A model generated the notes under the pieces. It had not been told where the DNA came from, did no database searches, and worked only from the letters and a program-made list of their open reading frames with translations. The position numbers and the translations under genes were made by a program. This document shows, piece after piece, positions 1 to 64,000 of a stretch of 64,000 nucleotides of DNA. The stretch spans positions 736,001-800,000 of the forward strand of contig OZ240215.1 in NCBI GenBank assembly GCA_965197585.1, written 5' to 3'. Position 1 is the first letter of the stretch. Each line of letters opens with the position of its first letter. This stretch comes from Dehalococcoidia bacterium (lineage in GTDB: Bacteria > Chloroflexota > Dehalococcoidia > Plut-88900).

Positions 1-133
1 ACTCATGACAGCGAGCACCAATTATTTAAAAACTGGGGCCTGCGCCACGGGATGGATTTCGACACTGGGGCCGGAATGACGAAGGGGGAGTACGTAGAAG
101 ATGGGGTGATATACTCGCGGCTACCCTTAACCC

Positions 134-529
134 GTGAGAAGAGCCTTGTCGAACAGTGCATATCCAAGTGTCGGCGTAGACATAACGGAGATACCCAGGA
201 TCAGGGCGGCTTTGGACAAGTGGGGGGAGAAGTTCCTGGATCGGGTGTATACGCCCAAGGAGATAGAGCGCTATCGGAACCGGGTGCCGGAACTCGCTGC
301 CCGGTTTGCAGGCAAGGAGGCGGTGATGAAGGTGCTCGGGACGGGGAACAGGGGGGTCGCATGGCGGGAGATCGAGATTCTGCCTCTGCCGAGCGGGAAG
401 CCGACGGTGAAGCTGTATCGCAGGGCCGAGGCTCGGGCCCGGAAGCTGGGGTTGGGGGAGGTGGCGATAAGCTTGTCGCATTCCGATGAGTTTGCGGTGG
501 CGTCGGCAGTGGCGATGGTAGAGGGTTAG
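134..529 (+). CDS. acpS: holo-ACP synthase
   Basis: GVDITEI and LAARFAGKEAVMK motifs, SLSH near C-terminus; exact start uncertain. Confidence 0.93.
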   Translation: MRRALSNSAYPSVGVDITEIPRIRAALDKWGEKFLDRVYTPKEIERYRNRVPELAARFAGKEAVMKVLGTGNRGVAWREIEILPLPSGKPTVKLYRRAEARARKLGLGEVAISLSHSDEFAVASAVAMVEG

Positions 530-551
530 GTGTGAGCAAGGTCGAGCATCG

Positions 552-2099
552 ATGAAGATAGTGAACAGCGCCGAGATGCGCGAGATCGAAGGTCTATGCG
601 AGTTGGAGGGGATTCCGACGTCGCAATTGATGGAGAACGCGGGTCGGGCGTTTGCGGAGGAGGTGAGGGAGTGGGTGGACGGAGTCACTGGGAAGAACGT
701 TCTGGTGCTTGTCGGGCCTGGTAATAACGGGGGAGACGGGCTTGTGGCAGCCCGGTATCTCCATGATTGGATTGCGAATGTCTACGTCTTCCTGTGTTCC
801 CCGCGCTCCGAGTCGGACCTGAACTTGGAGATGGTCATTGGCAGGGGATTGGACCCGATAGCCGCATATGAGGAGGAAGGGCTGGCGGCGTTGCGGGAGG
901 GGCTCAGGTCGGCGGAGGTGGTAGCGGACGCGGTCCTTGGGACGGGAAGGTCGAGGCCGATTTCGGGGAATATCGAAGCAATAATCTCCGAAGTGCGGAA
1001 TGCGAAGGAGTCCAACCCGAGCTTAAGGGTGGCGGCGATGGACTTGCCGTCGGGCGTGGACGCAGACTCGGGACAGGGAGACCAAGCAGGGCTACCGGCA
1101 GATTTCACCGTCGCCTTAGGCTACCCGAAGATCGGGATGTTTGCGTTCCCGGGCGCCTCGATGACGGGACGGTTGGCCGTTGCGGATATTGGGATACCGG
1201 AGGATCTGTCGCGGCACATCTCTCTGGAAATGCTGACGGGCGAAAAGGTGAGGGAATTGCTGCCTCGGAGGCAAGCGGATGCACACAAAGGCACCTTTGG
1301 GCGAGTTGTGGCGCTTGCGGGTTCGGGGCAGTACGTGGGGGCGGCATATCTGGCATGTGCGGCGGCGACGAGGGTCGGGGCTGGGCTGGTGACTTTGGCA
1401 TGCTCTCCAGTGGTGCGCTCAATCGTGGCTTCTCGGGCGGCGGAGGTGACGTACATCCCCCTCGAGGAAACTGCAGGTGTGCAAGAGTGGAGAGAGGCTA
1501 TTGACGAGGGAGTAAAGGAGTCGGATGTGCTGCTGGTCGGGTGTGGATTAGGGAGAGCGGAAAGCGCCTGGGAACTGGCCAAGGGCCTGCTTCTGGATTC
1601 ACGTCTGACTGCCCCACCCGCCGTAGTGGATGCGGACGGGCTGAATGCGTTGGCTTCAGAGGACGGGTGGTGGGAGAAGCTGGGTCGGGAGGCGGTATTG
1701 ACGCCTCATCCTGGCGAGATGTCCAGGTTGATGGGCGCTTCTACGGGCGAAGTGCAGAGGGACCGCATTGGGACTGCTCGGGAGGCGGCACGGAAGTGGG
1801 GTAAGACGGTGGTCTTGAAGGGCGCGCACACGGTGGTTGCCCGAGCCGATGGCCATGCCGTAGTGAGCCCGTTTGCAAATCCGGGGCTGGCGTCGGCAGG
1901 AACGGGCGACGTGCTGGCTGGAACGATTGCGGGACTCCTGGCGCAGGGGCTCGGGGCATGGGAGGCGGCAATGGCGGGGGTGTACCTGCACGGATTGGCA
2001 GGAGAGATGGGTCGGAAGGAAATCGGGGAGGCGGGGTTGTTGGCGAGCGACTTGTTGCCTCTGTTGCCGAGGGCGATACGGGGAGTGGGGGAAGGGTGA
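552..2099 (+). CDS. nnr: bifunctional NAD(P)H-hydrate epimerase/dehydratase
   Basis: YjeF N-domain GPGNNGGDG and DLPSG; C-domain HKGTFG, DADGLN, TPHPGE, AGTGDVL. Confidence 0.95.
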   Translation: MKIVNSAEMREIEGLCELEGIPTSQLMENAGRAFAEEVREWVDGVTGKNVLVLVGPGNNGGDGLVAARYLHDWIANVYVFLCSPRSESDLNLEMVIGRGLDPIAAYEEEGLAALREGLRSAEVVADAVLGTGRSRPISGNIEAIISEVRNAKESNPSLRVAAMDLPSGVDADSGQGDQAGLPADFTVALGYPKIGMFAFPGASMTGRLAVADIGIPEDLSRHISLEMLTGEKVRELLPRRQADAHKGTFGRVVALAGSGQYVGAAYLACAAATRVGAGLVTLACSPVVRSIVASRAAEVTYIPLEETAGVQEWREAIDEGVKESDVLLVGCGLGRAESAWELAKGLLLDSRLTAPPAVVDADGLNALASEDGWWEKLGREAVLTPHPGEMSRLMGASTGEVQRDRIGTAREAARKWGKTVVLKGAHTVVARADGHAVVSPFANPGLASAGTGDVLAGTIAGLLAQGLGAWEAAMAGVYLHGLAGEMGRKEIGEAGLLASDLLPLLPRAIRGVGEG

Positions 2100-2120
2100 G
2101 GGGTGCCCGGAATTGCAGAG

Positions 2121-2152
2121 TTGATATGAGGCATTGGTTGGGTCATAATGAC
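2121..2152 (+). promoter_or_regulatory. sigma70-type promoter of TA operon with palindrome over -10
   Basis: TTGATA-N17-CATAAT (2121-2149); GTCATAATGAC palindrome 2142-2152. Confidence 0.55.
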
Positions 2153-2182
2153 TCATACATTGACTCAGCAGGGTGGTGAAGT

Positions 2183-2449
2183 ATGAACCAATTGACGATT
2201 AGGGGATTCGATGATGAGCTTAATGAGACCATTCGCCAACTAGCGGAGCGAGAAGGCATTTCCCTGAATCGGGCGGCGTTGAAGCTGTTGAAGAAGGGGG
2301 CGGGGATGATGGATGGAAAGGAAGGGGGGAGTAAGGTGGGGTCTTCTCTGGATTGGTTCATTGGTTCAATGAGCCGGGAAGAGGCGGATGAACTGGAGGC
2401 TGTGATAGAAGAGGAATTCGAGAAAATCGATGAGTCGATGTGGCGATGA
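2183..2449 (+). CDS. antitoxin, FitA/VapB-like ribbon-helix-helix
   Basis: MNQLTIRGFDDEL...GISLN RHH pattern; ATGA overlap with downstream PIN gene. Confidence 0.8.
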   Translation: MNQLTIRGFDDELNETIRQLAEREGISLNRAALKLLKKGAGMMDGKEGGSKVGSSLDWFIGSMSREEADELEAVIEEEFEKIDESMWR

Positions 2450-2844
2450 AAATCTTGCTGGATACGAATGCCTATTCGAAGCTCGTACGCGGACATCAGC
2501 AAGTGGCGGACCTAGCACGCGAGGCTGAAAAAGTTCTATTTTCCCCCATTGTAGCAGGAGAGCTATTGTTTGGTTATCGGCTTGGGCGACACCTCGAGCG
2601 TAATTTGGACACTCTGCGCTCGTTTCTTAAATCGCCGAACGTCACATTACTGAGCATAAGCATGACGACGGCGGACAGATATTCCAGAATAGCTGCATCT
2701 CAAAGGGCGAAGGGTAGGCCGATTCCGACGAACGACATGTGGATAGCTGCTCACTCCTTGGAAACGGGGGCTGACCTGGTTTCTGCCGACAGACATTTTG
2801 AATACGTGGACGGGATTGCACTCGTGCCAGTAACGCCGAACTAA
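2446..2844 (+). CDS. vapC: PIN-domain VapC-family toxin
   Basis: ILLDTNAY, GEL, PIPTNDMWIAA, LVSADRHF motifs. Confidence 0.9.
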   Translation: MKILLDTNAYSKLVRGHQQVADLAREAEKVLFSPIVAGELLFGYRLGRHLERNLDTLRSFLKSPNVTLLSISMTTADRYSRIAASQRAKGRPIPTNDMWIAAHSLETGADLVSADRHFEYVDGIALVPVTPN

Positions 2845-2855
2845 GCTGGGTATAT

Positions 2856-3623
2856 ATGCTCCTGGCTATCGACATTGGGAATACGAACATAACTCTCGGC
2901 GTGTACGACGGGGAGTCGTTGGTCGCCACGTGGCGCATATCGACGGATGTGAACAAGCAGGCCGATGAGTATGCGGTGTTGTTCAACGGGTTGTTGCAGA
3001 ATCGTGGAATGCGGGAGTCGATTATCACGGAGATAGTAGTCTGCAGCGTAGTTCCCCCGCTGACCGGCGTGTTCGAGGAGTTTTGCCAGAGCCACTTTGG
3101 GTTGAAGCCGTTGGTTGTCGGGACGGGGGTGAAGACGGGGATGAGGATACTGTACGAAAATCCGAGGGACGTGGGCGCGGACCGGGTGGCCGATGCCGTA
3201 GCGGCCTACCAAAAATATGGGGGGCCGGTGATAGTGGTGGACCTTGGCACGGCGACGGTGTTCGACGCAGTATCCAAGGATGGTGAGTACTTAGGCGGGG
3301 CGATTGCTCCGGGAGTGGGGGTTGCGGCGGATGCCCTCGTGGCGAGGGCTTCGAAGCTTACGAGGGTGGAGCTTACAGCGCCTCAGGAGGCGATAGGACG
3401 CACTCCGGCGGCGAGCATGCAGTCGGGATTGATATTTGGGTATGTGGGTCTTATAGAGGGGCTTGTTGCACGATTCAAGAAGGAAATGGGGCCGGGTGTG
3501 AAAGTGGTGGCGACGGGAGGGCTGGCAGGGACGATTGCCAGTGAGACTGACGTTCTGGATGCGGTGGACCCGGACTTGACCATGGAAGGGCTAAAACTGA
3601 TCCACGAGATGAACCCACGATGA
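2856..3623 (+). CDS. coaX: type III pantothenate kinase
   Basis: LAIDIGNTN, VGADR, VDLGTAT, GGAIAPG, ATGG. Confidence 0.95.
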   Translation: MLLAIDIGNTNITLGVYDGESLVATWRISTDVNKQADEYAVLFNGLLQNRGMRESIITEIVVCSVVPPLTGVFEEFCQSHFGLKPLVVGTGVKTGMRILYENPRDVGADRVADAVAAYQKYGGPVIVVDLGTATVFDAVSKDGEYLGGAIAPGVGVAADALVARASKLTRVELTAPQEAIGRTPAASMQSGLIFGYVGLIEGLVARFKKEMGPGVKVVATGGLAGTIASETDVLDAVDPDLTMEGLKLIHEMNPR

Positions 3624-4840
3624 GCGAAGAGAGCAAAGTCGGGGGCAGGGGGTTGAAGGGGAAGCGGATAGTGTTGGGGGTGACGGGGAGCATAGCCGCA
3701 TACAAGACGGCGGACCTGACGAGCAAACTGGTGCAGCAGGGCGCATTGGTGGACGTGGTGATGAGTGAGGGGGCGGTGAACTTTATAGCGCCGTTGACTT
3801 TTCGGAGCCTGACGCACAGGCCGGTGCTGCACCAACTTTTTGACCCGGCCTCGGACGCGGGGATAGAGCACGTAGCATTGGCGGAAGACTGCGATGCTAT
3901 AGTGGTAGCGCCGGCTACGGCTAACGTCATGGCCAAGGCAGCGAACGGGCTGGCCGACGACCTGCTTACCTGTATGCTTCTCGCAACCCGGAGGCCCGTA
4001 ATACTGGCGCCGGCGATGGACGGGTACATGTTCGAAAATCCTGCCACGCAGGAGAATGTTTCAAGGTTAGTTGGGCGAGGATGGACGGTGATCGGGCCGG
4101 GGGAGGGGAGGTTGGCATCGGGGCTGGTGGGTCGGGGTCGGTTGGCGGATGTAGAGGACATCATCGGGGGCGTAAAGCAGGCGCTGGGGAAGAAAGGGGA
4201 CCTGGCGGGCAAGTCGGTGGTAGTGACGGCGGGTGGCACCCAGGAACCGATTGACCCGGTGCGTCATATCGGGAACCGGTCATCGGGGAAGATGGGGTAC
4301 GCGATAGCGGAGGCGGCGCGAGACCGGGGAGCGAACGTGACATTGGTCTCGACGCAGACATCTCTGAGGGCGCCCTACGGCGTCGAGTTCGTTCGAGCGG
4401 ACACGGCGGAGGAGATGCGTAAGGAAGTGGTAGGCCGGGCCCCGGGGGCCGACATCCTGGTAATGGCGGCGGCGGTAGCAGACTTCCGGCCTGCAACCGA
4501 GACGGAACACAAGATAAAGAAGTCGGGTGGGGGGATGACGCTGGAACTACGGGAGACGGCGGACATACTGGCTGAGGCCTCTGGGCAGAGGCTGGTGAAG
4601 GTGGGGTTTGCGGCGGAGAGCCGGGACCTCGTGACCAACGCCCGGAAAAAGATGCGCAAAAAAGGTGTCGACCTGATGGTTGCCAACAACATCACCGACG
4701 AGGGAAGTGGGTTCGGGTCGGACACGAACCGGGTGGTGATAATTGGCAGTGACGGGGTGTCGGATGAGCTGCCACTGTTGCCGAAGGCCGAAGTGGCCCA
4801 CTTATTGCTGGACCGAGCAGCGGGGATAAAGAAGGGCTGA
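3620..4840 (+). CDS. coaBC: phosphopantothenoylcysteine decarboxylase/ligase
   Basis: GVTGSIAAYK, APATAN, TAGGTQEPIDPVR, NRSSGKMG, VGFAAE. Confidence 0.96.
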   Translation: MSEESKVGGRGLKGKRIVLGVTGSIAAYKTADLTSKLVQQGALVDVVMSEGAVNFIAPLTFRSLTHRPVLHQLFDPASDAGIEHVALAEDCDAIVVAPATANVMAKAANGLADDLLTCMLLATRRPVILAPAMDGYMFENPATQENVSRLVGRGWTVIGPGEGRLASGLVGRGRLADVEDIIGGVKQALGKKGDLAGKSVVVTAGGTQEPIDPVRHIGNRSSGKMGYAIAEAARDRGANVTLVSTQTSLRAPYGVEFVRADTAEEMRKEVVGRAPGADILVMAAAVADFRPATETEHKIKKSGGGMTLELRETADILAEASGQRLVKVGFAAESRDLVTNARKKMRKKGVDLMVANNITDEGSGFGSDTNRVVIIGSDGVSDELPLLPKAEVAHLLLDRAAGIKKG

Positions 4841-4844
4841 CGCG

Positions 4845-6131
4845 TCAGCCCTCGGCGGGCTCTGTGGTTGGTGGGGGGTTGGGGGACGGGGTCCGGATTC
4901 CCTTAAAGATACCGGCCATGGACGTGGCTGCCACGGCCAGAACGATTGACTCAACGAGAAAGACGCGGCGGTGGCCTATGCTCCAGGCGAGCGCGCCGCC
5001 GGTCAAGGGGCCCAGGCCCCAGGCCATTGCGGATGCGGAGTTAAGGATGCCAAAGGCCGCGCCAAGGTGTTTTCTCGGGAGCATCAAACCTACGATTGAA
5101 CTGAGTGAAGTCATCATAGCGCCATTGAACAGGCCCGACAGGGCGAAGAGCAGTACAAAGACATCAAACCGGTGGTTGAAGAACTGGGGCAGGAGGGCTA
5201 GGGAAGCGCCGAGGCAGGAGACGATTAGAACAGTACGGAGGTTTAACTTGGCGCCCATCCTTCCAATGAATATGGCACTGACTCCAGAGGTGAACCCGAG
5301 AACGCCGAATGCAAGGCCCGTGTCGAGGATGGCCCGGTTAGCGTCTGTGATCGACTGGATGAAGCCGGGGGCCACGGGTTGAAGGACCGTCGGGGCACCC
5401 TGGATGATGGGGACGAATAGGAGGGCGGGAAGCAGGCCCTTTGTGGAGAGAACCTGGCGGGTCTCGGAAAAAATGGCGAGGGGGGACCCTTTTTTGTCGG
5501 GGGACCTCTGGAAGGACTCCTTGATGAAGAACAGAATCATGAGACCGGCGGCGGCGGTGAAACCGGAGGATATGAAGTAGGTGGTCCTGAATCCGAAGGC
5601 GTCAACCAGTTGGCCGCCGATAAACGGTGAAATGGTGATCGAAAAGTAGCTAGTGAACTGGAGAAGGCCGACTACCAGGGGAAGGCGGCTGCTGGGTACG
5701 TAGGAGCCGGCCAGGGCCATTGCCGCACCAACGCTGCCGGAGACGCCTCCGTGCAGGATTCGCACACCTATGAGCTGAGGGATGTTGGTGATGAGGCCGG
5801 AGAACAAGAGTACAAGGGTGCCGGCAGTGTAGGCGCGCACCAGCATGGGCTTTCGGCCGTAGGTATCGGCCAAGTGGCCCCAGAAGGGACCGGCGATGCC
5901 CATGAAAAGAGCGAAAACGCCGGAAGAGGCGCCTGCCCAGAAAGCTGCGTCTGCTCCGGACTCGACGCCCAGCTCCTGCTCGATGAAGAGGGGATAGAAG
6001 GGCTGCATGAAGGACCAGCCTATGGAGGCGACACCCTGGGCCAAACAGACCAGGGCCACCTGTCGTTTCCAGCTCTCCAAGTTCTGCAACCTGCGGAGAG
6101 GAGCGATGGGGACTCGGGAGAGAGGTGGCAC
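4845..6131 (-). CDS. MFS transporter (DHA1-like)
   Basis: about 12 hydrophobic segments; WGHLADTYGRKPML motif A. Confidence 0.9.
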   Translation of the reverse strand: MPPLSRVPIAPLRRLQNLESWKRQVALVCLAQGVASIGWSFMQPFYPLFIEQELGVESGADAAFWAGASSGVFALFMGIAGPFWGHLADTYGRKPMLVRAYTAGTLVLLFSGLITNIPQLIGVRILHGGVSGSVGAAMALAGSYVPSSRLPLVVGLLQFTSYFSITISPFIGGQLVDAFGFRTTYFISSGFTAAAGLMILFFIKESFQRSPDKKGSPLAIFSETRQVLSTKGLLPALLFVPIIQGAPTVLQPVAPGFIQSITDANRAILDTGLAFGVLGFTSGVSAIFIGRMGAKLNLRTVLIVSCLGASLALLPQFFNHRFDVFVLLFALSGLFNGAMMTSLSSIVGLMLPRKHLGAAFGILNSASAMAWGLGPLTGGALAWSIGHRRVFLVESIVLAVAATSMAGIFKGIRTPSPNPPPTTEPAEG

Positions 6132-7036
6132 TATGAGGGGCCTGCGTGACCGGGAGCGGCTTCGGGTGGGGTGAGGCCGGAGAGTTGCATAAGACGGGGG
6201 ATATCGCGCTCCCAGCCCATAGGCATCAGGTGAACGCCACGAGTCAGTTGGGCGACTTCGGAAATAGTCCGGGCGGCGATTTCGATTCCTTTCTCACGCT
6301 TGTTTTCGGCGCAGTCCATTTCGTCTATCAAGGCCTGGGGCACTGCGATGCCGGGCACGTTGGCGTTGAGGTAACGGGCTGCTCGGCCCGAGTGCAGGAC
6401 TAGGATCCCGGCAAGGATAGGCACATTGAGATAGCGGGCCTTGTCCATGAAGCGGGCAAACTGCTCGGGGTCGTAGACGGCCTGAGTCTGAAAGAATCGG
6501 ACGCCGGCCTGGACCTTCTGCTCCATGCGGCCAACCTCTACATCTACGTCCGGAGCGCCCGGGTTGGCGGCTGCGCCGAGGCAAAAGGTGGGGGCGCCGT
6601 TAAGCGCGTTACCTGCCATGTCGACACCCGACTCCATTTGGGTTGCTGCACAGAGGAGCTCTATGACTGATAGGTCGAAGACGGGCTTGGCGTCGGGGTG
6701 ATCACCGGTACCTGTGGGGTCGCCGGTGAGGCACAGGATGTTTTGTATGCCGAGGACGTGAGCGCCGAGTAGGTCGGACTGGAGAGCGATCCTGTTGCGG
6801 TCCCGGCAGGTGAACTGGCAGATGGGCTCGATTCCCCGGTCGAGGATGACCTTGCCGAGGGGCAAGGGGCCGAGCCTCATTACGGAGGCGTTCTGGTCAG
6901 TGACGTTGACCGCGTCGACGGGCGCCAGGGAGTCCAGAAGAGACAGATTCTGCTCAATATTGACGCCTTTGGGGGGTGTCATCTCGGCGGTGACCAGGAA
7001 GGACTTGGATTCGATCTTGTCCCGGAAACTAGTCAA
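6131..7036 (-). CDS. metF: methylenetetrahydrofolate reductase
   Basis: TAEMTPPKG, TCRDRNRIALQSDL, LTGD, FFQTQ. Confidence 0.9.
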   Translation of the reverse strand: MTSFRDKIESKSFLVTAEMTPPKGVNIEQNLSLLDSLAPVDAVNVTDQNASVMRLGPLPLGKVILDRGIEPICQFTCRDRNRIALQSDLLGAHVLGIQNILCLTGDPTGTGDHPDAKPVFDLSVIELLCAATQMESGVDMAGNALNGAPTFCLGAAANPGAPDVDVEVGRMEQKVQAGVRFFQTQAVYDPEQFARFMDKARYLNVPILAGILVLHSGRAARYLNANVPGIAVPQALIDEMDCAENKREKGIEIAARTISEVAQLTRGVHLMPMGWERDIPRLMQLSGLTPPEAAPGHAGPS

Positions 7037-7136
7037 TTGCCTGCCCTCGAAGATTATTCAGGGGCCTGCAACGGCTCCTGTGGCGCATATAGTAAACCCC
7101 TTGGGGAAATTCGTCATGCAGGGTGGTTGATAAGTA

Positions 7137-7178
7137 TTGTGAAATTTGGTACATTGCATTCTGTTCCAAATTTCACAA
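7137..7178. promoter_or_regulatory. 13-bp perfect inverted repeat between divergent metF and folD
   Basis: TTGTGAAATTTGG-N16-CCAAATTTCACAA; function inferred from position. Confidence 0.5.
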
Positions 7179-7191
7179 AGGTGCTGCCGAG

Positions 7192-8130
7192 ATGACTGCT
7201 GAGATTATAGACGGAAGAAGGATTGCCGCAATTGTCAGGGAAGAAGTCCGGCTGGACGTCGGGCATCTGCGACAGGAGACGGGTACAATCCCTAATCTGG
7301 CAGTGGTTATGGTCGGGAACGATCCGGCCTCGGACGTATATGTAAGGACAAAAGAACGTGCGGCCCGGGCCGTGGGCATCGACACTCAGACCCTGCGTCT
7401 CGGGGCGGATGCCACGCAGGATGATGTTATAGATTTGGTAAAAGGGCTGAACGAAGACGACTCGGTGCACGGTGTCCTGGTACAGTTGCCGCTGCCGGAC
7501 CACGTCGACTCTTTGATTGTGGCAAGTACCGTTGCTCCTACAAAAGACGTGGACGGCCTTCACCCTGACAACGTGGGACTTCTGCTAATAGGTGCGCCTC
7601 GTTTTGTGCCGTGCACCCCGGCCGGTATTCAACGGATGTTGCTGGAGTCGGGGATAACAACTGATGGGAAGCACGTAGTGATCTGTGGGAGGAGCATGAT
7701 AGTCGGGAGACCGTTGGCGGCTCTACTGATGCAGAAGCAGTCGGGGGCCAATGCAACGGTCACCGTGGCCCACACGGGTACGAGAGAACTGTCCGAACTT
7801 ACGAGGCAGGCAGATATCCTAGTGGCCGCCATAGACAAGCCCAAAGGAATCAGGGCCGACATGGTGAAGCCGGGCGCAGTGGTCATAGACGTCGGCATTC
7901 ACCGCATGGAGGACCCTTCGAGTGAGAAGGGGTACCGTCTGGTGGGGGATGTAGACTTCGAAGGAGTAAGGGATCTTGCTAGCGTTATCAGCCCGGCCCC
8001 CGGGGGAGTGGGTCCCATGACTGTGGCGATGCTTCTGGTCAATACTCTGAAGGCCACAACCGTGGCGGCGAGAGAGCGTAGGCAGGTCCGTCAGATGTCC
8101 ACCTTTAGCAAGGTGCCGACCGGAGCGTAG
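7192..8130 (+). CDS. folD: methylenetetrahydrofolate dehydrogenase/cyclohydrolase
   Basis: VQLPLP, KDVDG, PCTP, GRSMIVGRP, PGGVGPMTVAML; start set at MTAEIIDG. Confidence 0.96.
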   Translation: MTAEIIDGRRIAAIVREEVRLDVGHLRQETGTIPNLAVVMVGNDPASDVYVRTKERAARAVGIDTQTLRLGADATQDDVIDLVKGLNEDDSVHGVLVQLPLPDHVDSLIVASTVAPTKDVDGLHPDNVGLLLIGAPRFVPCTPAGIQRMLLESGITTDGKHVVICGRSMIVGRPLAALLMQKQSGANATVTVAHTGTRELSELTRQADILVAAIDKPKGIRADMVKPGAVVIDVGIHRMEDPSSEKGYRLVGDVDFEGVRDLASVISPAPGGVGPMTVAMLLVNTLKATTVAARERRQVRQMSTFSKVPTGA

Positions 8131-8223
8131 CGTAAGGGAGACGGGGCCGAATTCTAATGCATCAAGTTTGCGGGCCTACGCGGGAACAGCAACATTAGGT
8201 TTTACTATTTTTATATGATTTAA

Positions 8224-8252
8224 TTGACAAATAGCCTTGATTCCCCTATTGT
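8224..8252 (+). promoter_or_regulatory. sigma70-type promoter of sigma factor gene
   Basis: TTGACA-N17-TATTGT in AT-rich intergenic DNA. Confidence 0.6.
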
Positions 8253-8319
8253 AAGCAACGAAAGACACGTTAAACCGTTATAGACATTAGACAGTTATAG
8301 AAAGGAAAAGGAAAGAAGA

Positions 8320-9357
8320 TTGGTGGGGCAGAAGATGGAGACTCAAACATACAACATAGATTCGGTATTGGAGAGCCTGGACGAAGAGGAAGAGACAGTT
8401 GTTGCCATAAAGACCGCGGTTGTCGAAGAGGAGGATGACAGGTATGTCCAGCAGGAACTGGTAGACGAGCCGCTTAAAGCTTATCTGAGAGAGATAGGCG
8501 CCTCAGCCTTGTTGACCTTCGAGGAGGAGAAATCGCTGGCAAGGGCCATCGAGTTCGGCGCGGAAGCGAAGGCGAAGCTGGAGGGTGGAGGGTCAGATGT
8601 GGAGGGCCGATTGTCTTTGGAGCAGGCGGAACAGGTCGGGGCGTCGTCGCGGCGTCGAATGACCGAGTCGAATCTCCGGCTGGTGGTTAGCATCGCTAAA
8701 AAGTATCAGGGCAAAGGTTTGCCTCTACTGGACTTGATCCAGGAAGGAAACCTGGGACTGATCAGGGCCGTCGACAAATACGACTACCGACGGGGATTCC
8801 GGTTCAGCACCTATGCAACCTGGTGGATCCGCCAAGGCGTGATGAGAGCTCTGACCGACAAGGGTCACACGATCCGGCTGCCAGTGCACTTGAGCGAAAC
8901 AGCATCAAAGGTTGAGAAGGCTACTCAAGCCCTGACCCAGGAGTTGGGCAGGCGACCCCAGGGAGAAGAGGTAGCCGAGGCAACGGGGATAGACCCCAAC
9001 AAGATCAAGCGAATCATGAGGGCGTGGCAGCAGCCGGCATCTCTGGACCAGCCTCAGGGGAGCGCGGGGCTGCTTCTGGGCAGCACGTTGACAGACCATG
9101 ATGCTCCCTCGCCCGATGAAACCCTGTCCCAGACACTGCTCAGAGGACACCTGGACTTGATGCTGGACGAGCTCAACCCTCGGGAGCGGGAAGTGCTGGA
9201 GATGAGGTTCGGATTGAAGGACGGAAGAGAGCACACCCTGAAGGACATTGGGGAGGTGTTAGGCGTTACCCGAGAACGGGTGAGGCAGATTCAGAGCGGA
9301 GCAGTGGCCAAACTGAACAAGAAATCGTCGAGGGAGCTTCTGGAGGGATATCTGTAG
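8320..9357 (+). CDS. RpoD/SigA-family (group 1/2) sigma-70 factor
   Basis: SNLRLVVSIAKKY, DLIQEGNLGL, FSTYATWWIRQ, VTRERVRQI. Confidence 0.93.
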   Translation: MVGQKMETQTYNIDSVLESLDEEEETVVAIKTAVVEEEDDRYVQQELVDEPLKAYLREIGASALLTFEEEKSLARAIEFGAEAKAKLEGGGSDVEGRLSLEQAEQVGASSRRRMTESNLRLVVSIAKKYQGKGLPLLDLIQEGNLGLIRAVDKYDYRRGFRFSTYATWWIRQGVMRALTDKGHTIRLPVHLSETASKVEKATQALTQELGRRPQGEEVAEATGIDPNKIKRIMRAWQQPASLDQPQGSAGLLLGSTLTDHDAPSPDETLSQTLLRGHLDLMLDELNPREREVLEMRFGLKDGREHTLKDIGEVLGVTRERVRQIQSGAVAKLNKKSSRELLEGYL

Positions 9358-9392
9358 AGGGTTAGCCTTTCGTAAAGCTCCTGACTTGGTTG

Positions 9393-9429
9393 GGGGTGAA
9401 AGCGCCACGTGTGCTTTCACCCCTGTTTT
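9393..9429 (+). terminator. intrinsic terminator
   Basis: GGGGTGAAAGC/GCTTTCACCCC stem followed by TGTTTT. Confidence 0.7.
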
Positions 9430-9532
9430 GTGTAGAATTCGAGGCTATGTATTCGCTAGTGAGGCTGATGTGAGATCTAGGCAAGCGAGGTCATGCGCCC
9501 CTAGAAAAAGCTTGCAACTAAGGAGCTAGGAT

Positions 9533-10426
9533 TTGACCGTGAAGCAGACAGAAACCGTTGTTCGGCCAAGCTGGGTGTCAGACGAGATGTTCCCTTTCGA
9601 GAGTCGGTTCTTCACCACGAAAGAAGGACACTCGATGCACTACGTTGATGAAGGATCGGGGGAACCCGTCGTATTCGTGCACGGCAATCCGACCTGGTCC
9701 TTCGAGTTTCGGCACCTGATAAGCGGGCTCCGTTCCGAGTTCCGGTGTATTGCGCCGGACCATGTGGGATTCGGGCTGTCGTCACGCAGCAATCGCAAAG
9801 AGGACCACCATCCCACAGCCCATGCGGAACGGTTCGCGGAATTGATGGAAAAGCTGGACGTTCGGGACGCGACGCTCTTCATGTCGGACTGGGGAGGGCC
9901 TATAGGTCTCGACTTCGCGCGTCAGCATCCTGACAGAGTTAAGCGGATTGTGATTGCGAACACGTGGTGCTGGCCGGTGTCCCGCGACTTTCACTTCATA
10001 CAGTTCAGTTGTGCTATGCGGAGCTGGATCGGGCAGTTGCTGATCAAACAGTTCAATTTCTTTGTAACCAAGGTAATACCAAAGGCTGTCGGGAACAGGG
10101 CAATCCTTACGCCCGAAGTGATGTACCACTACCGTAACGCCCAACCGAAAGGCGCGCGCTTGGCTTGTGCGGCGCTTCCGGGTCATATAGTAGGTGCGTC
10201 TGACTTTCTCGGGTCGATTTGGGACGAACGCCGGACATTCGTGGACAAGCCTGCCCTGGTCTTTTGGGGTTTCCGGGACATCGCATTCCGGAAGAAAGAG
10301 TTTGAACGTTGGAAGTCGGAGCTTTCGGACTGCAAAGTGCACGAATTGGAAGACTGTGGGCATTTCCTCGCTGAAGAGGCGCCGGAGAGAATTTTGCCGC
10401 CGCTTCGGGAGTTCATGCTGAGATAA
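9533..10426 (+). CDS. alpha/beta hydrolase, haloalkane dehalogenase-like
   Basis: HGNPTWS, APDHVGFGLS, nucleophile SDWGG, C-terminal GHF. Confidence 0.85.
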   Translation: MTVKQTETVVRPSWVSDEMFPFESRFFTTKEGHSMHYVDEGSGEPVVFVHGNPTWSFEFRHLISGLRSEFRCIAPDHVGFGLSSRSNRKEDHHPTAHAERFAELMEKLDVRDATLFMSDWGGPIGLDFARQHPDRVKRIVIANTWCWPVSRDFHFIQFSCAMRSWIGQLLIKQFNFFVTKVIPKAVGNRAILTPEVMYHYRNAQPKGARLACAALPGHIVGASDFLGSIWDERRTFVDKPALVFWGFRDIAFRKKEFERWKSELSDCKVHELEDCGHFLAEEAPERILPPLREFMLR

Positions 10427-10460
10427 GAGGGCGTAAGGGAGGGGGCGGGGAATCGGACGT

Positions 10461-10490
10461 TTGATATGACTTTGGGGGTTAACCTATAAT
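10461..10490 (+). promoter_or_regulatory. putative aspS promoter
   Basis: TTGATA-N18-TATAAT. Confidence 0.5.
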
Positions 10491-10523
10491 CCCCCAGCTA
10501 ATGTTCAAGGTAGGTGAGAGACT

Positions 10524-12317
10524 TTGTTAAAGAGTGTCGGTTGTGGAGAGCTCAGGGCTACAGACACAGGTCGGGATGTAACGCTGGCGGGGTGGGTGCA
10601 TCGAAGGCGAGACCACGGTGGCCTGATATTCATCGACCTGAGAGACAGGTCGGGCATCGTGCAGGTAGTGCTCAATCCCAGGGAGTCTCCCGAGGCACAC
10701 GAAACTGGGACGCAGTTTCGCAATGAGTGGGTGGTACAGGTGAAGGGGCAGGTCGGGACTCGGCCCGCGGGCACTGAGAACCCCGATCTACCGACTGGGG
10801 AGATAGAGGTGAACGCTCGGGCGGTGCAAGTGCTCAACCCATCTTTGACTCCTCCCTTCTACGTCAATGAAGAAACGGAAGTAGAAGAAGGCCTCAGGCT
10901 CAAGCATCGATATCTGGACCTGAGAAGACAGAGACTCCAGCGCAACATCGCACTGAGGCACCGAGTCGTCAAATACATTCGGGACTACCTGGACGAAGAG
11001 GGTTTCCTCGAAATCGAGACGCCGGTATTGATAAAGAGCACGCCGGAAGGGGCACGGGACTACCTGGTGCCCAGCCGGGTACACCCTGGCACTTTCTACG
11101 CCCTGCCCCAGTCTCCCCAGCAGTTGAAACAGCTGCTTATGGTATCGGGGTTCGAGAAGTATTTTCAGATTGCCAGGTGCTTCCGAGACGAAGACCTGAG
11201 GGCCGACCGACAGCCGGAGTTCACCCAGCTGGACCTGGAGATGAGCTTTGTGGATGAGGACGACGTGCTGGGTCTCACCGAGGCCCTGTTTACGGGGCTC
11301 GCGGAGACCGTAACGCCGGAGAAGGGCCTGACAAAACCTTTCCCACGTCTGACCTATGCAGAATCTATGAGACGATACGGGACGGACAAACCAGACCTGC
11401 GCTTCGGGCTGGAGCTTGAAGAACTAACGGACGTGGTGAAGGACTCTGGGTTCAAGGTTTTTCAGTCGGTGGTTGCGAGCGGTGGGACGATAAAGGGGTT
11501 CCGGGCCCCTGGCTGCTCGGGTTACAGCCGCAGACAGCTTGATGCGCTGATAGAGTTCGCGAAGGAACGGGGGGCCAAGGGGCTGGTGACCATTGCACTG
11601 GAAGGGGCGCCGGACTCGGAGGGGAGGTGGGAGGCGGGTAACGTGAAGTCGGCTGTCACCCGATTTCTTTCAGAGGAGGAACTCAACGGGGTAATTCACG
11701 GTCTTAATGCAGAGACGGGTGACCTTGTAATGATTGTTGCGGGGGATGAAAAATCGACGAATGCGGCCCTGTCGGCGCTCAGGAATGAGATGGGGCAGAG
11801 GCTGGGACTAGCGGACCCGGAGGAGTTGGCCTTCATGTTCGTGGTGGACTTCCCATTGGTTGAATGGAACGACGACCAGGGCAGGTGGGACGCTACGCAC
11901 CATCCGTTCACCTCACCAAGGGAGGAAGACTTGGGGTTGATGGACACCGACCCCGGGTCGGTGCGGGCCCGGTGTTACGACATGGTGTGTAACGGACAAG
12001 AGGTGGCCAGCGGCAGCATCAGAATCCACGACCGAGGGCTACAACAGAAGGTATTCAAACTGCTGAACTATGACGAAGAGGAGGCCCAGGCGCGATTCGG
12101 CCACCTTTTGGAAGCGTTTGAGTACGGGGCACCGCCTCACGGAGGCATAGCCCCGGGGATCGACCGGCTTGTGGCTATACTCGCTGGAGAAGAGAGTATC
12201 CGCGAAGTCATAGCATTCCCGAAAAACCAGAGCGCGATAGATGTGATGACGGCCGCGCCGGCCCCCGTGAGCCTACAGCAACTCAAGGACTTGCATCTGC
12301 GGGTGACCGAGGATTGA
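10524..12317 (+). CDS. aspS: aspartyl-tRNA synthetase
   Basis: RRDHGGLIFIDLRD, ALPQSPQ, CFRDEDLRADRQPEFTQLD, PPHGGIAPGIDR. Confidence 0.97.
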   Translation: MLKSVGCGELRATDTGRDVTLAGWVHRRRDHGGLIFIDLRDRSGIVQVVLNPRESPEAHETGTQFRNEWVVQVKGQVGTRPAGTENPDLPTGEIEVNARAVQVLNPSLTPPFYVNEETEVEEGLRLKHRYLDLRRQRLQRNIALRHRVVKYIRDYLDEEGFLEIETPVLIKSTPEGARDYLVPSRVHPGTFYALPQSPQQLKQLLMVSGFEKYFQIARCFRDEDLRADRQPEFTQLDLEMSFVDEDDVLGLTEALFTGLAETVTPEKGLTKPFPRLTYAESMRRYGTDKPDLRFGLELEELTDVVKDSGFKVFQSVVASGGTIKGFRAPGCSGYSRRQLDALIEFAKERGAKGLVTIALEGAPDSEGRWEAGNVKSAVTRFLSEEELNGVIHGLNAETGDLVMIVAGDEKSTNAALSALRNEMGQRLGLADPEELAFMFVVDFPLVEWNDDQGRWDATHHPFTSPREEDLGLMDTDPGSVRARCYDMVCNGQEVASGSIRIHDRGLQQKVFKLLNYDEEEAQARFGHLLEAFEYGAPPHGGIAPGIDRLVAILAGEESIREVIAFPKNQSAIDVMTAAPAPVSLQQLKDLHLRVTED

Positions 12318-12403
12318 ATAAGCGCAAGTGTGCGGGCGTGGTGTGCTATACTTTTCACGAAGTCGAATCCAAATTTTCCCATTCCTAAGAGAGTTCTCTT
12401 CCC

Positions 12404-13759
12404 TTGAAAGTCACCACTGAAAAACTACCCAAAAGCCGCATGCTTCTCACCATTGAGGTCGAAGATGTGGAGCTCGAAAATTCGCTAAAGAAGACGTACA
12501 AAAGCCTGGCCCAGCGTGTTAGGGTCCCGGGGTTCAGGCCGGGCAAAACGCCTCGGGCAGTCCTGCAGAGCTTTGTCGGGAAGGACGCTGTCGTTCACGA
12601 GGCGATGCACGACCTGGCCCCAGAACTGGTGCAGAAGGCAATCAAGGAAGAGGGGTTGGACGCAATCGACACCCCTGAGGTGGATGTGGACACCGGGGAC
12701 ACGATGGTGATCAAGGCCACGGTGCCCCTGCCCCCCACGGTGGAATTGGGTGACTACAAGTCGATCAGAGTCAGTCAAGACCCCGTGGAAGTGAAGCCCG
12801 AACAGGTGGAGGAGGCCATGGAGTCGGTGAGGACGAGGAATGCGCCCTGGGAGCAGGTGGACAGGCCGGTGGAATACGGAGACCTTTTGACTATCGACGT
12901 GGATGGAAAAGTCGACGGCAAATCCGTCATAAACGAAACAGGCGCGTCTTATAGCCCTGACCCAGAAATAGCCTTTCCGGTGCCGGGTTTCTCCCCGATG
13001 CTGGAGGGTATGGTCAAAGGCGGATCGAAGGAGTTCAACCTGACGTTGCCGGACAGCTTCAGGGAGGCTGAAATAGCGGGTAAGGAATGCAGTTTCGCCG
13101 TTACGGTGCAAGAAGTGAAGGCTAAACTGCCTGCTCCGCTGGACGACGATTTCGTGAAGAGCCTGGATGAGGAGTACGAGACCCTGGATGACTTCAGGGC
13201 GAAGATGACGGAGGCGATGGGGGAACACGCGCAGGCTTTGTCGGACCGCAAGTTTGAAGAAGACCTCATGGAGGCCCTGAAAGGCACTGCCTCAATCGAG
13301 GCTCCTCCGATTCTCACGGAGAGAGAAATAGACCACATAATAATGGACGAGGCCCGGGCCCTTACGCAAAGTGGCCTGCAGTTCGAAAGCTATCTGAAAG
13401 CCATCGGGAAGACGCCGGAAGAACTGAGAGAGGACCGGAGGGAGTCGGCGGAGAACCGGGTTACGACGTCGCTTATCTTGAATCGGCTGGCGGAGGTGGA
13501 GGAAGTGGAATCAAGCGACGAGGAGATAGACGAGGAGATCAAACAAGCGGAAGAGCAGGCCGACGCTGCTGACCCGGAGGCAATACAACGCCTGCACAGC
13601 GACGAAGTTCGCTCAAACATCGGAAATCGGATCAGGCTGAGAAAAGCACTGGACCGTATGAAAGAAATCGCTCAACAGGGCCCGGCGCTCGTGGTAGCGG
13701 GGTCGGAGTCTTCTATCGAGAACCCTAACGAAAATGAGGAGAAAGATGCGACCGGATAA
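12404..13759 (+). CDS. tig: trigger factor
   Basis: VPGFRPGK signature; tig-clpP-clpX synteny. Confidence 0.95.
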
Positions 13760-14363
13760 CGTGATACCGATGATAATCGAGAGCGGCGCCCGAGGTGACA
13801 GGGCGTTCGACATATATTCACTTCTGCTGAAGGAGCGGATCGTATTCCTGGGGACACCCATCACAGATCACGTGGCAAACCTGATCGTGGCGCAGCTCTT
13901 GTACCTCGAACGTGAGGATCCTGACAAAGACATCAACCTGTACATCAACTCACCCGGCGGCGTGATAAGCGCAGGCCTGGCGATCTACGACACGATGCGG
14001 CTTGTGCAGTGCGACGTATCGACGATCTGCGTCGGTATGACGGCCAGCATGGGCACGGTACTGCTGAGCGGAGGAAAAGCGGGCAAGCGGTTCGCACTGC
14101 CCAATGCCACGGTACACATGCACCAGCCGATGGGTGGAGCCCAGGGACAAGCCTCTGACATTGAGATTGCTGCCAGGGAGATACTGCGACTGCAGGACAA
14201 GCTGAGGCGCATTCTGTCCGAAAACACGGGTCAGGACATCGAGAAGATTGCCAGGGACACCGACCGGGACATTTACCTGAGTGCGGAAGAGGCGAGGGAT
14301 TACGGGTTGGTGGACAAGGTTGTGGGAGCTGTAGAGGAGAGTAAGGACAAGAAGTCCGAGTAA
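13746..14363 (+). CDS. clpP: ATP-dependent Clp protease proteolytic subunit
   Basis: YINSPGG, ASMG, HQP, DTDRD; start set at MRPDNV after GAGGA RBS. Confidence 0.96.
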
Positions 14364-14392
14364 GCGGGGCCACGGGCCCGGACTGAGGCCAC

Positions 14393-15724
14393 ATGCCCGA
14401 CGACAGGGACGCAAGAACAAGATACGCCTGCTCCTTCTGCTCCAAGAGCCCGCCGGACGTCAAAAAACTGATAGGTGGGCAGGAGCAGACCTACATCTGC
14501 GACAACTGCGTCGCGCTTTGTCAACAGCTGATAGACGAGGACCAGGTTTCGCCAGACGATGGCTTGGGTCTCGACCAGCTTCCGACTCCAAGAGAGCTCT
14601 ACGAAAAGCTCAGCGAGTATGTAGTTGGACAGGCGCGGGCGAAGAAAGTTCTTAGCGTAGCCGTTTACAACCATTACAAACGCATCAATAACAGCAGGGG
14701 CCCGGATGGGGACGTGGAGCTGGACAAGACCAACATCCTGCTGGTGGGCCCCACGGGATGCGGCAAGACCCTTCTGGCCCAGACCCTCGCCAAGATCCTG
14801 AAGGTCCCCTTCGCCATTGCGGATGCAACTACGCTGACGGAGGCCGGTTACGTCGGGGAGGACGTGGAGAACATTCTTCTTCGCATTATCCAGGCGGCGG
14901 AGTATGACGTGAATCGGGCGCAGCGGGGCATCATATATATCGATGAGATAGACAAGATTTCGCGCAAGAGCGCCAATCCCTCGATAACAAGAGACGTGTC
15001 GGGGGAGGGGGTCCAGCAGGCGCTGCTGAAGGTCATTGAAGGGTGTGTAGCTAACGTCCCGCCTCAAGGCGGCCGCAAACACCCGCACCAGGAATATATC
15101 CAGCTGGATACGTCCAACATACTATTCATATGCGGTGGCGCCTTTGACGGGCTGGATGAGTTGATTGAGCAGCGGGTCAACAAAGATGTAGTGAGCATCG
15201 GATTCAACTCGGTTACGGGGCGCGGGCTGAAGGGCTCGGAAGAGATACTGAACCTCGTGGAGCCCGAGGACCTGCTGAAATACGGGTTGATCCCGGAACT
15301 GATAGGCAGACTGCCAGTGATGGCGGCGGTCGGGGCCCTGGATCGGGAGTCATTGATCACGGTGCTGACCCAGCCGAAGAACGCGCTGGTGAAGCAGTAT
15401 CATCGTATTTTCGAACTGGACGGGGTGGACCTGGAATTCACCGATGCGGCCCTGGAACGGGCAGCGGACATGGCCGTCAAACTGAAGACCGGGGCTCGGG
15501 GATTGCGGTCGATACTGGAAGAGGCGTTGATGGAGGCCATGTACCAGGCGCCCTCGATTGATAATGTCGAAAAGTGCTACGTTGATGAAAAGGCGATAGC
15601 CGGGGAACGACCACCCTTGCTGCTCACCTCCGACGGCAAGACTGTGGAAGTGATGCCGGACTTGGACGAGGCCCCGACCAACCTGCGCCTGGACGCGCCG
15701 CCAGAGATAGAGAAGACCGCTTAA
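14393..15724 (+). CDS. clpX: Clp protease ATP-binding subunit ClpX
   Basis: CSFC Zn finger, [31 protein letters not shown] loop. Confidence 0.97.
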
Positions 15725-15743
15725 GACACCCGGGGGACGGAAT

Positions 15744-16544
15744 ATGAGCGAAGACATAAAGTCCCACTTGTTGGTTGAGAAGAAAGGGCGTATAGCCTAC
15801 GTGACCCTGAACCGGCCAGAGGTCTTGAATGCGCTGACTGAGGCGCACTGGCAACAGTTGGCCAATACATGGAGAGCCCTGGACGACGATCCCGACGTGT
15901 GGGTGATCATCATCACGGGGTCGGGGGAGCGGGCGTTCTGCACTGGGCAGGACCTAAAGGACGTGGCGAAGGAAGGGCCGGAAGCTTGGAGAGGGGCATA
16001 CTCGGTGGAGAATCCACCGGGTATGCCGAACATGTACGAGATGTACACCGGAACCCCGGCCATCGCTGCGATAAACGGTTTCTGTATAGCAGGAGGGCTG
16101 GAGATCGCGCTCAGCTGCGACATAAGGGTGGCGGCAGAGCATGCGCAGTTCGGCCTGCAGGAAGTGCGGTGGGGAATCATTCCCAGCGGTGGTGGAGTAG
16201 ACAGGCTGCCGAGGGCGATGCCCATGTGCATAGCAATGGAGTTGCTGCTCACGGGGGGAAGGATCGACGCGCAAGAGGCGCACAGGACGGGCCTGATCAA
16301 CAGGGTAGTTGCGGCGGACCAGGTGATGTCGACGGCGGAGGAGATTGCGGAAAAGATATGCCGGAACGGGCCTCTGGCTGTGCGGGCCATCAAGGAATCC
16401 GTTCAGCGAGGATACAACCTGACGCTTCCGCAGGCCTTCCAATTCGAAAAGGTGTTCAGCACTCTACTGGGCACCACGGAAGACGCAGTAGAAGGGCCTC
16501 TGGCCTTTTCCGAAAAGCGGCAGCCGGAGTTCAAGAGCAGGTAG
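15744..16544 (+). CDS. enoyl-CoA hydratase/isomerase family protein
   Basis: LNRPEVLNAL, AFCTGQDL, AGGLEIAL, FGLQE. Confidence 0.92.
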   Translation: MSEDIKSHLLVEKKGRIAYVTLNRPEVLNALTEAHWQQLANTWRALDDDPDVWVIIITGSGERAFCTGQDLKDVAKEGPEAWRGAYSVENPPGMPNMYEMYTGTPAIAAINGFCIAGGLEIALSCDIRVAAEHAQFGLQEVRWGIIPSGGGVDRLPRAMPMCIAMELLLTGGRIDAQEAHRTGLINRVVAADQVMSTAEEIAEKICRNGPLAVRAIKESVQRGYNLTLPQAFQFEKVFSTLLGTTEDAVEGPLAFSEKRQPEFKSR

Positions 16545-16598
16545 TCGGGGGCTCACCGGATGCCCGCAAGGAATTAGTACGTTGTCCCGGAGGGACCC

Positions 16599-17384
16599 AT
16601 GCCGCAGGTAATTTTCGAAAAAAAGGACCGGATAGCGTACCTCACCATCAACAGGCCGGAGAAGATGAATGCCCTGAACGCTGAGGTGGTGAACGGCCTG
16701 AACTCAGCCTGGCACGACATAGAGAACGATACGGATGTCTGGTGCACTATCGTGACAGGGGCGGGGGGAAGGGCGTTCTCGGCGGGCGCGGACCTGAAGG
16801 AGATGTCGGACAGGAGGAGGGGAGAGGGCAGAGGCGAGGGACTGCTGGCCGAGGTTCGGTCCATGGGGTTCTGGCGAACGAGCGACCTGACAAAACCGGT
16901 CATCGCAGCTGTGGACGGCTACTGCCTTGCCGGGGGCCTGGAACTGGCCTTGGCGTGTGACTTCATTATCGCTTCGGACAGGTCGCACTTTGGGCTTTCG
17001 GAAGTTCTCAGGGCGATCATTCCCGGGGGTGGGGGGACGCAGAGGCTGCCTCGGGCGATACCCTTTCGTAGGGCGCTGGAGGTGCTGTTGACCGGCGATC
17101 GACTCAACGCTCAGCAGGCCTACGACCTGGGTCTCGTGAACCGGGTGGTGAATCCCGAAGATGTGATGTCCACCGCCGAGGAGCTTGCAAACAAGATCAA
17201 CGCGAATGGGCCACTGGCGGTGCGGGCAATAAAGCAGCTGGCCTACCAGGGCATGGACATGCCTTTGGAGCAGGGGCTCCGGTTAGAGGAGCTGGTGTCG
17301 CAGCGGATCCACAAGACGGAGGACTCGAAGGAAGGACCTCTGGCGTTTGTGGAGAAGAGGAAGCCGAACTACAAGGGCCGGTAG
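16599..17384 (+). CDS. enoyl-CoA hydratase/isomerase family protein
   Basis: INRPEKMNAL, AFSAGADL, AGGLELAL, GGGTQRLPR. Confidence 0.92.
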   Translation: MPQVIFEKKDRIAYLTINRPEKMNALNAEVVNGLNSAWHDIENDTDVWCTIVTGAGGRAFSAGADLKEMSDRRRGEGRGEGLLAEVRSMGFWRTSDLTKPVIAAVDGYCLAGGLELALACDFIIASDRSHFGLSEVLRAIIPGGGGTQRLPRAIPFRRALEVLLTGDRLNAQQAYDLGLVNRVVNPEDVMSTAEELANKINANGPLAVRAIKQLAYQGMDMPLEQGLRLEELVSQRIHKTEDSKEGPLAFVEKRKPNYKGR

Positions 17385-17398
17385 GGTACACGCCGCCC

Positions 17399-17588
17399 CG
17401 CTCATACTTCGACGGGCCTATCACGAGCGAATAGTTCCGTTTGTTACTACTCTTCTGATGCCTTGACCCATTCTCACACCGCTCATACTGAGCCAAGTCG
17501 AAGGGTTGAGCGAAGCACGGCAACCCTTGTCGCTTCAATGGACCTTCCCCTCACCCCGCTCATACTTCGAGGGCCTCAGCACGAGCGG
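17399..17588. repeat. cluster of three REP-like imperfect palindromes
   Basis: CGCTCATACT...GAGCG units at 17399-17429, 17480-17512 and 17556-17588, between convergent genes. Confidence 0.7.
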
Positions 17589-17645
17589 CCCCGCACCAGG
17601 ATTGGATTCTTTGGTCAAGGCCGAGAATGACGTGGAGTAGAAGCG

Positions 17646-18422
17646 CTAGGATTGCTTGATTGCAGACTCTATTTGAGGGGTGAGGTCTTGGGGTGGGGAG
17701 GGGTTGTGTGGCGTGGTTTGGATTTCGCCGCGGGAGAGGGCGGCCAGGGTCTCGACCAGAAGGGGGAGTTCCCTTTTCACGCCTTCGCTGCGTATTGCTT
17801 TGAAGAGGGGCGATTCTTCGCCGTAACGCTGGCGAATGTTGTCGAGGGAAGTTTGGGCTGCTTCTCTCCAGAGATCATCAAAGGCTGAGCCGCGGATGGG
17901 GTAGCGGCAGTAGGCGATGGTCGGGCCTTGGTCTAATTCCTCGGTGACTAGGTGAATTTTGACGCCACTGTAGTCTGTGCGCTGCTTGATTAGCTGCCAG
18001 ATGACATCCTGCCACGTTCCGTCGGGGCCGTTGGGGGCGGCGGGGTGGAGGTTGATCATTGGGAATTCTCGGCACAAGGCTGGGCTTACGATAAGCATGT
18101 AGCCGGCGAGGACGCAGAGGTCGGGTGAGAAGGGGGAGATTAGATCGGCGACTTCTCTGTCGTAGGCGGTGCGCCATTGTGTCGGGTCGCCAGTCCATTG
18201 GCGGCGAAATGCCCTCGAAGACCGGTGGATGACGGTGAGGCCGAGGGATTTAGCCAGGGCGAAGAATTGGTCGCTACCATCAGCCTCGCCCGGGGCCCGG
18301 TTGCTGAAGACGAAGCTGATTGTGGCCTGGATTCGGCCGCCGGTTATGGCTTCGTGGACGGTGGATAGGAGGGCGCGGGACCCGGGGCCGCGGCCCGTGG
18401 AGAACCAGCCGAGGTTGATCAT
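17646..18422 (-). CDS. purN: phosphoribosylglycinamide formyltransferase
   Basis: VLAGYMLI, INLHPA, HLVTEELDQGP. Confidence 0.85.
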   Translation of the reverse strand: MINLGWFSTGRGPGSRALLSTVHEAITGGRIQATISFVFSNRAPGEADGSDQFFALAKSLGLTVIHRSSRAFRRQWTGDPTQWRTAYDREVADLISPFSPDLCVLAGYMLIVSPALCREFPMINLHPAAPNGPDGTWQDVIWQLIKQRTDYSGVKIHLVTEELDQGPTIAYCRYPIRGSAFDDLWREAAQTSLDNIRQRYGEESPLFKAIRSEGVKRELPLLVETLAALSRGEIQTTPHNPSPPQDLTPQIESAIKQS

Positions 18423-18441
18423 AGGGCCGAGGGGGTCGAGG

Positions 18442-18750
18442 CTAACCTAGGACTTCGCTGACTATGGCGACGGGCATGCCGGGCGAGTAGTAGTTGGGTA
18501 CGTCGCCAATGACCTTGGGAACTGTGGTGTCGTTCATGCCAGCGAGACGCTTTTCCTCGCTTTCGAAGTAGAGGTAGCCGATGCAGTGGATGGGGGAGTC
18601 GCTGCCGTCGGCGCCGCTGACAACGTTGTCCACGTCCCACTTGAATGCACCGAACTCGGCGGCGGCCATGGGCATGTGGGACTTGATGTAGTAATCGAGG
18701 TCGAAGGTGCTGTCTTCAGTCTTGTTATAGATGATCGCCATCCGGATCAT
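18442..18750 (-). CDS. EthD-family reductase/dimeric barrel protein
   Basis: FDLDYYIKSHMP and GDVPNY patterns. Confidence 0.75.
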   Translation of the reverse strand: MIRMAIIYNKTEDSTFDLDYYIKSHMPMAAAEFGAFKWDVDNVVSGADGSDSPIHCIGYLYFESEEKRLAGMNDTTVPKVIGDVPNYYSPGMPVAIVSEVLG

Positions 18751-18786
18751 GGTAGCCGCCTTTCCTGTATGGGTCGTTAGGAAGAG

Positions 18787-19425
18787 CTATTCCCAAATCT
18801 CGACTTTGAGGCGCTTGTTGCCCTGTTCGTCGCCGTCACCGTTGACGAAGGAGACGTCGCCGGCGGGGCAGGCGGAGAGGCCGACTAAGCAGTCCATCTC
18901 CGCGCGCATGTCGATGTAGCCGCCCTTGCCTGCGGCGGGGGCGTGGATGTGGTATCGACCTTCCTGGTCGTAGGTGACATTCATGAACATGTTGAAGACG
19001 TCGGGTACGTCCTCGGGGGTGATGCCGTGGGGCTCTAGGGCCTCCACGAGGTTGCCAAAGCAGCTACGGTGTCCGCCCTCTATGTTCCACACCTCGTATC
19101 GCTGGGGGGTGCACTTGGCCCCAATCATGGTCCAATGTAAGCCGACTGTGTCCTCGACGGTGGTGAACATAACGTTGAGGTGAGGGGGTCGGGAGTAGAA
19201 GTCCCGTACGCCATTGATTCCACCCGTGCCCTTGGCGCTGTTCATGACGAAGGTGTGGGACGAGTCGTAGTGCTCCTTGAAATTGTTGGCGTTGAAGGCC
19301 GTCCAGTCGCCGACCTGGGGGCCATCGATCATTATGACCCGCTGGATTTGACCCTTCTTCACATAGTAGGCGGCACCGTACTCTGCCGGAATCATTATCT
19401 CCTGGACCAGCTTACGTCCTTCCAT
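18787..19425 (-). CDS. urea carboxylase-associated (DUF1989) family protein
   Basis: GPQVGD, HRSCFGNL, FNMFMNV, LSACP. Confidence 0.8.
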   Translation of the reverse strand: MEGRKLVQEIMIPAEYGAAYYVKKGQIQRVIMIDGPQVGDWTAFNANNFKEHYDSSHTFVMNSAKGTGGINGVRDFYSRPPHLNVMFTTVEDTVGLHWTMIGAKCTPQRYEVWNIEGGHRSCFGNLVEALEPHGITPEDVPDVFNMFMNVTYDQEGRYHIHAPAAGKGGYIDMRAEMDCLVGLSACPAGDVSFVNGDGDEQGNKRLKVEIWE

Positions 19426-19455
19426 GTCTGCTCCTCCCCTGCCGGATTCTGTTTC

Positions 19456-20013
19456 CTAGACCCGCTCCTGATATTCGCCGGTGCGGGTGTCTACCTTAAT
19501 GGTGTCATCTTCGTTGACGAATAGCGGGACGTTGACGGTTAGGCCCGTTTCGAGGGTGGCGGGCTTGGTGCCGCCCTGGGCGGTGTCACCCTTGTAGCCG
19601 GGATCGGTCTCGGTGACGCGGAGGTCGACGGTGGTGGGCAGTTCGACGCCAATGGGAACTTCACCGTGGAGAATAAGATCGAGAGTCATTCCTTCAAGGA
19701 GGTAGCCCACGACATCCTCGACGAGCTCATGGGAGACGGGTGACTGCTCGAAGGTGTCGGTGTACATGAAATAGAAGAGGTCACCGTCACGGTATAGGAA
19801 CTGGGCCTCCTGCCGTTCGAGCCGTGCGACGGCGAAGCGTTCTCCGGCCTGGAAGGTGCGTTCGATGGTGTGGCCTTCGGTGATGTTGCGTATCTTCATC
19901 CTGACCTGGGCCGAGCCTCGGGCGATCTTGATGTGCTTGAGCATAAGAATCTTGTAGAGGCTGCCATCGAGCTCTATGGTCATGCCCTTCTTGATAGCTC
20001 CGGTCTCAATCAT
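19456..20013 (-). CDS. efp: elongation factor P
   Basis: PGYKGDT, KPATLETG, VPLFV, VDTRTGEY. Confidence 0.96.
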   Translation of the reverse strand: MIETGAIKKGMTIELDGSLYKILMLKHIKIARGSAQVRMKIRNITEGHTIERTFQAGERFAVARLERQEAQFLYRDGDLFYFMYTDTFEQSPVSHELVEDVVGYLLEGMTLDLILHGEVPIGVELPTTVDLRVTETDPGYKGDTAQGGTKPATLETGLTVNVPLFVNEDDTIKVDTRTGEYQERV

Positions 20014-20022
20014 GAACGCACC

Positions 20023-21123
20023 TCAATTGTTGGCGGAGCGGATTCCCTTGGGGGTCTTGGTAATGACCCGCACCTTGCCGTTTTCCAAGACTACCATGTC
20101 TTCGATTCTAACGCCGCCCCAGCCGGGGATGTATATGCCGGGTTCTATGGTGAATACCATGTCCTTCCCGAGTACGCTGCTGCCCCGGGGCCCGACAACG
20201 GGAACTTCATGAACCGCCAAGCCTATGCCGTGGCCGAGGGAGTGTCCGAAGCGTTCGCCGTAGCCGGCGTCATCGATAACGGCGCGGGCCAGGGCGTCGG
20301 CCTCGTGGCCGGTCATGCCGGAGCGTACGGCGTCGATGGCGTTGAGTTGGGCGTCCAGCACGGTGTTGTAAACCTTGTCCATCTGTTCATCTGCGGTACC
20401 GACAACTATTGTGCGGGTGATGTCGCTGCAGTAGCCGTTGATTCTGGCGCCCATATCGATGACCACGGGTTCGCCGGACTGGATGGCTTTATCGGAGGGG
20501 CGGTGGTGGGGGAGTGCGCCGTTGGGGCCCGAGGCGACGATGGTGTCGAAGCTGATGGAGTCGGCCCCGGCGTCACGCATGGCTTTTTCGAGCTCCCAAG
20601 CGACCTGCTTCTCGGTCATGCCGGGCTCGATGGCCGGGACCACCTGGGCTAGGGCCTGGTCTGCGAAGGATGCGGCCCTGCCGATCTCGGCGATTTCGTC
20701 GGATCCCTTTACTTCCCGCAGGGTCTCGACCAAACCGCGGGTGGACATGAGGCGGGGGCGCTCCTCGGAAGGAAGGTCGGCGATGGAGCGTTTTATGGCC
20801 GAGTAGAAGCTGAAAGATACGTCGGATGCTTCGAAACCGAGGCGTCGGGGCTTGATCTCGGCGAGGGCCTCGTGGAACCAGCCGAAGGGTTTGGGCCCTG
20901 CCATCTTGAGCAGCGTGTAGTCGGGGCACTGGCGGGCGGACTGCTCGTAGTAGCGGAAGTCGGTGGCGATAAAGGCGTGGTCCCGGGAGATGATGAGAAA
21001 GCCGGCCGAGCCGCTAAACCCCGAGAGATAGAAGCGGTTCTCGGGTTGCGATATCAGGAGGGCATCGAGACCCTCAGCTTCGAGCTTTCTTCTGAGCTTT
21101 TGCGTTCTTTCCAATGCGCTCAT
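20023..21123 (-). CDS. Xaa-Pro aminopeptidase (M24)
   Basis: DMGA, YCSDITRT, HSLGHGIG, TIEPGIY, GVRIED. Confidence 0.93.
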   Translation of the reverse strand: MSALERTQKLRRKLEAEGLDALLISQPENRFYLSGFSGSAGFLIISRDHAFIATDFRYYEQSARQCPDYTLLKMAGPKPFGWFHEALAEIKPRRLGFEASDVSFSFYSAIKRSIADLPSEERPRLMSTRGLVETLREVKGSDEIAEIGRAASFADQALAQVVPAIEPGMTEKQVAWELEKAMRDAGADSISFDTIVASGPNGALPHHRPSDKAIQSGEPVVIDMGARINGYCSDITRTIVVGTADEQMDKVYNTVLDAQLNAIDAVRSGMTGHEADALARAVIDDAGYGERFGHSLGHGIGLAVHEVPVVGPRGSSVLGKDMVFTIEPGIYIPGWGGVRIEDMVVLENGKVRVITKTPKGIRSANN

Positions 21124-21135
21124 AGTGTGCCTATC

Positions 21136-21576
21136 CTAACCGCTTTTCTTAAGGGAGTCGACGAGCAAGTCGAGGGCCGAGAGATAACCCCTCCAGCCCT
21201 GACCGGCGATCTGCCCCCTGGCGATGGGAGCAATGACGGATACGGAGCGAAACTGCTCACGGGCGTGGATGTTGGATAGATGGACTTCGATAATTGGGAG
21301 GGCGGTGTCGGCGAGGGCATCCCGGAGGGAGAGGCCGTAATGGGTGAGGGCGCCGGGATTGATGACTATGCCGTCGGCGTTTTCGGACTCGGCCTGGAGG
21401 AAGTCGATAATTGTGCCTTCGTGGTTGGACTGAAAGAAAGATACGTCTGTGCCGAGTTCGGAGGCGCGGGTGGAAACGGCGGTCTCGATGTCGGCGAGGG
21501 TAGTCGTCCCGTACTGGGACGGGTCCCGCTTGCCGAGACGGTTCAGATTGGGGCCGTTTACTACCAGTATTCTCAT
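21136..21576 (-). CDS. aroQ: type II 3-dehydroquinate dehydratase
   Basis: NGPNLNRLG, QSNHEG, INPGALTH, EVHLSN. Confidence 0.96.
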   Translation of the reverse strand: MRILVVNGPNLNRLGKRDPSQYGTTTLADIETAVSTRASELGTDVSFFQSNHEGTIIDFLQAESENADGIVINPGALTHYGLSLRDALADTALPIIEVHLSNIHAREQFRSVSVIAPIARGQIAGQGWRGYLSALDLLVDSLKKSG

Positions 21577-22535
21577 TCAGAATCTTTGGAGGCTTGGGCC
21601 CTGGGATGGGCCTTTTCGTAAGTCTTGCGGGTCTCGGCGGTGGTCATGTGGGTGTAGATCTGGGTCGTGCCGAGGCTCTCGTGGCCAAGGAGCTCCTGCA
21701 CTACACGGAGGTCGGCGCCGCCATCCAACAGGTGAGTAGCGAAGCTGTGGCGGAGAGTGTGGGGATGGGCGGGCTCGAGGAGACCCCTCTCAAGAGAGTA
21801 CTTACGGACAAGTGTCTGGACGCTTCGGACGGAGAGCCGACCGCCACTGTTGTTGAGGAAGAGGGCTCGGTTCTTGGCGTTGGTTGAAAGTTGAGGTCTG
21901 CCGTGGGAGAGGTAGCGGGCTATGGCATCAAGGGCCTGCTTCCCGACCACGACGTCCCGCTCCTTGGAACCCTTGCCCAGGACCCGGAGTTCGCGGTTGC
22001 CATCGGCCACATCATCGGTGTCCAGGCTTACTACTTCGCTGACTCGGAGGCCGGTGGCGTAGATCAACTCCAGAAGGGCGCGGTCCCGCAGCCCGAGGGG
22101 GGTGGGGTCAAGGGGGGCCTCTACGAGGGCGGAAGCATCCTGAGGAGACAGGAACTTGGGAAACTTCCTGTCGAGTTTGGGGAGGCGGAGCCGGGCCACG
22201 GGGTTGGTATCGAGCCAGCCTTCTCTTACGAGAAATCGGTAGAAGGTGCGGAGCACGCTTATCTTGCGGGCCACGCTCCGCATGTCGTGGCCGTGCTTAA
22301 CCTGGTTGTTGGTGACCTGGATGCTGCGCTCGGTGGTGAGCCATGCGACGTACTTCCTCAGGAGATTCTTGATCTCCTTGCCGCCTACTTCTGCCAGGTC
22401 ATATATCCCGGTGTCTTCCAGGAAGTCGAAATAGGAATTGAGGTCCGTCCGGTAGTTGCGCACGGTGTAGGAGGAGAGGTTGCGCTCCCCTTCCAGGTAC
22501 CGGATGAATTTGTTGAGATACTGGTAGTGTTCCAA
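21573..22535 (-). CDS. xerC: chromosomal tyrosine recombinase XerC/D
   Basis: TGLRVSE, GKGSKER, HTLRHSFATH, LGH, TQIY; dprA-topA-xerC synteny. Confidence 0.88.
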   Translation of the reverse strand: MEHYQYLNKFIRYLEGERNLSSYTVRNYRTDLNSYFDFLEDTGIYDLAEVGGKEIKNLLRKYVAWLTTERSIQVTNNQVKHGHDMRSVARKISVLRTFYRFLVREGWLDTNPVARLRLPKLDRKFPKFLSPQDASALVEAPLDPTPLGLRDRALLELIYATGLRVSEVVSLDTDDVADGNRELRVLGKGSKERDVVVGKQALDAIARYLSHGRPQLSTNAKNRALFLNNSGGRLSVRSVQTLVRKYSLERGLLEPAHPHTLRHSFATHLLDGGADLRVVQELLGHESLGTTQIYTHMTTAETRKTYEKAHPRAQASKDSE

Positions 22536-22550
22536 GGTTGTGGCTCGGGG

Positions 22551-25001
22551 CTAGGCGGGTACGGGTTCCTCGGCGGCTTTAGGGGCAGCGTAGGGCTTGG
22601 CGTTCTTGCATTTCGGGTAGCCGGTGCAGGCTATGAAGCGGCCTCGTCTGCCGGATTTTATGGCCATGGGTTTGCCGCACTTATCGCAGGACTCATCGAT
22701 TATTTCCGGCGCCTGGCGAGACTGTTCGCCCGGGAGAGGTCGGGTGTTCTTGCACTTGGGATAGGCGGTACAGGCGAGGAATTTTCCCCTACGGCCCGAT
22801 CTAATGACCATGGGACTTGCACATTTTTCGCAGGCCTCATCGGTCTTTTCCGGTTGTTCTCGTTCGTCACCCGGAAGGGGTCGGGTGTTCTTGCACTTGG
22901 GGTAGGCGGTACAGGCGAGGAATTTTCCCCTACGGCCTGATCTAACGACCATAGGGCTTTCACATTTTTCACAGACCTCATCGGTCTCTTCCGGTTGCTC
23001 GCGTTCGTCGCCGGGGAGCGGCCTGGCGTTCTTGCATTCGGGATAACCCGTGCAGGACAGGAATTTTCCGTAACGCCCGACCTTGATAACCATAGGGCGT
23101 TCGCATTTTTCGCAGAAGATGTCGGTTTCCTCGGGTTCCTGGCCGGGGAGAGGCTTAGCGTTTTTGCACTTGGGGTAGCCGCTGCAAGATAGGAAACGGC
23201 CGTTTCGCCCCGCCTTGACGGTCATAGGCTCGCCGCATTTTTCGCAGACGAGGCCGGAGGCTTCGTCGGGGATGGCCTCAGATGCTTTGTCCAAGGCCTC
23301 CTGGAAGGGGTCATAGAATTCCCGGATTACGGGGACCCATTCACGCTCACCCCTGGAAATTTCATCAAATTCCTGCTCCATCTCGGCGGTAAAGCCGAGG
23401 TTCACGATATCGGGGAAGTGCTCGTTTAGGAGGGCGTTGACGCGAAGACCCAACTCCGTTGGGTGTATCCGGCCCTTCTCCTTGCTGATGTATTTACGGT
23501 CCTGGATAGTTGAGAGGGTCGGGGCGTAGGTGCTGGGCCGACCAATACCGTTCTCCTCCAGGGCCTTGATGAGAGAGGCTTCGGTGTAGCGGGGGGGAGG
23601 CTGTGTGAAATGCTGTTTCTGTTGAAGGGCCAGGAATTCCAGGGACTCGCCGGGGGAGAGTTCTGGGAGGGGTGGCTGCTTTTCGCTATCGGCTGTATCG
23701 TCGGCGTCCTCATGATAGAGGGTCAGGAAGCCGGGGAAGGCGGTGACGGAGCCCGTGGCGCGGAAGAGGTAGGTCTCGGCCGAGCCATTGGCCTCTATGT
23801 GGGCCGTAGTCTGGTCTATGAGGGCGGAGCTCATCTGGCTGGCGACCATACGCTTCCAGATCAGTTCGTAGAGCTTCGATTGGTCGTTGCTGAGATAGGA
23901 CTTCATGGCTGCCGGGTCTCGGTAGCAGGAGGTGGGTCGGATAGCCTCATGGGCTTCCTGGGCGCCCTTGGAGCGAGCTCTGTAGGCACGGGGTGAAGTG
24001 GGCACGTAGGCGGCCCCGAACTTTTCGGAGATGTACCTACGGGCCTCGTTGCGGGCCCCGTTGGAGACGGAAGGAGAGTCGGTCCGCATGTAGGTAATGA
24101 GGCCGATCTGGCCCTCGTTGCCGACGGGGAGGCCTTCGTAGAGCTGCTGGGCCACGGCCATGGTCTTCTTTGCCGTAAACCGTAGCTTTCGACCGGCCTC
24201 CTGCTGCAGGGTGCTAGTGGTGAAAGGCGGAGAAGGGTTACGCTTGGCCTGCTTTTTGTCGACCTTGGCGACGGTGTAGGAGGCCCCTTCGAGGGCGGTG
24301 GCTATGGCTGTGCTCTGATCCTCGGCGTCTATGGAAATCTTGCCGCGTTTGCCTTTCTGGTTGTGGAGCAAGGCTCGGAATGCGGTCTTCTTTGCGGCCT
24401 TTTGCTTATTGAGGTCGGCCTCGATTGTCCAGTACTCCTTCGGGACGAAGGCGGTGACCTCCTGTTCCCGGTCGGAGACCATGCGGAGGGCGGCGGACTG
24501 GACCCGGCCCGCCGACAGGCCCTTTTCGAGCTTGCGCCAGAGCAGAGGGCTGAGCCTGTACCCGACGACTCGATCCAAGACTCGGCGGGCCTGCTGGGCA
24601 TCGACGAGGTCCATATCGATTTCACGGGGATTGTCGAACGCCTCCGTAATCGCATTCTTGGTGATTTCGTGGAAGACGACCCGTTGAACGGGCATGCCTT
24701 TGATGTTGGAAGCCTCGAGGAGGTGCCAGGAGATGGCTTCGCCTTCCCTGTCGGGGTCGGTTGCCAGGTAGACGGCATCGGCGCCCTTGGCAGCCTTTGC
24801 GAGCTTCTGGACGGTGTCCTTCTTATTCTTTGGGACTTCGTAGAAAGGTGCGAAGTCTTCGGCAACGTTGACGCCGAACCGGTATTGGGGCAGGTCCCGG
24901 ACGTGGCCTAAAGAGGCCATCACGTTGAAGTCCTTGCCCAGTATCTTTTCGATGGTCCGGGCCTTGGCGGGAGATTCTACAATTACGAGTTTTTTAGCCA
25001 T
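22551..25001 (-). CDS. topA: DNA topoisomerase I with five C-terminal zinc ribbons
   Basis: LVIVESPAKA, DPDREGE, SAGRVQS, ITYMRTD; start set at MAKKLV. Confidence 0.97.
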   Translation of the reverse strand: MAKKLVIVESPAKARTIEKILGKDFNVMASLGHVRDLPQYRFGVNVAEDFAPFYEVPKNKKDTVQKLAKAAKGADAVYLATDPDREGEAISWHLLEASNIKGMPVQRVVFHEITKNAITEAFDNPREIDMDLVDAQQARRVLDRVVGYRLSPLLWRKLEKGLSAGRVQSAALRMVSDREQEVTAFVPKEYWTIEADLNKQKAAKKTAFRALLHNQKGKRGKISIDAEDQSTAIATALEGASYTVAKVDKKQAKRNPSPPFTTSTLQQEAGRKLRFTAKKTMAVAQQLYEGLPVGNEGQIGLITYMRTDSPSVSNGARNEARRYISEKFGAAYVPTSPRAYRARSKGAQEAHEAIRPTSCYRDPAAMKSYLSNDQSKLYELIWKRMVASQMSSALIDQTTAHIEANGSAETYLFRATGSVTAFPGFLTLYHEDADDTADSEKQPPLPELSPGESLEFLALQQKQHFTQPPPRYTEASLIKALEENGIGRPSTYAPTLSTIQDRKYISKEKGRIHPTELGLRVNALLNEHFPDIVNLGFTAEMEQEFDEISRGEREWVPVIREFYDPFQEALDKASEAIPDEASGLVCEKCGEPMTVKAGRNGRFLSCSGYPKCKNAKPLPGQEPEETDIFCEKCERPMVIKVGRYGKFLSCTGYPECKNARPLPGDEREQPEETDEVCEKCESPMVVRSGRRGKFLACTAYPKCKNTRPLPGDEREQPEKTDEACEKCASPMVIRSGRRGKFLACTAYPKCKNTRPLPGEQSRQAPEIIDESCDKCGKPMAIKSGRRGRFIACTGYPKCKNAKPYAAPKAAEEPVPA

Positions 25002-25006
25002 AAGGG

Positions 25007-26119
25007 TTACACTTGTGCAGGATAGGCAGGTCGGACTTCGCGAATCTTGATATAGCTCATTGCGCCGACCTGCTTGACTATTCCTTTCAGTTCCATCATA
25101 GCCAGAGTGCTGCTCACCGTCGATACGGGCAAGTTGCACTGGCGGGTGACTTCGTCGATGTGGATGGGTTCCCGGGACAGGAGCTTGATGAGGTCGGCCT
25201 CCGGGGCGGAGACTTCAAGCAACTCTTGCATGACGAGCTGCTCTGGGACTAGTTTGAGGTTTAGCTCTTCGAGGACATCCTCTATGCGCGTGACCAGTTT
25301 GGCCCCTTCCTGTAGCAGGCGGTTGGTGCCCCGGCTCTTGGGTGAAGTGACATTGCCGGGCACGGCGAAGACCTCCCGATTGTGCTCCAGGGCGTAGCCG
25401 GCGGTTATGAGCGCGCCGCTCTTTTCATCTGCTTCTACAACGAGGGTGCCGAGGGTGAGGCCGCTCATGATGCGATTTCGCCTGGGGAAGAAGTCGGGGC
25501 GGGGGCGGGTGTCGAGGGGGTAGTCACTGATGACCGCGCCGGACTCGGCGATCTCGTCTGCGAGGCGTTGGTGTTCGGGAGGGTAGACCATGTCGAGACC
25601 GCAGGCCTGAATGGCGAGGGTACGACCACCGGCATCAAGGGCGGCGCGGTGAGCTACGGAGTCTATGCCACGGGCCAGGCCGCTGACCACGGTAATTCCG
25701 TTGCGGGCGAGCTCTGTGGACAAGGTGAGGGCCATCTCCTTCCCGTAGGCGGTGGGCTGCCGGGACCCGATCACTGCGATGCCCCAATCGTCCTGCTCGG
25801 TGATTGCGCCGCGGACGTAGATTACGGGAGGGCGGTCGTATATCTGGTTGAGCCGGTCAGGGTAACGGGGATCGTGCCAGGTCAGGGGCTCGATGTTGCG
25901 AGCCAGGAGGTCGTACAAGACCGTATCGGGGTCGATGGCAGGGCGGCGGGACTGGATTGAGGTGATGGACCGGCTGTCTAGGCCCGCTTTCCGGAGGGCG
26001 GAGGGGCCTGCCGTCCAAGCAACTTCAAGGGAACCGAAATAGGCTTCCAGAGCAGCGTAACGGGCCCTGCCGATGCCGGGTATTCTGTTGAATGCAACCC
26101 AATACTTGAGGTCTTTCAT
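25007..26119 (-). CDS. dprA: DNA-processing protein DprA
   Basis: VSGLARGID, FPRRNRIMSG, SGALITA, AVPG, C-terminal winged helix; start set at MKDLKYW. Confidence 0.95.
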   Translation of the reverse strand: MKDLKYWVAFNRIPGIGRARYAALEAYFGSLEVAWTAGPSALRKAGLDSRSITSIQSRRPAIDPDTVLYDLLARNIEPLTWHDPRYPDRLNQIYDRPPVIYVRGAITEQDDWGIAVIGSRQPTAYGKEMALTLSTELARNGITVVSGLARGIDSVAHRAALDAGGRTLAIQACGLDMVYPPEHQRLADEIAESGAVISDYPLDTRPRPDFFPRRNRIMSGLTLGTLVVEADEKSGALITAGYALEHNREVFAVPGNVTSPKSRGTNRLLQEGAKLVTRIEDVLEELNLKLVPEQLVMQELLEVSAPEADLIKLLSREPIHIDEVTRQCNLPVSTVSSTLAMMELKGIVKQVGAMSYIKIREVRPAYPAQV

Positions 26120-26173
26120 GCGCGGCCATTCTAGCATAGGGAAATTTGGCTTCAAAATGAACGGGACGGGGAC

Positions 26174-26194
26174 TGGCGGAGAGGATGGGATTCG
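26174..26194 (-). other. att site: duplicated 3' end of tRNA-Ser
   Basis: reverse complement CGAATCCCATCCTCTCCGCCA equals T-loop, acceptor stem, G discriminator and CCA; similarity stops at the T-loop; lies at the core/accessory boundary. Confidence 0.8.
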
Positions 26195-26630
26195 GAGTTA
26201 GCTATGATTCACCTGCAGTTGAGTGGCCGTTACCACAATCCTTACCACGTTATTGATCTAGGGCAATCACACCTACAGTTCCGCACTCGGGTATGGTATC
26301 ACGCCTTTACATTGGATAAGACCGAAGTGGCTGGGTTCGGTTTGCCCTAAGCATCGCAGTGCCAGAGTGATTGCACACCGGTCCGCTTGGAAAGTTAGAA
26401 TCTCGCTGGGCAGCGCCTAGAGCGCAGGAAAGGCCGGGATCGTCCTCGGTGACTACGAGATAGGCCGGGATGCACGACAAATCGCTAAGACCACCGGCAA
26501 GCCCTTCCGAGAGATTGAAGAGGAGACGAATAACTATGGTAACGAGGATAGAGACGCCTTCTCCGAATACAAAACTAGATAGCAAATGCATTGGGGGCGA
26601 AGTTGAGAGGCTATGAACGGCATTGGGCCA

Positions 26631-27227
26631 TCAATCGCGGAGTTGGCGACAGAGCCTTATCGACCCGTGCGTCTCTCTCCCGCGACCGGTGTAATAGTGG
26701 CCTTCAAGCCGGTCGGGAGCATCACTGACCAGGACCGCCGTACCACGGAACTGCTGCATTGTCCTGACGGATTCAGCTTTAGGCTCGTTGTCGAAAAGGT
26801 AGGTCAGTACCAAACCCTCCGGCGCGTTGGTGAGAATGGAGGCTGTCAAGCTCCAAGAGCGGGACTCGGCGGCGTAAAGACGCACTACTAATTTTGTCCA
26901 TGTTTGCTCAATCGTAACCGTAACCGGTTGAATCTTATCAAACCCCGTATAAGAACTGGCAATCGTTCCCGTCCATGTGCCCCGTAATTTCGGCACGCTG
27001 ATTAGCCGCAGCGCTCTGAGGAGCGGCCATCTCCAGAGCCAGTTGTCGAAGGCCCAATAAGAGACACCAAAAGCCAAAGCGATAGACGGGATTGGAAGCA
27101 GCCACCGCATGGGGAGGAGTTCTGAGGGTATGAGCGCGGTTGCAATCCCGGATGCTATGACGCTGGCCATAAAGAGTATTCTCACCACGAAGACGCGCTC
27201 ACGGGAGTCTATGGTGTAGTCGTGCAT
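26631..27227 (-). CDS. cap15: CBASS Cap15-type 2TM + beta-barrel effector
   Basis: two N-terminal TM segments, FDNWLWRW, P.L.GTW.G, IEQTW, YYTGR; directly after CD-NTase. Confidence 0.85.
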   Translation of the reverse strand: MHDYTIDSRERVFVVRILFMASVIASGIATALIPSELLPMRWLLPIPSIALAFGVSYWAFDNWLWRWPLLRALRLISVPKLRGTWTGTIASSYTGFDKIQPVTVTIEQTWTKLVVRLYAAESRSWSLTASILTNAPEGLVLTYLFDNEPKAESVRTMQQFRGTAVLVSDAPDRLEGHYYTGRGRETHGSIRLCRQLRD

Positions 27228-27235
27228 CTCGATTG

Positions 27236-28129
27236 CTACCAGCCCTCATACTGCTTGACCAACGCGTTTATCATGATTCTGGCGTCACTTTCGTTCCACG
27301 AATCTGGATCGCTGTCAAACATAGGAACAGGCCTGTTTTGGCTGGAGAATCGCGATAAATCATTACCTTGCAGCCAATAGAGGGCGGATGAGTAGGCCGT
27401 TTGATACGAACCTGCCAGCAAACCGTCCGGCACGTTGTACAACAAGCACTCTATCCGATACGACTGCGCCGTGGTCGGCGCCAGGCGGCCCTCTTCCACG
27501 AGCTGGGCGCGTGCGTTCTTGAACATCCTTGTGGTCCGGCGGAACCACCAGTTTGTAGCTTTTTCCTTCTCGACGCCCTTTCGCCGGTGTAGGTGAGGGT
27601 AGCTGACGGCCCATCTGCTTTCCGTCGGCAGGTACAACCCCAAGCCTTCCATATTCTTGTAGTTGCGCAGGCCCACAAATTCCGTGTACTTGAGGTAGCG
27701 GACGGCCACCACTATGTCAACCGGAATTGCGGGCGAATCCATGACAAGTTTGAGTGTCTTCCTGCCTTCCCGAACCCGTGATTCTCCGAACACGGCAATA
27801 ACGGCTCTGAGCACGTCCCTGCGGAAACGTCTCCAGCCATAATCTTGCTTAGGAAAATTCTTGTGCAACAATTCCTTCTGAGAATCAGGTAGCCATGATC
27901 CGTCTCGTATTGGAATTGAAGTCAGTTCCGCGACGACGTCGACGTCGCTCTGGCGTCGGAGATGAGTGTTGTTCCGGTAAGAGCCTTGCAAATACGTCAT
28001 GTAGCGAACGCCTTCCGGCCATTGGTGTCGTGCCAAGGCATTGCGAATGGCGACGTGGGTATTCTTAGCCCCCTTGACCGTACCCGGTTGGGCCCAGGTC
28101 TTGAGTTGATTTTCCGGGATTGGCGTCAC
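27236..28129 (-). CDS. CBASS CD-NTase, CdnE-like
   Basis: IPENQLKTW N-terminus, LQGSY...SDVDVV, GRKTLK, ECLLYNVP; GTG start chosen. Confidence 0.9.
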   Translation of the reverse strand: MTPIPENQLKTWAQPGTVKGAKNTHVAIRNALARHQWPEGVRYMTYLQGSYRNNTHLRRQSDVDVVAELTSIPIRDGSWLPDSQKELLHKNFPKQDYGWRRFRRDVLRAVIAVFGESRVREGRKTLKLVMDSPAIPVDIVVAVRYLKYTEFVGLRNYKNMEGLGLYLPTESRWAVSYPHLHRRKGVEKEKATNWWFRRTTRMFKNARAQLVEEGRLAPTTAQSYRIECLLYNVPDGLLAGSYQTAYSSALYWLQGNDLSRFSSQNRPVPMFDSDPDSWNESDARIMINALVKQYEGW

Positions 28130-28449
28130 ACTAGTCCCACGCTGGCACACAACACAATAGGCTTGATTGTCTCGCGATAAGAAAGATCCCCACATATCCG
28201 AGTGGGGTTGGCCTCATGTCACTAGGTCGGACTGTACGATTTCCGGAGGTTTGTGCCCATTTAGTGATTCATTCGTTCCCGCCAAACCTCTTGCACATTC
28301 TGACCCTATTCATCGACCATGCAACAGGGCAGGACTCTATCGAGACTATCGTTCAGTTATTAGATGCGTACCTGGCCAATACATGTCTTCACGACAGTTC
28401 CCTGTCCATAAAGCAAGAATCAGATTTTGGTCCGATTTCCTGTTGGATC

Positions 28450-31029
28450 CTAAGAATTCGTAGCATATATCGAGACGATGCGCTCGGCCTCTAGATCATA
28501 TCGTTCGGCCAATTCCTTGAGTCCTGTTGCTAAACGAAAATACCCCGCATCTTCTACTTCCTCAGCCTTTCTTCTATACTGTCTCGCTAGATTGCGCTCG
28601 GGGTCACCGCTAGGGTCGATGTGGTGGGCTCCCCTAGCATTAAAGGCACCTATCACATAGCCTTCCCTCAATGATTCCGCATTCTCTTTGTTAAGGGCTG
28701 CTGCGACTGTTCGATCAATCCATAGATTGTCCGGGTCGGCGGGTGAATGGTACAGTACTTGACCCACTTGATTCAGGCCTACTTCAAGATGACCCGTCGC
28801 ATTGCATGCGGCAATTACTTGGGAAAGCCAGTCGTCGAATTGAACTGAGGATATTGAGCCATCGGGCAACATGCCCGGTGGCTTCCGCCAGCCGTTAAGA
28901 AGTTTCCATGCATTGCTAGCCAATGCTTGAGCTTCCTTGCTTGGGTTCGTACTGGGAGCAGTCTCCCCGCGAGGCCGGTACAAGAGGCGTATTATCTGGC
29001 AAAAGAACTGAGCATTGCCAGACAGTTCGCTTTCCAATGTTCTCGGCGAAGGGGACCGTCTTCCATCTAGTAGTGATACGTAAGCCCATTCAACTTTGAT
29101 CATATCCTCTCGGTTTGGTCTTTCGTCCTTTTGAAGAGCCTCTATAAGGCTTGTAATGTAGTAGAGTTCTGAAGCAGTAGGCTGTTCGTCCGAAACTGCT
29201 ATCGCGAGAAGCGTTCTGATGCTTCTGTCTACATCCAAGGTCCTCTCTCGAATGAAAGCGCCTCCGAGGCATCCTAGTGCTTCCCTGGCTCTGCCATATT
29301 GAAGGAGTTTATCCACAGCATGTCCAAAGTTTGCCTCAGCAAATCGAGTGGTCAGTGCATCATTCTGCCAGTATTCTGATTCATCGTGGCCGAGCCACTC
29401 GGTTGCACGAATCCAGGTTTCTTGGTTGAAAGGAAGACACGCTAAGAATCTGCTCAAATGCGGGACTGACCATTCGGTTCGGTTCAACTGATCCACCCAT
29501 TCCCACCCCGTTATATGCCGCCGAGTCCAGATGTAGGCTCGGATGAATTCGGACAATCCCTTGTCGTCTGTTGCCAGAAATGACGGAATCAAGAAATCGT
29601 CGATTTCGCCACCGGCCACTTCGGCTAGTGCCTTCCCTACGAAGTAAGTGGACTGCACCGCTTTTGCGAACTGCATAACCGATTCTGTCCCCCCATCAGC
29701 AAGAATCTCCCTTATCGCTTGTCTACGTTGTTCCTCTTCCACTTCATGGTCGCTTTCCCTATCCTGCAAGGCCAACACGCCACTATCAAACTTGAGCCGA
29801 TGCAACAATGTGGGGCTGGAGGGAGCAAGTTTCTCGGCTACAGTATCAACAGTCGATAACGTTTCTCGGTCCCAAACCCAGTTGGCATCTGGAAATCTTT
29901 GGTGTTTCCATACGAGCTTGGTCAACCTGTTCCAGAGCTTAAACAAGTATTCTTCATCCTCACCCGCATCCACGAGGCTTGGTAGGAAAGCTACCAAGCT
30001 CTGAAGCGGCTCCTCGGGCAAGCAGTCGAGTAGGTCAACCAACTCCAGCAGTTTACTCTTATCACCTGTTCCCACGCTGACCGCTAAATTGGCGCAAAAC
30101 AAGGTACAGTCCCAATAGTCATTGTTGGATACTCTAGGCTCCCAATCTCTTGCTACCGGATTGCGCCATTCCGGTTTGTGTGTAGGAGATCCTGTCTGTA
30201 CCTGGTCAGGCAACAGTTTGGTCAAGAGTTTCCATCCTTCGTTCGGGACTTCTTCCTGCACAGCTCTTATCGCGACCTTCCGCTTTTCTAGAGTCGCCTT
30301 AGTGTTGGGAAACCAAGGCAACAAAATACTTGTCAGAGAAGAAAGAGGCCGAGGATACCAATTGCCTCCCGAGTCCCGCTCCCCCATCTTAGCCAAGTCA
30401 ACACATACCCTGACCAAATATTCCTCATACCAACCAAGTGTTTCCATTGCCCAAAGTAAACCGTTCAAACAATACTCACCGGTGAACCCCACGGTTTCCT
30501 GAGCGAATAGCATGTCGATTGCACGGGAATCCTGATGCAGAGCCTCCTCTAGTGCCGAAAGAAACTCTTCAGGAGATGTCTCGGCCAATATGGGAAGTAG
30601 GTCCCCAAGGGTTGCCCATGAAGTCCAATCTGCCTCTGACAAGATTTCCCGTACAGCAAGGCGTGAGACATTTCCCGCTTTGTGCTGTGAGCAGTTGGTT
30701 AGCGCACTTGACTGAGTAGCCAAGAGAACTAGAGTTTCTGCTAATCCGCGTCTCAATTCGTATGAATACTTGGGTTTCTTTCCGTATGCCATTGCCGCGT
30801 ATCTTTCGGACGGGGGCAGGTCAAATTTGGGATCGGGTTCGGACAATACGTTGACGGCGAGTTCGGAAAGCATGTCGAGGTCCTCGTCAAAAATCCTCGG
30901 TCCGAGCTCCTTCCATAGGCTTATTTTGTCATTAATCTGCCAAAGCCCATTTCGAAGCGTTAGGGGCGAAGATGAGTCGTTTAGCACATCTTGTATGTCG
31001 GAGAACCAAGACGTGAGATCATTAACCAC
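28450..31029 (-). CDS. large helical protein; C-terminal part of a split defence-island gene
   Basis: 859-aa ORF with AGGAGG 7 nt upstream of GTG, overlapping the upstream stop. Confidence 0.7.
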   Translation of the reverse strand: MVNDLTSWFSDIQDVLNDSSSPLTLRNGLWQINDKISLWKELGPRIFDEDLDMLSELAVNVLSEPDPKFDLPPSERYAAMAYGKKPKYSYELRRGLAETLVLLATQSSALTNCSQHKAGNVSRLAVREILSEADWTSWATLGDLLPILAETSPEEFLSALEEALHQDSRAIDMLFAQETVGFTGEYCLNGLLWAMETLGWYEEYLVRVCVDLAKMGERDSGGNWYPRPLSSLTSILLPWFPNTKATLEKRKVAIRAVQEEVPNEGWKLLTKLLPDQVQTGSPTHKPEWRNPVARDWEPRVSNNDYWDCTLFCANLAVSVGTGDKSKLLELVDLLDCLPEEPLQSLVAFLPSLVDAGEDEEYLFKLWNRLTKLVWKHQRFPDANWVWDRETLSTVDTVAEKLAPSSPTLLHRLKFDSGVLALQDRESDHEVEEEQRRQAIREILADGGTESVMQFAKAVQSTYFVGKALAEVAGGEIDDFLIPSFLATDDKGLSEFIRAYIWTRRHITGWEWVDQLNRTEWSVPHLSRFLACLPFNQETWIRATEWLGHDESEYWQNDALTTRFAEANFGHAVDKLLQYGRAREALGCLGGAFIRERTLDVDRSIRTLLAIAVSDEQPTASELYYITSLIEALQKDERPNREDMIKVEWAYVSLLDGRRSPSPRTLESELSGNAQFFCQIIRLLYRPRGETAPSTNPSKEAQALASNAWKLLNGWRKPPGMLPDGSISSVQFDDWLSQVIAACNATGHLEVGLNQVGQVLYHSPADPDNLWIDRTVAAALNKENAESLREGYVIGAFNARGAHHIDPSGDPERNLARQYRRKAEEVEDAGYFRLATGLKELAERYDLEAERIVSIYATNS

Positions 31030-32011
31030 AGGTGTACCTCCTAGAGCGTAGAGCCATTGCCCGAACGACCTCTAAGTCAGCCTCGTTGTTTTCGTCCCAT
31101 GCTCCCAGGAGAAGAGCCTTCACGAGCGAAGCCGCCTTGGAATGCTGGTTCCAATCTGTAACAATTTTGAGTTGCTGTCCGGTTGATGTCGCAAAAATGC
31201 TCGTAACAGTCTTCTTAGGTCTGAAGGCATCAATCAGATGCTGTGGCAATTTTTCTCGGCTAATTGTTCCCGCATCCTGATTCCACGTCTGAACGAGTTC
31301 CACTATTGCACCCCAGACCTGCTCGGGTGAACCAACTTCATATTGGGAGAAATGGGAGAATATAAGAGGCAACGTAGTTCCGTCGTCGCTACCAAGGTCA
31401 TAGCAGAGCAGATCAAGATGTCGAAGGAATGAGTACAAATCCTCGCACCCGACACTAAGGTGTGCTTGGAAGGCTGCCAGCCTGGCACGTTTAGAATTAC
31501 TGCTAAAATTGGCTTTTCCTACGTGCCTATAAAACTCAGCGTGGTCTGCCGTGTGCCTAGCTTGTCTCAGTAACCAAACAACGTCGTGCTCATTTGTTCC
31601 CTTCAGATGACCTGTGATCAATGCAATTCGATCCTGCCCTTTCTGGAAAAGATCATGGTTGTTGAAATCCTTCCAAGCGGCTTGGATGGATTTGCCAAAG
31701 GTTTGGTCCCCTTTAGTAAAGCTCACGTCGTGTTTAATTTGAGCGATTAGCTTCCTAGTGGTCCTATCTAGAGGCTCTTCTACAACTACTAGGACGTCAT
31801 CCGTGTCGAACCCCTCTACCTTGTTTTGTAGTTTTATCTCCTTAATCGGCCAAGGCGGCAGGCTTGGTGCCACCCCGCCCGAGAGCATTAGAGCGACGAA
31901 CATGGCCTGGATGTGAGCTTCAAAGTGAGGTCCGCCTCCACCAGTGGAAAAGGGATTACTCAGTTGTGCGGCTTGCTGATTCATGCCCTTTACAGAGTGA
32001 GGAGGCTTCAC
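31022..32011 (-). CDS. putative PD-(D/E)xK nuclease-domain protein; N-terminal part of split gene
   Basis: SNPFSTGGGG.HFE, DDVLV, AQIKH restriction-nuclease-like pattern. Confidence 0.7.
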   Translation of the reverse strand: MKPPHSVKGMNQQAAQLSNPFSTGGGGPHFEAHIQAMFVALMLSGGVAPSLPPWPIKEIKLQNKVEGFDTDDVLVVVEEPLDRTTRKLIAQIKHDVSFTKGDQTFGKSIQAAWKDFNNHDLFQKGQDRIALITGHLKGTNEHDVVWLLRQARHTADHAEFYRHVGKANFSSNSKRARLAAFQAHLSVGCEDLYSFLRHLDLLCYDLGSDDGTTLPLIFSHFSQYEVGSPEQVWGAIVELVQTWNQDAGTISREKLPQHLIDAFRPKKTVTSIFATSTGQQLKIVTDWNQHSKAASLVKALLLGAWDENNEADLEVVRAMALRSRRYTCG

Positions 32012-32944
32012 TCATTCTCTATCTCCAGCTACGGGAGATGGCTACGAAACAATAGGCGCTGCACCCCATGACCATCTGCCTGGGGAGTACGTCAAACTTC
32101 CCTGTTTGTACTGCGTACCAATCCAACAACGTTTGGTATTCGGAAAGTCCTTGCATAACTCAATGAGTGTTTCTTACTGCTTCTAGTCTTCTAAACCAAC
32201 CTAATAAACGCGAACGAAAAGTCAATCTGCGGCTACCCTTTGTCAATCCCTATCAATTTGAGAGATAAACTTCCCCACTCATTACTCTCAAACTAGGCGA
32301 ATTCCGCTGAGCTGTTTCCGTGAAGTGCCGTACTTCCTATGGTAGCAGGCTACATCTCAGCGCCATGCTTTCCAAGTAGGACAGCCGCTTTGTGAGAACC
32401 TGGTATACGCCCAGTTATGGTTCCACAATGAGGTGGAGCCGTTGTTGCATCTAGCCTTATACATTGTAGGTGGAACCACCTTCTAGATGTGACTGAGAGA
32501 TCTGAGACGTTTCGAATGATTTGGTTCAGTCCAGTCCTTCTCAACTCACTGGTGCCGTGCCATAAAGCGCACTTTTCACTGGGGGGCGTCCATCTAGGTT
32601 GTTGCGGTTGAGTTGAGGAGATCACTTGGCAAGTTCGAGTTCAAGATGGTTGCTTGTCCTTACCTAAATTCTATGGCTCGGGCATAGGCATGGGCGATTG
32701 CAAATGAACCTCATTCTACCGTCAGAGAGTAAGGCAACTCGCTGGAATTTGCTTACAGCTAGCCTGGAAGACGGATCTTGGGTGCCCCCTCTTGAATCTC
32801 AACGTTCTATGGCACACTACGGCCAATTGCCCAGGATAATATTTCGACTTGTGATGCCACGATTGGGCTGGAGGCAAGGTTGGCGGTGAATTCAACTCTC
32901 CTATACATCTCGCCGGTTATTGTGACCTACTTATGGGCTCCGAT

Positions 32945-34105
32945 TCAATTTGCCCCGTCTCCCCAGTCAATCCACTGCAGGGACTCGTGGGAGAAGCCCT
33001 TGTGCCAGACGCGAGTCTTGCTAGGATCGAGGAACGGTATGCCCTTGAGTGCAGACTCCCCCGAAGCACTCTTAGTTATAACCTGAATAGGCACTCGCCT
33101 TTGTCCCCACTTGGTTGTATCTCCTCCCTGCTGATAGCTGACAAATAGACTGCCCAGTGCTTCGTATGCGTAATTGTCATAGGAAGGCATTGAGTAACCG
33201 ATAATTATTATGGCCGAAAAGATATCCATTGTGTGATGGAGACTTTCCCAAAGATCCAAAATAGCGTCATGTCCGAGTAATTTGTCATGGGCTAGTGGAA
33301 GGACGAACGGTACTACGTGAGATCCGAAGCGCTCTTCGAATGGGAAGTGTTCCAAGTGATTTGGTACACGAAAGACTTGGGCTAGTATGCGTTGTCCAAG
33401 ACCTTCTACTGGAGCTCTAGAAAGCGGTTCGGGTTGGACCAACGGATTCGGCCCGAATATAGGGTCGCAATCTGGTACATGATTGCCTTGCTCGTAATGC
33501 CAGCGTGTAGCTTCATCGTGGTACTGGCGGGTGTACCAGTCTACGGATCCGTGCAACTTTAACAAGTCGACATATTTTTGCCCGGATTCCAGCCTCTCTC
33601 GGCTCAACCACCATTCGGGCGTCAGGGTGTAGGGCTTGATGACATCGTCAAGAGATTGCTCAAGCAACGTGTCGTAGTTGAAGGTAAGGACAAGGTCATT
33701 TGGAGACAAATTGTGGCAAAATTTCAAATAGAGTGGAGGAGGACTACTCGGTGTTGCCGCTATTAGGACTTGTTGGATTGCCCTCCTTGCTGCCACTATT
33801 GACCTACTGCCATGTTCAAAATACTCATCTGGGCCCAGCAGGCCTAGATAGTGCTTACGGTGACTGTAGGCCAGAACGCGTTCCAAGTCGACTGCCATAT
33901 CCGGATACAGCAAAGTCCACTCTCGAATTTCTTCTTCGAGAGTGCCTTCCCAACCACCGCCCCACTCAAAGTAGGTCTTGACTTCCTTGCGGACCTCTTT
34001 CAAGAGTTCCCCCGCTAGAGGGAGACCCGCAGGCTTGGAGAAGCCTGCGCCAAGTACGAATAAGCGGGAAAAGGGTAGACTAATGGTTGCACCTCCAACT
34101 CCCAT
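32945..34105 (-). CDS. SIR2-like (SIR2_2) domain protein
   Basis: FVLGAGFS, TFNYDTLLE, LKLHGS, IIGYS. Confidence 0.85.
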   Translation of the reverse strand: MGVGGATISLPFSRLFVLGAGFSKPAGLPLAGELLKEVRKEVKTYFEWGGGWEGTLEEEIREWTLLYPDMAVDLERVLAYSHRKHYLGLLGPDEYFEHGSRSIVAARRAIQQVLIAATPSSPPPLYLKFCHNLSPNDLVLTFNYDTLLEQSLDDVIKPYTLTPEWWLSRERLESGQKYVDLLKLHGSVDWYTRQYHDEATRWHYEQGNHVPDCDPIFGPNPLVQPEPLSRAPVEGLGQRILAQVFRVPNHLEHFPFEERFGSHVVPFVLPLAHDKLLGHDAILDLWESLHHTMDIFSAIIIIGYSMPSYDNYAYEALGSLFVSYQQGGDTTKWGQRRVPIQVITKSASGESALKGIPFLDPSKTRVWHKGFSHESLQWIDWGDGAN

Positions 34106-34321
34106 TTTACAGTTCTGAGAGGCCGCTGTTCAGGAGGGCATTGAAGAGCCTTGGAGCGGAGGAACACAGGCGGCCATTACGTTGGCTCAGTCCCTGCCTC
34201 CAACACATCCGCCGCTTCCTGTTACTCTTTACAGGACATCTGATAGCTGTCCCGAGGCTATTAATGTGGGCTAGAAACTCAACACAGACCGTAATCTGCA
34301 TTCGTGATGTTTGAGGAATCC

Positions 34322-35506
34322 TTAGAGTGTTTCCATTGCCCGCTTCACAGACTCATTCAAGTGAAGAATACGCTGTGCATCATCTTCAGAGGGAACTAAA
34401 TTGCGATGAACTATTTCATGCCGTTGCTTTTGCCTCTTGATCCACTCGGACCATAGACTGTTGTCTATGTGTGGAATTGCTTGTCCACAATGTTCTAGCA
34501 GCAGTTCCTTGAGTCGCACAGTGAGCTTCCAGTTATCTCCAGTACGAAGCAGGTAATCGATCTCGGTCGATGTCATAGTTTGGGTAAGTCTTTCGTAGAA
34601 GAACCGCTCGACGTACACTTCTAACGAAATAAAGCTTTCGATGACTGCCAGCTTTGCATCGTGCCGTTCTAACGCGGCCAAAGCACTCTGTCGGAGAAGT
34701 TCGTCAACAGGCGGTCGGAATCCGCTTTCTAGCAAGTACCTAAAGGAATCGACCACTTCCTTTGGCTTACTGACCATCGCCGGCCTGATGCCATACATTC
34801 CAAATGTGATGGGGTGATACCCGCATTTGTAGGTGAATGAGCCGCCGGGATATTGCTCGTGCTTTCGTATGCTGTAGTCATCGTGGATTCCAATGCGGAT
34901 GTCCTCAACACACAATTCAGGCAATCTCTCAAGGTATAAATCGTCGGTTACGGTCCGATAAACGTCGACGAAATGATTGACGAATGCGAGTACCATCGTC
35001 GATATCTCATCCACTACTTGACGCACGTCTTCTTGGGCTCTGCCGTCATTTCCTTCTTGGTACGGGTAGAATCCGTCGGGCACTTGCCAGTCAAATTCTA
35101 CAGTCAGGCGAGTGTAGCGGAAGTAGCCGCTGGGATCTCTCTCAAACTCCATATTGCGAGCCCGTAGTTCTTCCGCAAGCGGCTTCGGTTGGCCAATCGA
35201 TTGAGTGAGAATCTGAGCGTCGTTCAGGTATACAGGTTCGTTGGGTACCACAAGTTCGGATATCTCGATGTCCGAACCTTCAGATCTCTTTGTCCACACC
35301 TTTTGGGGATACACTCCTAAGAGTTCACCATCAATTGGGTAATTGAAAACATATCGAATGCTTGGGATATAGAGACAGTAGGGGAGACGCACCACTGCTT
35401 GGACCGTTTCAGTGGCTCCTAGCTCTTGACCGGAGACTGAGTAGGTGAGCACGAACCCTTCCAGCAGGGGTTGTTTTGACCCGATTACGAACTGCTTTGT
35501 ATTCAT
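34322..35506 (-). CDS. hypothetical protein with C-terminal HEPN-like RxxxxH motif
   Basis: helical C-terminus with SLE..VE and RHEIVH. Confidence 0.6.
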   Translation of the reverse strand: MNTKQFVIGSKQPLLEGFVLTYSVSGQELGATETVQAVVRLPYCLYIPSIRYVFNYPIDGELLGVYPQKVWTKRSEGSDIEISELVVPNEPVYLNDAQILTQSIGQPKPLAEELRARNMEFERDPSGYFRYTRLTVEFDWQVPDGFYPYQEGNDGRAQEDVRQVVDEISTMVLAFVNHFVDVYRTVTDDLYLERLPELCVEDIRIGIHDDYSIRKHEQYPGGSFTYKCGYHPITFGMYGIRPAMVSKPKEVVDSFRYLLESGFRPPVDELLRQSALAALERHDAKLAVIESFISLEVYVERFFYERLTQTMTSTEIDYLLRTGDNWKLTVRLKELLLEHCGQAIPHIDNSLWSEWIKRQKQRHEIVHRNLVPSEDDAQRILHLNESVKRAMETL

Positions 35507-35689
35507 ATCGTTAGTTTAGACCGGGTTGTCATCATCTGTGCTAGCTACGTGATTCTTTGTTAAGACACACCACCCTTTGGCCCCCTTTGTCAGACCTCAG
35601 CCACACCCGGCTTCTTAGCTCGCCACTATGCTCGTTGAACAGGTTACGTCCAACGGTGATTAGCTCGTCCCCTGTTTCAACCTCGATGC

Positions 35690-37588
35690 TCAAAGGTCCC
35701 CGAGGTCGCTCTCCCAGACCAGCATGGAGTCTTGAAGCAGCCCTATGTAGAATTCATCAACGCTTGCTTCACGGAGTTCATCGACAAACCTACCAAAGTT
35801 CCAAAAATCCGTACCGGGCTGCCTGGCGTCATCGGATAACTCAACGTCCTTCGCCATCGCTATGAATAGGCCGGACACGCTCTGGATGGGTTCTGTGCAA
35901 CCAAATGCATCCTCAATCAGTGACCTATGGGTGTTCAGTAAATGCATCGTTTTATAGAATTTCTGAATCTGTTTATCAAGATCGAACGCGGAATCAGACT
36001 GCCCCTTGACCTCGATGATTTTGCACTCACTTCCAGCGGTGCTGAACCGTATTCCGACCACATCGAGTTCTCTTTTGAAATCTGGTGGCGATGTCACCTT
36101 GAGTGATACTCTTACTTTATGGTAGCCGGATTGGGAGAGTAGCTGGCCAGCGAGCAACTCAGGGAATGCCCTTCTTATTTTCCCTGACACCTTTTCCAGC
36201 TCTTGGAATTTCTCTAGGAGACGTCGGAACGATCGAAAGTCACAGAGGGACAGCAAGTCACCTACGGGCACATTGATTAGTTCAATCCATTCAATGTCCC
36301 TGTTCAGTTTACTCGCGAGGTTGTTGATTCGGACCACCCTCTGGTCATCGCTCGGATCCAGTCCCTCAGCTCTATACGGGCGGTCGAACACCCACCAGTC
36401 TGAATAGGTACCCGAGGACATTCGCAGGGCCAGCGAGACTTCGTTTGGCCCATTCACCTCCGAACCGTGTACAATCCTCAGCATTTCGATTGGGTCCTCA
36501 TCCGGAAGCGTAATAGCCAGACCAGAGGCAACGGTTTCGATGTGCCTCCTGCTCGCTGAATCACGGGAAGCGATGAGAATCGGTCGCCTACCTAGGAGTG
36601 CTGCCAGTCTGTCTACCGGGTCGGCCGGCCTCACCCGAGTATACAGGGAGGGCAGGATTTTGGATGGCAGAACGGGAGGGCGTGACAGGCCGTAATCCAG
36701 TCCTGAAAGATCGAGGCCGGGAGTGACCCGAAACATGCGCTTTCCGGCTTCCCAACACCTATCTGGATCTGAGTTCTGTCGGAGCAGGGTGTGAGGATCC
36801 TCCAGCGCTTCACTCCACTGCCCGGTCTCCTGCAGCGATACTGTTATAGCGGATAGCTTTCCTATCAACCAATTGGGCTTGAATTCCTTGTGGTTGTATT
36901 CCGGCAACCCTCTCATGTGGTCGCGATGGGTCTGGACGTCGAACATCGACTGACCGAATAAATCCGGCTGCCTCCATACGGTGGGTTTGCGCCTGCCATA
37001 TCGGAACTTTGGAGAACCAACGTCTTCAAACCAGGAGTCTCGGAGTACATCCACCGTGCCCATCAGAAGAAGGCGGTCAGGGCCTTGATTCGGCCCGCTC
37101 TCGACTTGCTCTAAGGCACGACAGGTGTGCGCGATTTCCAGCAGTTCATCGGCGAGTTTCTCCGCCCTTTTGTTTGCCTCGGAGAGCCTTTCCCACCAAA
37201 CACCTGCTTGAAGATACACTGTTATCAGATCATCTATTCCACATGCCACCCTGGCTAGTTCGGAATCTGGATCGGATATGGCTGCATTCAACTTCGTCCC
37301 ATCGTCTCCTTGAACGATGCTCCACCACCTGAATAGATGGTAGTCAGGTTCCAATCCAAGGAGTGCCGGGGAGTAGATGATTCCGTCAAGGAGGCCCCAT
37401 AGTCCAGACTGGACGACAAACTCATAGCCAAGGGCTAAGTCATTCTCATTTAACTCAGTGCTTGAGAAGACGCGGTCGCGTATCTCCAGCATGCGGGCGA
37501 ATGCTGTCGGGCTGCACAAGGACTTAATCAGCAACGCATTCGACATCAATTTGAGACGGTCGACTTGCGTTAGTTGGTCTTCAATCAA
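35690..37588 (-). CDS. hypothetical protein with C-terminal PD-(D/E)xK nuclease-like domain
   Basis: FPELLA...ELDVVG...IIEVKG motif; GGAG RBS before TTG. Confidence 0.65.
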   Translation of the reverse strand: MIEDQLTQVDRLKLMSNALLIKSLCSPTAFARMLEIRDRVFSSTELNENDLALGYEFVVQSGLWGLLDGIIYSPALLGLEPDYHLFRWWSIVQGDDGTKLNAAISDPDSELARVACGIDDLITVYLQAGVWWERLSEANKRAEKLADELLEIAHTCRALEQVESGPNQGPDRLLLMGTVDVLRDSWFEDVGSPKFRYGRRKPTVWRQPDLFGQSMFDVQTHRDHMRGLPEYNHKEFKPNWLIGKLSAITVSLQETGQWSEALEDPHTLLRQNSDPDRCWEAGKRMFRVTPGLDLSGLDYGLSRPPVLPSKILPSLYTRVRPADPVDRLAALLGRRPILIASRDSASRRHIETVASGLAITLPDEDPIEMLRIVHGSEVNGPNEVSLALRMSSGTYSDWWVFDRPYRAEGLDPSDDQRVVRINNLASKLNRDIEWIELINVPVGDLLSLCDFRSFRRLLEKFQELEKVSGKIRRAFPELLAGQLLSQSGYHKVRVSLKVTSPPDFKRELDVVGIRFSTAGSECKIIEVKGQSDSAFDLDKQIQKFYKTMHLLNTHRSLIEDAFGCTEPIQSVSGLFIAMAKDVELSDDARQPGTDFWNFGRFVDELREASVDEFYIGLLQDSMLVWESDLGDL

Positions 37589-37994
37589 TTGGGCTCTCCA
37601 AACTCGATGTTGACTGCCTATTTGTTAACTTTATGGGAACCGACACAATAAGTATGCGGGACCAGCAGCTCCAACCGCAGATAGTGCACCCACAATGGTG
37701 ATTTTTGGATCCTAAAGAGGCCTGCTTGTCCTTTTTTGGTAAGCCCGCTCACATACGCCGATGGATGCCAAGAATCGACCTCCCGCTTATCCCTACGCTC
37801 CGGCTTTCTGCCACACTCGATGTCACCTAGCGTTTCTGCTCTGTGTCTAACTCCCTAGTCAAAGCGTGACACAATGGCGGGCTTGTCCGGTTCTCGAATC
37901 ATGAACTCGGCCCCGAATAGCAGCATCTGTCATGTGTGCATCGCAACTACAGTATCGGTAGGTCTTGCTAAGGAAGCTGCATCGTCGCCGAAGT

Positions 37995-38660
37995 TCATCT
38001 CAACCGAACTATGAGTTCGGGCCCATCGTTACGCGAAAAGTTCACCAGCGTAGAGACTTCGTATGCATCTAGGCCCCCACTGGGGCTGGGAACCAGCATG
38101 TGAGCAAGGGTCGCCGGTTCCTCAATGCTCGGGTTCAGCCATATCTCCTCTGACCCTCGGGGCAGGATTACGGGCATCCGGTTGTGGATTGGGCTTAGAA
38201 AGTCGTTGGTTGCAGTAGTGATGATGGTACAGGACGGCACTATGTTGCCCTGGTGGTCTTTCCACGTCTCCCACAACCCGGCCATTGCGAAGGGCTCCCC
38301 TGACTTCATGATGATGCGATAGGGCTTCTTGCCCACAGGAGTCTTCTGCCACTCATAGTATCCGTCTGCGAGGACGAGGCAGCGGCGTTTCTTGAGAGCG
38401 TTGCGGAAGGCCGGTTTCTCGGCGACGGTCTCGGCGCGGGCGTTGATCATGCGCGCCCCGATCTTAGGATCCTTGGCCCAGAAGGGGACGAGGCCCCAGC
38501 GCATAAGGGATGCTTCCCTACCCTTGACATTTCTGACTGTCAGGACAGATTCGGTGGGGGCTATGTTGTAGCCGGGATCGTAGCTGAAGTCGGCGCCGTC
38601 GAATTCGAACCGTTGGGCGAGGTCTCCGATGTCGGCTATCAGGGTGTATCTACCGCACAC
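37995..38660 (-). CDS. SOS response-associated peptidase (SRAP/YedK/HMCES)
   Basis: N-terminal MCGRY, YNIAPT, INARAET, HNRMP. Confidence 0.95.
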   Translation of the reverse strand: MCGRYTLIADIGDLAQRFEFDGADFSYDPGYNIAPTESVLTVRNVKGREASLMRWGLVPFWAKDPKIGARMINARAETVAEKPAFRNALKKRRCLVLADGYYEWQKTPVGKKPYRIIMKSGEPFAMAGLWETWKDHQGNIVPSCTIITTATNDFLSPIHNRMPVILPRGSEEIWLNPSIEEPATLAHMLVPSPSGGLDAYEVSTLVNFSRNDGPELIVRLR

Positions 38661-38707
38661 GTCAGTGATTCCTCCCGACCGATTATCCCACTCGTAGGGC
38701 GGTCACC

Positions 38708-41700
38708 TCAATGCCAGTCATGGGCGGCAGGCATCCGGGTCCCGACATCCAGCGTCTTCACGCTGGAGAGGGTCACGTTGGTGGTGCCGTCATGGCGGGA
38801 GACGACTCCCCTGGCCAAGAGTACGTGATTGCCCAACTCTCTCTTGTACCGGGCGAAGACCTTCGGCCAGACGATTAACTGCACGTCTCCCGTCTCGTCT
38901 TCTATTGTCACAAATACCGTGCCCTCTATGCCCCTGGGGTGCTGCCGGGCGACGGGCCAGCCGGCCACTAGTACCTTCTCGCCCTCGGGGAGGGTGTCGA
39001 TGTCACGGGCGGGCAGGACATCGGGACTCAGAGTCGGTCTCACGAACTCCATGACGTGTCCCCTGGGATAGATGTCCATGACGGCGTACTCGCCGGCCAT
39101 CTTCTCCTTTGGGGTGAAGTCGGGCAGGTTGGGAATGTTGGTTCCCGAGGAGATGGACATGGCTCTCTGGCCGTTTCTCGGGGGGCGAACGGGAAGGCCG
39201 ACATCCCACAAGGCCTCCCTGCGGTTGGGAGTAACCTCGTCGAAGGCCCCGGCCATAACGAGGGAGTGGATGGCCCGGGGTTTAAGCCCGGTCCTCCGCA
39301 CCAGGTCCCCGGCCCCCAAGTAGAAGCCGTTCCTATCCCTCTCCTCAACTATTGTCCTGGCCGACTCCCCACCCACATCCTTGACGATCCCCAGACCCAG
39401 CAATAAGGCATCATTATGAGGTACACACTTCACCTCGCTGTAGTTCACGCACGGGTTCAGGAAGGGTACCCCGAACCGCCGGGCGTCCTCCTTTATGGTC
39501 TCCATCGGGTAGAAGCCCATCGGCTGGTTGTTCATCAGCGCGACGAAGAACTCCAGCGGGTAGTGGCACTTGAGCCATGCGGCTTGGTAGGCGGTGACGG
39601 CAAAGGCATGGGAGTGGGACTCGGGGAACATGTAGTGGCCGTTGATCTTGGAGAATATCTTCCTCGCTGTCTCCTCTGGGACGCCGTTGCAACGAGCGCC
39701 CTCTACGAACCTCTCCCAGTGCCTGGCGATGAGGTGCTCGCTGTTGGGTCTGGCGAAGGCGCGGCGCACCTCGTCAGCCTGCGCCGCGGTCATGCCGGCC
39801 ACGTCCTCGATGAGCTGCACGACCTGCTCCTGCCAGACGATGATCCCGTAGCCCCGTTCCAGGGCGCGGGCTTCCAGTGGGTAGTCATAGTCCCACTCCG
39901 CCCCGTGCCTGTAGCGCTCGACGAACTGGGAGACGGCGCTGCCCTGTACGCCAACGCCGGGCCGGATGAGGGCGACCTGGTAGGCGAGGTCGAGGAGGTT
40001 CCGGGACTTCAGCCTCTGACCCATCTTGAGCTGCGCCGGGGACTGGAGCAGGAAGACTCCCTTAGAGAGGCCCCCGTTTATCATGTCGTACACGACCGCG
40101 TCATCAGGGTCTATACGGCTGATGTCGGGCCGCCTGCCCTCTCTCTTCTCCACCAGGTCGAGGGCCTCCTCTATCTGGTCAAGGACCGGCAGGGAGAGGA
40201 TGTCGATCTTGGCGAACCCGGCGTCGGCCACGCTGTCCTTGTTCCAGTCCATGATGTAGCGCCCGTCCATGGCCCCGGCCCTTATGGGGACCATCTCAGG
40301 GATGGGGGAACTGCTGAGCACCATGCCGCCGACGTGCTGGCTCAGTCCCCTGGGCGCGTCCATCAGCTGTGGAGCGAGATCAAGCAGGTCTCGCCAGCCC
40401 CGCACGTCCACCCTGTCCCTGAAGTCCGGGATCTGCTCCATCTCGTCCCGCAGGTCCGCGGCGTCGTGGGAGTGCAGCTGCTTCGACAGGAGGGAGAGTC
40501 GCTCCTTTGGAAGCCCCAGGGCCTTGCCCAGGTCCTGGAGGATGCCCTTGACCTTGTAGGTGGTGATGGCCCCGGTCAACACGGCGTACTCCGGCCCGAA
40601 ATGCCGGTGGACCCGCTCTATGAGCTCGTCCCTCAGACCCCTGGGGAAGTCGAGGTCGATGTCGGGAAGCGTCGTCATATCCTTGGAGATGAAGCGCTCA
40701 AGGGTGAGGTCCCACTTCAGGGGGTCGACGTGGCTGATTCCGATGAGGTAGCCGATGAGCAGCGCCACCGATGAGCCCCGTCCTCTTCCCGGCGGCCTCT
40801 CCTCTATAGGAGTCTCCGGGTTGACCAGCCCACGCTCCTCCATGATCGTCTGCGCCAAGAGCGCGATCTCCCTGTAGAGGAGCAGGAAGCCAGCAAGGTT
40901 CAGATGCTCGATCAGCTGGAACTCCTCGCGGAGACGCTCTTCGACGCGCTGGGGCACCGAGCCGTAGCGCCGCGCGGCCGCCTCGTAGCAGAGCCTCCGA
41001 AGGTAGCTCTCGGCCGTGTATCCCTCCGGCACCGAGGGACTGGGCTGGGTGTAACCAAGGTCCGTGCTGAGATCGAAGGCGCACCGCTCCGCCACCCGCA
41101 GGGTGCTGGAGACGGCCTCCGGCCATTCCCTGAAGAGCCGTTCCATCTGGTCATGGGACTTCAGATAGAAGTGGTGGTTGGGGCGAAGGTGCGGCAGGGC
41201 CTGGTCTACGGTGGTGTTGAGCTTTGCGGCCACGAGAGCGTCCTGTAGACGGGAGCGTTCGGGATGGTGGTAGAGGACGTTGTTGGAGGCGACCACCGGG
41301 ACGCCGGCCTCACCGGCGATCCTTGCCAGCCTCCTGTTGAGGTCGGTGTCCCCACGCAGGCGGTTCTGGTTGAGCTCGACGTACACCGAGCCGGACCCGT
41401 ACCAGTCCAGGTACCCCCTCAGCAGGTCATTGGCTTCTCTTATGCGGCCCTCCGCCGCCAGCCGTGAAAGCGGCCCGTCCCGACCGCCTGTCAGGAGCAC
41501 GACGCCCTCGGAGTGGTGGGGCAGATGAGCGGGGTCCAGCCTCGGCTCGCTGCGGTCAACGGAGTTGGCGTTGGTGAAGAGCTGGGAGATGTTGGAGTAG
41601 CCTGACCGCGTCGCGGCGAGAAGCGTGAGACGGGAGCCATCGGTCAGGGTCAACTCGCCGCCGGTGATGGGCCGGATGCCCAGGCTGTTGGCTAGCCGCG

Positions 41701-41854
41701 CGAACTCCAGCGCTCCACAGAGGTTCGTGTCGGTCAAGGCCAGGGCGGGGTAGCCGAGCTCCTTCGCCTGCGCCAGCAGCTCATGGGCATGGGAAGCCCC
41801 CATCCCGAAGGAGTGGAAGCTCTTGGCGTGAAGCTCGACGTAGCCATCCGTCAT
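38708..41854 (-). CDS. dnaE2: error-prone DNA polymerase DnaE2 (ImuC)
   Basis: YVELHAKS PHP start overlapping imuB stop (TGATG), GRGS, PDIDLD, QHVGG, FPESH, NNQPMGFY, OB fold with IEDETG. Confidence 0.93.
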   Translation of the reverse strand: MTDGYVELHAKSFHSFGMGASHAHELLAQAKELGYPALALTDTNLCGALEFARLANSLGIRPITGGELTLTDGSRLTLLAATRSGYSNISQLFTNANSVDRSEPRLDPAHLPHHSEGVVLLTGGRDGPLSRLAAEGRIREANDLLRGYLDWYGSGSVYVELNQNRLRGDTDLNRRLARIAGEAGVPVVASNNVLYHHPERSRLQDALVAAKLNTTVDQALPHLRPNHHFYLKSHDQMERLFREWPEAVSSTLRVAERCAFDLSTDLGYTQPSPSVPEGYTAESYLRRLCYEAAARRYGSVPQRVEERLREEFQLIEHLNLAGFLLLYREIALLAQTIMEERGLVNPETPIEERPPGRGRGSSVALLIGYLIGISHVDPLKWDLTLERFISKDMTTLPDIDLDFPRGLRDELIERVHRHFGPEYAVLTGAITTYKVKGILQDLGKALGLPKERLSLLSKQLHSHDAADLRDEMEQIPDFRDRVDVRGWRDLLDLAPQLMDAPRGLSQHVGGMVLSSSPIPEMVPIRAGAMDGRYIMDWNKDSVADAGFAKIDILSLPVLDQIEEALDLVEKREGRRPDISRIDPDDAVVYDMINGGLSKGVFLLQSPAQLKMGQRLKSRNLLDLAYQVALIRPGVGVQGSAVSQFVERYRHGAEWDYDYPLEARALERGYGIIVWQEQVVQLIEDVAGMTAAQADEVRRAFARPNSEHLIARHWERFVEGARCNGVPEETARKIFSKINGHYMFPESHSHAFAVTAYQAAWLKCHYPLEFFVALMNNQPMGFYPMETIKEDARRFGVPFLNPCVNYSEVKCVPHNDALLLGLGIVKDVGGESARTIVEERDRNGFYLGAGDLVRRTGLKPRAIHSLVMAGAFDEVTPNRREALWDVGLPVRPPRNGQRAMSISSGTNIPNLPDFTPKEKMAGEYAVMDIYPRGHVMEFVRPTLSPDVLPARDIDTLPEGEKVLVAGWPVARQHPRGIEGTVFVTIEDETGDVQLIVWPKVFARYKRELGNHVLLARGVVSRHDGTTNVTLSSVKTLDVGTRMPAAHDWH

Positions 41855-43305
41855 CAGGCGCTCTGCCGGTACCAGCGTTCTTCCGTCCCGTCGCGGAACA
41901 GGGTGATCTGGCCGCCGCCGTCGGGCTCGATCCGGTAGTAGTCGCGGGCAACCGGCTCCGGGAGCCACCACAGGTCGAAGGTCCACATGTCGTCTATGCG
42001 GGCCACCCGCCGCCATCGTCTCCGAAGCAGCACCGACACAGGGTCGCCCTCCGTTCCCTCCCGCACCTCCACCGGCTGCGGCGGGTGGAGGGGCCTGATG
42101 GCGTCCCTGCCCGACGGGTCGATGGGCACCTGCAGGGCACGCATCTCCGGGGCGGGGTGCCACGGCGCGACCTCGGCGATCCGGTGGAGTGTGTGACCGC
42201 CTCCCATCACCGCCTGCAACCTGCGCTCCACCTCGACGAGCCTCCTGCGCCTGTCGTCCTGGAAGTCCTTCAGCAGCCCCATCTGGACGCCCGACTCGCC
42301 GGTGAAGCCAGACAGGGTGACCGTCACGTCCTCGACGGGGTTGTGCGGAGGGTCCGCCTCCAACTTGCTCCGGACGATTTCGGAGGCCCTCTCCCATGCG
42401 CCGACCGGCTGCTTGAACCTGACACTCTTCTCCCAGGGCGGCCAACCGGAAGCCGTGCAGAGGAGGTCCGCCGCGCCCGCGTACCGGCCCCTCATGTCCG
42501 ACCTGGCGTATGCCCGTCTTAGAAGGGCGTCCACGGCGACGAACAGAGCCTGTATGGAGGAGGAGTGGAACGGCAACGACGTGTGCTCGACGACTGACTC
42601 CTCCAACGCCAGGGGTATGACCGGGCTGTCGTCGACACCGTTGCAGAGCGACCACGCCCGCCTGCCTTCGGGCCCGAACCGGTCCGTGAGCACGTGGACG
42701 CTCATCTCTGCGACAGCGCCCACCGTGTGCAGGCCGAATCGATGCAGCTCGGCCTTCACGTCGGCGGAGACGGGCAGCAGGTCGGCGGCGTGCGGGGCCA
42801 GGAACGCCTCCACGTCGTCGGGGACCCTGAACGCCCCGTGCGCGCCGCACGTCAGGGCCGCTACATATGCGGGGAACTTGGCGTCTGCCAGCCCGACGCG
42901 GGGGCTCAGGTACGGAGGAACCGCGTTGAGCAGCGCCGAGACGACCCCAGCCTCGCCCTGGTACAGCCCTTCGAGGCCGTCGATGCGCACGTAGGCGATG
43001 CCGAGCTCTGTCCCCTCAACCCGGTCGCTGATACCCTGTAGGGAGGAGAGCACCCGGCCGAAGACCCGGCGGTAGTGCGGCTCGTCGGAGTCCAGCACGA
43101 CGGCGTTCGCGTGGCGGGACAAGCCCGCCTCCAGGGTCATCCCGGCCGTGACTCCCCAGGCTGAGCGAAAGCGGTCGACGACCAGTGGCCTCGTCCTCGA
43201 AGCGTTCCGGTCGACGATCAGTACGGGCCTGTCCTTCAGCTGGGGCTGCCGGCCCATCTGCACCTTTGCTCTCAGGTGAGTGACGAGCACGCAAGCGACT
43301 CTCAT
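41854..43305 (-). CDS. imuB: ImuB-like Y-family polymerase homologue
   Basis: GVTAGMTL, AYVRIDGL, FGLHTVG; lacks obvious catalytic SIDE motif; coupled to dnaE2. Confidence 0.85.
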   Translation of the reverse strand: MRVACVLVTHLRAKVQMGRQPQLKDRPVLIVDRNASRTRPLVVDRFRSAWGVTAGMTLEAGLSRHANAVVLDSDEPHYRRVFGRVLSSLQGISDRVEGTELGIAYVRIDGLEGLYQGEAGVVSALLNAVPPYLSPRVGLADAKFPAYVAALTCGAHGAFRVPDDVEAFLAPHAADLLPVSADVKAELHRFGLHTVGAVAEMSVHVLTDRFGPEGRRAWSLCNGVDDSPVIPLALEESVVEHTSLPFHSSSIQALFVAVDALLRRAYARSDMRGRYAGAADLLCTASGWPPWEKSVRFKQPVGAWERASEIVRSKLEADPPHNPVEDVTVTLSGFTGESGVQMGLLKDFQDDRRRRLVEVERRLQAVMGGGHTLHRIAEVAPWHPAPEMRALQVPIDPSGRDAIRPLHPPQPVEVREGTEGDPVSVLLRRRWRRVARIDDMWTFDLWWLPEPVARDYYRIEPDGGGQITLFRDGTEERWYRQSA

Positions 43306-43346
43306 AGGTCCTCCTCGATCCTTGAGTAGAGGGGTCAGGACGGGAA

Positions 43347-43375
43347 AGGATAGAGAACAGGTGTTCGTTTGTCAA
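43347..43375 (-). promoter_or_regulatory. SOS promoter with LexA box
   Basis: minus-strand TTGACA-N17-TATCCT; GAAC-AGGT-GTTC (43355-43366) inside the spacer. Confidence 0.85.
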
Positions 43376-43554
43376 CCATTCGGCTGAATTCACAACGCTG
43401 TACGAGCGGCGGTGTACCGGGACCAGTGCAACCGAGCAACCATGACGAGTCGGTGGGACAATCCCATGCCGATACCCCGTCATTTGCGCGAGTGCTACCA
43501 TCAACGTCGCATAGCGGCTAGGATAGTTTCGAGCAATCGGAGGGTGTATGGCCG

Positions 43555-44358
43555 ATGGCGGAGCTAGGACCGGCAACGACACGACGGACGAGGACTGGGG
43601 TCAACTACGCCAGCCAGTGGAATCACTTCGTCGCGTGGTCCCGGGCTTCAGGGAAGTGTTCGCTGCCCGCTTCCCCCGAGGACGTGGCGGCATACCTCGA
43701 AGACCGGTCGGGGACGGGCGCGAGGCCATCGACCCTGCGGGTGGTGGCTGCGGCGATAGCCCGCAGCCACAGGGACGCCGGTTTCGACGTGCCGATCCAT
43801 AAAGGCCCCGCCCGGACCGCGCTGGAAGAGTTGACGCAGGAGGACTCCCACCGCCCGGCCAGGGCGCTCCCCCTGGACCTGGACTGCTATCTCGCCATCA
43901 GGAAGACGGCCCAACAGCCCCGTAGGGGAAGGGGCGGCCGGCTGGAACGCACCGCGAGCGCCCGCAGGCGGGGAGCGATGGACATTGCCATGATCGGCCT
44001 GATGCGGGATGCGAGGCTGAGGGTGAGCGAGGCGGCCGACCTGACCTGGGGCGACATCGAGCGTCAGCGCGGCGGCTCGGGACGCGTTCGCGTCGTGGGA
44101 GACGGGGAGACCAGCCACCGCGAGGTGAGCGCCGACACGATGAAGTTGCTCCTGCCGGTACGACGGGGCGCGGGCGACGACGAGCCCGTTCTCGGCATGA
44201 GGCCCAACCAGATAGCGAGACGGATAGACGCGGCGGCGAGACAGGCCGGCCTGGGCGAGGGCTACTCCGGCGACAGCCCCCGGCTGGGCATGATCCGGGA
44301 CATGGAGACCGTCGGCGTACACCTGCTGGGTGCCTACGCCGCAGAGAGCGCACGCTAG
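43555..44358 (+). CDS. Cre-like tyrosine recombinase paralogue, apparently catalytically degenerate
   Basis: N-terminal core-binding domain and LRVSEA retained; DSPR instead of HxxR; lacks catalytic Lys hairpin and canonical W/Y tail. Confidence 0.75.
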   Translation: MAELGPATTRRTRTGVNYASQWNHFVAWSRASGKCSLPASPEDVAAYLEDRSGTGARPSTLRVVAAAIARSHRDAGFDVPIHKGPARTALEELTQEDSHRPARALPLDLDCYLAIRKTAQQPRRGRGGRLERTASARRRGAMDIAMIGLMRDARLRVSEAADLTWGDIERQRGGSGRVRVVGDGETSHREVSADTMKLLLPVRRGAGDDEPVLGMRPNQIARRIDAAARQAGLGEGYSGDSPRLGMIRDMETVGVHLLGAYAAESAR

Positions 44359-44763
44359 CCGTAGGCATCCCCCAATAGGGCGTTACGCCACGGGCCCGGA
44401 CGCCGGGCTCGCTCAAGGGTCCCTGTAGAGATCGGTACCCGCTCTCAGCCCCGACTCGCCGTGGGGGCCCCTGGAGCATCCTTCGAGCCCCCAAAATCGT
44501 TACACTATATATAGGAGACGAAATTTGTAGCCGCCTCGGGAGGGAAGGGATTCCCGGAGGGGTCTACGAGCAGCTCCGGCATAGCAGGGTCAACATCCGT
44601 CCCGGCCTGAAAAAATCGTATGTTTTCAATAGAGACGGCATCTCATAACGATGCGGCCATTGACGAGAAAAGAGGAGGTACAGCATGGGGTTAAATGGGA
44701 GCCCGGAAGGGGGCGGATAGGAGAGAGGGTTTCGTTCCAGCCGGCAGTCTCAGCCGCTAATGC

Positions 44764-44797
44764 TAAAGCGTGTATAAATACATTTATACACCCTGTA
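44764..44797. other. loxP-like recombination site 1
   Basis: TAAAGCGTGTATA-AATACATT-TATACACCCTGTA (13-8-13; arms 11/13 inverted match). Confidence 0.75.
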
Positions 44798-44829
44798 GCT
44801 AAACGACAATGAAAGCGGCTAGGAGACAA

Positions 44830-46089
44830 ATGACACAGGGTAAGCCGGATCTCGAACAGTACTTTCCCGCCGGTCTGCGGCTACTCGAACACCGCCCGGC
44901 AGGCGGAGGCGAGAGCGAACGAGAGCAGGCCCGCGCCCTTCTTTCAGGACCTCAAGCCAGGATAAGCAGGCTCCGGGACTTTGCGGACTTCGACGAGCCT
45001 TCCCGGCCCGAGCCGGCCCGTGCAGCAGGCCGCACCCGGAACCGGGGCGGCTACCGGAGCGAGGCGGATGCGGGCGCTCTCATCACCGTCGCTCCCACCG
45101 ACCTCACGGGCGTGTTCGAGGTGGAACCGGACGATCCCTCTCGAAACGGCGCCAATCTTGCGGAGTCGGACCTGGACAACCTGACCGCGGTCCTCGGCCA
45201 CGAGGTCGCCCCCAATACGATGAAGAACTACCGGGTCCAGTGGAACAATTTCATAAACTGGGCGGCCGGCAAGGGCGTACGGGCGCTGCCCGCCGACCCG
45301 CGGCACGTCGCCGCATACCTGGCCGAGCGCATCGAAGAGCACGGCCACAAGCCCGCGACGCTGCGGGCCGCGGCGGCGGCCATAGCGTTCATCCACAGGT
45401 CCGCCGGGCAGGACGACCCCTGCGCCAGCCCCGAGGTCAAGCGAACGCTCAGGAGCGCAACGCGCAAGGCCGGCAGGGGCCAGAAGCAGGCTCAGGCGCT
45501 CACGGACGAGGCGCTCGTCGCCATCCGGTCGACCGCCTGCAGCCCTCGTCCCGGCCGGGGCGGCAGGCCGGAGGGCCGGGAGACCGCCAGGTGCAGGGGG
45601 AACCTGGACATAGCGCTGATCAGCCTGATGCGCGACGCCATGCTCAGAGTGTCCGAGGCCGCCGTCCTGACCTGGAGCGACATAGTGTCCGAGGCCGACG
45701 GCACGGGACGCCTGCTCATCCGGCGCTCCAAGACGGACTCCGAGGGAGAGGGGGCGGTGGGTTTCCTGTCCGTTCAGACGATGGAGGCGCTCAGGCTGAT
45801 ATGCGGCGCGAGGGTGTCCACGGACAGCGTGTTCGGGCTGCGCCCCAACCAGATCTCACGGCGCATCAAGCAGGCGGCGCAGGCGGCAGGCCTGGGGGAC
45901 GGCTTCAGCGGTCACTCGCCGAGGGTGGGCATGGCCCGGGACCTGGCGAGGGCCGGAATCGAGCTGCCCAGCCTGATGAACGCCGGACGCTGGCGCACCC
46001 CGGCCATGCCCGCTCACTACACCCGCAACGAGACAGCAGGCAAGGGAGCGGTGGCCCAGTTCCACGGCTACTGCCGCCGCGTCGCATGA
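44830..46089 (+). CDS. Cre-like tyrosine recombinase, intact catalytic set
   Basis: LRVSEA (R), RSKTD (K), GHSPRVG (HxxR), AGRW (W), HYTR (Y); AGGAG RBS before ATG 44830. Confidence 0.9.
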   Translation: MTQGKPDLEQYFPAGLRLLEHRPAGGGESEREQARALLSGPQARISRLRDFADFDEPSRPEPARAAGRTRNRGGYRSEADAGALITVAPTDLTGVFEVEPDDPSRNGANLAESDLDNLTAVLGHEVAPNTMKNYRVQWNNFINWAAGKGVRALPADPRHVAAYLAERIEEHGHKPATLRAAAAAIAFIHRSAGQDDPCASPEVKRTLRSATRKAGRGQKQAQALTDEALVAIRSTACSPRPGRGGRPEGRETARCRGNLDIALISLMRDAMLRVSEAAVLTWSDIVSEADGTGRLLIRRSKTDSEGEGAVGFLSVQTMEALRLICGARVSTDSVFGLRPNQISRRIKQAAQAAGLGDGFSGHSPRVGMARDLARAGIELPSLMNAGRWRTPAMPAHYTRNETAGKGAVAQFHGYCRRVA

Positions 46090-46130
46090 ACGGGGCTCTT
46101 AATTTAGGAAGAGAATCCTTGCAACGGGGA

Positions 46131-46158
46131 TTGACTTGACCTGGCGAATTGTGATAAT
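46131..46158 (+). promoter_or_regulatory. putative outward-facing promoter inside lox-flanked segment
   Basis: TTGACT-N16-GATAAT with TGn extended -10. Confidence 0.55.
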
Positions 46159-46212
46159 TTTTGGCCCATGAAGCGGTTAACCACCGCCTCCAGCGGTATT
46201 AGAGGAGACAAT

Positions 46213-46246
46213 AAAAGCGTGTATAAATGTATTTATACACCCTCTG
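46213..46246. other. loxP-like recombination site 2 (spacer inverted relative to site 1)
   Basis: AAAAGCGTGTATA-AATGTATT-TATACACCCTCTG; spacer is the exact reverse complement of AATACATT. Confidence 0.75.
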
Positions 46247-46733
46247 GCTTGAGAAACTCCTACGGGTCGCCGCCTGCGCCTGCCCGTCGCGCCGGACGGA
46301 CCGGCGGGATGACAACGCTGACGGCCCATCACTCCCAATGGTGTGCTCACTGGGGAGAAATTACCCCATCCGGCGGGAACGAGGATACCGAGTACTACGG
46401 TGACGCCCGCAATGGAGAGGCACTGGCCCCTCCGATAACACTTCTCTCGTTTGTCTGTGGTGAAAGGAATACTGAGCCGGGCCTCACCTGCGCCGAGTTC
46501 ATCGATCCTCCTGCCCAATCACGACCGGGCCAGGTTCTCACCTCGGCGGCCGTAGAGCGCATCTCCCGCGGCATAGTGGTCTCGATCCCGCTCAAGTCAT
46601 CCCCGGCCGACTACACCGTGTTCATTATGAACAACGCTATTGCCCAAGCAGTGCCTATCTTCCACCGAACATACGAAAAAGTGGTGGCTTGTTGGCCCCC
46701 GACTAACGCGAATCGGCGAGCCGGAGGTAAGTC

Positions 46734-49700
46734 ATGAGAGCCTCCCGGAGTCTTGCGACGCTCCCACTGATTCTCCTCGGACTGACGGCCATCGCCGCCC
46801 TGGTGCTCATACCCTGGGTTGTCCAGGCACAGAGCCAGACGTCAGATGAGAATACAGTGGTTTGGTCGGCCGACATGTATGTCGTGGAATACACCTCCGT
46901 TTCCATTGGAGCTGCCAGCGCCGACCTTTTCTCCAACATAGGGGGCAGCGGAAACCTTAACATAAAGTCGCTTTGGTCCCATGTTCCTAACCGTGATATC
47001 CACCTGAGCTTCGAAGATGGGGTTCCCGATGCCGCGGACTATACGCTCAAAGTTGGCGACCTCACTCTGGAATTTCCAAAGGGAAGTTCCGAGAACAGTA
47101 GCTTCAAATGGGCGGATGTGGACGTCGATTGGGAGGACGGACAGACGATTCCTGTGAGCATCGTCCCAACGTCGGTGCTGGTGAAACCCACTCCCAACAG
47201 TGATGCCACCGGTCTGCCGACCATCAGCGGTACGCCCCAAGTGAGGGAGACCCTGACGGCGGATACGGCGGACATTGCCGACGGGGATGGGCTGAACAAC
47301 GTTGCTTACCGATACCAGTGGGTCGCCGGGGGTTCGGACATCAACGGGGCCACCGGTTCAACCTACACCCTGACTACCAGCGAGCAGGGCAAGACCATCA
47401 AGGTGAAGGTGTCCTTCACTGACGACGCCGATAACGAGGAGACCCTGACCAGCGAAGCTACGGTGGAGGTAGCTGCGGCGCCCAACCGTGATGCCACGGG
47501 CGCGCCGACCATCAGCGGGACGCCCCAGGTGAGGGAGACCCTGACGGCGGATACGGCGGACATTGCCGACGGGGACGGGCTGAGCAACGTTACTTACCGA
47601 TTCCAGTGGATCACGAATAACGGGTACGCCGACGCGGACATTGAGGACGCAACGGACTCCACCTATACCCTGTCCGACACCGATGTGGGCAAGACCATCA
47701 AGGTTCGGGTCTCATTCGCCGACGCCGCCGATAACGACGAGTCCCTGACCAGCGTGGGGACAACAGCAGTTCTCGCCACCGTACCCACACAGCCTTTGAG
47801 CCTGGCCGTGGCAACAGGAGACCAAATCCAGGAACTTGATGCGTCTTGGCAGGCCCCCTCATCCAACGGTGGTTCCGCCATCACTGGATACAAGGTGCAG
47901 TGGAAGGAGGCGGCCGACAGCTGGGACACCGCAGCGGACGTTTCCGAGGCCACGGTGACCGGGACTACGGACACTATCACCGGATTGACTGGAGGGGTGG
48001 CATACGCCGTTCGGGTCATAGCCAGCAACGTCATGGGCTACGGTCCGGCATCTACCGAGGCGGCGGGCACGCCTAGCGGAGGCATCTCGGAGCAGAACAC
48101 CGAGTCTGAGAACTCTGCGCCCGCCGGCCTGCCCACCATCAGCGGGACGCCCGAGGCGGAACAGACGCTGACGGCGGACACCTCGGCCATTACCGACGGG
48201 GACGGGTTGACCAATGTTTCCTACGGCTACCAGTGGATCAGGAACGACGGGAACGCCGACGCCGACATTGAGGATGCAACGGACTCGACCTACAAGCTGT
48301 CCGACGCCGACGTGGGCAAGACCATCAAGGTGAAGGTGAGCTTCACCGATGACGCTGACAACCAGGAGACCCTCACCAGCGCGGCTACTGACGAAGTGGT
48401 GGCGGCCCAGGCAAGCAGTCAAGGCACCACTCTTCCTACCGTCATCGGACCTGCCGTGGTCGACCAGACGCTGACCGTGTCCACGTCGGACATCGCCGAC
48501 GACGACGGACTGACCAACGTTTCCTACAGTTACCAGTGGATTCGCAGCGGCACCAACGGTGACACCGACATAGCGGGCCAGACAGCATCCACGTACACGC
48601 TGGTCGCCGCAGATGTGGGCAACGCAATCAAGGTCAAGGTGTCCTTCGATGACGACGCCAACAACCAGGAGACTCGCACCAGCGAGGCGACCGCGACCGT
48701 GGTGGCCAAGCCGAACGTGATTGTTATTCTAGTGGATGACCTGGGGTACAACGACGTCAGCTACAACGGCGCCACGCAGATTCAGACGACAAACATAGAC
48801 CGCCTGGCCAGCCGCGGCGTTACATTCACGAATGGATATGTGCCCTACTCAACTTGCACTCCGTCCCGAGCTGGCCTTCTGACCGGTCGTTACCCGTCAA
48901 GGTTCGGTTTGGAAGGCAACCTGGCGTACGCTCCCTTTGACGATAACCATGGGCTTCCACTAGAGGAAACGCTCTTTCCCGAAAGACTTCAAGACGAAGG
49001 CTATCGGACTGGTATCGTGGGCAAGTGGCAGCTTGGAGCCGCACGGAGATTCAACCCGCTTAACCGGGGATTCGACTACTTCTTCGGTTTCCTGGGCGGT
49101 GGGCACAGCTATTGGCACTCAAATACGACGTCCCCGCACGACCACATGCAACTCCCGCTCATCGAGAACACCGGTTACGGAGAGTTCGACGGATATTTGA
49201 CGGACGTCCTCACCGACAGAGCAATAGACTTTATCGAGAAACCAACGGACGAACCCTTTTTCCTCTACCTGGCCTACAACGCGCCACACACTCCACTACA
49301 GGCCCCGCAGGAACTCATCGACAAGTACTCCACCGTTGAAGACCGCAAGCGGCGCATCTACCTCGCAATGGTGGACTCGCTCGACCAGAACATCGGCAGA
49401 GTGCTGGACGCCCTGGACGAATCCTCCCTCGCCGACAACACCGTCATCTTCTTCCTCAGCGACAACGGCGGCCGGTCCGGCAAGCCTCCGGAATCAGACC
49501 ACGCCGACAACAACCCGCTCCGCGGCGCGAAAGACAGTTTCTACGAAGGCGGAATACACGTACCTTTTGTCGCTTCATGGCCAGCCATGTGGCCCGAAGG
49601 GCACACCTACGATCCTATGGTCATCAGCCTGGACATAGCCTCTACCGTCCTGAAGCTGGCAAACGCCACCTCCGAAGACCCCGACAGGCCGATCGACGGA

Positions 49701-51923
49701 GTCGACCTTGACCCATTTCTCCGAGGCGCAGAAGAAGGCCCCCCGCATCAGGCATTGTTCTGGCGCGACTGGAGAAGCGGAGGCTACGCAGTCCGCTCCG
49801 GCGATGACAAACTGATCAAAGAAAGGCGCATTCACGGAAAACCCCAACCCATCCTGGACACAGGTGAAAGCCCCGAGCTATTCGACCTCGAGAACGACAT
49901 CAGCGAGTCACAAGACCTGCTGGCCGAGCAGCCGAAGACAGCACAAGAGCTTGCAGCGCTGTGGAACGCATGGAACGCAGACAACGCCATCGGCAACCTG
50001 TTCTACGGCATCAGTTCCTACAACGACAACCTCAAGGCATACCTGCAAGGCTATTACGACCAAAGGTTCCTCACTGCGACACAATTGCCGAAGTATGAAA
50101 TAGATTTACCTCTTGTGCAGCCACCCGTAGCCGACGGCAATGCCACGGGCTTGCCGACCATCAGCGGGACGCCACAGGTGAGGGAGACCCTGACGGCGGA
50201 TACGGCGGACATTGCCGACGAGGACGGGCTGACCAACGTTGCTTACCGATACCAGTGGAGCGCCGGGGGTTCGGACATCAACGGGGCCACCAGTTCCACC
50301 TACATCCTGACCGCCAGCGAGCAGGGCAAGACCATCAAGGTGAAGGTGTCCTTCACCGACGACGCCGATAACGAGGAGACCCTGACCAGTGAAGCGACAG
50401 TGGCCGTAGCTGCGGCGCCCAACCGTGATGCCACGGGCTTGCCGACCATCAGCGGGACGCCACAGGTGAGGGAGACCCTCACGGCGGATACGGCGGACAT
50501 TGCCGACGAGGACGGGCTGACCAACGTTGCTTACCGATACCAGTGGAGCGCCGGGGGTTCGGACATCAACGAGGCCACCAGTTCCACCTACATCCTGACC
50601 GCCAGCGAGCAGGGCAAGACCATCAAGGTGAAGGTGTCCTTCACCGACGACGCCGATAACGAGGAGACTCTGACCAGCGAAACGACAGTGGCCGTAGCTG
50701 CAGCTGCCAACCGCGGGGCCACGGGCCAGCCCACCATCAGCGGTACGCCCCAGGTGAGGGAGACCCTCACGACGGATACGGCGGACATTGCCGACGAGGA
50801 CGGGCTGACCAACGTCTCATACAGCTACCAGTGGATCGCGGGAGGGACGGACATCGGCGGGGCCACCGGCTCCACCCACACCCTGACCGCCAGCGAACAG
50901 GGCAAGACCATCAAGGTGAAGGTGTCCTTCACCGACGACGCCGATAACGAGGAGACTCTGACCAGCGAAACGACAGTGGCCGTAGCTGCAGCTGCCAACC
51001 GCGGGGCCACGGGCCAGCCCACCATCAGCGGTACGCCCCAGGTGGGCCAGACGCTGACGGCGGATACGGCAAACATCGTCGACCAAGACGGGCTGACCAA
51101 CGTCTCATACAGCTACCAGTGGATCGCGGGAGGGACGGACATCGGCGGGGCCACCGGCTCCACCCACACCCTGACCACCAGCGAGCAGGGACAGACCATC
51201 CAGGTGCGGGTGACCTTCACCGACGACGCCGATAATGAAGAGACCCTGACCAGCATTGCTACCGTCGCCGTTACGGCGGCCGCTGCCCAAGCCAACAACC
51301 CGCCCACCGGCCTGCCCGGCATCAGCGGGACCCCCCAGGTGAGAGAGACGCTGACGGCGGACACCTCGCCCATAGACGACCAGGACGGGCTGACCAACGT
51401 TGCCTACCGTTACCAGTGGACCGCCGGAGGGTCGGACATCAACGGGGCCACCAGTTCCACCTACATCCTGACCGCCAGCGAGCAGGGCAAGACCATCAAG
51501 GTGAAGGTGTCCTTCACCGACGACGCCGATAACGAGGAGTCCCTGACCAGCGAAGCGACAGTGGCCGTAGCTGCGGCGCCAGTTCCGCTCACCGTCAGCC
51601 TGACCGTCACGGCCCCGGCGACCCATGACGGATCGTCAGAGTTCACCTTTGACATCGAGTTCAGCGAGGAGTTCGGCCTGAGCTACGTGACCCTGAAGAC
51701 CCATGCCTTCAATGTGACGGGAGGCACGGTCGAGACTGCGCAGAGAACGGACAAGCCCAGCAACATCTCCTGGCGCATCACGGTAAAGCCGCAAGGCAAC
51801 GGGGACGTGACCATCGTTCTGCCCGTCACCACGGACTGCGACGCCGACGGGGCCATCTGCACCGCGGACGGCAGGAAACTGTCCAACTCGCTGAGCTTCA
51901 CTGTATCGGGGCCGGGCCAATAG
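46734..51923 (+). CDS. secreted 1729-aa Ig-like-repeat/FN3 protein with embedded sulfatase domain
   Basis: signal peptide ending VQA; nine ~96-aa PTISG...YQW...VSFTDD repeats; FN3 (WQAP...GYKVQW); PNVIVILVDDLG and CTPSRAGLLTG sulfatase signature; SDNG. Confidence 0.9.
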   Translation: MRASRSLATLPLILLGLTAIAALVLIPWVVQAQSQTSDENTVVWSADMYVVEYTSVSIGAASADLFSNIGGSGNLNIKSLWSHVPNRDIHLSFEDGVPDAADYTLKVGDLTLEFPKGSSENSSFKWADVDVDWEDGQTIPVSIVPTSVLVKPTPNSDATGLPTISGTPQVRETLTADTADIADGDGLNNVAYRYQWVAGGSDINGATGSTYTLTTSEQGKTIKVKVSFTDDADNEETLTSEATVEVAAAPNRDATGAPTISGTPQVRETLTADTADIADGDGLSNVTYRFQWITNNGYADADIEDATDSTYTLSDTDVGKTIKVRVSFADAADNDESLTSVGTTAVLATVPTQPLSLAVATGDQIQELDASWQAPSSNGGSAITGYKVQWKEAADSWDTAADVSEATVTGTTDTITGLTGGVAYAVRVIASNVMGYGPASTEAAGTPSGGISEQNTESENSAPAGLPTISGTPEAEQTLTADTSAITDGDGLTNVSYGYQWIRNDGNADADIEDATDSTYKLSDADVGKTIKVKVSFTDDADNQETLTSAATDEVVAAQASSQGTTLPTVIGPAVVDQTLTVSTSDIADDDGLTNVSYSYQWIRSGTNGDTDIAGQTASTYTLVAADVGNAIKVKVSFDDDANNQETRTSEATATVVAKPNVIVILVDDLGYNDVSYNGATQIQTTNIDRLASRGVTFTNGYVPYSTCTPSRAGLLTGRYPSRFGLEGNLAYAPFDDNHGLPLEETLFPERLQDEGYRTGIVGKWQLGAARRFNPLNRGFDYFFGFLGGGHSYWHSNTTSPHDHMQLPLIENTGYGEFDGYLTDVLTDRAIDFIEKPTDEPFFLYLAYNAPHTPLQAPQELIDKYSTVEDRKRRIYLAMVDSLDQNIGRVLDALDESSLADNTVIFFLSDNGGRSGKPPESDHADNNPLRGAKDSFYEGGIHVPFVASWPAMWPEGHTYDPMVISLDIASTVLKLANATSEDPDRPIDGVDLDPFLRGAEEGPPHQALFWRDWRSGGYAVRSGDDKLIKERRIHGKPQPILDTGESPELFDLENDISESQDLLAEQPKTAQELAALWNAWNADNAIGNLFYGISSYNDNLKAYLQGYYDQRFLTATQLPKYEIDLPLVQPPVADGNATGLPTISGTPQVRETLTADTADIADEDGLTNVAYRYQWSAGGSDINGATSSTYILTASEQGKTIKVKVSFTDDADNEETLTSEATVAVAAAPNRDATGLPTISGTPQVRETLTADTADIADEDGLTNVAYRYQWSAGGSDINEATSSTYILTASEQGKTIKVKVSFTDDADNEETLTSETTVAVAAAANRGATGQPTISGTPQVRETLTTDTADIADEDGLTNVSYSYQWIAGGTDIGGATGSTHTLTASEQGKTIKVKVSFTDDADNEETLTSETTVAVAAAANRGATGQPTISGTPQVGQTLTADTANIVDQDGLTNVSYSYQWIAGGTDIGGATGSTHTLTTSEQGQTIQVRVTFTDDADNEETLTSIATVAVTAAAAQANNPPTGLPGISGTPQVRETLTADTSPIDDQDGLTNVAYRYQWTAGGSDINGATSSTYILTASEQGKTIKVKVSFTDDADNEESLTSEATVAVAAAPVPLTVSLTVTAPATHDGSSEFTFDIEFSEEFGLSYVTLKTHAFNVTGGTVETAQRTDKPSNISWRITVKPQGNGDVTIVLPVTTDCDADGAICTADGRKLSNSLSFTVSGPGQ
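50141..51580 (+). repeat. coding tandem repeats, 288-bp period
   Basis: units start at 50141, 50429, 50717 and 51005, with a fifth at about 51300. Confidence 0.9.
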
Positions 51924-52077
51924 GAGGCTACGGGAAAAGCAAACACATATAGACAGACGAGTGAGGCAAGCGTACGAAGGGGATCTGGACCGCCCAAGGT
52001 CTAAGTCGTACGGGAGATGAGTCGCCTCCGCTCGTATAGAAAAGAGCCTCCGGCTGTGCTCTAGGAGGGCTTGCTCG

Positions 52078-52323
52078 ATGCCCCGACAGCGCACTCGCTA
52101 CAGCACCACAACCCACGCCTTCACCGAAGACTTCCCGGAGCGGCTGAAGCGTTTCCAGAGGGAGTCTGGGCTGTCGTGGTCGGAGATCTCCCGGCGTCTG
52201 GCAACCTACCGCCACACCGTATGGCGTTGGAAGGAAGGCAGAGGTCGACCCAACGCCGAGCACATGATCGCCCTCCTCGACCTGGCCGAAGACCTGGGTC
52301 TCCTCCACCTGTTCACCGAGTAA
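52078..52323 (+). CDS. XRE-family helix-turn-helix protein
   Basis: GLSWSEISRRL...TVWRWKEG...P pattern; AGGAGG RBS. Confidence 0.75.
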   Translation: MPRQRTRYSTTTHAFTEDFPERLKRFQRESGLSWSEISRRLATYRHTVWRWKEGRGRPNAEHMIALLDLAEDLGLLHLFTE

Positions 52324-52418
52324 TAGGGCGACGCGGGCGCAGGGGCCTACTGCAACGCAAAAAGGGCCGCACACATAGATGGGCCATGCTCCTACCGGCC
52401 TGACGGTTTCGGTTCGGT

Positions 52419-52739
52419 CTACTTTGGCAGCAGCCGGGCGCTCTCACGATATTCCTTCGCCTCGCCCGGCTGACCCTCGGCCTCAAGGTCCCGGCTGGTC
52501 TTCACGGCGAAGGGCGCCGCCCGGGACTTGCACCCCTCACAGACGACCCCGACCGGATTGCCGTACAAGCGGTCCTCCAGGTCGCCGTTCACGCCTCTCC
52601 GGTCGTTGGCTGGGGCGTCGGCCCCGCAGAGAGCCCTCTCGCGGGCCGCGTTCTCGTCGAACAGGTGCATCTCCATCACTTCATACCTCCTGCTGGTATC
52701 TACTCCCACCGTCAATGACTCGTCCCTTCGGATTCTCAT
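52419..52739 (-). CDS. hypothetical protein, possible Zn-binding
   Basis: H..ALCG..CEGC; start uncertain. Confidence 0.4.
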   Translation of the reverse strand: MRIRRDESLTVGVDTSRRYEVMEMHLFDENAARERALCGADAPANDRRGVNGDLEDRLYGNPVGVVCEGCKSRAAPFAVKTSRDLEAEGQPGEAKEYRESARLLPK

Positions 52740-52911
52740 TCCAACTCTCCTCCTTTATAGCTGTGCCTGAAATGCAAAAAGACCCCATACATGGACGCGC
52801 AAATGGCGCTAAACGCAAAAAGGACTGTATACATGAATGGGCGGGGGAGACCGTCGCCCTGCGACGACCTCCCCCGTATCTCTGCGGTCTGCAGCCGCGT
52901 CGGTCGGCCCC

Positions 52912-53427
52912 CTAGAACAGCCTCAGCGTCTGCTGTTGTGCCTGCGACTCCTCTGCCGAGCCGGTTGCGTCCTGGGCCGCCCCCTGCCCGCGCCGGTTCC
53001 GGCGTCCGGTGGGGGGATCGGGCCTCACGTGGGCCGGGTGCTTGGGGTTGTCTTCCCACCTGGCCCTCGCCCTCTCGACCACCGCCAGGGTCTCCTGCGT
53101 CAGGCCACTCAGGTCGCCTTCATCGAACGTCTCGATGTGGGGGTCCGACGAGGGCTGCTGCACCCCTATGGTGCCCCTGCCAGCCTTGATTAGGACGACG
53201 ATCTTGAGGTCCTCCGGCGGAGCGTCCTGCTCTCCGGTGTCGTCAGAACCCTGTCCGTCCCGTTCGGCCTCCCTGTTGGTGTCCTGCTCACCGGCAGCCG
53301 CATCGTTGGAGTCTCCCTCCTCCACGATAGTCGCAGGAGCGGTGTCGTCCGCCTTGTCTCCGAAGAGACTGTCGTCTGCGCCGGGCGCATCCGATTGGGT
53401 TGCTTCCGTTCTCTTCTCGTCAGCCAT
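52912..53427 (-). CDS. hypothetical protein
   Basis: AGGAG RBS, acidic N-terminus, co-oriented with backbone. Confidence 0.6.
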   Translation of the reverse strand: MADEKRTEATQSDAPGADDSLFGDKADDTAPATIVEEGDSNDAAAGEQDTNREAERDGQGSDDTGEQDAPPEDLKIVVLIKAGRGTIGVQQPSSDPHIETFDEGDLSGLTQETLAVVERARARWEDNPKHPAHVRPDPPTGRRNRRGQGAAQDATGSAEESQAQQQTLRLF

Positions 53428-53462
53428 GGTCTTCTCCTTTACTCATTGGTTCTCCGATTGGG

Positions 53463-53849
53463 TTATGCCGCGAGCCTCGCCTCCCTCCTGATCTCGCCCA
53501 GGGTCTTCGGCTCCCAATACAGGTCGCGCTCCACGGCGGGGACTTGGCCGAAAACCGTCACCTCCGCCAGCTCGTCGAGAGCGAAGTAACCGAGCTCGGT
53601 CTCGAAGCCCTCGACGAGGCCGAAGCAGAGCCCGGTCTCGGCCTCCCACTCGGTGACGTACCAGCGCCATCCGTTGTAGGGGGAGAACAGTTTCACTCTT
53701 GCGACCACGGCGTCGGGGTCGTCCGCGCCGTCATTGGCGTACAGGGGCGGGATCGTGGCCCCGAGCTCTTTCGTCATGAGCTTGTGCCTGCGGAGGCCGC
53801 TGTGGGCGTCCTGCCACATGGTCTTGGTGGTCCCGTTCTTGTCAGTCAT
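53463..53849 (-). CDS. DUF2958-like protein
   Basis: KLFSPY..WRWYVTE, FGLVEG.ETELGYF, ERDLYW. Confidence 0.75.
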   Translation of the reverse strand: MTDKNGTTKTMWQDAHSGLRRHKLMTKELGATIPPLYANDGADDPDAVVARVKLFSPYNGWRWYVTEWEAETGLCFGLVEGFETELGYFALDELAEVTVFGQVPAVERDLYWEPKTLGEIRREARLAA

Positions 53850-53908
53850 GGTTTCTCCTCTCGTTGTTGCTTCTCAAGGTGTATCCGTTGGCGTTGTTCC
53901 CTAGGCTG

Positions 53909-54718
53909 CTAATTCCCCCATTCGGAGTCGGGCCCCACCACCCGCTCCACCGCCTCCGGGGTGGCGTAGCTTGGCGTGACCGTCCCCTGCTCCATGTCCA
54001 GGTAGAGGCCCATGAAGGGGCAGGATCCCGCCACCATGCGGCGGACCACCTGTAAGACCAGCGACGCCATCATCTGGTTGATGGTCGGGTCCTGGTCGGT
54101 GAGGTCGAGGGCGGCGGCGCAGTCCACGTCGGGCGGCCTAATCGAGACAGCCGTGAGCAGGTCGGGACGCTGGAGCGCGGGAGCGGGCAGCAGGTGACAG
54201 GTCTCGCCGACGAAGGCAGGTTCGTCCCAGCTAACCTTGCCGGATACGTTGCCGACGAGGACCTGTCCCCAGTTGGTGTCGTTGCCCGCGTCGATGAGCC
54301 ACCGGCGCGGGTCTCCCGGCAGGCACTCCGCCATAGCCCGCCGTGCGGCGGCGTTGTCGGCGCAGCCGATGATGAGGCTGTCGCCGTAGGGCGGGAGGCC
54401 CGGGTAGCAGTGCCCGTAGGGGCGGGAGTCGCCCTCCCGGAAGGGGTAGACCGAGTAGCCGACGGGACGGTTGAAGGCCCTGGCCAGCCGGTCGGCCAGG
54501 GCCTGGCTCTTAAAGCGGCCCACGTCCTCCGGGTAGAAATTCTGGCGCAGCAGGTTGTGGGGCTCCACCCGGTCGTGGTCGACCAGGACGATGGTGGCCT
54601 CCCGCCCCTGAAAGAGGCGGCAGAGGCCCTCGGCGACGAAGCCGCCGGTCCCCCCGCAGCCGACCACGGTGATCCACGGGTTGTCGAGCAGGAATGCGTT
54701 GTCCAGGTAGTAGGGCAT
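53909..54718 (-). CDS. PRTRC ThiF-family (E1-like) protein
   Basis: VGCGGTG, DHDRVEPHNLLRQ, GCADN, IDAGN, INQ. Confidence 0.85.
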   Translation of the reverse strand: MPYYLDNAFLLDNPWITVVGCGGTGGFVAEGLCRLFQGREATIVLVDHDRVEPHNLLRQNFYPEDVGRFKSQALADRLARAFNRPVGYSVYPFREGDSRPYGHCYPGLPPYGDSLIIGCADNAAARRAMAECLPGDPRRWLIDAGNDTNWGQVLVGNVSGKVSWDEPAFVGETCHLLPAPALQRPDLLTAVSIRPPDVDCAAALDLTDQDPTINQMMASLVLQVVRRMVAGSCPFMGLYLDMEQGTVTPSYATPEAVERVVGPDSEWGN

Positions 54719-54778
54719 CTTCAGTTCACCTCCTTGTCTTTGGATTGTTGTCTCGTGTCTCCTCCGGCTCCTAGCGCA

Positions 54779-55375
54779 TCAGCCGGAGGCCCCGATCCGG
54801 CCGGCGATCACCTGGGACCAATGCGCGGGTGCGAAATGGCCGTAGACGCCGACCCGCAGGCTCAGCTCGGGCAGGTCCGTGTCGAGGCGTCCGACGACGC
54901 CGTAGATTCGGAACCCCTGCTCGTCCCGGTCGTCGGTATCCGAGAAGAAGGCGGGGGAGGTTCCGTGGGAGTGGAACTCGGCGACCACTCCGGTGGGCGG
55001 CCGGTAGGTGAGGGATGTAGTGGTCCCGGTCTGCGGGGGCACCACCAGCCCATAAGCCTGCCCGTCCCAGCGCACTGCAAAGAACCGCTCGGTGTCCGGG
55101 ACGATCCGGAACCAGCGCAGACCCAGCTCTAAGACCTCAGCCGGGATCGGGCCGTGACCCAACACCACCTTCTCGGCCACGGGAGCGAGCCCCCGCACCT
55201 CGCAGGGGGCGACCAGAACCCGTGCCGCCAGATGGGGGCTCTCGGACTGGACGTAGACGCCTCCGGCCCCCAGCACGTAGTCGTAGCCGATTCCCTGGAC
55301 TCCGGAGAGTCCGGCGGGGTGGTTGACCAGGTAGCCTACCGGCTCCGGTCCTGCGTTAGCGGTAGCGGTAGCCAA
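54779..55375 (-). CDS. JAB/MPN metalloprotease (PRTRC protein A-like)
   Basis: E...HSHG...FFSDTDDRDE; TTG start after GAGGG inferred. Confidence 0.85.
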   Translation of the reverse strand: MATATANAGPEPVGYLVNHPAGLSGVQGIGYDYVLGAGGVYVQSESPHLAARVLVAPCEVRGLAPVAEKVVLGHGPIPAEVLELGLRWFRIVPDTERFFAVRWDGQAYGLVVPPQTGTTTSLTYRPPTGVVAEFHSHGTSPAFFSDTDDRDEQGFRIYGVVGRLDTDLPELSLRVGVYGHFAPAHWSQVIAGRIGASG

Positions 55376-56066
55376 GTCTACCCTCGGAGACCGCCATGGC
55401 GTGGGACACCGTGCACTGGGGAACAAGGTCCTCGGTTGGGTATTCGTTCTTTCCATCGATCTCCTCCCATAGCGCTAGCAGGTTGCCGGGGTGCTTCTTC
55501 GAGCGGTCCCGGGAGTCACCGGTGAGCGAGAAGTAGGACTGGAAGAAGGACTCCGGCATCAGCCCGACCTCATCGGGGAACCTATGGCTACCCGGACAGA
55601 CCCTGCCGTCGCCGAAGACGTTGAAGGCCGGGGCCCGGTAGAGTTGTTGCTCGACGTCGCTGGGTCTGTTCAGGGACGCGTAGACCCAGGGAGCGCGGCC
55701 CGGCGAGCAGACGAAGACCAGGCCGGGCATGGGGATCCTGAGCCTTGAGGGAGGCTTGAACGCCTCCCGCCCGAGGGCTACCGGCCAGACCTGGGGCGGC
55801 CTCCAGAGGGCCACCACCTGTCCGGCCTCCCCCTGGTTCCACCAGAGGGCATTCTCCGGCAGGAGCCCCGAGGAGAACCCCAGGTGTCTCGTGAGCGCGC
55901 CCGAGATCTCGTCCGCCGAGACGGTCCTGACCCAATTGGAATCGTTCTCGAAGCCCCGCAGCAGGATGGTCTCGCCGTAGACCTCCATCTGCAATTTGAG
56001 GTCGTCCTTGGGGACCTCAGCCGGGCCCGGCAGGGACCATTGGGTCGCATCGGGTTCATTGCTCAT
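55356..56066 (-). CDS. prokaryotic E2 family D (PRTRC protein B-like)
   Basis: PMPGLVF, LYRAPAFNV..GRVCPG, FFQSYFS. Confidence 0.8.
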   Translation of the reverse strand: MSNEPDATQWSLPGPAEVPKDDLKLQMEVYGETILLRGFENDSNWVRTVSADEISGALTRHLGFSSGLLPENALWWNQGEAGQVVALWRPPQVWPVALGREAFKPPSRLRIPMPGLVFVCSPGRAPWVYASLNRPSDVEQQLYRAPAFNVFGDGRVCPGSHRFPDEVGLMPESFFQSYFSLTGDSRDRSKKHPGNLLALWEEIDGKNEYPTEDLVPQCTVSHAMAVSEGRLGYRYR

Positions 56067-56901
56067 GGTCGTTGTCCTCCTTGTCTTGCTGTTGTTCGGG
56101 TAGCCGCTCCAGGACGAAGTCCAGCATCTCGGCGAAGCGGCCGGGGAGGTCACCCTCCAGCCACTCGGTCAGCCGGTTCACCGAGTCCATGACGGACTCG
56201 GCCCGGCGCCACTCCTGGGTTCCCTGCTCGATGACCTCGGCCTCCCAGGGGTCGGCGAACCCCTCGTACATCCCGTCGTCGTAGCAGTAGTCGAGGAAGA
56301 AGTTGCCGGTCTCGGCAAAGACCCAGGCGCAGGCCTGGGCCGCCCCCTCGAACCGGGTCCCCTTCAGCGCACTGGTGAGGGCGTCCAGGGGTATGCCGCA
56401 CTTAGGGAGTCTTAGCAGGATCTCTTGCGGGATGCGGTGGCCGGCCGACTCGAGCCAGGCCACCCGCAGCCCGTCGGGTTCCTCGTAGTAGGAATCGGGG
56501 GGCTTTACCAGCAGGACGAGGGCCGAGAGGCCGTCGCGGTAGCCGTCCCAATTCTCGTGGAGGCCGTCGTAGCCGAAGCCCATCAACTCGAAGGGGATGC
56601 CCCTTCGCAGCCAGGACCAGGGAGGCTCATCTCCATTCTCCATGTAGTAGTCGAAGAACGGGGCGTAGAGGGGGAAGTGCCGCTCCCCGAAGAGATTGGC
56701 GAAGCGCTCCACTCTTTTGGCTGCGTCGGGGCCGGCCAGCACCGACTCCGCGTCCTGGGGAAAGAGGCGGCGCACCAGCCCCGCGAACCAGGCGTAGTCG
56801 TCGGCGTATCCGACCAGGGTGACCAGCTCCCGCAGCGACGGCGGACGCCACAGGAGCAGTTTTGCCAGGCCATTCAGTAGCGGCGGGGACGCAGCATGCA
56901 T
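56056..56901 (-). CDS. hypothetical protein of PRTRC cassette
   Basis: 281-aa ORF overlapping both neighbours. Confidence 0.6.
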   Translation of the reverse strand: MHAASPPLLNGLAKLLLWRPPSLRELVTLVGYADDYAWFAGLVRRLFPQDAESVLAGPDAAKRVERFANLFGERHFPLYAPFFDYYMENGDEPPWSWLRRGIPFELMGFGYDGLHENWDGYRDGLSALVLLVKPPDSYYEEPDGLRVAWLESAGHRIPQEILLRLPKCGIPLDALTSALKGTRFEGAAQACAWVFAETGNFFLDYCYDDGMYEGFADPWEAEVIEQGTQEWRRAESVMDSVNRLTEWLEGDLPGRFAEMLDFVLERLPEQQQDKEDNDHEQ

Positions 56902-57104
56902 CTCAGGGCCTCCGCCATGCGGCCCGTGGCCGCGGCGTAGTCCTGCGCCTGGACACAGGCCATCTCCACGTCTGCCTGCCGTGCGGCCGCGGCGTCCAGG
57001 TCGAGGGAGCCGTCGGGCCGTGTGAGCTCCGCCGTGAGCTCAAGGATCTTCAGGTCTGCCGGCGGCGTTGCCGCCAGCAGACCCGCGAACGTCCGGTTGT
57101 CCAT
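56874..57104 (-). CDS. small hypothetical protein
   Basis: AAGGAG RBS, inside operon. Confidence 0.55.
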   Translation of the reverse strand: MDNRTFAGLLAATPPADLKILELTAELTRPDGSLDLDAAAARQADVEMACVQAQDYAAATGRMAEALRCMLRPRRY

Positions 57105-57117
57105 GGGGCTCTCTCCT

Positions 57118-57324
57118 TCAGTTTCGGGCGCAGGTGGAGGCGCCCTTGGTGCCCACCCGCCGCTGGAACTCGTAAATGGTGTCTTCTCCCCTCTTGGTCT
57201 CCTTCACCGAGGCGTTGGCTATCTCCCCGTAGAAGTCGCTCAGGGTTGCTTTCACCTGCTCGACGCTCATCTCGGGGTCCGGGTCGGGGAACTCGCGGTT
57301 GTCGTATACGAAGATTCTTGCCAT
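57118..57324 (-). CDS. ubiquitin-like PRTRC protein C
   Basis: RIFVY...PDPDP.MSVEQVK...EIANA...VGTKG; AAAGGAG RBS. Confidence 0.85.
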   Translation of the reverse strand: MARIFVYDNREFPDPDPEMSVEQVKATLSDFYGEIANASVKETKRGEDTIYEFQRRVGTKGASTCARN

Positions 57325-57418
57325 CGTATTTCTCCTTTGTGACGGTTCTGTCTTGCTGCTTTGCCGTGTGCGGGGAGGCCGCCGTTCCATAGGCGGCCTT
57401 CCCCCGTGCATCTGCGGT

Positions 57419-59791
57419 CTAGCGCCCGGCGCCGACCGGCTCTTTCTCGCGCTGCTCTTCCTGCGTCATTGCCCACTCGAACATCGATAGAGTCGCGGAC
57501 TGGGGTTTGCTCTTGCGGCCCCTGGAACCGACAGGTTCCTCGACTAGGAACTCCGCCCAGGAGAACAGTGATTGCTGCGGCTCCGGCGCCTTGCTGTCGT
57601 GATGGCCGTTGCCGTTGGCGCCATTGCCGTTTGCGGGTGCGTGTCGGTTGGCCGGGAACAAATCCACCGTCGGCCCGATGCCCTCGATGGCGTCGTGGTG
57701 ACCGTTGGCGTGCTTACCGTTCCCGTTGGCCGTGACGGCCTCCGGCTCGATCACGACGGCCTTCCAGCCGTCGTCCACCAGGTATTCCTCGGCGGTGGTC
57801 TCGGCGTCCCTGGCCCGGGAGAAGACCTCCTCCACCGTCTCTGCCTCGGCGTCGTCGCCGCTCACGATTCTGCGGGCCAGGGCCATCATCAGGTCGTCGC
57901 CGTCGTCGCCGTAGGCGGCAAGGCCGTCCTCGGGCAGCTCTCCCTCCACCGCAAGCGATGATTGGAGCTTCTTCGCCACCAGCTTCAGGGCGTCGGCCTG
58001 CAGCGTGTTCCGGTAGGACATGAACACCACCTTCACGGGGCGGGTCTGCCCGATGCGCCACGACCGGCGGGACGCCTGCCGCATGACGTAGACCGAGTAG
58101 TCGGTCTCGTACCAGCAGATGGTGGGGAAGTCGATGAGGTCGAGGCCGGTCTGCACCAGCCTGGGGTGGCAGATCATCACGTCGATGCCTTGCTTCACCT
58201 TTTCCGCCACCCACGCCTCCCTGCGGTCCGGGGCCACGGCGTCGGCCTTCATCACGGCTACCCGGAACCCGTGCCGGGTGAGGATGTCTTCCATCCGCCC
58301 GGTGATGTCCCTTGTGCCCGTGTGGGTCGCGTAGACCAGCACCCTGCGGCCCTCCAGCCGCTCGGCGGCCACCAGGTCGACCAGCGCCTTCTCCTTGGGG
58401 TAGAGCCTCTCCTCGGTGAGGGGCGGCACCTGGACCAGGGGGTTGCCGGTCTGGGGGTCGAAGACCGTCTCCCCCCTGGTGCAGCCGTCGGGGTAGGCCA
58501 GCAGGGTCTGCAGGTATGTGGCCAGCAGTTTCTTGGATCCCTTCTTGAGCGCATCGGCCAGGGCCTTGCGGAGCTTCTCGAACACGGCGTTGTAGGCGCT
58601 GCGCTGGGAGTAGCCCGTGGAGTCCTCCTCGGAGTCCATGGAGGAGAGGAGGATCTGCTCGTCGTAGACGGGCAGCCCCGATGCCACGTCGGAGAGCCGT
58701 AGGAAGACCGAGTTGCCTATGAGGTGGAAGAGGGCGGCAGGAGCAAGGCCGGGCCTCTCCCTGGTCACCTTGCGGTAACTCTTCCTCCTGCTGAACCTGC
58801 CGTCCTCCGTGGAGTCGTCGTCGGGCTTCCCCATGGAGTGTTCGAGGAACCCGTACCGCTGTATCCACCTTCCCTCCTCGGAGCGGCCGAACTCCGTCCT
58901 GATCTCCGGGGAGAACCTGTAGAGCAGGTGGAAGATGGTTGAGGAGTAGCCGCCGAGCAGCGTGCCCGTCAGGCTGAGGGACTTGCCGCAGGCGTCGGCC
59001 AGGACCCCGGCGGCGATGCCCTGGGCCGATCCCCTTCCCTTGTACTCGTGAATCTCGTCCCCGATCAGCAGGTCGAAGAAGCCCCTCATCCTGTGTTTCA
59101 CGTAGTCCGACAGGGGGTAGCGCCTGGGACCCGAGTGATCGGCCTGCCAGAGGGGAGAGCCGCAGTGGTCGCAGGTGTGCTTACGGCGGCTCAGCCCTGC
59201 GTCGGTGAGGGGAACGCCGTCCCTGTCCACGATCTGCGCGGCACAGCCGGGGCAGCAGGGGACCCGGAAGGGCTCACCCGTCTCCTCGTCCCGCACCAAC
59301 CTTCCCGCCGCCGCGGCCCACCGCCGGACGGCGGCGGCCTTCCACCGGTACGAGAGCTTGGCCCGCTCCCTGGACATGACGGCGAACAGCGGGCCGATGC
59401 CGGCGGAGAGGCGGAGCCGCTCAAGGTCGGTGATGGAGGTGACGATGGCCGCCCGGGCGAAGGGAACGGTCTGCTCCACCTCCCTTTTCCACTTTTTGGT
59501 CAGGTGGGGCGGGCAGAGGATCAGTATCCTCCTGAACCCCGCCATGTGGGCGGCCGCAGCCCCGATGAACGTCTTTCCCGTGCCCATCTCCCCGACCACG
59601 GTGGTGCCCCGGTGGGTCCTGAGGGACAGGGCCGCGCCCCGGATGGCGTCCTCCTGGGCGCCCAGGGGCGTGCGGAGCAGGTGGGGCAGCTTTCGCCCGT
59701 TCTCCGAGGGACGGTAGAGGGGTGGGTAGGACTCCACCACCCTCTGGGCGATGGCCTCCCTGTAGCTGTCTATGAACTCTCCAAGGTTCAT
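57419..59791 (-). CDS. SF2 helicase (SNF2/DEAD-like) of ICE backbone
   Basis: GEMGTGKT, DEIH, LTGT, VQTGLDL, QASRRSWRIGQ; internal Zn ribbon. Confidence 0.85.
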   Translation of the reverse strand: MNLGEFIDSYREAIAQRVVESYPPLYRPSENGRKLPHLLRTPLGAQEDAIRGAALSLRTHRGTTVVGEMGTGKTFIGAAAAHMAGFRRILILCPPHLTKKWKREVEQTVPFARAAIVTSITDLERLRLSAGIGPLFAVMSRERAKLSYRWKAAAVRRWAAAAGRLVRDEETGEPFRVPCCPGCAAQIVDRDGVPLTDAGLSRRKHTCDHCGSPLWQADHSGPRRYPLSDYVKHRMRGFFDLLIGDEIHEYKGRGSAQGIAAGVLADACGKSLSLTGTLLGGYSSTIFHLLYRFSPEIRTEFGRSEEGRWIQRYGFLEHSMGKPDDDSTEDGRFSRRKSYRKVTRERPGLAPAALFHLIGNSVFLRLSDVASGLPVYDEQILLSSMDSEEDSTGYSQRSAYNAVFEKLRKALADALKKGSKKLLATYLQTLLAYPDGCTRGETVFDPQTGNPLVQVPPLTEERLYPKEKALVDLVAAERLEGRRVLVYATHTGTRDITGRMEDILTRHGFRVAVMKADAVAPDRREAWVAEKVKQGIDVMICHPRLVQTGLDLIDFPTICWYETDYSVYVMRQASRRSWRIGQTRPVKVVFMSYRNTLQADALKLVAKKLQSSLAVEGELPEDGLAAYGDDGDDLMMALARRIVSGDDAEAETVEEVFSRARDAETTAEEYLVDDGWKAVVIEPEAVTANGNGKHANGHHDAIEGIGPTVDLFPANRHAPANGNGANGNGHHDSKAPEPQQSLFSWAEFLVEEPVGSRGRKSKPQSATLSMFEWAMTQEEQREKEPVGAGR

Positions 59792-60068
59792 GGGGCGTCT
59801 CCTTTCTTGAGAGCACCCCACGGAACCTCAGAGCGTCCGCCTCCCAACGTCGGGCGCACGTGGCCCATTGACGCAAGGCGCACCTCGCCCACTACTTCCC
59901 CAGGGGGACGAGTTTGTGAGAGGGTGCCTGGGCGGAAAGCCCTGGGGAGTGCCGTGAGGCACCCTTCGCTGTCTGCGTTCTCCTGGATGTTGCATTTCCA
60001 AAGCTGCGAAGCCCTGTCCTTCGATAGAGCAGGGCGGGGCCTGGTTTGCGGCTCTCGGTGCGAGTGGT

Positions 60069-60263
60069 CTATGCGGCGTTCGGGAATTCCTCCCGCCGCC
60101 CTGCCTCGTCGTAGCAGCGGCCCCGCAGGTGGTAGGACTTCACCCGGGAGGAGACCGCCCGTCCGCCGATGATGTCCACCGAGGCGGTCTGTATGGCGGG
60201 TTCGCCGGGGGCGATGGGCTGCCCACACCGGCCGCAGGCGTCGAGGGTCATGGTCGACTGCAT
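60069..60263 (-). CDS. small Cys/His protein
   Basis: CGRC...H...C; RBS-like GAGGCAGG upstream. Confidence 0.45.
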   Translation of the reverse strand: MQSTMTLDACGRCGQPIAPGEPAIQTASVDIIGGRAVSSRVKSYHLRGRCYDEAGRREEFPNAA

Positions 60264-60378
60264 CTTCCTGCCTCTCTTTCATCAGTAGGGTCTTGTGTCC
60301 AAACAAAGCGAGGCCCCGCGGTTCCCGGTGGAGGGATGGCGGGGCCTTCGTGGTGCGGCTCGGATGGGGGGAGCCGTC

Positions 60379-61419
60379 TTATGCTGCGATGTCGGCTATC
60401 TCGCCGTCATCCAGGTCAAGGGCCGTAACGGTGGTTGTAAGCCTCTCCCGGTAGACCTCTTTTTGAGGGGTGTCCTCCACCAGGACCGTGTCCTTGGAGG
60501 TGCGGCCCTTGACCAGGATGCGCCTGCCGTCGGCCTCCAGCACCAAGTTGTCCAGGAACCCCGCCGCCACCAGCATGGCCATGTGGCCCCGCCGCAGGGG
60601 CATGAGGGGCCGGGTGCGGCTGTCCCCGGCGGGCCACAGGACGTCGGTTACTGCTGGGCTGGCCCACAGCCCCGATGTTCGGGCCTCCCTGGCCGCCGCC
60701 ACCGGGTCCACCGTGCGGGTGGCGAACAGGATGTCGCCAGCGGGGGTAATGGTGGGGGAGTAGACCGGGTAGTCGTGGGGGTAGAGCTCCTCGGGCTCTC
60801 CATATGCCCACTCCCTCACCCGGTTCTCTGCATAGGAGTTGGGGGATGGCTCCGACTTCCGGTACCCCATGAGCACCACCTGGTCGAAGGCTTCCCTCTC
60901 GGGCCTGGGGAAGGCCCAGCAGCGGAGCGTTGCGTAGTGGGTGGCCAGATAGCGGGCAGAGACGGCCAGCCGGGCCCTGGGGACGATGAAGACCAGCAGG
61001 CCGTCCCCGGCCAGGTAGCGGGTGCAGTGGGTGAGGAAGCGGTGCTCCACCCTCTTCTCGTTCCCAGCATCCCAGTCGTAGGGGGGGTTGAGGTATAGGA
61101 GGCCGAAGGCGCCGTTGGCCATGGAGGTGCCGAAGAGGTCGGAGGCCAGGGCATGGTCTAGCCAGACCTTGGCCTCTTCGGCCCGCTCCTTGTGCAGCTC
61201 CACGCCGAAGGTCTCGACGGGCACGGCGTTGGGCCTGCCCAGGCGCCCGGCCAACTGCGCCACGGCCTCACCGGCCCCGCAGCAGGGGTCGAGGATGCGC
61301 AGCGTATTCCCCCTGCTGTAGTAGGACAACCTCGGGGTCTCTATCAGGGTTGCCATCAACTCCACAACCCGGTCGGGAGTGGGGTAAAAGCCCCCTTTGG
61401 CCTGTGCTGCAAGTCTCAT
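60379..61419 (-). CDS. amino-methyltransferase (DUF6094-like)
   Basis: GFYPTP, LDPCCGAGEA (motif I), LNPPY (motif IV). Confidence 0.85.
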   Translation of the reverse strand: MRLAAQAKGGFYPTPDRVVELMATLIETPRLSYYSRGNTLRILDPCCGAGEAVAQLAGRLGRPNAVPVETFGVELHKERAEEAKVWLDHALASDLFGTSMANGAFGLLYLNPPYDWDAGNEKRVEHRFLTHCTRYLAGDGLLVFIVPRARLAVSARYLATHYATLRCWAFPRPEREAFDQVVLMGYRKSEPSPNSYAENRVREWAYGEPEELYPHDYPVYSPTITPAGDILFATRTVDPVAAAREARTSGLWASPAVTDVLWPAGDSRTRPLMPLRRGHMAMLVAAGFLDNLVLEADGRRILVKGRTSKDTVLVEDTPQKEVYRERLTTTVTALDLDDGEIADIAA

Positions 61420-61811
61420 GTCGTATCTCCTTTCGCTATCGTGTCGATGCCCCGCACCTCGCCCGTGGCCAGGGTGGCTTGGAAGCAGAGTTCCTCGTCT
61501 ATCCTCTTGCCCTCGGCGCCGACGGTGCAGAGAGCCGTGACTATCGCTGTTTCCGGCGCAGCGACGACCCGCCGGACCAGCGTAGAGCCACCCTGGGGCA
61601 GGTCATACCTGTAGAGTGGAACCGTCCGGTCTCTGACGTCCTCCTCCGTCGCTTTCTCGTAGAAGTGGGGTTGACCGAACTGGCAGACGTGACTGGAGGG
61701 GCCGTGCAGACAGAGAGGGCAGGCCTCGCCGTCCAGGCAGTAGTGCCGCCAGGCCCTGTTATCCTCATCGCTCCACTGCTCGGCGGTCTTGAGGAATCTA
61801 TCCATCGTCAC
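61416..61811 (-). CDS. hypothetical protein, Cys/His-rich
   Basis: CPLCLHG..HVC; overlaps neighbours. Confidence 0.55.
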   Translation of the reverse strand: MTMDRFLKTAEQWSDEDNRAWRHYCLDGEACPLCLHGPSSHVCQFGQPHFYEKATEEDVRDRTVPLYRYDLPQGGSTLVRRVVAAPETAIVTALCTVGAEGKRIDEELCFQATLATGEVRGIDTIAKGDTT

Positions 61812-62436
61812 CCTCCTCCTTCAGGGTGAGAGTGCCCAGGGCCACGGCGTCCGACAGGTCGTCCCTGAGCTTCTCCGAGTCGGGCGAGCAGACCCAGGCC
61901 CATATCCCGGAGGACTGGAGGGGTGCGATTTCCCCGTTGCGCAGGCCCCGGCGCCAGAGCCAGGGGGCCCAGGAGCGGTGCAGCGGCAGGGGGCTGCGCC
62001 GGTCGAGGAACCGGTGGTGGAGGGCCGGGGCTTCCTCCTTCGAGCGAGCCAACAGCAGGAAATCCTCCCTCTCGAAGGCGAACTCCGCCAGGCGGGTGTA
62101 GACCATCGCGTGCCAGCCGCCGGTGGTGTGGAGACGGGATATCTTCGTGGTCCAGGTTCCGATGGTCTGGTGGGGTATCGAGCAGCGCAGGAAGCCCCCG
62201 GTGAGCTCTCCCCCGTCGGCGCCCCGTATCAGGTGGGCCGCCTCGGGGGGCTGCTTCAGCAGGGATGCCCATATGGCCTTGAGGGCAGTCTGGGGCCCGA
62301 CCATGGAGAGGAACCACAGCTCTTGTGAGTCGGGGTCCCGGGCGAAGGCGTCGGAGGTGGCGGAGAACCCCGCGGCACTCACGGTGTAGAGGTCCTGGGC
62401 ATTCATGGGCTCGGTTGCGGTTTGGGTTGCGGCCAT
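61798..62436 (-). CDS. conserved-looking ICE hypothetical protein
   Basis: LWFLSMVGPQTA and PLPLH.SWAPWLW; AAAGGAGG RBS. Confidence 0.6.
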   Translation of the reverse strand: MAATQTATEPMNAQDLYTVSAAGFSATSDAFARDPDSQELWFLSMVGPQTALKAIWASLLKQPPEAAHLIRGADGGELTGGFLRCSIPHQTIGTWTTKISRLHTTGGWHAMVYTRLAEFAFEREDFLLLARSKEEAPALHHRFLDRRSPLPLHRSWAPWLWRRGLRNGEIAPLQSSGIWAWVCSPDSEKLRDDLSDAVALGTLTLKEEGDDG

Positions 62437-62475
62437 GTCGGCCTCCTTTCTGATGATGGAGGGGTGCGGCGAGAG

Positions 62476-62988
62476 TCATAGGGCCGGAAAACAGCCCAAC
62501 TCCTTGAGGCTGGCGAACCCCTCGTGGCCTATTACCACGTGGTCCAGCAGGTCGATGTCCAGCATCTTCGCCGCCCGGTAGAGGTCGCCGGTGAGGGCCC
62601 TGTCCTGGGAGCTGGGAGTGGGATCGCCGCTGGGGTGGTTATGAACCAGGATGAAGTGGGGAGCGGACTCGGCCACGGCGGGGCGCAGCACCTCGGCGGG
62701 CCTCACCACCACCGAGTTCACGTTCCCCTGGTAGACCACCCTCTGTCCCACGACCCGGTTCTTGACGTCGAGGAGGAGCACCCTGAGCTGCTCCTGGGCC
62801 AGGGGCGTCATCTCAGGTCCAAGGAGCCGGTGCACGTCCCCGGGGCAGTTGATGGATGGAGCGTCGTCATTGTGCGGGGGCCTGGTCTCGACCTGGTAGC
62901 GGACGGCCAGCTCGGAGAGGATGCCCAGGTTGCTCCTCAGGGCCGCCAGCAGGACGTCGTTCTCGGTGGATGCTTTGCGTTGTTTCAT
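62476..62988 (-). CDS. radC: RadC-like JAB-domain protein
   Basis: QEQLRVLLLD, HNHPSGDPTPS..D, LLDHVVIG. Confidence 0.9.
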   Translation of the reverse strand: MKQRKASTENDVLLAALRSNLGILSELAVRYQVETRPPHNDDAPSINCPGDVHRLLGPEMTPLAQEQLRVLLLDVKNRVVGQRVVYQGNVNSVVVRPAEVLRPAVAESAPHFILVHNHPSGDPTPSSQDRALTGDLYRAAKMLDIDLLDHVVIGHEGFASLKELGCFPAL

Positions 62989-63112
62989 TTTGGTTCTCCT
63001 GTAGGGTTGATGGGGCCGGGAACAGCAACGGGGCCGCTCTCCTGCGTGGAGAGCGGCCCCGTCATGCACCCGCTTCAGACGGGTGTCATCGTGCGGCTGA
63101 AAGTTGCATCGG

Positions 63113-63475
63113 CTAGAAGGGCAACTCCTCGTCGCCCTTGTCCTTTGACCCGTTGTGGGAGTCGAGGAAGACGACCTCCCGGGCGTGTACCTCGGTGCGG
63201 CGGCGCCGCTGCCCGTCTTCGGTTTCCCAGCAGTTCTGCACCAGGCGGCCCGCCACGTAGATGCGGTTGCCCTTCTCCACGTACTCGTTCACCGCTTCGG
63301 CCTGACGACCCCAGCAGACCACGTCGTGCCAGTCGGTTTCGCTGTTCCCGTCCTGCTTGCGCCGGTCTGTGGCCAGGTTGATCCGGGTTATGGCGGTGCC
63401 GCCTGGGGTGTAGCGCATCTCCGGCTGGGCGCCGACGCGTCCCAGCAGCTCCACTTTGTTCACTGTCCTGCTCAT
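63113..63475 (-). CDS. ssb: single-stranded DNA-binding protein
   Basis: VNKVELLG, TDWH.VVCWG, KGNRIYVAG, acidic tail EELPF. Confidence 0.92.
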   Translation of the reverse strand: MSRTVNKVELLGRVGAQPEMRYTPGGTAITRINLATDRRKQDGNSETDWHDVVCWGRQAEAVNEYVEKGNRIYVAGRLVQNCWETEDGQRRRRTEVHAREVVFLDSHNGSKDKGDEELPF

Positions 63476-63597
63476 CTCGGTCCTCCTTGTCGTAAAGGGG
63501 GGTTCGAGCTGAGCTCGAACCCGGCGTGGAACACGGCGAGGCCGTCCTTCCCATAGGGGAAGAGACGGCCCCGTGGTGCGCTCCCCTGGGGGAGCGT

Positions 63598-64000
63598 CTA
63601 TGCGACCCGAACGAACTCGGCGTCGTGCTCGGCCACGGAGGGCCGTACCACGCTTACGGGTAGCGTCTTCTCCATCGCTTGGACATCCTCCTTCACAAAA
63701 CCCTTGAGGATGTGGGCGATGCCGTCTCCCAGGCCCTGGACGAATACCGATCTGCCGCCGGGCAGCCGGTTCAGCCGGGGCTCCATGCCGCCGACGCCCC
63801 GGCACTGGTCGACCACGTCCTCGATGGGTGTGCCCCGCCGCAGGTGCAGCGATATGAGCCTGCAGGCAAGCTCCGTCACCCCCTGTTCGAAGGCGCCGGA
63901 CTTGCCCATCCTGCCGAAGACCTCGAAGGGATCGCCGCCGCCGTCCAGGGCCACGGTCAGGTAGAGGTCTCCGTGGGAGGTGGCCAGCGCCGTGGTGCTG
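63598..64000 (-). CDS. TSCPD-domain protein (class II RNR C-terminal-like), 5' part outside window
   Basis: GDLYLTV...PFEVF...GKSG...RLISL.LR.G...GDGIA. Confidence 0.7.
   Translation of the reverse strand, partial: STTALATSHGDLYLTVALDGGGDPFEVFGRMGKSGAFEQGVTELACRLISLHLRRGTPIEDVVDQCRGVGGMEPRLNRLPGGRSVFVQGLGDGIAHILKGFVKEDVQAMEKTLPVSVVRPSVAEHDAEFVRVA

What the first reader, a model, noticed from the sequence alone, without database searches (positions are those of the whole stretch)
44764..46246. Natural Cre/lox-like cassette: recombinase gene bracketed by two 34-bp loxP-architecture sites with inverted spacers
Seen: site 1 is TAAAGCGTGTATA-AATACATT-TATACACCCTGTA (44764-44797) and site 2 is AAAAGCGTGTATA-AATGTATT-TATACACCCTCTG (46213-46246). 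Both are AT-rich islands in GC-rich DNA, flanking one recombinase gene. Known: P1 loxP is ATAACTTCGTATA-GCATACAT-TATACGAAGTTAT, with the same 13-8-13 geometry, the same GTATA/TATAC inner arms and an ATACAT-containing spacer. The enclosed protein has the Cre-type tail (GHSPRVGMARDLARAG...AGRW...HYTR; compare Cre GHSARVGAARDMARAG...AGGW...NYIR). The spacers are exact reverse complements, which for Cre-type enzymes dictates inversion rather than excision. Inference: a self-contained ~1.45-kb invertible element encoding its own recombinase, and a candidate new orthogonal recombinase/site pair.
Basis: partly seen in the sequence, partly recalled or inferred. Interest (0 to 1): 0.92.

Follow-up and report, generated by a model that had tools for sequence, protein, structure and literature searches.

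The report
Self-flipping Cre-like gene switch
A Cre-like recombinase gene sits between two mirror-image target sites and has flipped in place in related bacteria, most likely working as a portable on/off switch for the large gene next to it.

Summary
Two near-palindromic 34-bp sites (44764-44797, 46213-46246) bracket a Cre-type tyrosine recombinase gene (44830-46089). Their central 6 bp are exact reverse complements.

The inversion reading is supported by comparison, not by experiment. In three close relatives the 1.45-kb segment lies inverted relative to both flanks, with breakpoints inside the sites. The same holds between two Ca. Poriferisodalis genomes from another phylum. With sites defined by their arms alone, 28 of 31 loci have reverse-complementary spacers, in 15 different sequences.

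The segment also carries a conserved outward promoter (46131-46158). A ribosome-binding site and a start codon follow, and the start codon lies in the inner arm of site 2. In the window this reads into a 172-codon leader whose stop overlaps the start of a 1729-aa secreted sulfatase/Ig-repeat gene.

Elsewhere the cassette abuts other giant secreted proteins or restriction/defence genes. I read it as a self-contained phase-variation cassette, here in the "on" orientation. A conserved, catalytically dead recombinase paralog (43555-44358) lies beside it.

Switching within one population, recombinase activity and promoter activity are all untested. I rate it a new variant of a known kind.

The parts
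43555..44358 (+). Catalytically dead, truncated Cre-like paralog (267 aa) in the fixed flank on the site 1 side ('P flank')
   Evidence: It is 45% identical to the recombinase over residues 136-401. It keeps both Arg residues but lacks the Lys hairpin, has Asp in place of the first His, and ends before the Trp and the Tyr nucleophile. Length and stop position are conserved in 15 loci. dN/dS is 0.14-0.22, against 0.14-0.26 for the recombinase.
44764..44797 (.). Site 1 (site A): 34-bp lox-like site, core 44770-44791, 6-bp centre ATACAT at 44778-44783. The outer arm is 'AAAGC' type and the inner arm 'CCCTG' type.
44830..46089 (+). Cre-type tyrosine recombinase, 419 aa, with an AGGAG ribosome-binding site at 44821-44825. 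An upstream in-frame ATG at 44809 would give 426 aa.
   Evidence: PF00589. Cre is the best PDB match. The catalytic R-K-H-R-W-Y residues are invariant. Most homologues are 419 aa long.
46131..46158 (+). Predicted outward promoter inside the element (P_out): TTGACT, 16 nt, GATAAT preceded by TG
   Evidence: It is one of only 2 promoter-like hits in 43300-46900, where 0.4 are expected. By eye, TTGAC and GTGnTA are conserved islands in about 17 of 30 aligned 3' ends.
46202..46221 (+). Ribosome-binding site GAGGAG (46202-46207) and GTG start codon (46219-46221). The start codon is the first triplet of the inner arm of site 2.
   Evidence: Of 54 loci, the end next to site B has an in-frame start at 0 to -9 in 45, with a purine-rich motif upstream in 38. 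The end next to site A has a start in 30 but such a motif in only 3.
46213..46246 (.). Site 2 (site B): 34-bp lox-like site, core 46219-46240, centre ATGTAT at 46227-46232, the reverse complement of the site 1 centre
46219..46737 (+). Leader ORF of 172 codons. It starts in site 2, is translated across the site, and its TGA overlaps the ATG of the next gene (ATGA at 46734-46737).
   Evidence: dN/dS is 0.5-0.8, so it is probably not a functional protein in itself.
46734..51923 (+). Presumed target gene: a 1729-aa protein with a signal peptide, ZirU-like/Ig and fn3 repeats, and a sulfatase domain

Best explanation
The segment 44764-46246 is an invertible DNA cassette. Its own Cre-type tyrosine recombinase binds the two 34-bp sites and exchanges strands within the 6-bp centres. 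Because the centres are reverse complements, the exchange flips the 1.45-kb segment instead of deleting it.

The 3' end of the cassette carries an outward promoter, a ribosome-binding site and a start codon. The start codon lies in the inner arm of site 2, so the recombination site itself is transcribed and translated.

In the window's orientation this end faces the giant secreted sulfatase/Ig-repeat gene. Translation of a leader that ends in an ATGA overlap would couple to that gene, giving 'on'. In the other orientation the same signals read a 13-codon dead end towards the paralog, giving 'off'.

Shown here: the sites, the enzyme family, inversion between genomes, and covariation of the spacers. 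Inferred: promoter activity, translational coupling, which orientation is 'on', and ongoing reversible switching. The role of the dead paralog is unknown. It may regulate or bias switching.
For: 1. Inversion in place. Window 43490-44794 matches L017, L018 and L019 on the minus strand. Window 44762-46250 matches them on the plus strand. Window 46216-46393 matches on the minus strand again. Identities are 87-93% and the breakpoints lie inside the sites. The same three-segment pattern holds between two Ca. Poriferisodalis genomes, L049 and L042.

2. Predicted hybrid sites. A relic in the same genome (L009 4699-4732) and one in G005 carry the L-L hybrid site that inversion would produce.

3. Spacer covariation. 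With sites defined by their arms only, 28 of 31 loci have exactly reverse-complementary spacers, in 15 distinct sequences, and 0 are identical in the direct sense. Under a stricter motif rule, 47 of 68 loci have such a pair, against 255 of 4556 cross-locus pairings.

4. Enzyme. It belongs to the Cre type and the catalytic residues are intact.

5. Expression signals. P_out is predicted and conserved. A ribosome-binding motif precedes the start codon at the site B end in 38 of 54 loci, and at the site A end in 3 of 54.

6. Link to the neighbouring gene. The leader stop overlaps the start of the big ORF in 12 of 52 locus-sides. In 2 more (L024, L030) the big ORF is in frame with the site's start codon. 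L024 has no other start codon before the signal peptide.

7. Neighbours. They are classes typical of phase variation: giant secreted proteins, and type I, IIG and III-like restriction genes and HmaC.

8. Intact targets. The big ORFs are intact in the presumed 'off' loci. Relics L086 and L088 keep only the site B end in front of intact defence genes.
Against: No data show both orientations within one strain. The only inverted-junction contigs, one in X3 and one in X8, differ from the window at 10-17 positions and come from related strains.

Orientation is strongly biased. A giant ORF of 900 aa or more faces the recombinase 5' end in 35 of 54 loci, and faces the promoter end only in the window. 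So either 'off' is the usual state or the polarity is the reverse of what I propose.

The promoter is a consensus match only. No strand-specific RNA data were available.

The leader ORF is not under protein-level constraint (dN/dS 0.5-0.8).

In the Chloroflexota type the inner arm of site A also begins with GTG.

The recombinase's own promoter was not identified.

The loci compared are related to one another, so the counts are not independent events.
Confidence: 0.62

Rival explanations
1. The cassette inverts, but with the opposite polarity. The common orientation, with the recombinase 5' end next to the big gene, is 'on'. The promoter at the 3' end serves something else, such as antisense control of the paralog.
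For: A giant ORF faces the 5' end in 35 of 54 loci. In the Poriferisodalis type a conserved non-coding stretch of about 130 nt lies between site A and the recombinase start, which could hold divergent promoters. The inner arm of site A also offers GTG in 30 of 54 loci.
Against: No promoter-like site was found on the minus strand at the site A end of the window. A ribosome-binding motif precedes the site A start in only 3 of 54 loci, against 38 of 54 at the site B end. Most Poriferisodalis-type loci have no in-frame start codon at the site A end. Relics L086 and L088 keep the site B end, not the site A end, in front of intact genes.
Confidence: 0.15
2. The cassette inverts but regulates nothing. 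It is a selfish or neutral recombinase module whose inversions are rare evolutionary accidents, and the promoter-like and start-like features are by-products of the site sequence.
For: Orientation differs only between genomes in the data at hand. The leader ORF is unconstrained. GTG belongs to the arm consensus.
Against: Spacer pairs stay compatible through 15 different sequences, which implies continued selection for recombination. TTGAC/GTGnTA islands are conserved in otherwise variable 3' regions. The ribosome-binding motif is asymmetric between the two ends. Stop-start overlaps recur in front of unrelated gene families.
Confidence: 0.13
3. The two sites are the ends of a mobile element, either terminal inverted repeats or attL/attR, that moves by excision and integration rather than flipping in place.
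For: The family is multi-copy in some genomes, with 3 loci in one chromosome. It occurs at 60-70% identity in several phyla, so it spreads horizontally. In L017 the spacers are in near-direct orientation.
Against: Each end is a complete two-arm site, and the spacers are inverted in 28 of 31 loci and never identical in the direct sense. A Cre-type enzyme would invert such sites, not excise the segment. The same flanks hold both orientations. Flank sequences just outside the sites are conserved together with the cassette.
Confidence: 0.06
4. The palindromes are operators for a transcription factor, such as the XRE-like protein at 52078, and not recombination sites.
For: They are AT-rich palindromes in intergenic DNA.
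Against: Evolutionary breakpoints of the inversions fall inside them. They always come as a pair around the recombinase gene, in many loci and phyla; whether those loci carry an XRE gene was not checked. The genome holds only three copies, all beside recombinase genes or their remnants.
Confidence: 0.02

Closest known systems
Cre/loxP of phage P1 and other Cre-type simple tyrosine recombinases
   Same: Cre is the best solved homologue and P1/P7 Cre are the best phage matches. The catalytic set is the same, including Trp instead of the second His. The target is a 34-bp site of two 13-bp inverted arms around an asymmetric centre, lying next to the gene. That architecture is described for loxP in PMC10250229 (passages read).
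   Different: Identity to Cre is only 28-29%. There is an extra, poorly conserved N-terminal stretch of about 100 aa. Two chromosomal sites in inverted order bracket the gene. Only 6 central bases vary. The site is embedded in a translated leader. Activity is untested.
Hin/hix flagellar switch of Salmonella
   Same: The recombinase gene lies inside the invertible segment. PMC5903667 (passage read) names Hin as the example of this. That an outward promoter in the segment drives the neighbouring gene in one orientation is recalled, not read.
   Different: Hin is a serine invertase that depends on an enhancer. This enzyme is a tyrosine recombinase. No enhancer was looked for here.
fimS (FimB/FimE), Clostridioides difficile RecV switches and Bacteroides invertible promoters
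   Same: Tyrosine recombinases invert short promoter segments to switch surface structures on and off. I saw abstracts and listings only.
   Different: In those systems, as I recall them, the recombinase gene lies outside the switch and the repeats are short and are not lox-like full sites.
Mycoplasma vsa/vsp/vpma and Ureaplasma mba inversion systems
   Same: The recombination sites lie at the 5' end of surface-protein genes. For Ureaplasma, inversion at short inverted repeats is stated in the abstracts listed. That inversion there joins an expression site to gene bodies is recalled.
   Different: Those systems shuffle several silent gene bodies past one expression site. Here one cassette carries its own enzyme, promoter and start codon.
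Flp/FRT of the yeast 2-micron plasmid
   Same: A tyrosine recombinase gene lies between inverted target sites and flips the segment that holds it (recalled, not checked here).
   Different: It sits on a eukaryotic plasmid and serves copy-number amplification. It is not a gene switch.

Membership tests
Tyrosine recombinase (Pfam PF00589) | Domain match and the catalytic residues Arg-Lys-His-Arg-His/Trp plus the Tyr nucleophile | tested here: met
   PF00589 at E 1.5e-13. R273, K301, H362, R365, W388 and Y397 are invariant in 28 sequences and align to the corresponding Cre residues.
Cre-type simple recombinase with a lox-like site | Closest relatives are Cre-family enzymes | tested here: met
   17 of 18 PDB hits are Cre or an engineered Cre (Tre), best E 2.5e-14. 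In phages, 21 of the 22 matching records are from Escherichia, Enterobacteria, Salmonella or Punavirus phages, and the seven of them listed are annotated as cre.
Cre-type simple recombinase with a lox-like site | A 34-bp target of two 13-bp inverted arms around an asymmetric spacer, close to the gene | tested here: met
   The sites lie 33 nt upstream and 124 nt downstream of the ORF.
Cre-type simple recombinase with a lox-like site | An 8-bp spacer with cleavage 6 bp apart | tested here: inconclusive
   Six central positions vary and covary. The A and T next to them are nearly invariant. This fits either a 6-bp spacer or an 8-bp spacer with a 6-bp overlap. The cleavage points are unknown.
Cre-type simple recombinase with a lox-like site | Recombination of minimal sites without accessory proteins | not testable with these tools
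   This needs expression and reporter assays. A conserved dead paralog next door leaves an accessory role open.
Invertible phase-variation switch (inverton) | A segment bounded by inverted repeats and found in both orientations | tested here: met
   Met between genomes. Within one population the test was inconclusive, because only contigs of related strains show the alternative junction.
Invertible phase-variation switch (inverton) | A promoter or start signals in the segment that act on a neighbouring gene in one orientation | tested here: inconclusive
   The signals are predicted and conserved. No expression data were available.
Serine DNA invertases (Hin/Gin/Cin) | Serine recombinase (resolvase) catalytic domain | tested here: not met
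   Only tyrosine-recombinase domains were found.
Xer/dif chromosome dimer resolution | One dif site per replicon and membership of the XerC/D/A/S/H families | tested here: not met
   The genome holds three sites, and other genomes carry up to three cassettes. Xer models score 20-35 bits against cut-offs of 220-335.
Transposon or integrative element | Ends that recombine to excise, with empty sites or target duplications | tested here: inconclusive
   The spacers are inverted, so excision is not expected. No flanking direct repeat was seen when reading the junctions. No systematic search for empty sites was made.

The most novel reading that the evidence does not exclude
This is a portable, self-contained Cre-family phase-variation cassette. 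It comprises the recombinase, two lox-like sites, an outward promoter, a ribosome-binding site, and a start codon built into the recombination site. It has spread horizontally among symbiont lineages of different phyla, including Chloroflexota and Actinomycetota. It switches giant secreted proteins and restriction/defence systems on and off through a translated site and a coupled leader. In one lineage a catalytically dead recombinase paralog acts as a regulator of switching.
Probability: 0.4. Interest if true: 0.85.

Novelty: new variant of a known kind. Interest (0 to 1): 0.77.

Why it matters
Programmed inversion switches are known mainly from pathogens and gut bacteria. There they use short repeats and, with few exceptions such as Hin, a recombinase encoded outside the switch. 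This would be a tyrosine-recombinase counterpart of the Hin layout, built from full lox-like sites.

It recurs in front of unrelated genes in uncultured bacteria of several phyla. Some of them bear sponge-symbiont names, and related contigs occur in a run labelled sponge metagenome.

It would give a direct handle on how such symbionts vary giant surface or secreted proteins and phage defence.

It also offers a natural series of Cre-type enzymes, each with its own site pair, across at least 15 spacer variants. These are candidates for orthogonal recombination tools.

My four literature searches on this topic, and a search for the name Poriferisodalis, found no description of it. Supplements and subscription journals were not searched.

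Tried and rejected
Reads. Only Logan contigs were available. The two best holders (X1, X2) showed no inverted joint. One contig in X3 and one in X8 (an RNA library labelled sponge metagenome) join the left flank to the inverted right end. They differ from the window at 10-17 positions, so they show the other state in related strains, not switching in this one. Contigs cannot give strand or transcript ends.

Complex prediction of the recombinase core with the paralog. The verdict was 'no answer'. I draw nothing from it.

Structure of the paralog. Mean pLDDT was 61.6, too poor for a fold search, so none was run.

Rfam scan of 43000-47200 at E up to 0.1: no match.

Metagenome scan. It gave only 11 loci, none near-identical to the window. 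Three of them (L092, L093, L099) showed a site on each side of the gene with reverse-complementary spacers.

Leader ORF as a real protein. Rejected, because dN/dS is 0.5-0.8 and only the first 50 codons or so are conserved.

An ATG created by the GT centre of site 2 as a conserved start. Rejected, because other loci have other centres.

LexA or other operator ideas for the palindrome were considered from memory and dropped.

The first automated site finder picked noise in loci whose arms differ from the Chloroflexota consensus. Those rows were not counted. One search selects pairs by spacer match and is therefore circular for pair agreement. The unbiased count is.

In 21 of 68 full-length loci no pair passed the strict rule. 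By the arm-based scans, four of them (L020, L022, L037, L056) have reverse-complementary spacers but a deviant arm, and L039 does too alone. Two (L017, L031) have non-matching spacers. The rest are displaced, single-site or distant homologues of 35-53% identity with no site found.

Supplementary files of papers were not consulted.
Full report
THE OBSERVATION

Their 22-bp cores are GTGTATAA-ATACAT-TTATACAC (44770-44791) and GTGTATAA-ATGTAT-TTATACAC (46219-46240).

With up to three mismatches the core occurs nowhere else in the window, and in none of 100 shuffles. It occurs at only one further place in the 3.43-Mb genome. The 10-nt half-site occurs five times in the genome, all within these three sites.

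The sites lie in dips to about 50% G+C between genes of about 70%. They bracket one ORF with a Phage_integrase domain.

In this genome the palindrome is really 13-2-13. The left arms of both sites are of an 'AAAGC' type and the right arms of a 'CCCT' type. So the arms stand as direct repeats while the centre is inverted.

THE ENZYME

Cre is the closest solved protein (E 2.5e-14). Residues 358-409 align to Cre 285-336 through the GHSxRVGxARDxARAG...W...Y stretch, and residues 141-308 align to the Cre core. Seventeen of the 18 PDB hits are Cre or engineered Cre, and the last is XerD at E 3e-4.

In an alignment of 28 homologues, R273, K301, H362, R365, W388 and Y397 are invariant. Xer family models score far below their cut-offs. 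The best phage matches are Cre of P1 and P7 at 28-29% identity. Plasmid matches reach 30-38% and are annotated only as integrases.

Most database homologues are 419 aa long. This fits the start at 44830 behind AGGAG.

INVERSION HAS HAPPENED, EXACTLY AT THE SITES

A. The same genome holds a decayed second copy (L009). It has a broken paralog, then a site whose two arms are both of the 'AAAGC' type, then the reverse complement of the recombinase 3' region. Window 45919-46243 matches L009 5023-4702 at 76%. This is the hybrid site and the order that inversion between sites 1 and 2 would produce.

B. In the same-genus genome G001, the orthologous cassette is inverted relative to the paralog flank. 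It is also inverted relative to a giant-repeat gene on the other side, though that match may be paralogous. Its two sites are exact reverse complements of each other over 20 bp, with a different centre (ATCCAG and CTGGAT).

C. Three close loci (L017, L018, L019) give a clean three-segment picture. The left flank matches on the minus strand, the cassette on the plus strand, and the right flank on the minus strand. Identities are 87-93% and the alignments overlap within the sites.

D. The same pattern holds between two Ca. Poriferisodalis (Actinomycetota) genomes. For L049 against L042 the segments are minus, plus and minus, at 80-86%.

E. One contig in run X3 and one in run X8 join the left flank to the inverted right end at the site. 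Both come from related strains.

I have no evidence for switching within one population.

THE FAMILY

A pattern scan of one genome per species returned 75 loci. They come from Dehalococcoidia and other Chloroflexota, Ca. Poriferisodalis and other Acidimicrobiia, Binatia, Nitrospirales, Latescibacterota and others. Some chromosomes hold up to three loci. More than 1000 related proteins exist in metagenome catalogues.

I defined sites by their arms alone, leaving the centre free and allowing up to 4 arm mismatches. On that basis 31 loci have one site on each side of the gene. In 28 of them the 6-bp centres are exact reverse complements, and in 2 they differ at one base. In L017 they are in near-direct orientation. 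There are 15 distinct centres, and none of the pairs is identical in the direct sense.

A rule based on the conserved inner arms finds such a pair in 47 of 68 full-length loci, one of them off register. The control of cross-locus pairing gives 255 of 4556.

The two bases on each side of the centre and the TTAT/ATAA arm starts are nearly invariant. The six central bases vary. That call used pairs partly chosen by spacer match, so its pair-agreement figures are not independent.

This pattern is what the need for identical overlap regions in tyrosine recombination predicts. That requirement is established knowledge, stated from memory.

WHAT THE CASSETTE CARRIES

The consensus scan finds one promoter on the plus strand of 43300-46900. 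It is TTGACT, 16 nt, then GATAAT with an upstream TG, at 46131-46158. It lies inside the cassette and points out through site 2.

In an alignment of 30 cassette 3' ends, TTGAC and GTGnTA stand out by eye as conserved islands in about 17. The surrounding sequence is otherwise variable. A purine-rich motif follows about 11 nt before the site. The Poriferisodalis type has its own conserved TGnTACTCT and GGGGGAC motifs at that end.

The first triplet of the inner arm of site B is GTG or ATG in most loci. Of 54 loci, the site B end has an in-frame start at 0 to -9 in 45, with a ribosome-binding-like motif in 38. The site A end has a start in 30 but such a motif in only 3.

WHAT THE CASSETTE READS INTO

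In the window the frame opened by GTG 46219 runs 172 codons and stops in an ATGA overlap with the start of the 1729-aa gene. Towards the paralog flank the same frame stops after 13 codons.

Across the family, the leader stop overlaps a start of the large ORF in 12 of 52 locus-sides. These lie in front of different gene families. In L024 and L030 the large ORF is itself in frame with the site's start codon. L024 has no other start codon before its signal peptide.

The leader is not constrained as a protein (dN/dS 0.5-0.8).

THE NEIGHBOURS

In the window the neighbour is a secreted protein with a sulfatase domain and many ZirU-like/Ig and fn3 repeats. In other Chloroflexota-type loci the neighbours include an RTX/Calx-beta protein, a subtilase and further fn3/Ig giants.

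In Poriferisodalis-type loci they are type IIG and type I restriction-modification genes, a type III-like helicase-nuclease, and an HmaC/DUF499 ATPase.

A large outward-facing ORF of 900 aa or more lies next to the recombinase 5' end in 35 of 54 loci. It lies next to the promoter end only in the window. Smaller ORFs (L046, L047 and others) lie on the promoter side.

Among the 13 Poriferisodalis-type loci whose conserved flank I could place, it lies on the site B side in 9 and on the site A side in 4 (read).

The relics L086 and L088 keep only a recombinase tail, the 3' end of the cassette and the site, in front of intact defence genes of 1016 and 1168 aa.

THE PARALOG

The ORF 43555-44358 is a shortened Cre-like protein. 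It keeps both arginines. It lacks the lysine hairpin, has Asp or Glu for the first His, and ends before the Trp and the Tyr.

It has the same length in 15 loci and dN/dS of 0.14-0.22. It is therefore a maintained gene that cannot catalyse recombination.

In 15 of the 75 loci it lies beyond site B on the opposite strand. Only the window has it solely upstream on the same strand, and L026 has one on each side. A further, weaker paralog match (53%) lies beyond site B on the same strand as the recombinase in L068. Its role is open.

READING

The cassette is an invertible switch that encodes its own Cre-type enzyme. I put about 85% on that part.

I put about 60% on the proposal that its 3' end is the expression end and that the window is in the 'on' state.

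The main weaknesses are the strong orientation bias, the lack of expression data, and the lack of within-population data.

It works like the Hin segment of Salmonella, where the recombinase also lies inside the segment (passage in PMC5903667). It uses a Cre-type tyrosine enzyme and full lox-like sites, the architecture described for loxP in PMC10250229 (passages read).

Searches of the open literature found no description of it.

Noticed in passing
G000:C1:2593679-2595041 (L009 3664-5041): A decayed second copy of the whole arrangement in the same genome. It holds a paralog with stop codons, one hybrid site, the inverted cassette 3' end, and only the last 62 or so codons of the recombinase. 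It is cut off by an unrelated 330-aa ORF on the minus strand.
   Followed up: yes
L017 5941 and 7390: The recombinase here is 94% identical, but the two site centres (ATACAG and ATATAG) are in near-direct orientation. This is the only such case. The downstream site has two identical arms, so only its centre defines its direction. This copy may be locked or prone to excision.
   Followed up: partly
L053 and L057 (3169-4512 and 5983-6888): Two recombinase genes lie in tandem. The recognisable site pair surrounds the upstream copy only.
   Followed up: no
L065 versus L069; L069 5455-5724 and 7111-7380: The same small flanking genes (ORF clusters c5 and c40) lie on opposite sides of the cassette in these two genomes. 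This suggests a further pair of opposite states. L069 also has a 270-nt inverted repeat that extends beyond the sites.
   Followed up: no
window 38708-43305 (-): An ImuB-like Y-family polymerase gene (41854-43305, PF00817) lies next to a 1380-aa ORF, possibly an error-prone polymerase cassette. The other promoter-like hit (43375-43347, minus strand) lies upstream of it.
   Followed up: no
window 44654-44638 (-): A terminator-like hairpin lies in the paralog-side flank. It is oriented to stop transcripts leaving the cassette in the 'off' state. Two such hits were found in the scanned region against 2.0 expected by chance, so this is weak. The Poriferisodalis flank has a similar 8-bp hairpin.
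   Followed up: no
L041, L042, L045, L048, L061 (about 55 nt outside the site): The same short leader, ending in ...GTTGACCGGAATG, precedes unrelated defence genes (type III-like and type IIG). The portable unit therefore seems to extend to the start codon of whatever gene it controls.
   Followed up: partly
L016 (G005) 6440-7833: This same-genus genome has the paralog, one hybrid site and 127 nt of the cassette 3' end, including the promoter region, but no recombinase gene.
   Followed up: partly
window 44809-44815 and the same place in other loci: An ATGAAAG motif about 17 nt inside site A is conserved in many Chloroflexota-type loci. It may be an alternative recombinase start, possibly on a leaderless transcript.
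   Followed up: no

Follow-up and report, generated by a model that had tools for sequence, protein, structure and literature searches.

Cre/lox is a major tool of genome engineering, while the natural roles of Cre-type enzymes outside phage P1 are poorly described; in P1, Cre serves plasmid-dimer resolution and circularisation. In the Salmonella flagellar switch Hin/hix, the invertible segment holds both the recombinase gene and an outward promoter that serves the downstream genes; Hin is a serine invertase and requires an enhancer and Fis. In invertons such as E. coli fimS and those of Bacteroides and Clostridioides, the recombinase genes lie outside an element of about 0.2-0.3 kb, whose short repeats do not resemble lox; at E. 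coli fimS itself, two recombinases, FimB and FimE, act at one switch. The catalytic residues of Cre are R173, K201, H289, R292, W315 and Y324 (PMC10250229). In the engineered pair lox66 and lox71, recombination gives loxP and lox72 and is nearly one-way, the double mutant binding Cre poorly (PMC8116776). In the literature collection that was searched, no paper joins Dehalococcoidia with invertons, and the only one to join Cre-like tyrosine recombinases with invertible phase variation is unrelated. The locus described here (Table 1) is very likely a self-contained Cre/lox-like DNA inversion switch, in which the recombinase sits inside its own 1.44-kb segment.

The window, by which is meant the whole 64-kb stretch of DNA that was analysed, contains two lox-like sites of 34 bp with a 13-8-13 plan, i.e., an asymmetric 8-bp spacer between two 13-bp inverted arms. 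Arm, spacer and arm read TAAAGCGTGTATA / AATACATT / TATACACCCTGTA in site 1 and AAAAGCGTGTATA / AATGTATT / TATACACCCTCTG in site 2. Arms L1 and L2 are of the AAAGCG (consensus) type and arms R1 and R2 of the GGG type, each site having one of each; the earlier note had read AAAGCG-type left arms, CCCT-type right arms and opposite spacers in both sites, and the letters bear it out. The spacers AATACATT and AATGTATT are exact reverse complements that differ at no position other than the central dinucleotide (AC versus GT), and inversion rather than excision is thus expected. A 22-nt core pattern, with up to three mismatches allowed, matches only these two places in the window against 0.00 expected from 100 shuffles of the sequence, which excludes chance as the origin of the sites; the whole 3.43-Mb genome holds only one good copy of the site beyond these two. 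Relative to the recombinase gene, the sites lie within 33 nt on the upstream side and within 124 nt on the downstream side.

Table 1. Features of the putative inversion switch, in positions of the window.
Feature	Position	Strand	Remarks
Truncated recombinase paralogue, 267 aa	43555..44358	+	"para"; outside the invertible segment; Phage_integrase match weak
Conserved outer-left flank	44359..44763	+	joined to arm L1 in every relative
Lox-like site 1	44764..44797	+	arm L1 44764-44776, spacer 44777-44784, arm R1 44785-44797
Invertible segment, 1,441 bp	44785..46225	.	arm R1 through arm L2; minus-strand middle block in 7 intact relatives (blastn)
Cre-family tyrosine recombinase, 419 aa	44830..46089	+	Pfam Phage_integrase 1.5e-13
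Sigma-70-type promoter-like element	46131..46158	+	TTGACT, 16 nt, TG-extended GATAAT; in segment, reads across site 2
Small ORF, 189 aa	46168..46737	+	starts in segment, crosses site 2, overlaps next gene by ATGA
Ribosome-binding-like motif and GTG	46203..46221	+	AGGAGA 46203-46208; GTG 46219-46221 in arm L2
Lox-like site 2	46213..46246	+	arm L2 46213-46225, spacer 46226-46233, arm R2 46234-46246
Giant secreted protein gene, 1,729 aa	46734..51923	+	signal peptide, sulfatase domain, fn3/Ig-like and ZirU-family repeats

The recombinase starts at an ATG preceded by AGGAGA just upstream, with an alternative in-frame ATG at 44809. Pfam finds only Phage_integrase and SAM-like domains in it, and no resolvase-type domain of the kind that marks serine invertases; NCBIfam gives only sub-threshold Xer matches. 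In a search of the PDB, 17 of 18 matches are to Cre or Tre, with a best E of 2.5e-14; most of this comes from residues 358-409, and the part covering the N-terminus and the centre scores only 19 bits. In the alignment with Cre chain 7rhz_B, "mlrvseaa" stands against "llriaeia" at the Arg, "rsktds" against "rtktlv" at the Lys, "ghsprvg" against "ghsarvg" at the His/Arg, "agrw" against "aggw" at the Trp and "ahytrn" against "mnyirn" at the Tyr, so that all of the listed catalytic positions of Cre align in the window protein. The paralogue shares 44% identity with the main recombinase over 261 aa; in all eight of its orthologues, the HxxR motif reads GDSPRLG (H to D) and the protein ends before the Trp/Tyr region. 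Its dN/dS is 0.13-0.19, and it falls in no NCBIfam or PHROG family.

The earlier note had argued from arm asymmetry that the segment sits in an already flipped state. Inversion in silico through the spacers reproduces exactly both of the sites that it had written out, and raises the arm matches from 11/13 and 10/13 to 12/13 and 11/13; the gain in symmetry is real and small, about one arm position per site (position 6, C versus G). Since two C arms and two G arms give the observed pattern in one of the three possible pairings, the window alone cannot carry the argument, and it is the relatives that decide. The note's expectation of an opposite orientation with the predicted symmetric sites was borne out: in eight of eight other intact cassettes with the flanking paralogue gene, the segment is inverted relative to the window, as it is in two decayed copies, one in a same-genus genome (G005) and one at 2.59 Mb of this genome. 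Alignment by blastn gives +/-/+ blocks with breakpoints within the sites, the left plus-strand block spanning about 43490 to 44794-44797. Alignments of the flipped model to G005, to G001 and to this genome's decayed copy are unbroken and cover 534, 350 and 554 nt, against 442, 57 and 210 nt when the segment is left as it stands. The predicted GCG/CGC left site is present with at most one arm mismatch in seven of the eight intact relatives, and also in both decayed copies, of which the one from this genome agrees with it exactly in each arm; the predicted GGG/CCC site is present in L039 and L058, and a double-variant site is also seen in L036. Opposite orientation and predicted sites together support the view that the present sites are recombination products, and comparison with the relatives shows, with high confidence, that the window holds the recombined state; as the switch is reversible, calling either state "parental" is only a convention. 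A search for a partner site of the decayed copy at 2.59 Mb found none, and the ORFs adjoining that copy are unrelated to the recombinase; near 13100-13500 of L004, where homology to the small ORF resumes, there is no lox-like site.

These comparisons also bear on a simpler origin, which the earlier note had itself named, i.e., that site 2 is a direct duplicate of site 1 with two base changes in the centre of the spacer, and that nothing ever flipped. Read as direct repeats, the sites are indeed 32/36 identical, with spacers differing only in the central dinucleotide. However, the direct register gives no similarity outside the sites; relatives with the same outer flanks hold an inverted interior with breakpoints in the sites; and 18 of 20 cassettes have paired inverted spacers. 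Because the outer arms remain on the outer flanks while the inner arms travel with the segment, such a duplication is excluded for practical purposes and is scarcely credible. Insertion of a mobile element ending in the sites, in either orientation and with no inversion in place, would agree with the presence of two or three cassettes in several genomes and of solo sites in L040, L041 and L052; however, it would predict an R2-type outer-left arm in the window, where an L1-type arm is found as in the relatives. Paralogous copies moreover have both the paralogue and the small ORF in common beyond the sites, which makes the unit of duplication larger than the segment between the sites, and an element of this kind is very improbable.

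Partner spacers are exactly complementary in 16 of 20 cassettes and differ only at position 8 in two more, the remaining two (L036 and L033) having spacers mismatched between partners. Seven different spacer sequences occur among the 20 cassettes, all with the same site architecture; at spacer position 7, G is found in L039 and in the decayed copy, and a derived T is common to both window sites. Covariation between partner spacers is the hallmark of spacer-dependent site-specific exchange. Both orientations with shared outer flanks are found in L032 and L047, from one genome, and in L048 and L055, and such variation in orientation is seen in three independent pairs of cassettes; the segment bounded by inverted sites thus occurs in both orientations across related cassettes. 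Contigs of the sequencing runs break near the sites, and the sites share a nearly palindromic 22-bp core, as might be anticipated if the flip were an assembly artefact or if short inverted repeats had undergone a rare exchange of the RecA type in which the recombinase is uninvolved. Against this stand the recurring polymorphism and the spacer covariation, and the genome being a single contig of 3.43 Mb, in which an erroneous flip of 1.4 kb exactly at 34-bp repeats is unlikely; we regard both variants as exceedingly improbable.

Among metagenome contigs, one from run X4 has a single joint of the "opposite strands" kind, at positions that mirror each other between the two sites, and one from run X1 joins the 3' end of the recombinase gene to a reversed site 1; related strains, 90-99% alike, may be the source of both inverted contigs. 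A third joint, in X1 and from 46090 to 46245 with 32 letters on its short side, falls within the palindromic site and is uninterpretable. Contigs of X2 and X3, the runs richest in the sampled words of the window with about half of them, show no inverted joint and end near the sites; being assembled contigs and not raw reads, they are silent on minority orientations. This site type is absent from metagenome loci L020 and L023-L027, whose recombinases are 57-72% identical, and L024 and L026 carry a different 13-8-13 candidate site. G003 has a 41% identical recombinase homologue without such sites. Pattern matches in records labelled Micavibrio, Staphylococcus and Clostridia came without a recombinase and were taken as chance.

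In the proposed mechanism, the recombinase would invert the segment carrying its own gene between the two 13-8-13 sites, with crossover in the spacer, where it is placed because the arms stay with their flanking DNA. Each arm remains on its own flank: L1 with the paralogue-side flank, L2 with the 3' end of the recombinase gene, R1 with its 5' end and R2 with the flank of the giant gene. In the relatives, L1 and L2 pair as a near-palindromic site and, in the closest of them, R1 and R2 as another; in the window, consensus and variant arms are re-sorted into two hybrid sites.

The promoter-like element scores 10/12 with TG in a consensus scan and is known as a consensus match only; TTGAC and the TG-extended second hexamer are kept in 11 of 11 aligned cassettes and relics, and in G001 the corresponding element is below the scan threshold. 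It is uncertain whether the N-terminal part of the small ORF is truly coding; from residue 18 onwards, the body is 70-75% identical in L034, L036 and L039. The ORF has no Pfam, NCBIfam or PHROG match, and G001 shows no similarity to it at E 1e-4; a search of 43000-47500 against Rfam gave no match. Related giant genes adjoin the cassette in L029, L038, L053, L039, L031 and L022; the giant secreted-protein gene is the putative switched gene. Only in the window orientation do the promoter-like element, the ribosome-binding-like motif and the GTG point towards the small ORF and the giant gene, and they would there drive first the small ORF and then the translationally coupled giant gene. For this reason the window is probably in the ON state of a phase switch and the relatives in the OFF state, an assignment that we favour by a modest degree.

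It is a separate question whether the two classes of arms give the switch a direction, the earlier note having suggested that the two states might recombine at different rates. The orientation ratio of 8:1 counts cassettes, and the eight flipped cassettes are phylogenetically related, not independent. Mean mismatches to TAAAGCGTGTATA are 0.56 for L1, 0.89 for L2, 2.00 for R1 and 2.78 for R2, i.e., L1 and L2 are nearly invariant across cassettes and R1 and R2 drift. At even chances, the inversion is real and the arm classes are kinetically meaningless, the switch being unbiased and neither state "parental"; the predominance of the other orientation would then reflect shared ancestry, rare switching or selection on expression. 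The relatedness of the flipped cassettes speaks for this, as do R-arm sequences that vary freely, with G, A, C or T at position 6, which may matter little for binding. Symmetry of the right-hand site is not universal (R1 matches R2 at 9/13 in G001 and 8/13 in L044), and in G001, L053 and several paralogue-less cassettes the arms match equally well in both states (22 versus 22, 23 versus 23). Against it, near-invariant L arms beside drifting R arms indicate unequal constraint on the two classes, and in the engineered analogue Cre can bind less well to a site whose arms are both variant (PMC8116776). The suggested directional bias between the two states, comparable to that of lox66/lox71, would fit both the 8:1 ratio and the less constrained R arms. 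A full directional switch, a counterpart in nature of lox66/lox71, is a more tentative proposal and rather unlikely: the ON state with its hybrid sites would relax fast to a symmetric OFF state with a weak, rarely firing GGG/CCC site, and the paralogue would tune or gate the bias, perhaps by sitting on one class of arms or by taking part in the synapse. If true, uncultured bacteria, with relatives labelled Dehalococcoidia, would display a giant surface protein in rare, transient bursts.

For the inversion switch as a whole, the interest lies in a Cre-type enzyme that would flip its own gene in some 20 chromosomal cassettes, with natural site variants, seven mutually incompatible spacers, two arm classes and a conserved non-catalytic paralogue. 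The family would offer ready-made orthogonal lox-like systems and a test, set up by nature, of how arm asymmetry bears on directionality, and would be a first hint that giant surface proteins are phase-variable in a little-known and mostly uncultured lineage.

In comparison with known systems, the window locus shares the 34-bp site plan and the location of a site within 50 bp of the gene with Cre/loxP, Vika, Dre and VCre (PMC10250229). The inner arm letters GTATA / TATAC and the ATACAT spacer core are common to the window sites and to loxP as given in PMC8116776. Cre is the best solved-structure match to the recombinase, with the catalytic Arg, Lys, His-x-x-Arg, Trp and Tyr aligned; the two are nevertheless distant, with a strong alignment only over the 52 catalytic C-terminal residues and a weak one over the full length, and the window protein has an N-terminal extension of about 120 residues. 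Unlike that of P1, the system is chromosomal in relatives labelled Dehalococcoidia, outside any recognisable phage; the bracketing of the recombinase gene by inverted sites points to inversion of its own gene as the natural reaction, unlike the roles of Cre in P1, and, unlike Cre, the recombinase is accompanied by a conserved non-catalytic paralogue. With lox66/lox71, the window shares the geometry of one consensus and one variant arm per site, and hybrid substrates that give a consensus site (in seven of eight intact relatives) and a double-variant site; the variant arms differ here at two to three outer positions, not five, and the arrangement is natural and serves inversion, whereas that of lox66/lox71 is engineered for integration or deletion. 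Like fimS and the invertons of Bacteroides and Clostridioides, where the orientation of a promoter decides whether an adjacent surface-structure gene is expressed, the locus has a short segment with a promoter-like element between inverted repeats, an adjacent surface-protein gene that would be so controlled and a tyrosine recombinase, but the recombinase gene lies inside the segment. Its two recombinase paralogues recall FimB and FimE, except that the second lacks key catalytic residues. Like Hin/hix, it holds the recombinase gene and an outward promoter-like element within the segment, while its enzyme, by contrast with Hin, is a tyrosine recombinase (Pfam Phage_integrase).

The gene that lies between the two lox-like sites (see the table) encodes a protein with Pfam Phage_integrase and SAM-like domains; its 18 solved-structure matches comprise 16 of Cre, one of the Cre derivative Tre and one of XerD (best E-value 2.5e-14), and all of Cre's Arg, Lys, His-x-x-Arg, Trp and Tyr positions align. 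GTGTATA or its complement forms the inner 7 nt of all arms of both sites, and the two spacers are exact reverse complements whose sole difference is the central AC/GT. Within the window the 22-nt core pattern (≤3 mismatches) occurs at these two sites only, against 0.00 expected from 100 shuffles, and the 3.43-Mb single-contig genome holds one further good copy, at 2,594,705. Site sequences and recombinase family matches thus confirm the earlier note's description of a Cre-type gene set between lox-like sites with inverted spacers. The recombinase is present in three of the eight other same-genus genomes searched; a protein search covering 60 relatives and the window's own genome returned none outside the genus. 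A 13-8-13 candidate site of a different kind, with AGATCACGCA-type arms and reverse-complement spacers, accompanies two metagenome recombinases of 57-64% identity (L024 2106-2139 and L026 3589-3622), which suggests a sister subfamily with another specificity.

Features of the probably invertible module and of its decayed copy
Feature	Coordinates	Sequence or composition	Remark
Site 1, 34 bp	44764-44797	TAAAGCGTGTATA / AATACATT / TATACACCCTGTA	
Site 2, 34 bp	46213-46246	AAAAGCGTGTATA / AATGTATT / TATACACCCTCTG	
Recombinase gene	44830-46089		sole gene between the sites; alternative in-frame ATG at 44809
Promoter-like element	46131-46158	TTGACT, 16 nt, TG-extended GATAAT	between recombinase stop codon and site 2
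Decayed second module copy	G000:C1:2593664-2595041 (L004 1664-3041)		same genome

From the arms, the earlier note had proposed that both sites are hybrids of symmetric GCG/CGC and GGG/CCC parental sites. Inversion in silico through the spacers raises the arm-to-arm matches from 11/13 and 10/13 to 12/13 and 11/13, because at arm position 6 the left arms both have C and the right arms both have G; two C and two G arms can be paired in three ways, of which one yields the observed pattern, and the argument from the window alone is suggestive, short of conclusive.

The relatives are more informative. With one genome scanned per prokaryote species, the pattern matched in 31 stretches, 28 of them in records titled Dehalococcoidia, Chloroflexota or (one) Binatia; the other three are chance matches in unrelated taxa, devoid of a recombinase. 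Two same-genus genomes, G001 and G005, recur as loci L038 and L046, each pair being counted once, and a scan of metagenomes contributed two more distinct cassettes with paired sites. Nine intact cassettes have the truncated recombinase paralogue on one side, and the recombinase lies on the paralogue's strand in the window only; the other eight (L034, L036, L039, L058, L031, L053, G001 and L044) are inverted. By blastn, window 43300-47300 aligns to seven inverted cassettes in three blocks ordered +, -, +, and every boundary (44794-44797, 44757-44767, 46243-46250 and 46216) falls within the two sites. G001 has an orthologue, 68-70% identical, flanked by sites whose spacers are AATCCAGT and ACTGGATT; judged against the flanking paralogue and a giant gene, its segment is inverted compared with the window, and its paralogue-side site is a perfect GCG/CGC palindrome (13/13). 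G005 has lost the recombinase and retains the paralogue, a symmetric GCG/CGC site and a reversed promoter region, its outer-left flank being 86-88% identical to the window's. A window flipped in silico aligns unbroken over 534 nt to G005, 350 nt to the decayed copy and 554 nt to G001, as against 442, 57 and 210 nt for the present order. Two other pairs with shared outer flanks are also polymorphic in orientation: L032 and L047 within one genome, and L048 and L055 in two.

The decayed copy contains a broken paralogue, one symmetric site and a degenerate promoter region. That site, the third of the genome (L003/L004), reads TAAAGCGTGTATA / AATACAGT / TATACACGCTTTT, and both of its arms are letter-identical to those predicted for the GCG/CGC site. 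To its left, 57 nt of flank match the outer-left flank of the window at 87.7%, and the broken paralogue upstream matches the gene preceding site 1 at 71% over 683 nt. To its right, window 45919-46243 recurs as its reverse complement (76%, 327 nt, minus strand); this stretch comprises the recombinase 3' end and the inner flank of site 2, and all that remains of the recombinase is its final 62 codons. This copy is frozen in the orientation opposite to the window's. It abuts an NmrA-like gene, and a cadherin/Ig giant gene lies 2 kb further along.

Arms can be named by the DNA they adjoin: L1, the paralogue-side flank; L2, the recombinase 3' end; R1, the recombinase 5' end; and R2, the giant-gene side. 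Averaged over the nine cassettes, L1 has 0.56 mismatches to TAAAGCGTGTATA, L2 0.89, R1 2.00 and R2 2.78; position 6 is C in 9/9 L1 and 8/9 L2 arms, and G, A, C or T among R arms. One site of the inverted relatives combines L1 with L2, which match at 12-13 of 13 positions in seven of eight cassettes, and R1 and R2 match at 11-13 of 13 in the closest relatives (recombinase 89-94% identical). TACAGGG-type arms stand on both sides in L039 and L058, so that the predicted GGG/CCC site also exists. In the window each of the four arms adjoins its usual flank, but L1 is paired with R1 and L2 with R2, the outcome of a conservative exchange, which would take place inside the spacer and leave each arm on its own flank. 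Direct duplication followed by a 2-bp change, an alternative origin for the two sites, is thereby excluded, as is a mobile element carrying whole sites along: the arms keep their flanks, yet are re-paired.

Partner spacers are exactly complementary in 16 of 20 two-site cassettes, which hold seven different spacer sequences; two differ at position 8 only, which by analogy with Cre would fall outside the 6-bp exchanged region, and two (L036 and L033) are mismatched. Position 7, T in both window sites, is G in L039 and the decayed copy; a change there would be expected to pass between partner spacers via the heteroduplex of exchange. This covariation independently supports recombination between the partner sites. 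In L036 (sites at 4995 and 6444) the spacers are co-directional and differ at one central base, and the cassette looks locked; one spacer is of the type of L039 and the other of L044, both cassettes of the same chromosome, which hints at past inter-cassette exchange, i.e., large chromosomal rearrangements. The region is partly present in four metagenome runs, all stored as assembled contigs, so that minority forms are not visible. One X4 contig joins 44759 to 46250 on opposite strands, at mirror-image positions within the sites (24 letters ambiguous; short side 79 letters), and one X1 contig, from a 90-95% relative, has the recombinase 3' end (to 46091) fused to a reversed site 1; no inverted joint was found in the X2 and X3 contigs. 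These joints serve as supporting evidence for inversion, as their strain of origin may differ from the window's. With inverted relatives, flank-bound arms and covarying spacers, the window sites are very probably recombination products of a system that has fired, as the earlier note had proposed.

The promoter-like element is one of two such matches in 43300-47000, and TTGAC with a TG-extended second hexamer recurs in 11/11 aligned inner flanks (nine cassettes and two relics). Downstream of the hexamers come a conserved GCGGTTAACCACCGCC-like motif and GGAGA, about 10 nt ahead of a GTG in the arm; in the window, the GTG at 46219 shares the reading frame of a 189-codon small ORF that crosses site 2 and has an ATGA overlap with the giant gene, whose 1,729-residue product combines a signal peptide with a sulfatase domain and Ig/fn3/ZirU-type repeats. 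In inverted relatives, the reversed recombinase 5' region precedes the small-ORF frame, devoid of such a ribosome-binding site. Giant genes adjoin cassettes in at least six other loci (L022, L029, L031, L038, L039 and L053), where they face the recombinase 5' end. As the promoter-like element, ribosome-binding site, GTG and in-frame ORF coincide only in the window's orientation, we lean towards taking it as ON, and most relatives as OFF, for the giant gene. The small ORF belongs to none of the known families, and a search of G001 found nothing similar. Parts of it (window 46250-46650, motif ...TLTAHHSQW...) recur at L004 13321-13469 and 16443-16655 (49-52% protein and 71-73% DNA identity) ahead of other gene clusters of the same genome, one encoding a Cache-domain protein, and may represent either a small protein family or a leader element; these parts have no Rfam match. 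Tandem units of about 288 nt in the giant gene (47190-47500 and 50085-51560) are shared by many of the genome's other giant genes and have very high contig depth in the metagenome runs.

Just outside the switch, the 267-aa paralogue (43555-44358) has orthologues in L034, L036, L039, L058, L038, L053 and L031. In 8/8 orthologues Asp replaces the active-site His, the Trp region is missing and the end reads ...AESAR, a tail Tyr being Phe in one. Its dN/dS of 0.13-0.19 indicates that it is maintained, probably as a non-catalytic partner or regulator. An error-prone repair set occupies 37995-43582 on the minus strand, immediately upstream of the switch, and comprises a SRAP peptidase, a DnaE-type polymerase (1,380 aa), an ImuB-like IMS-family protein (483 aa) and a 188-aa ORF. 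A lower-G+C block (49-54%) at 26000-38000, with a SIR2-like protein and large ORFs assigned to no families, and a group of ThiF-like and JAB-like genes, a helicase and a DUF6094 methyltransferase at 52000-61500 are possible defence islands. GC skew is strongly positive (0.08-0.32) over 1-26000, then about zero.

Each window site pairs one consensus with one variant arm, and the other state has a consensus/consensus and a variant/variant site. Engineered lox66 x lox71 sites and their products share this arm geometry; there, the double-mutant product lox72 binds Cre poorly, making the reaction nearly one-way (PMC8116776). The symmetric state outnumbers the other by 8:1 and the R arms are under looser constraint, both of which fit a switch that would rest in the symmetric state, although such a kinetic bias is a tentative and rather doubtful reading; shared ancestry or selection for OFF would explain both equally well. 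In the available text of a study mining Cre-type enzymes (PMC10250229), a palindromic site was sought within 1 kb of the gene, contexts are phage-derived, and a gene between two inverted sites is not described. The literature searched yielded no paper that mentions Dehalococcoidia together with invertons, and a single, unrelated one that combines Cre-like enzymes with phase variation. The catalytic residues and a 13-8-13 site adjoining the gene are shared with Cre-type systems; overall similarity to Cre itself is distant. Functionally, the cassette is akin to fimS-like promoter switches, which are operated by tyrosine recombinases, and, as with Hin, which is a serine enzyme, the recombinase gene is located within the segment itself.
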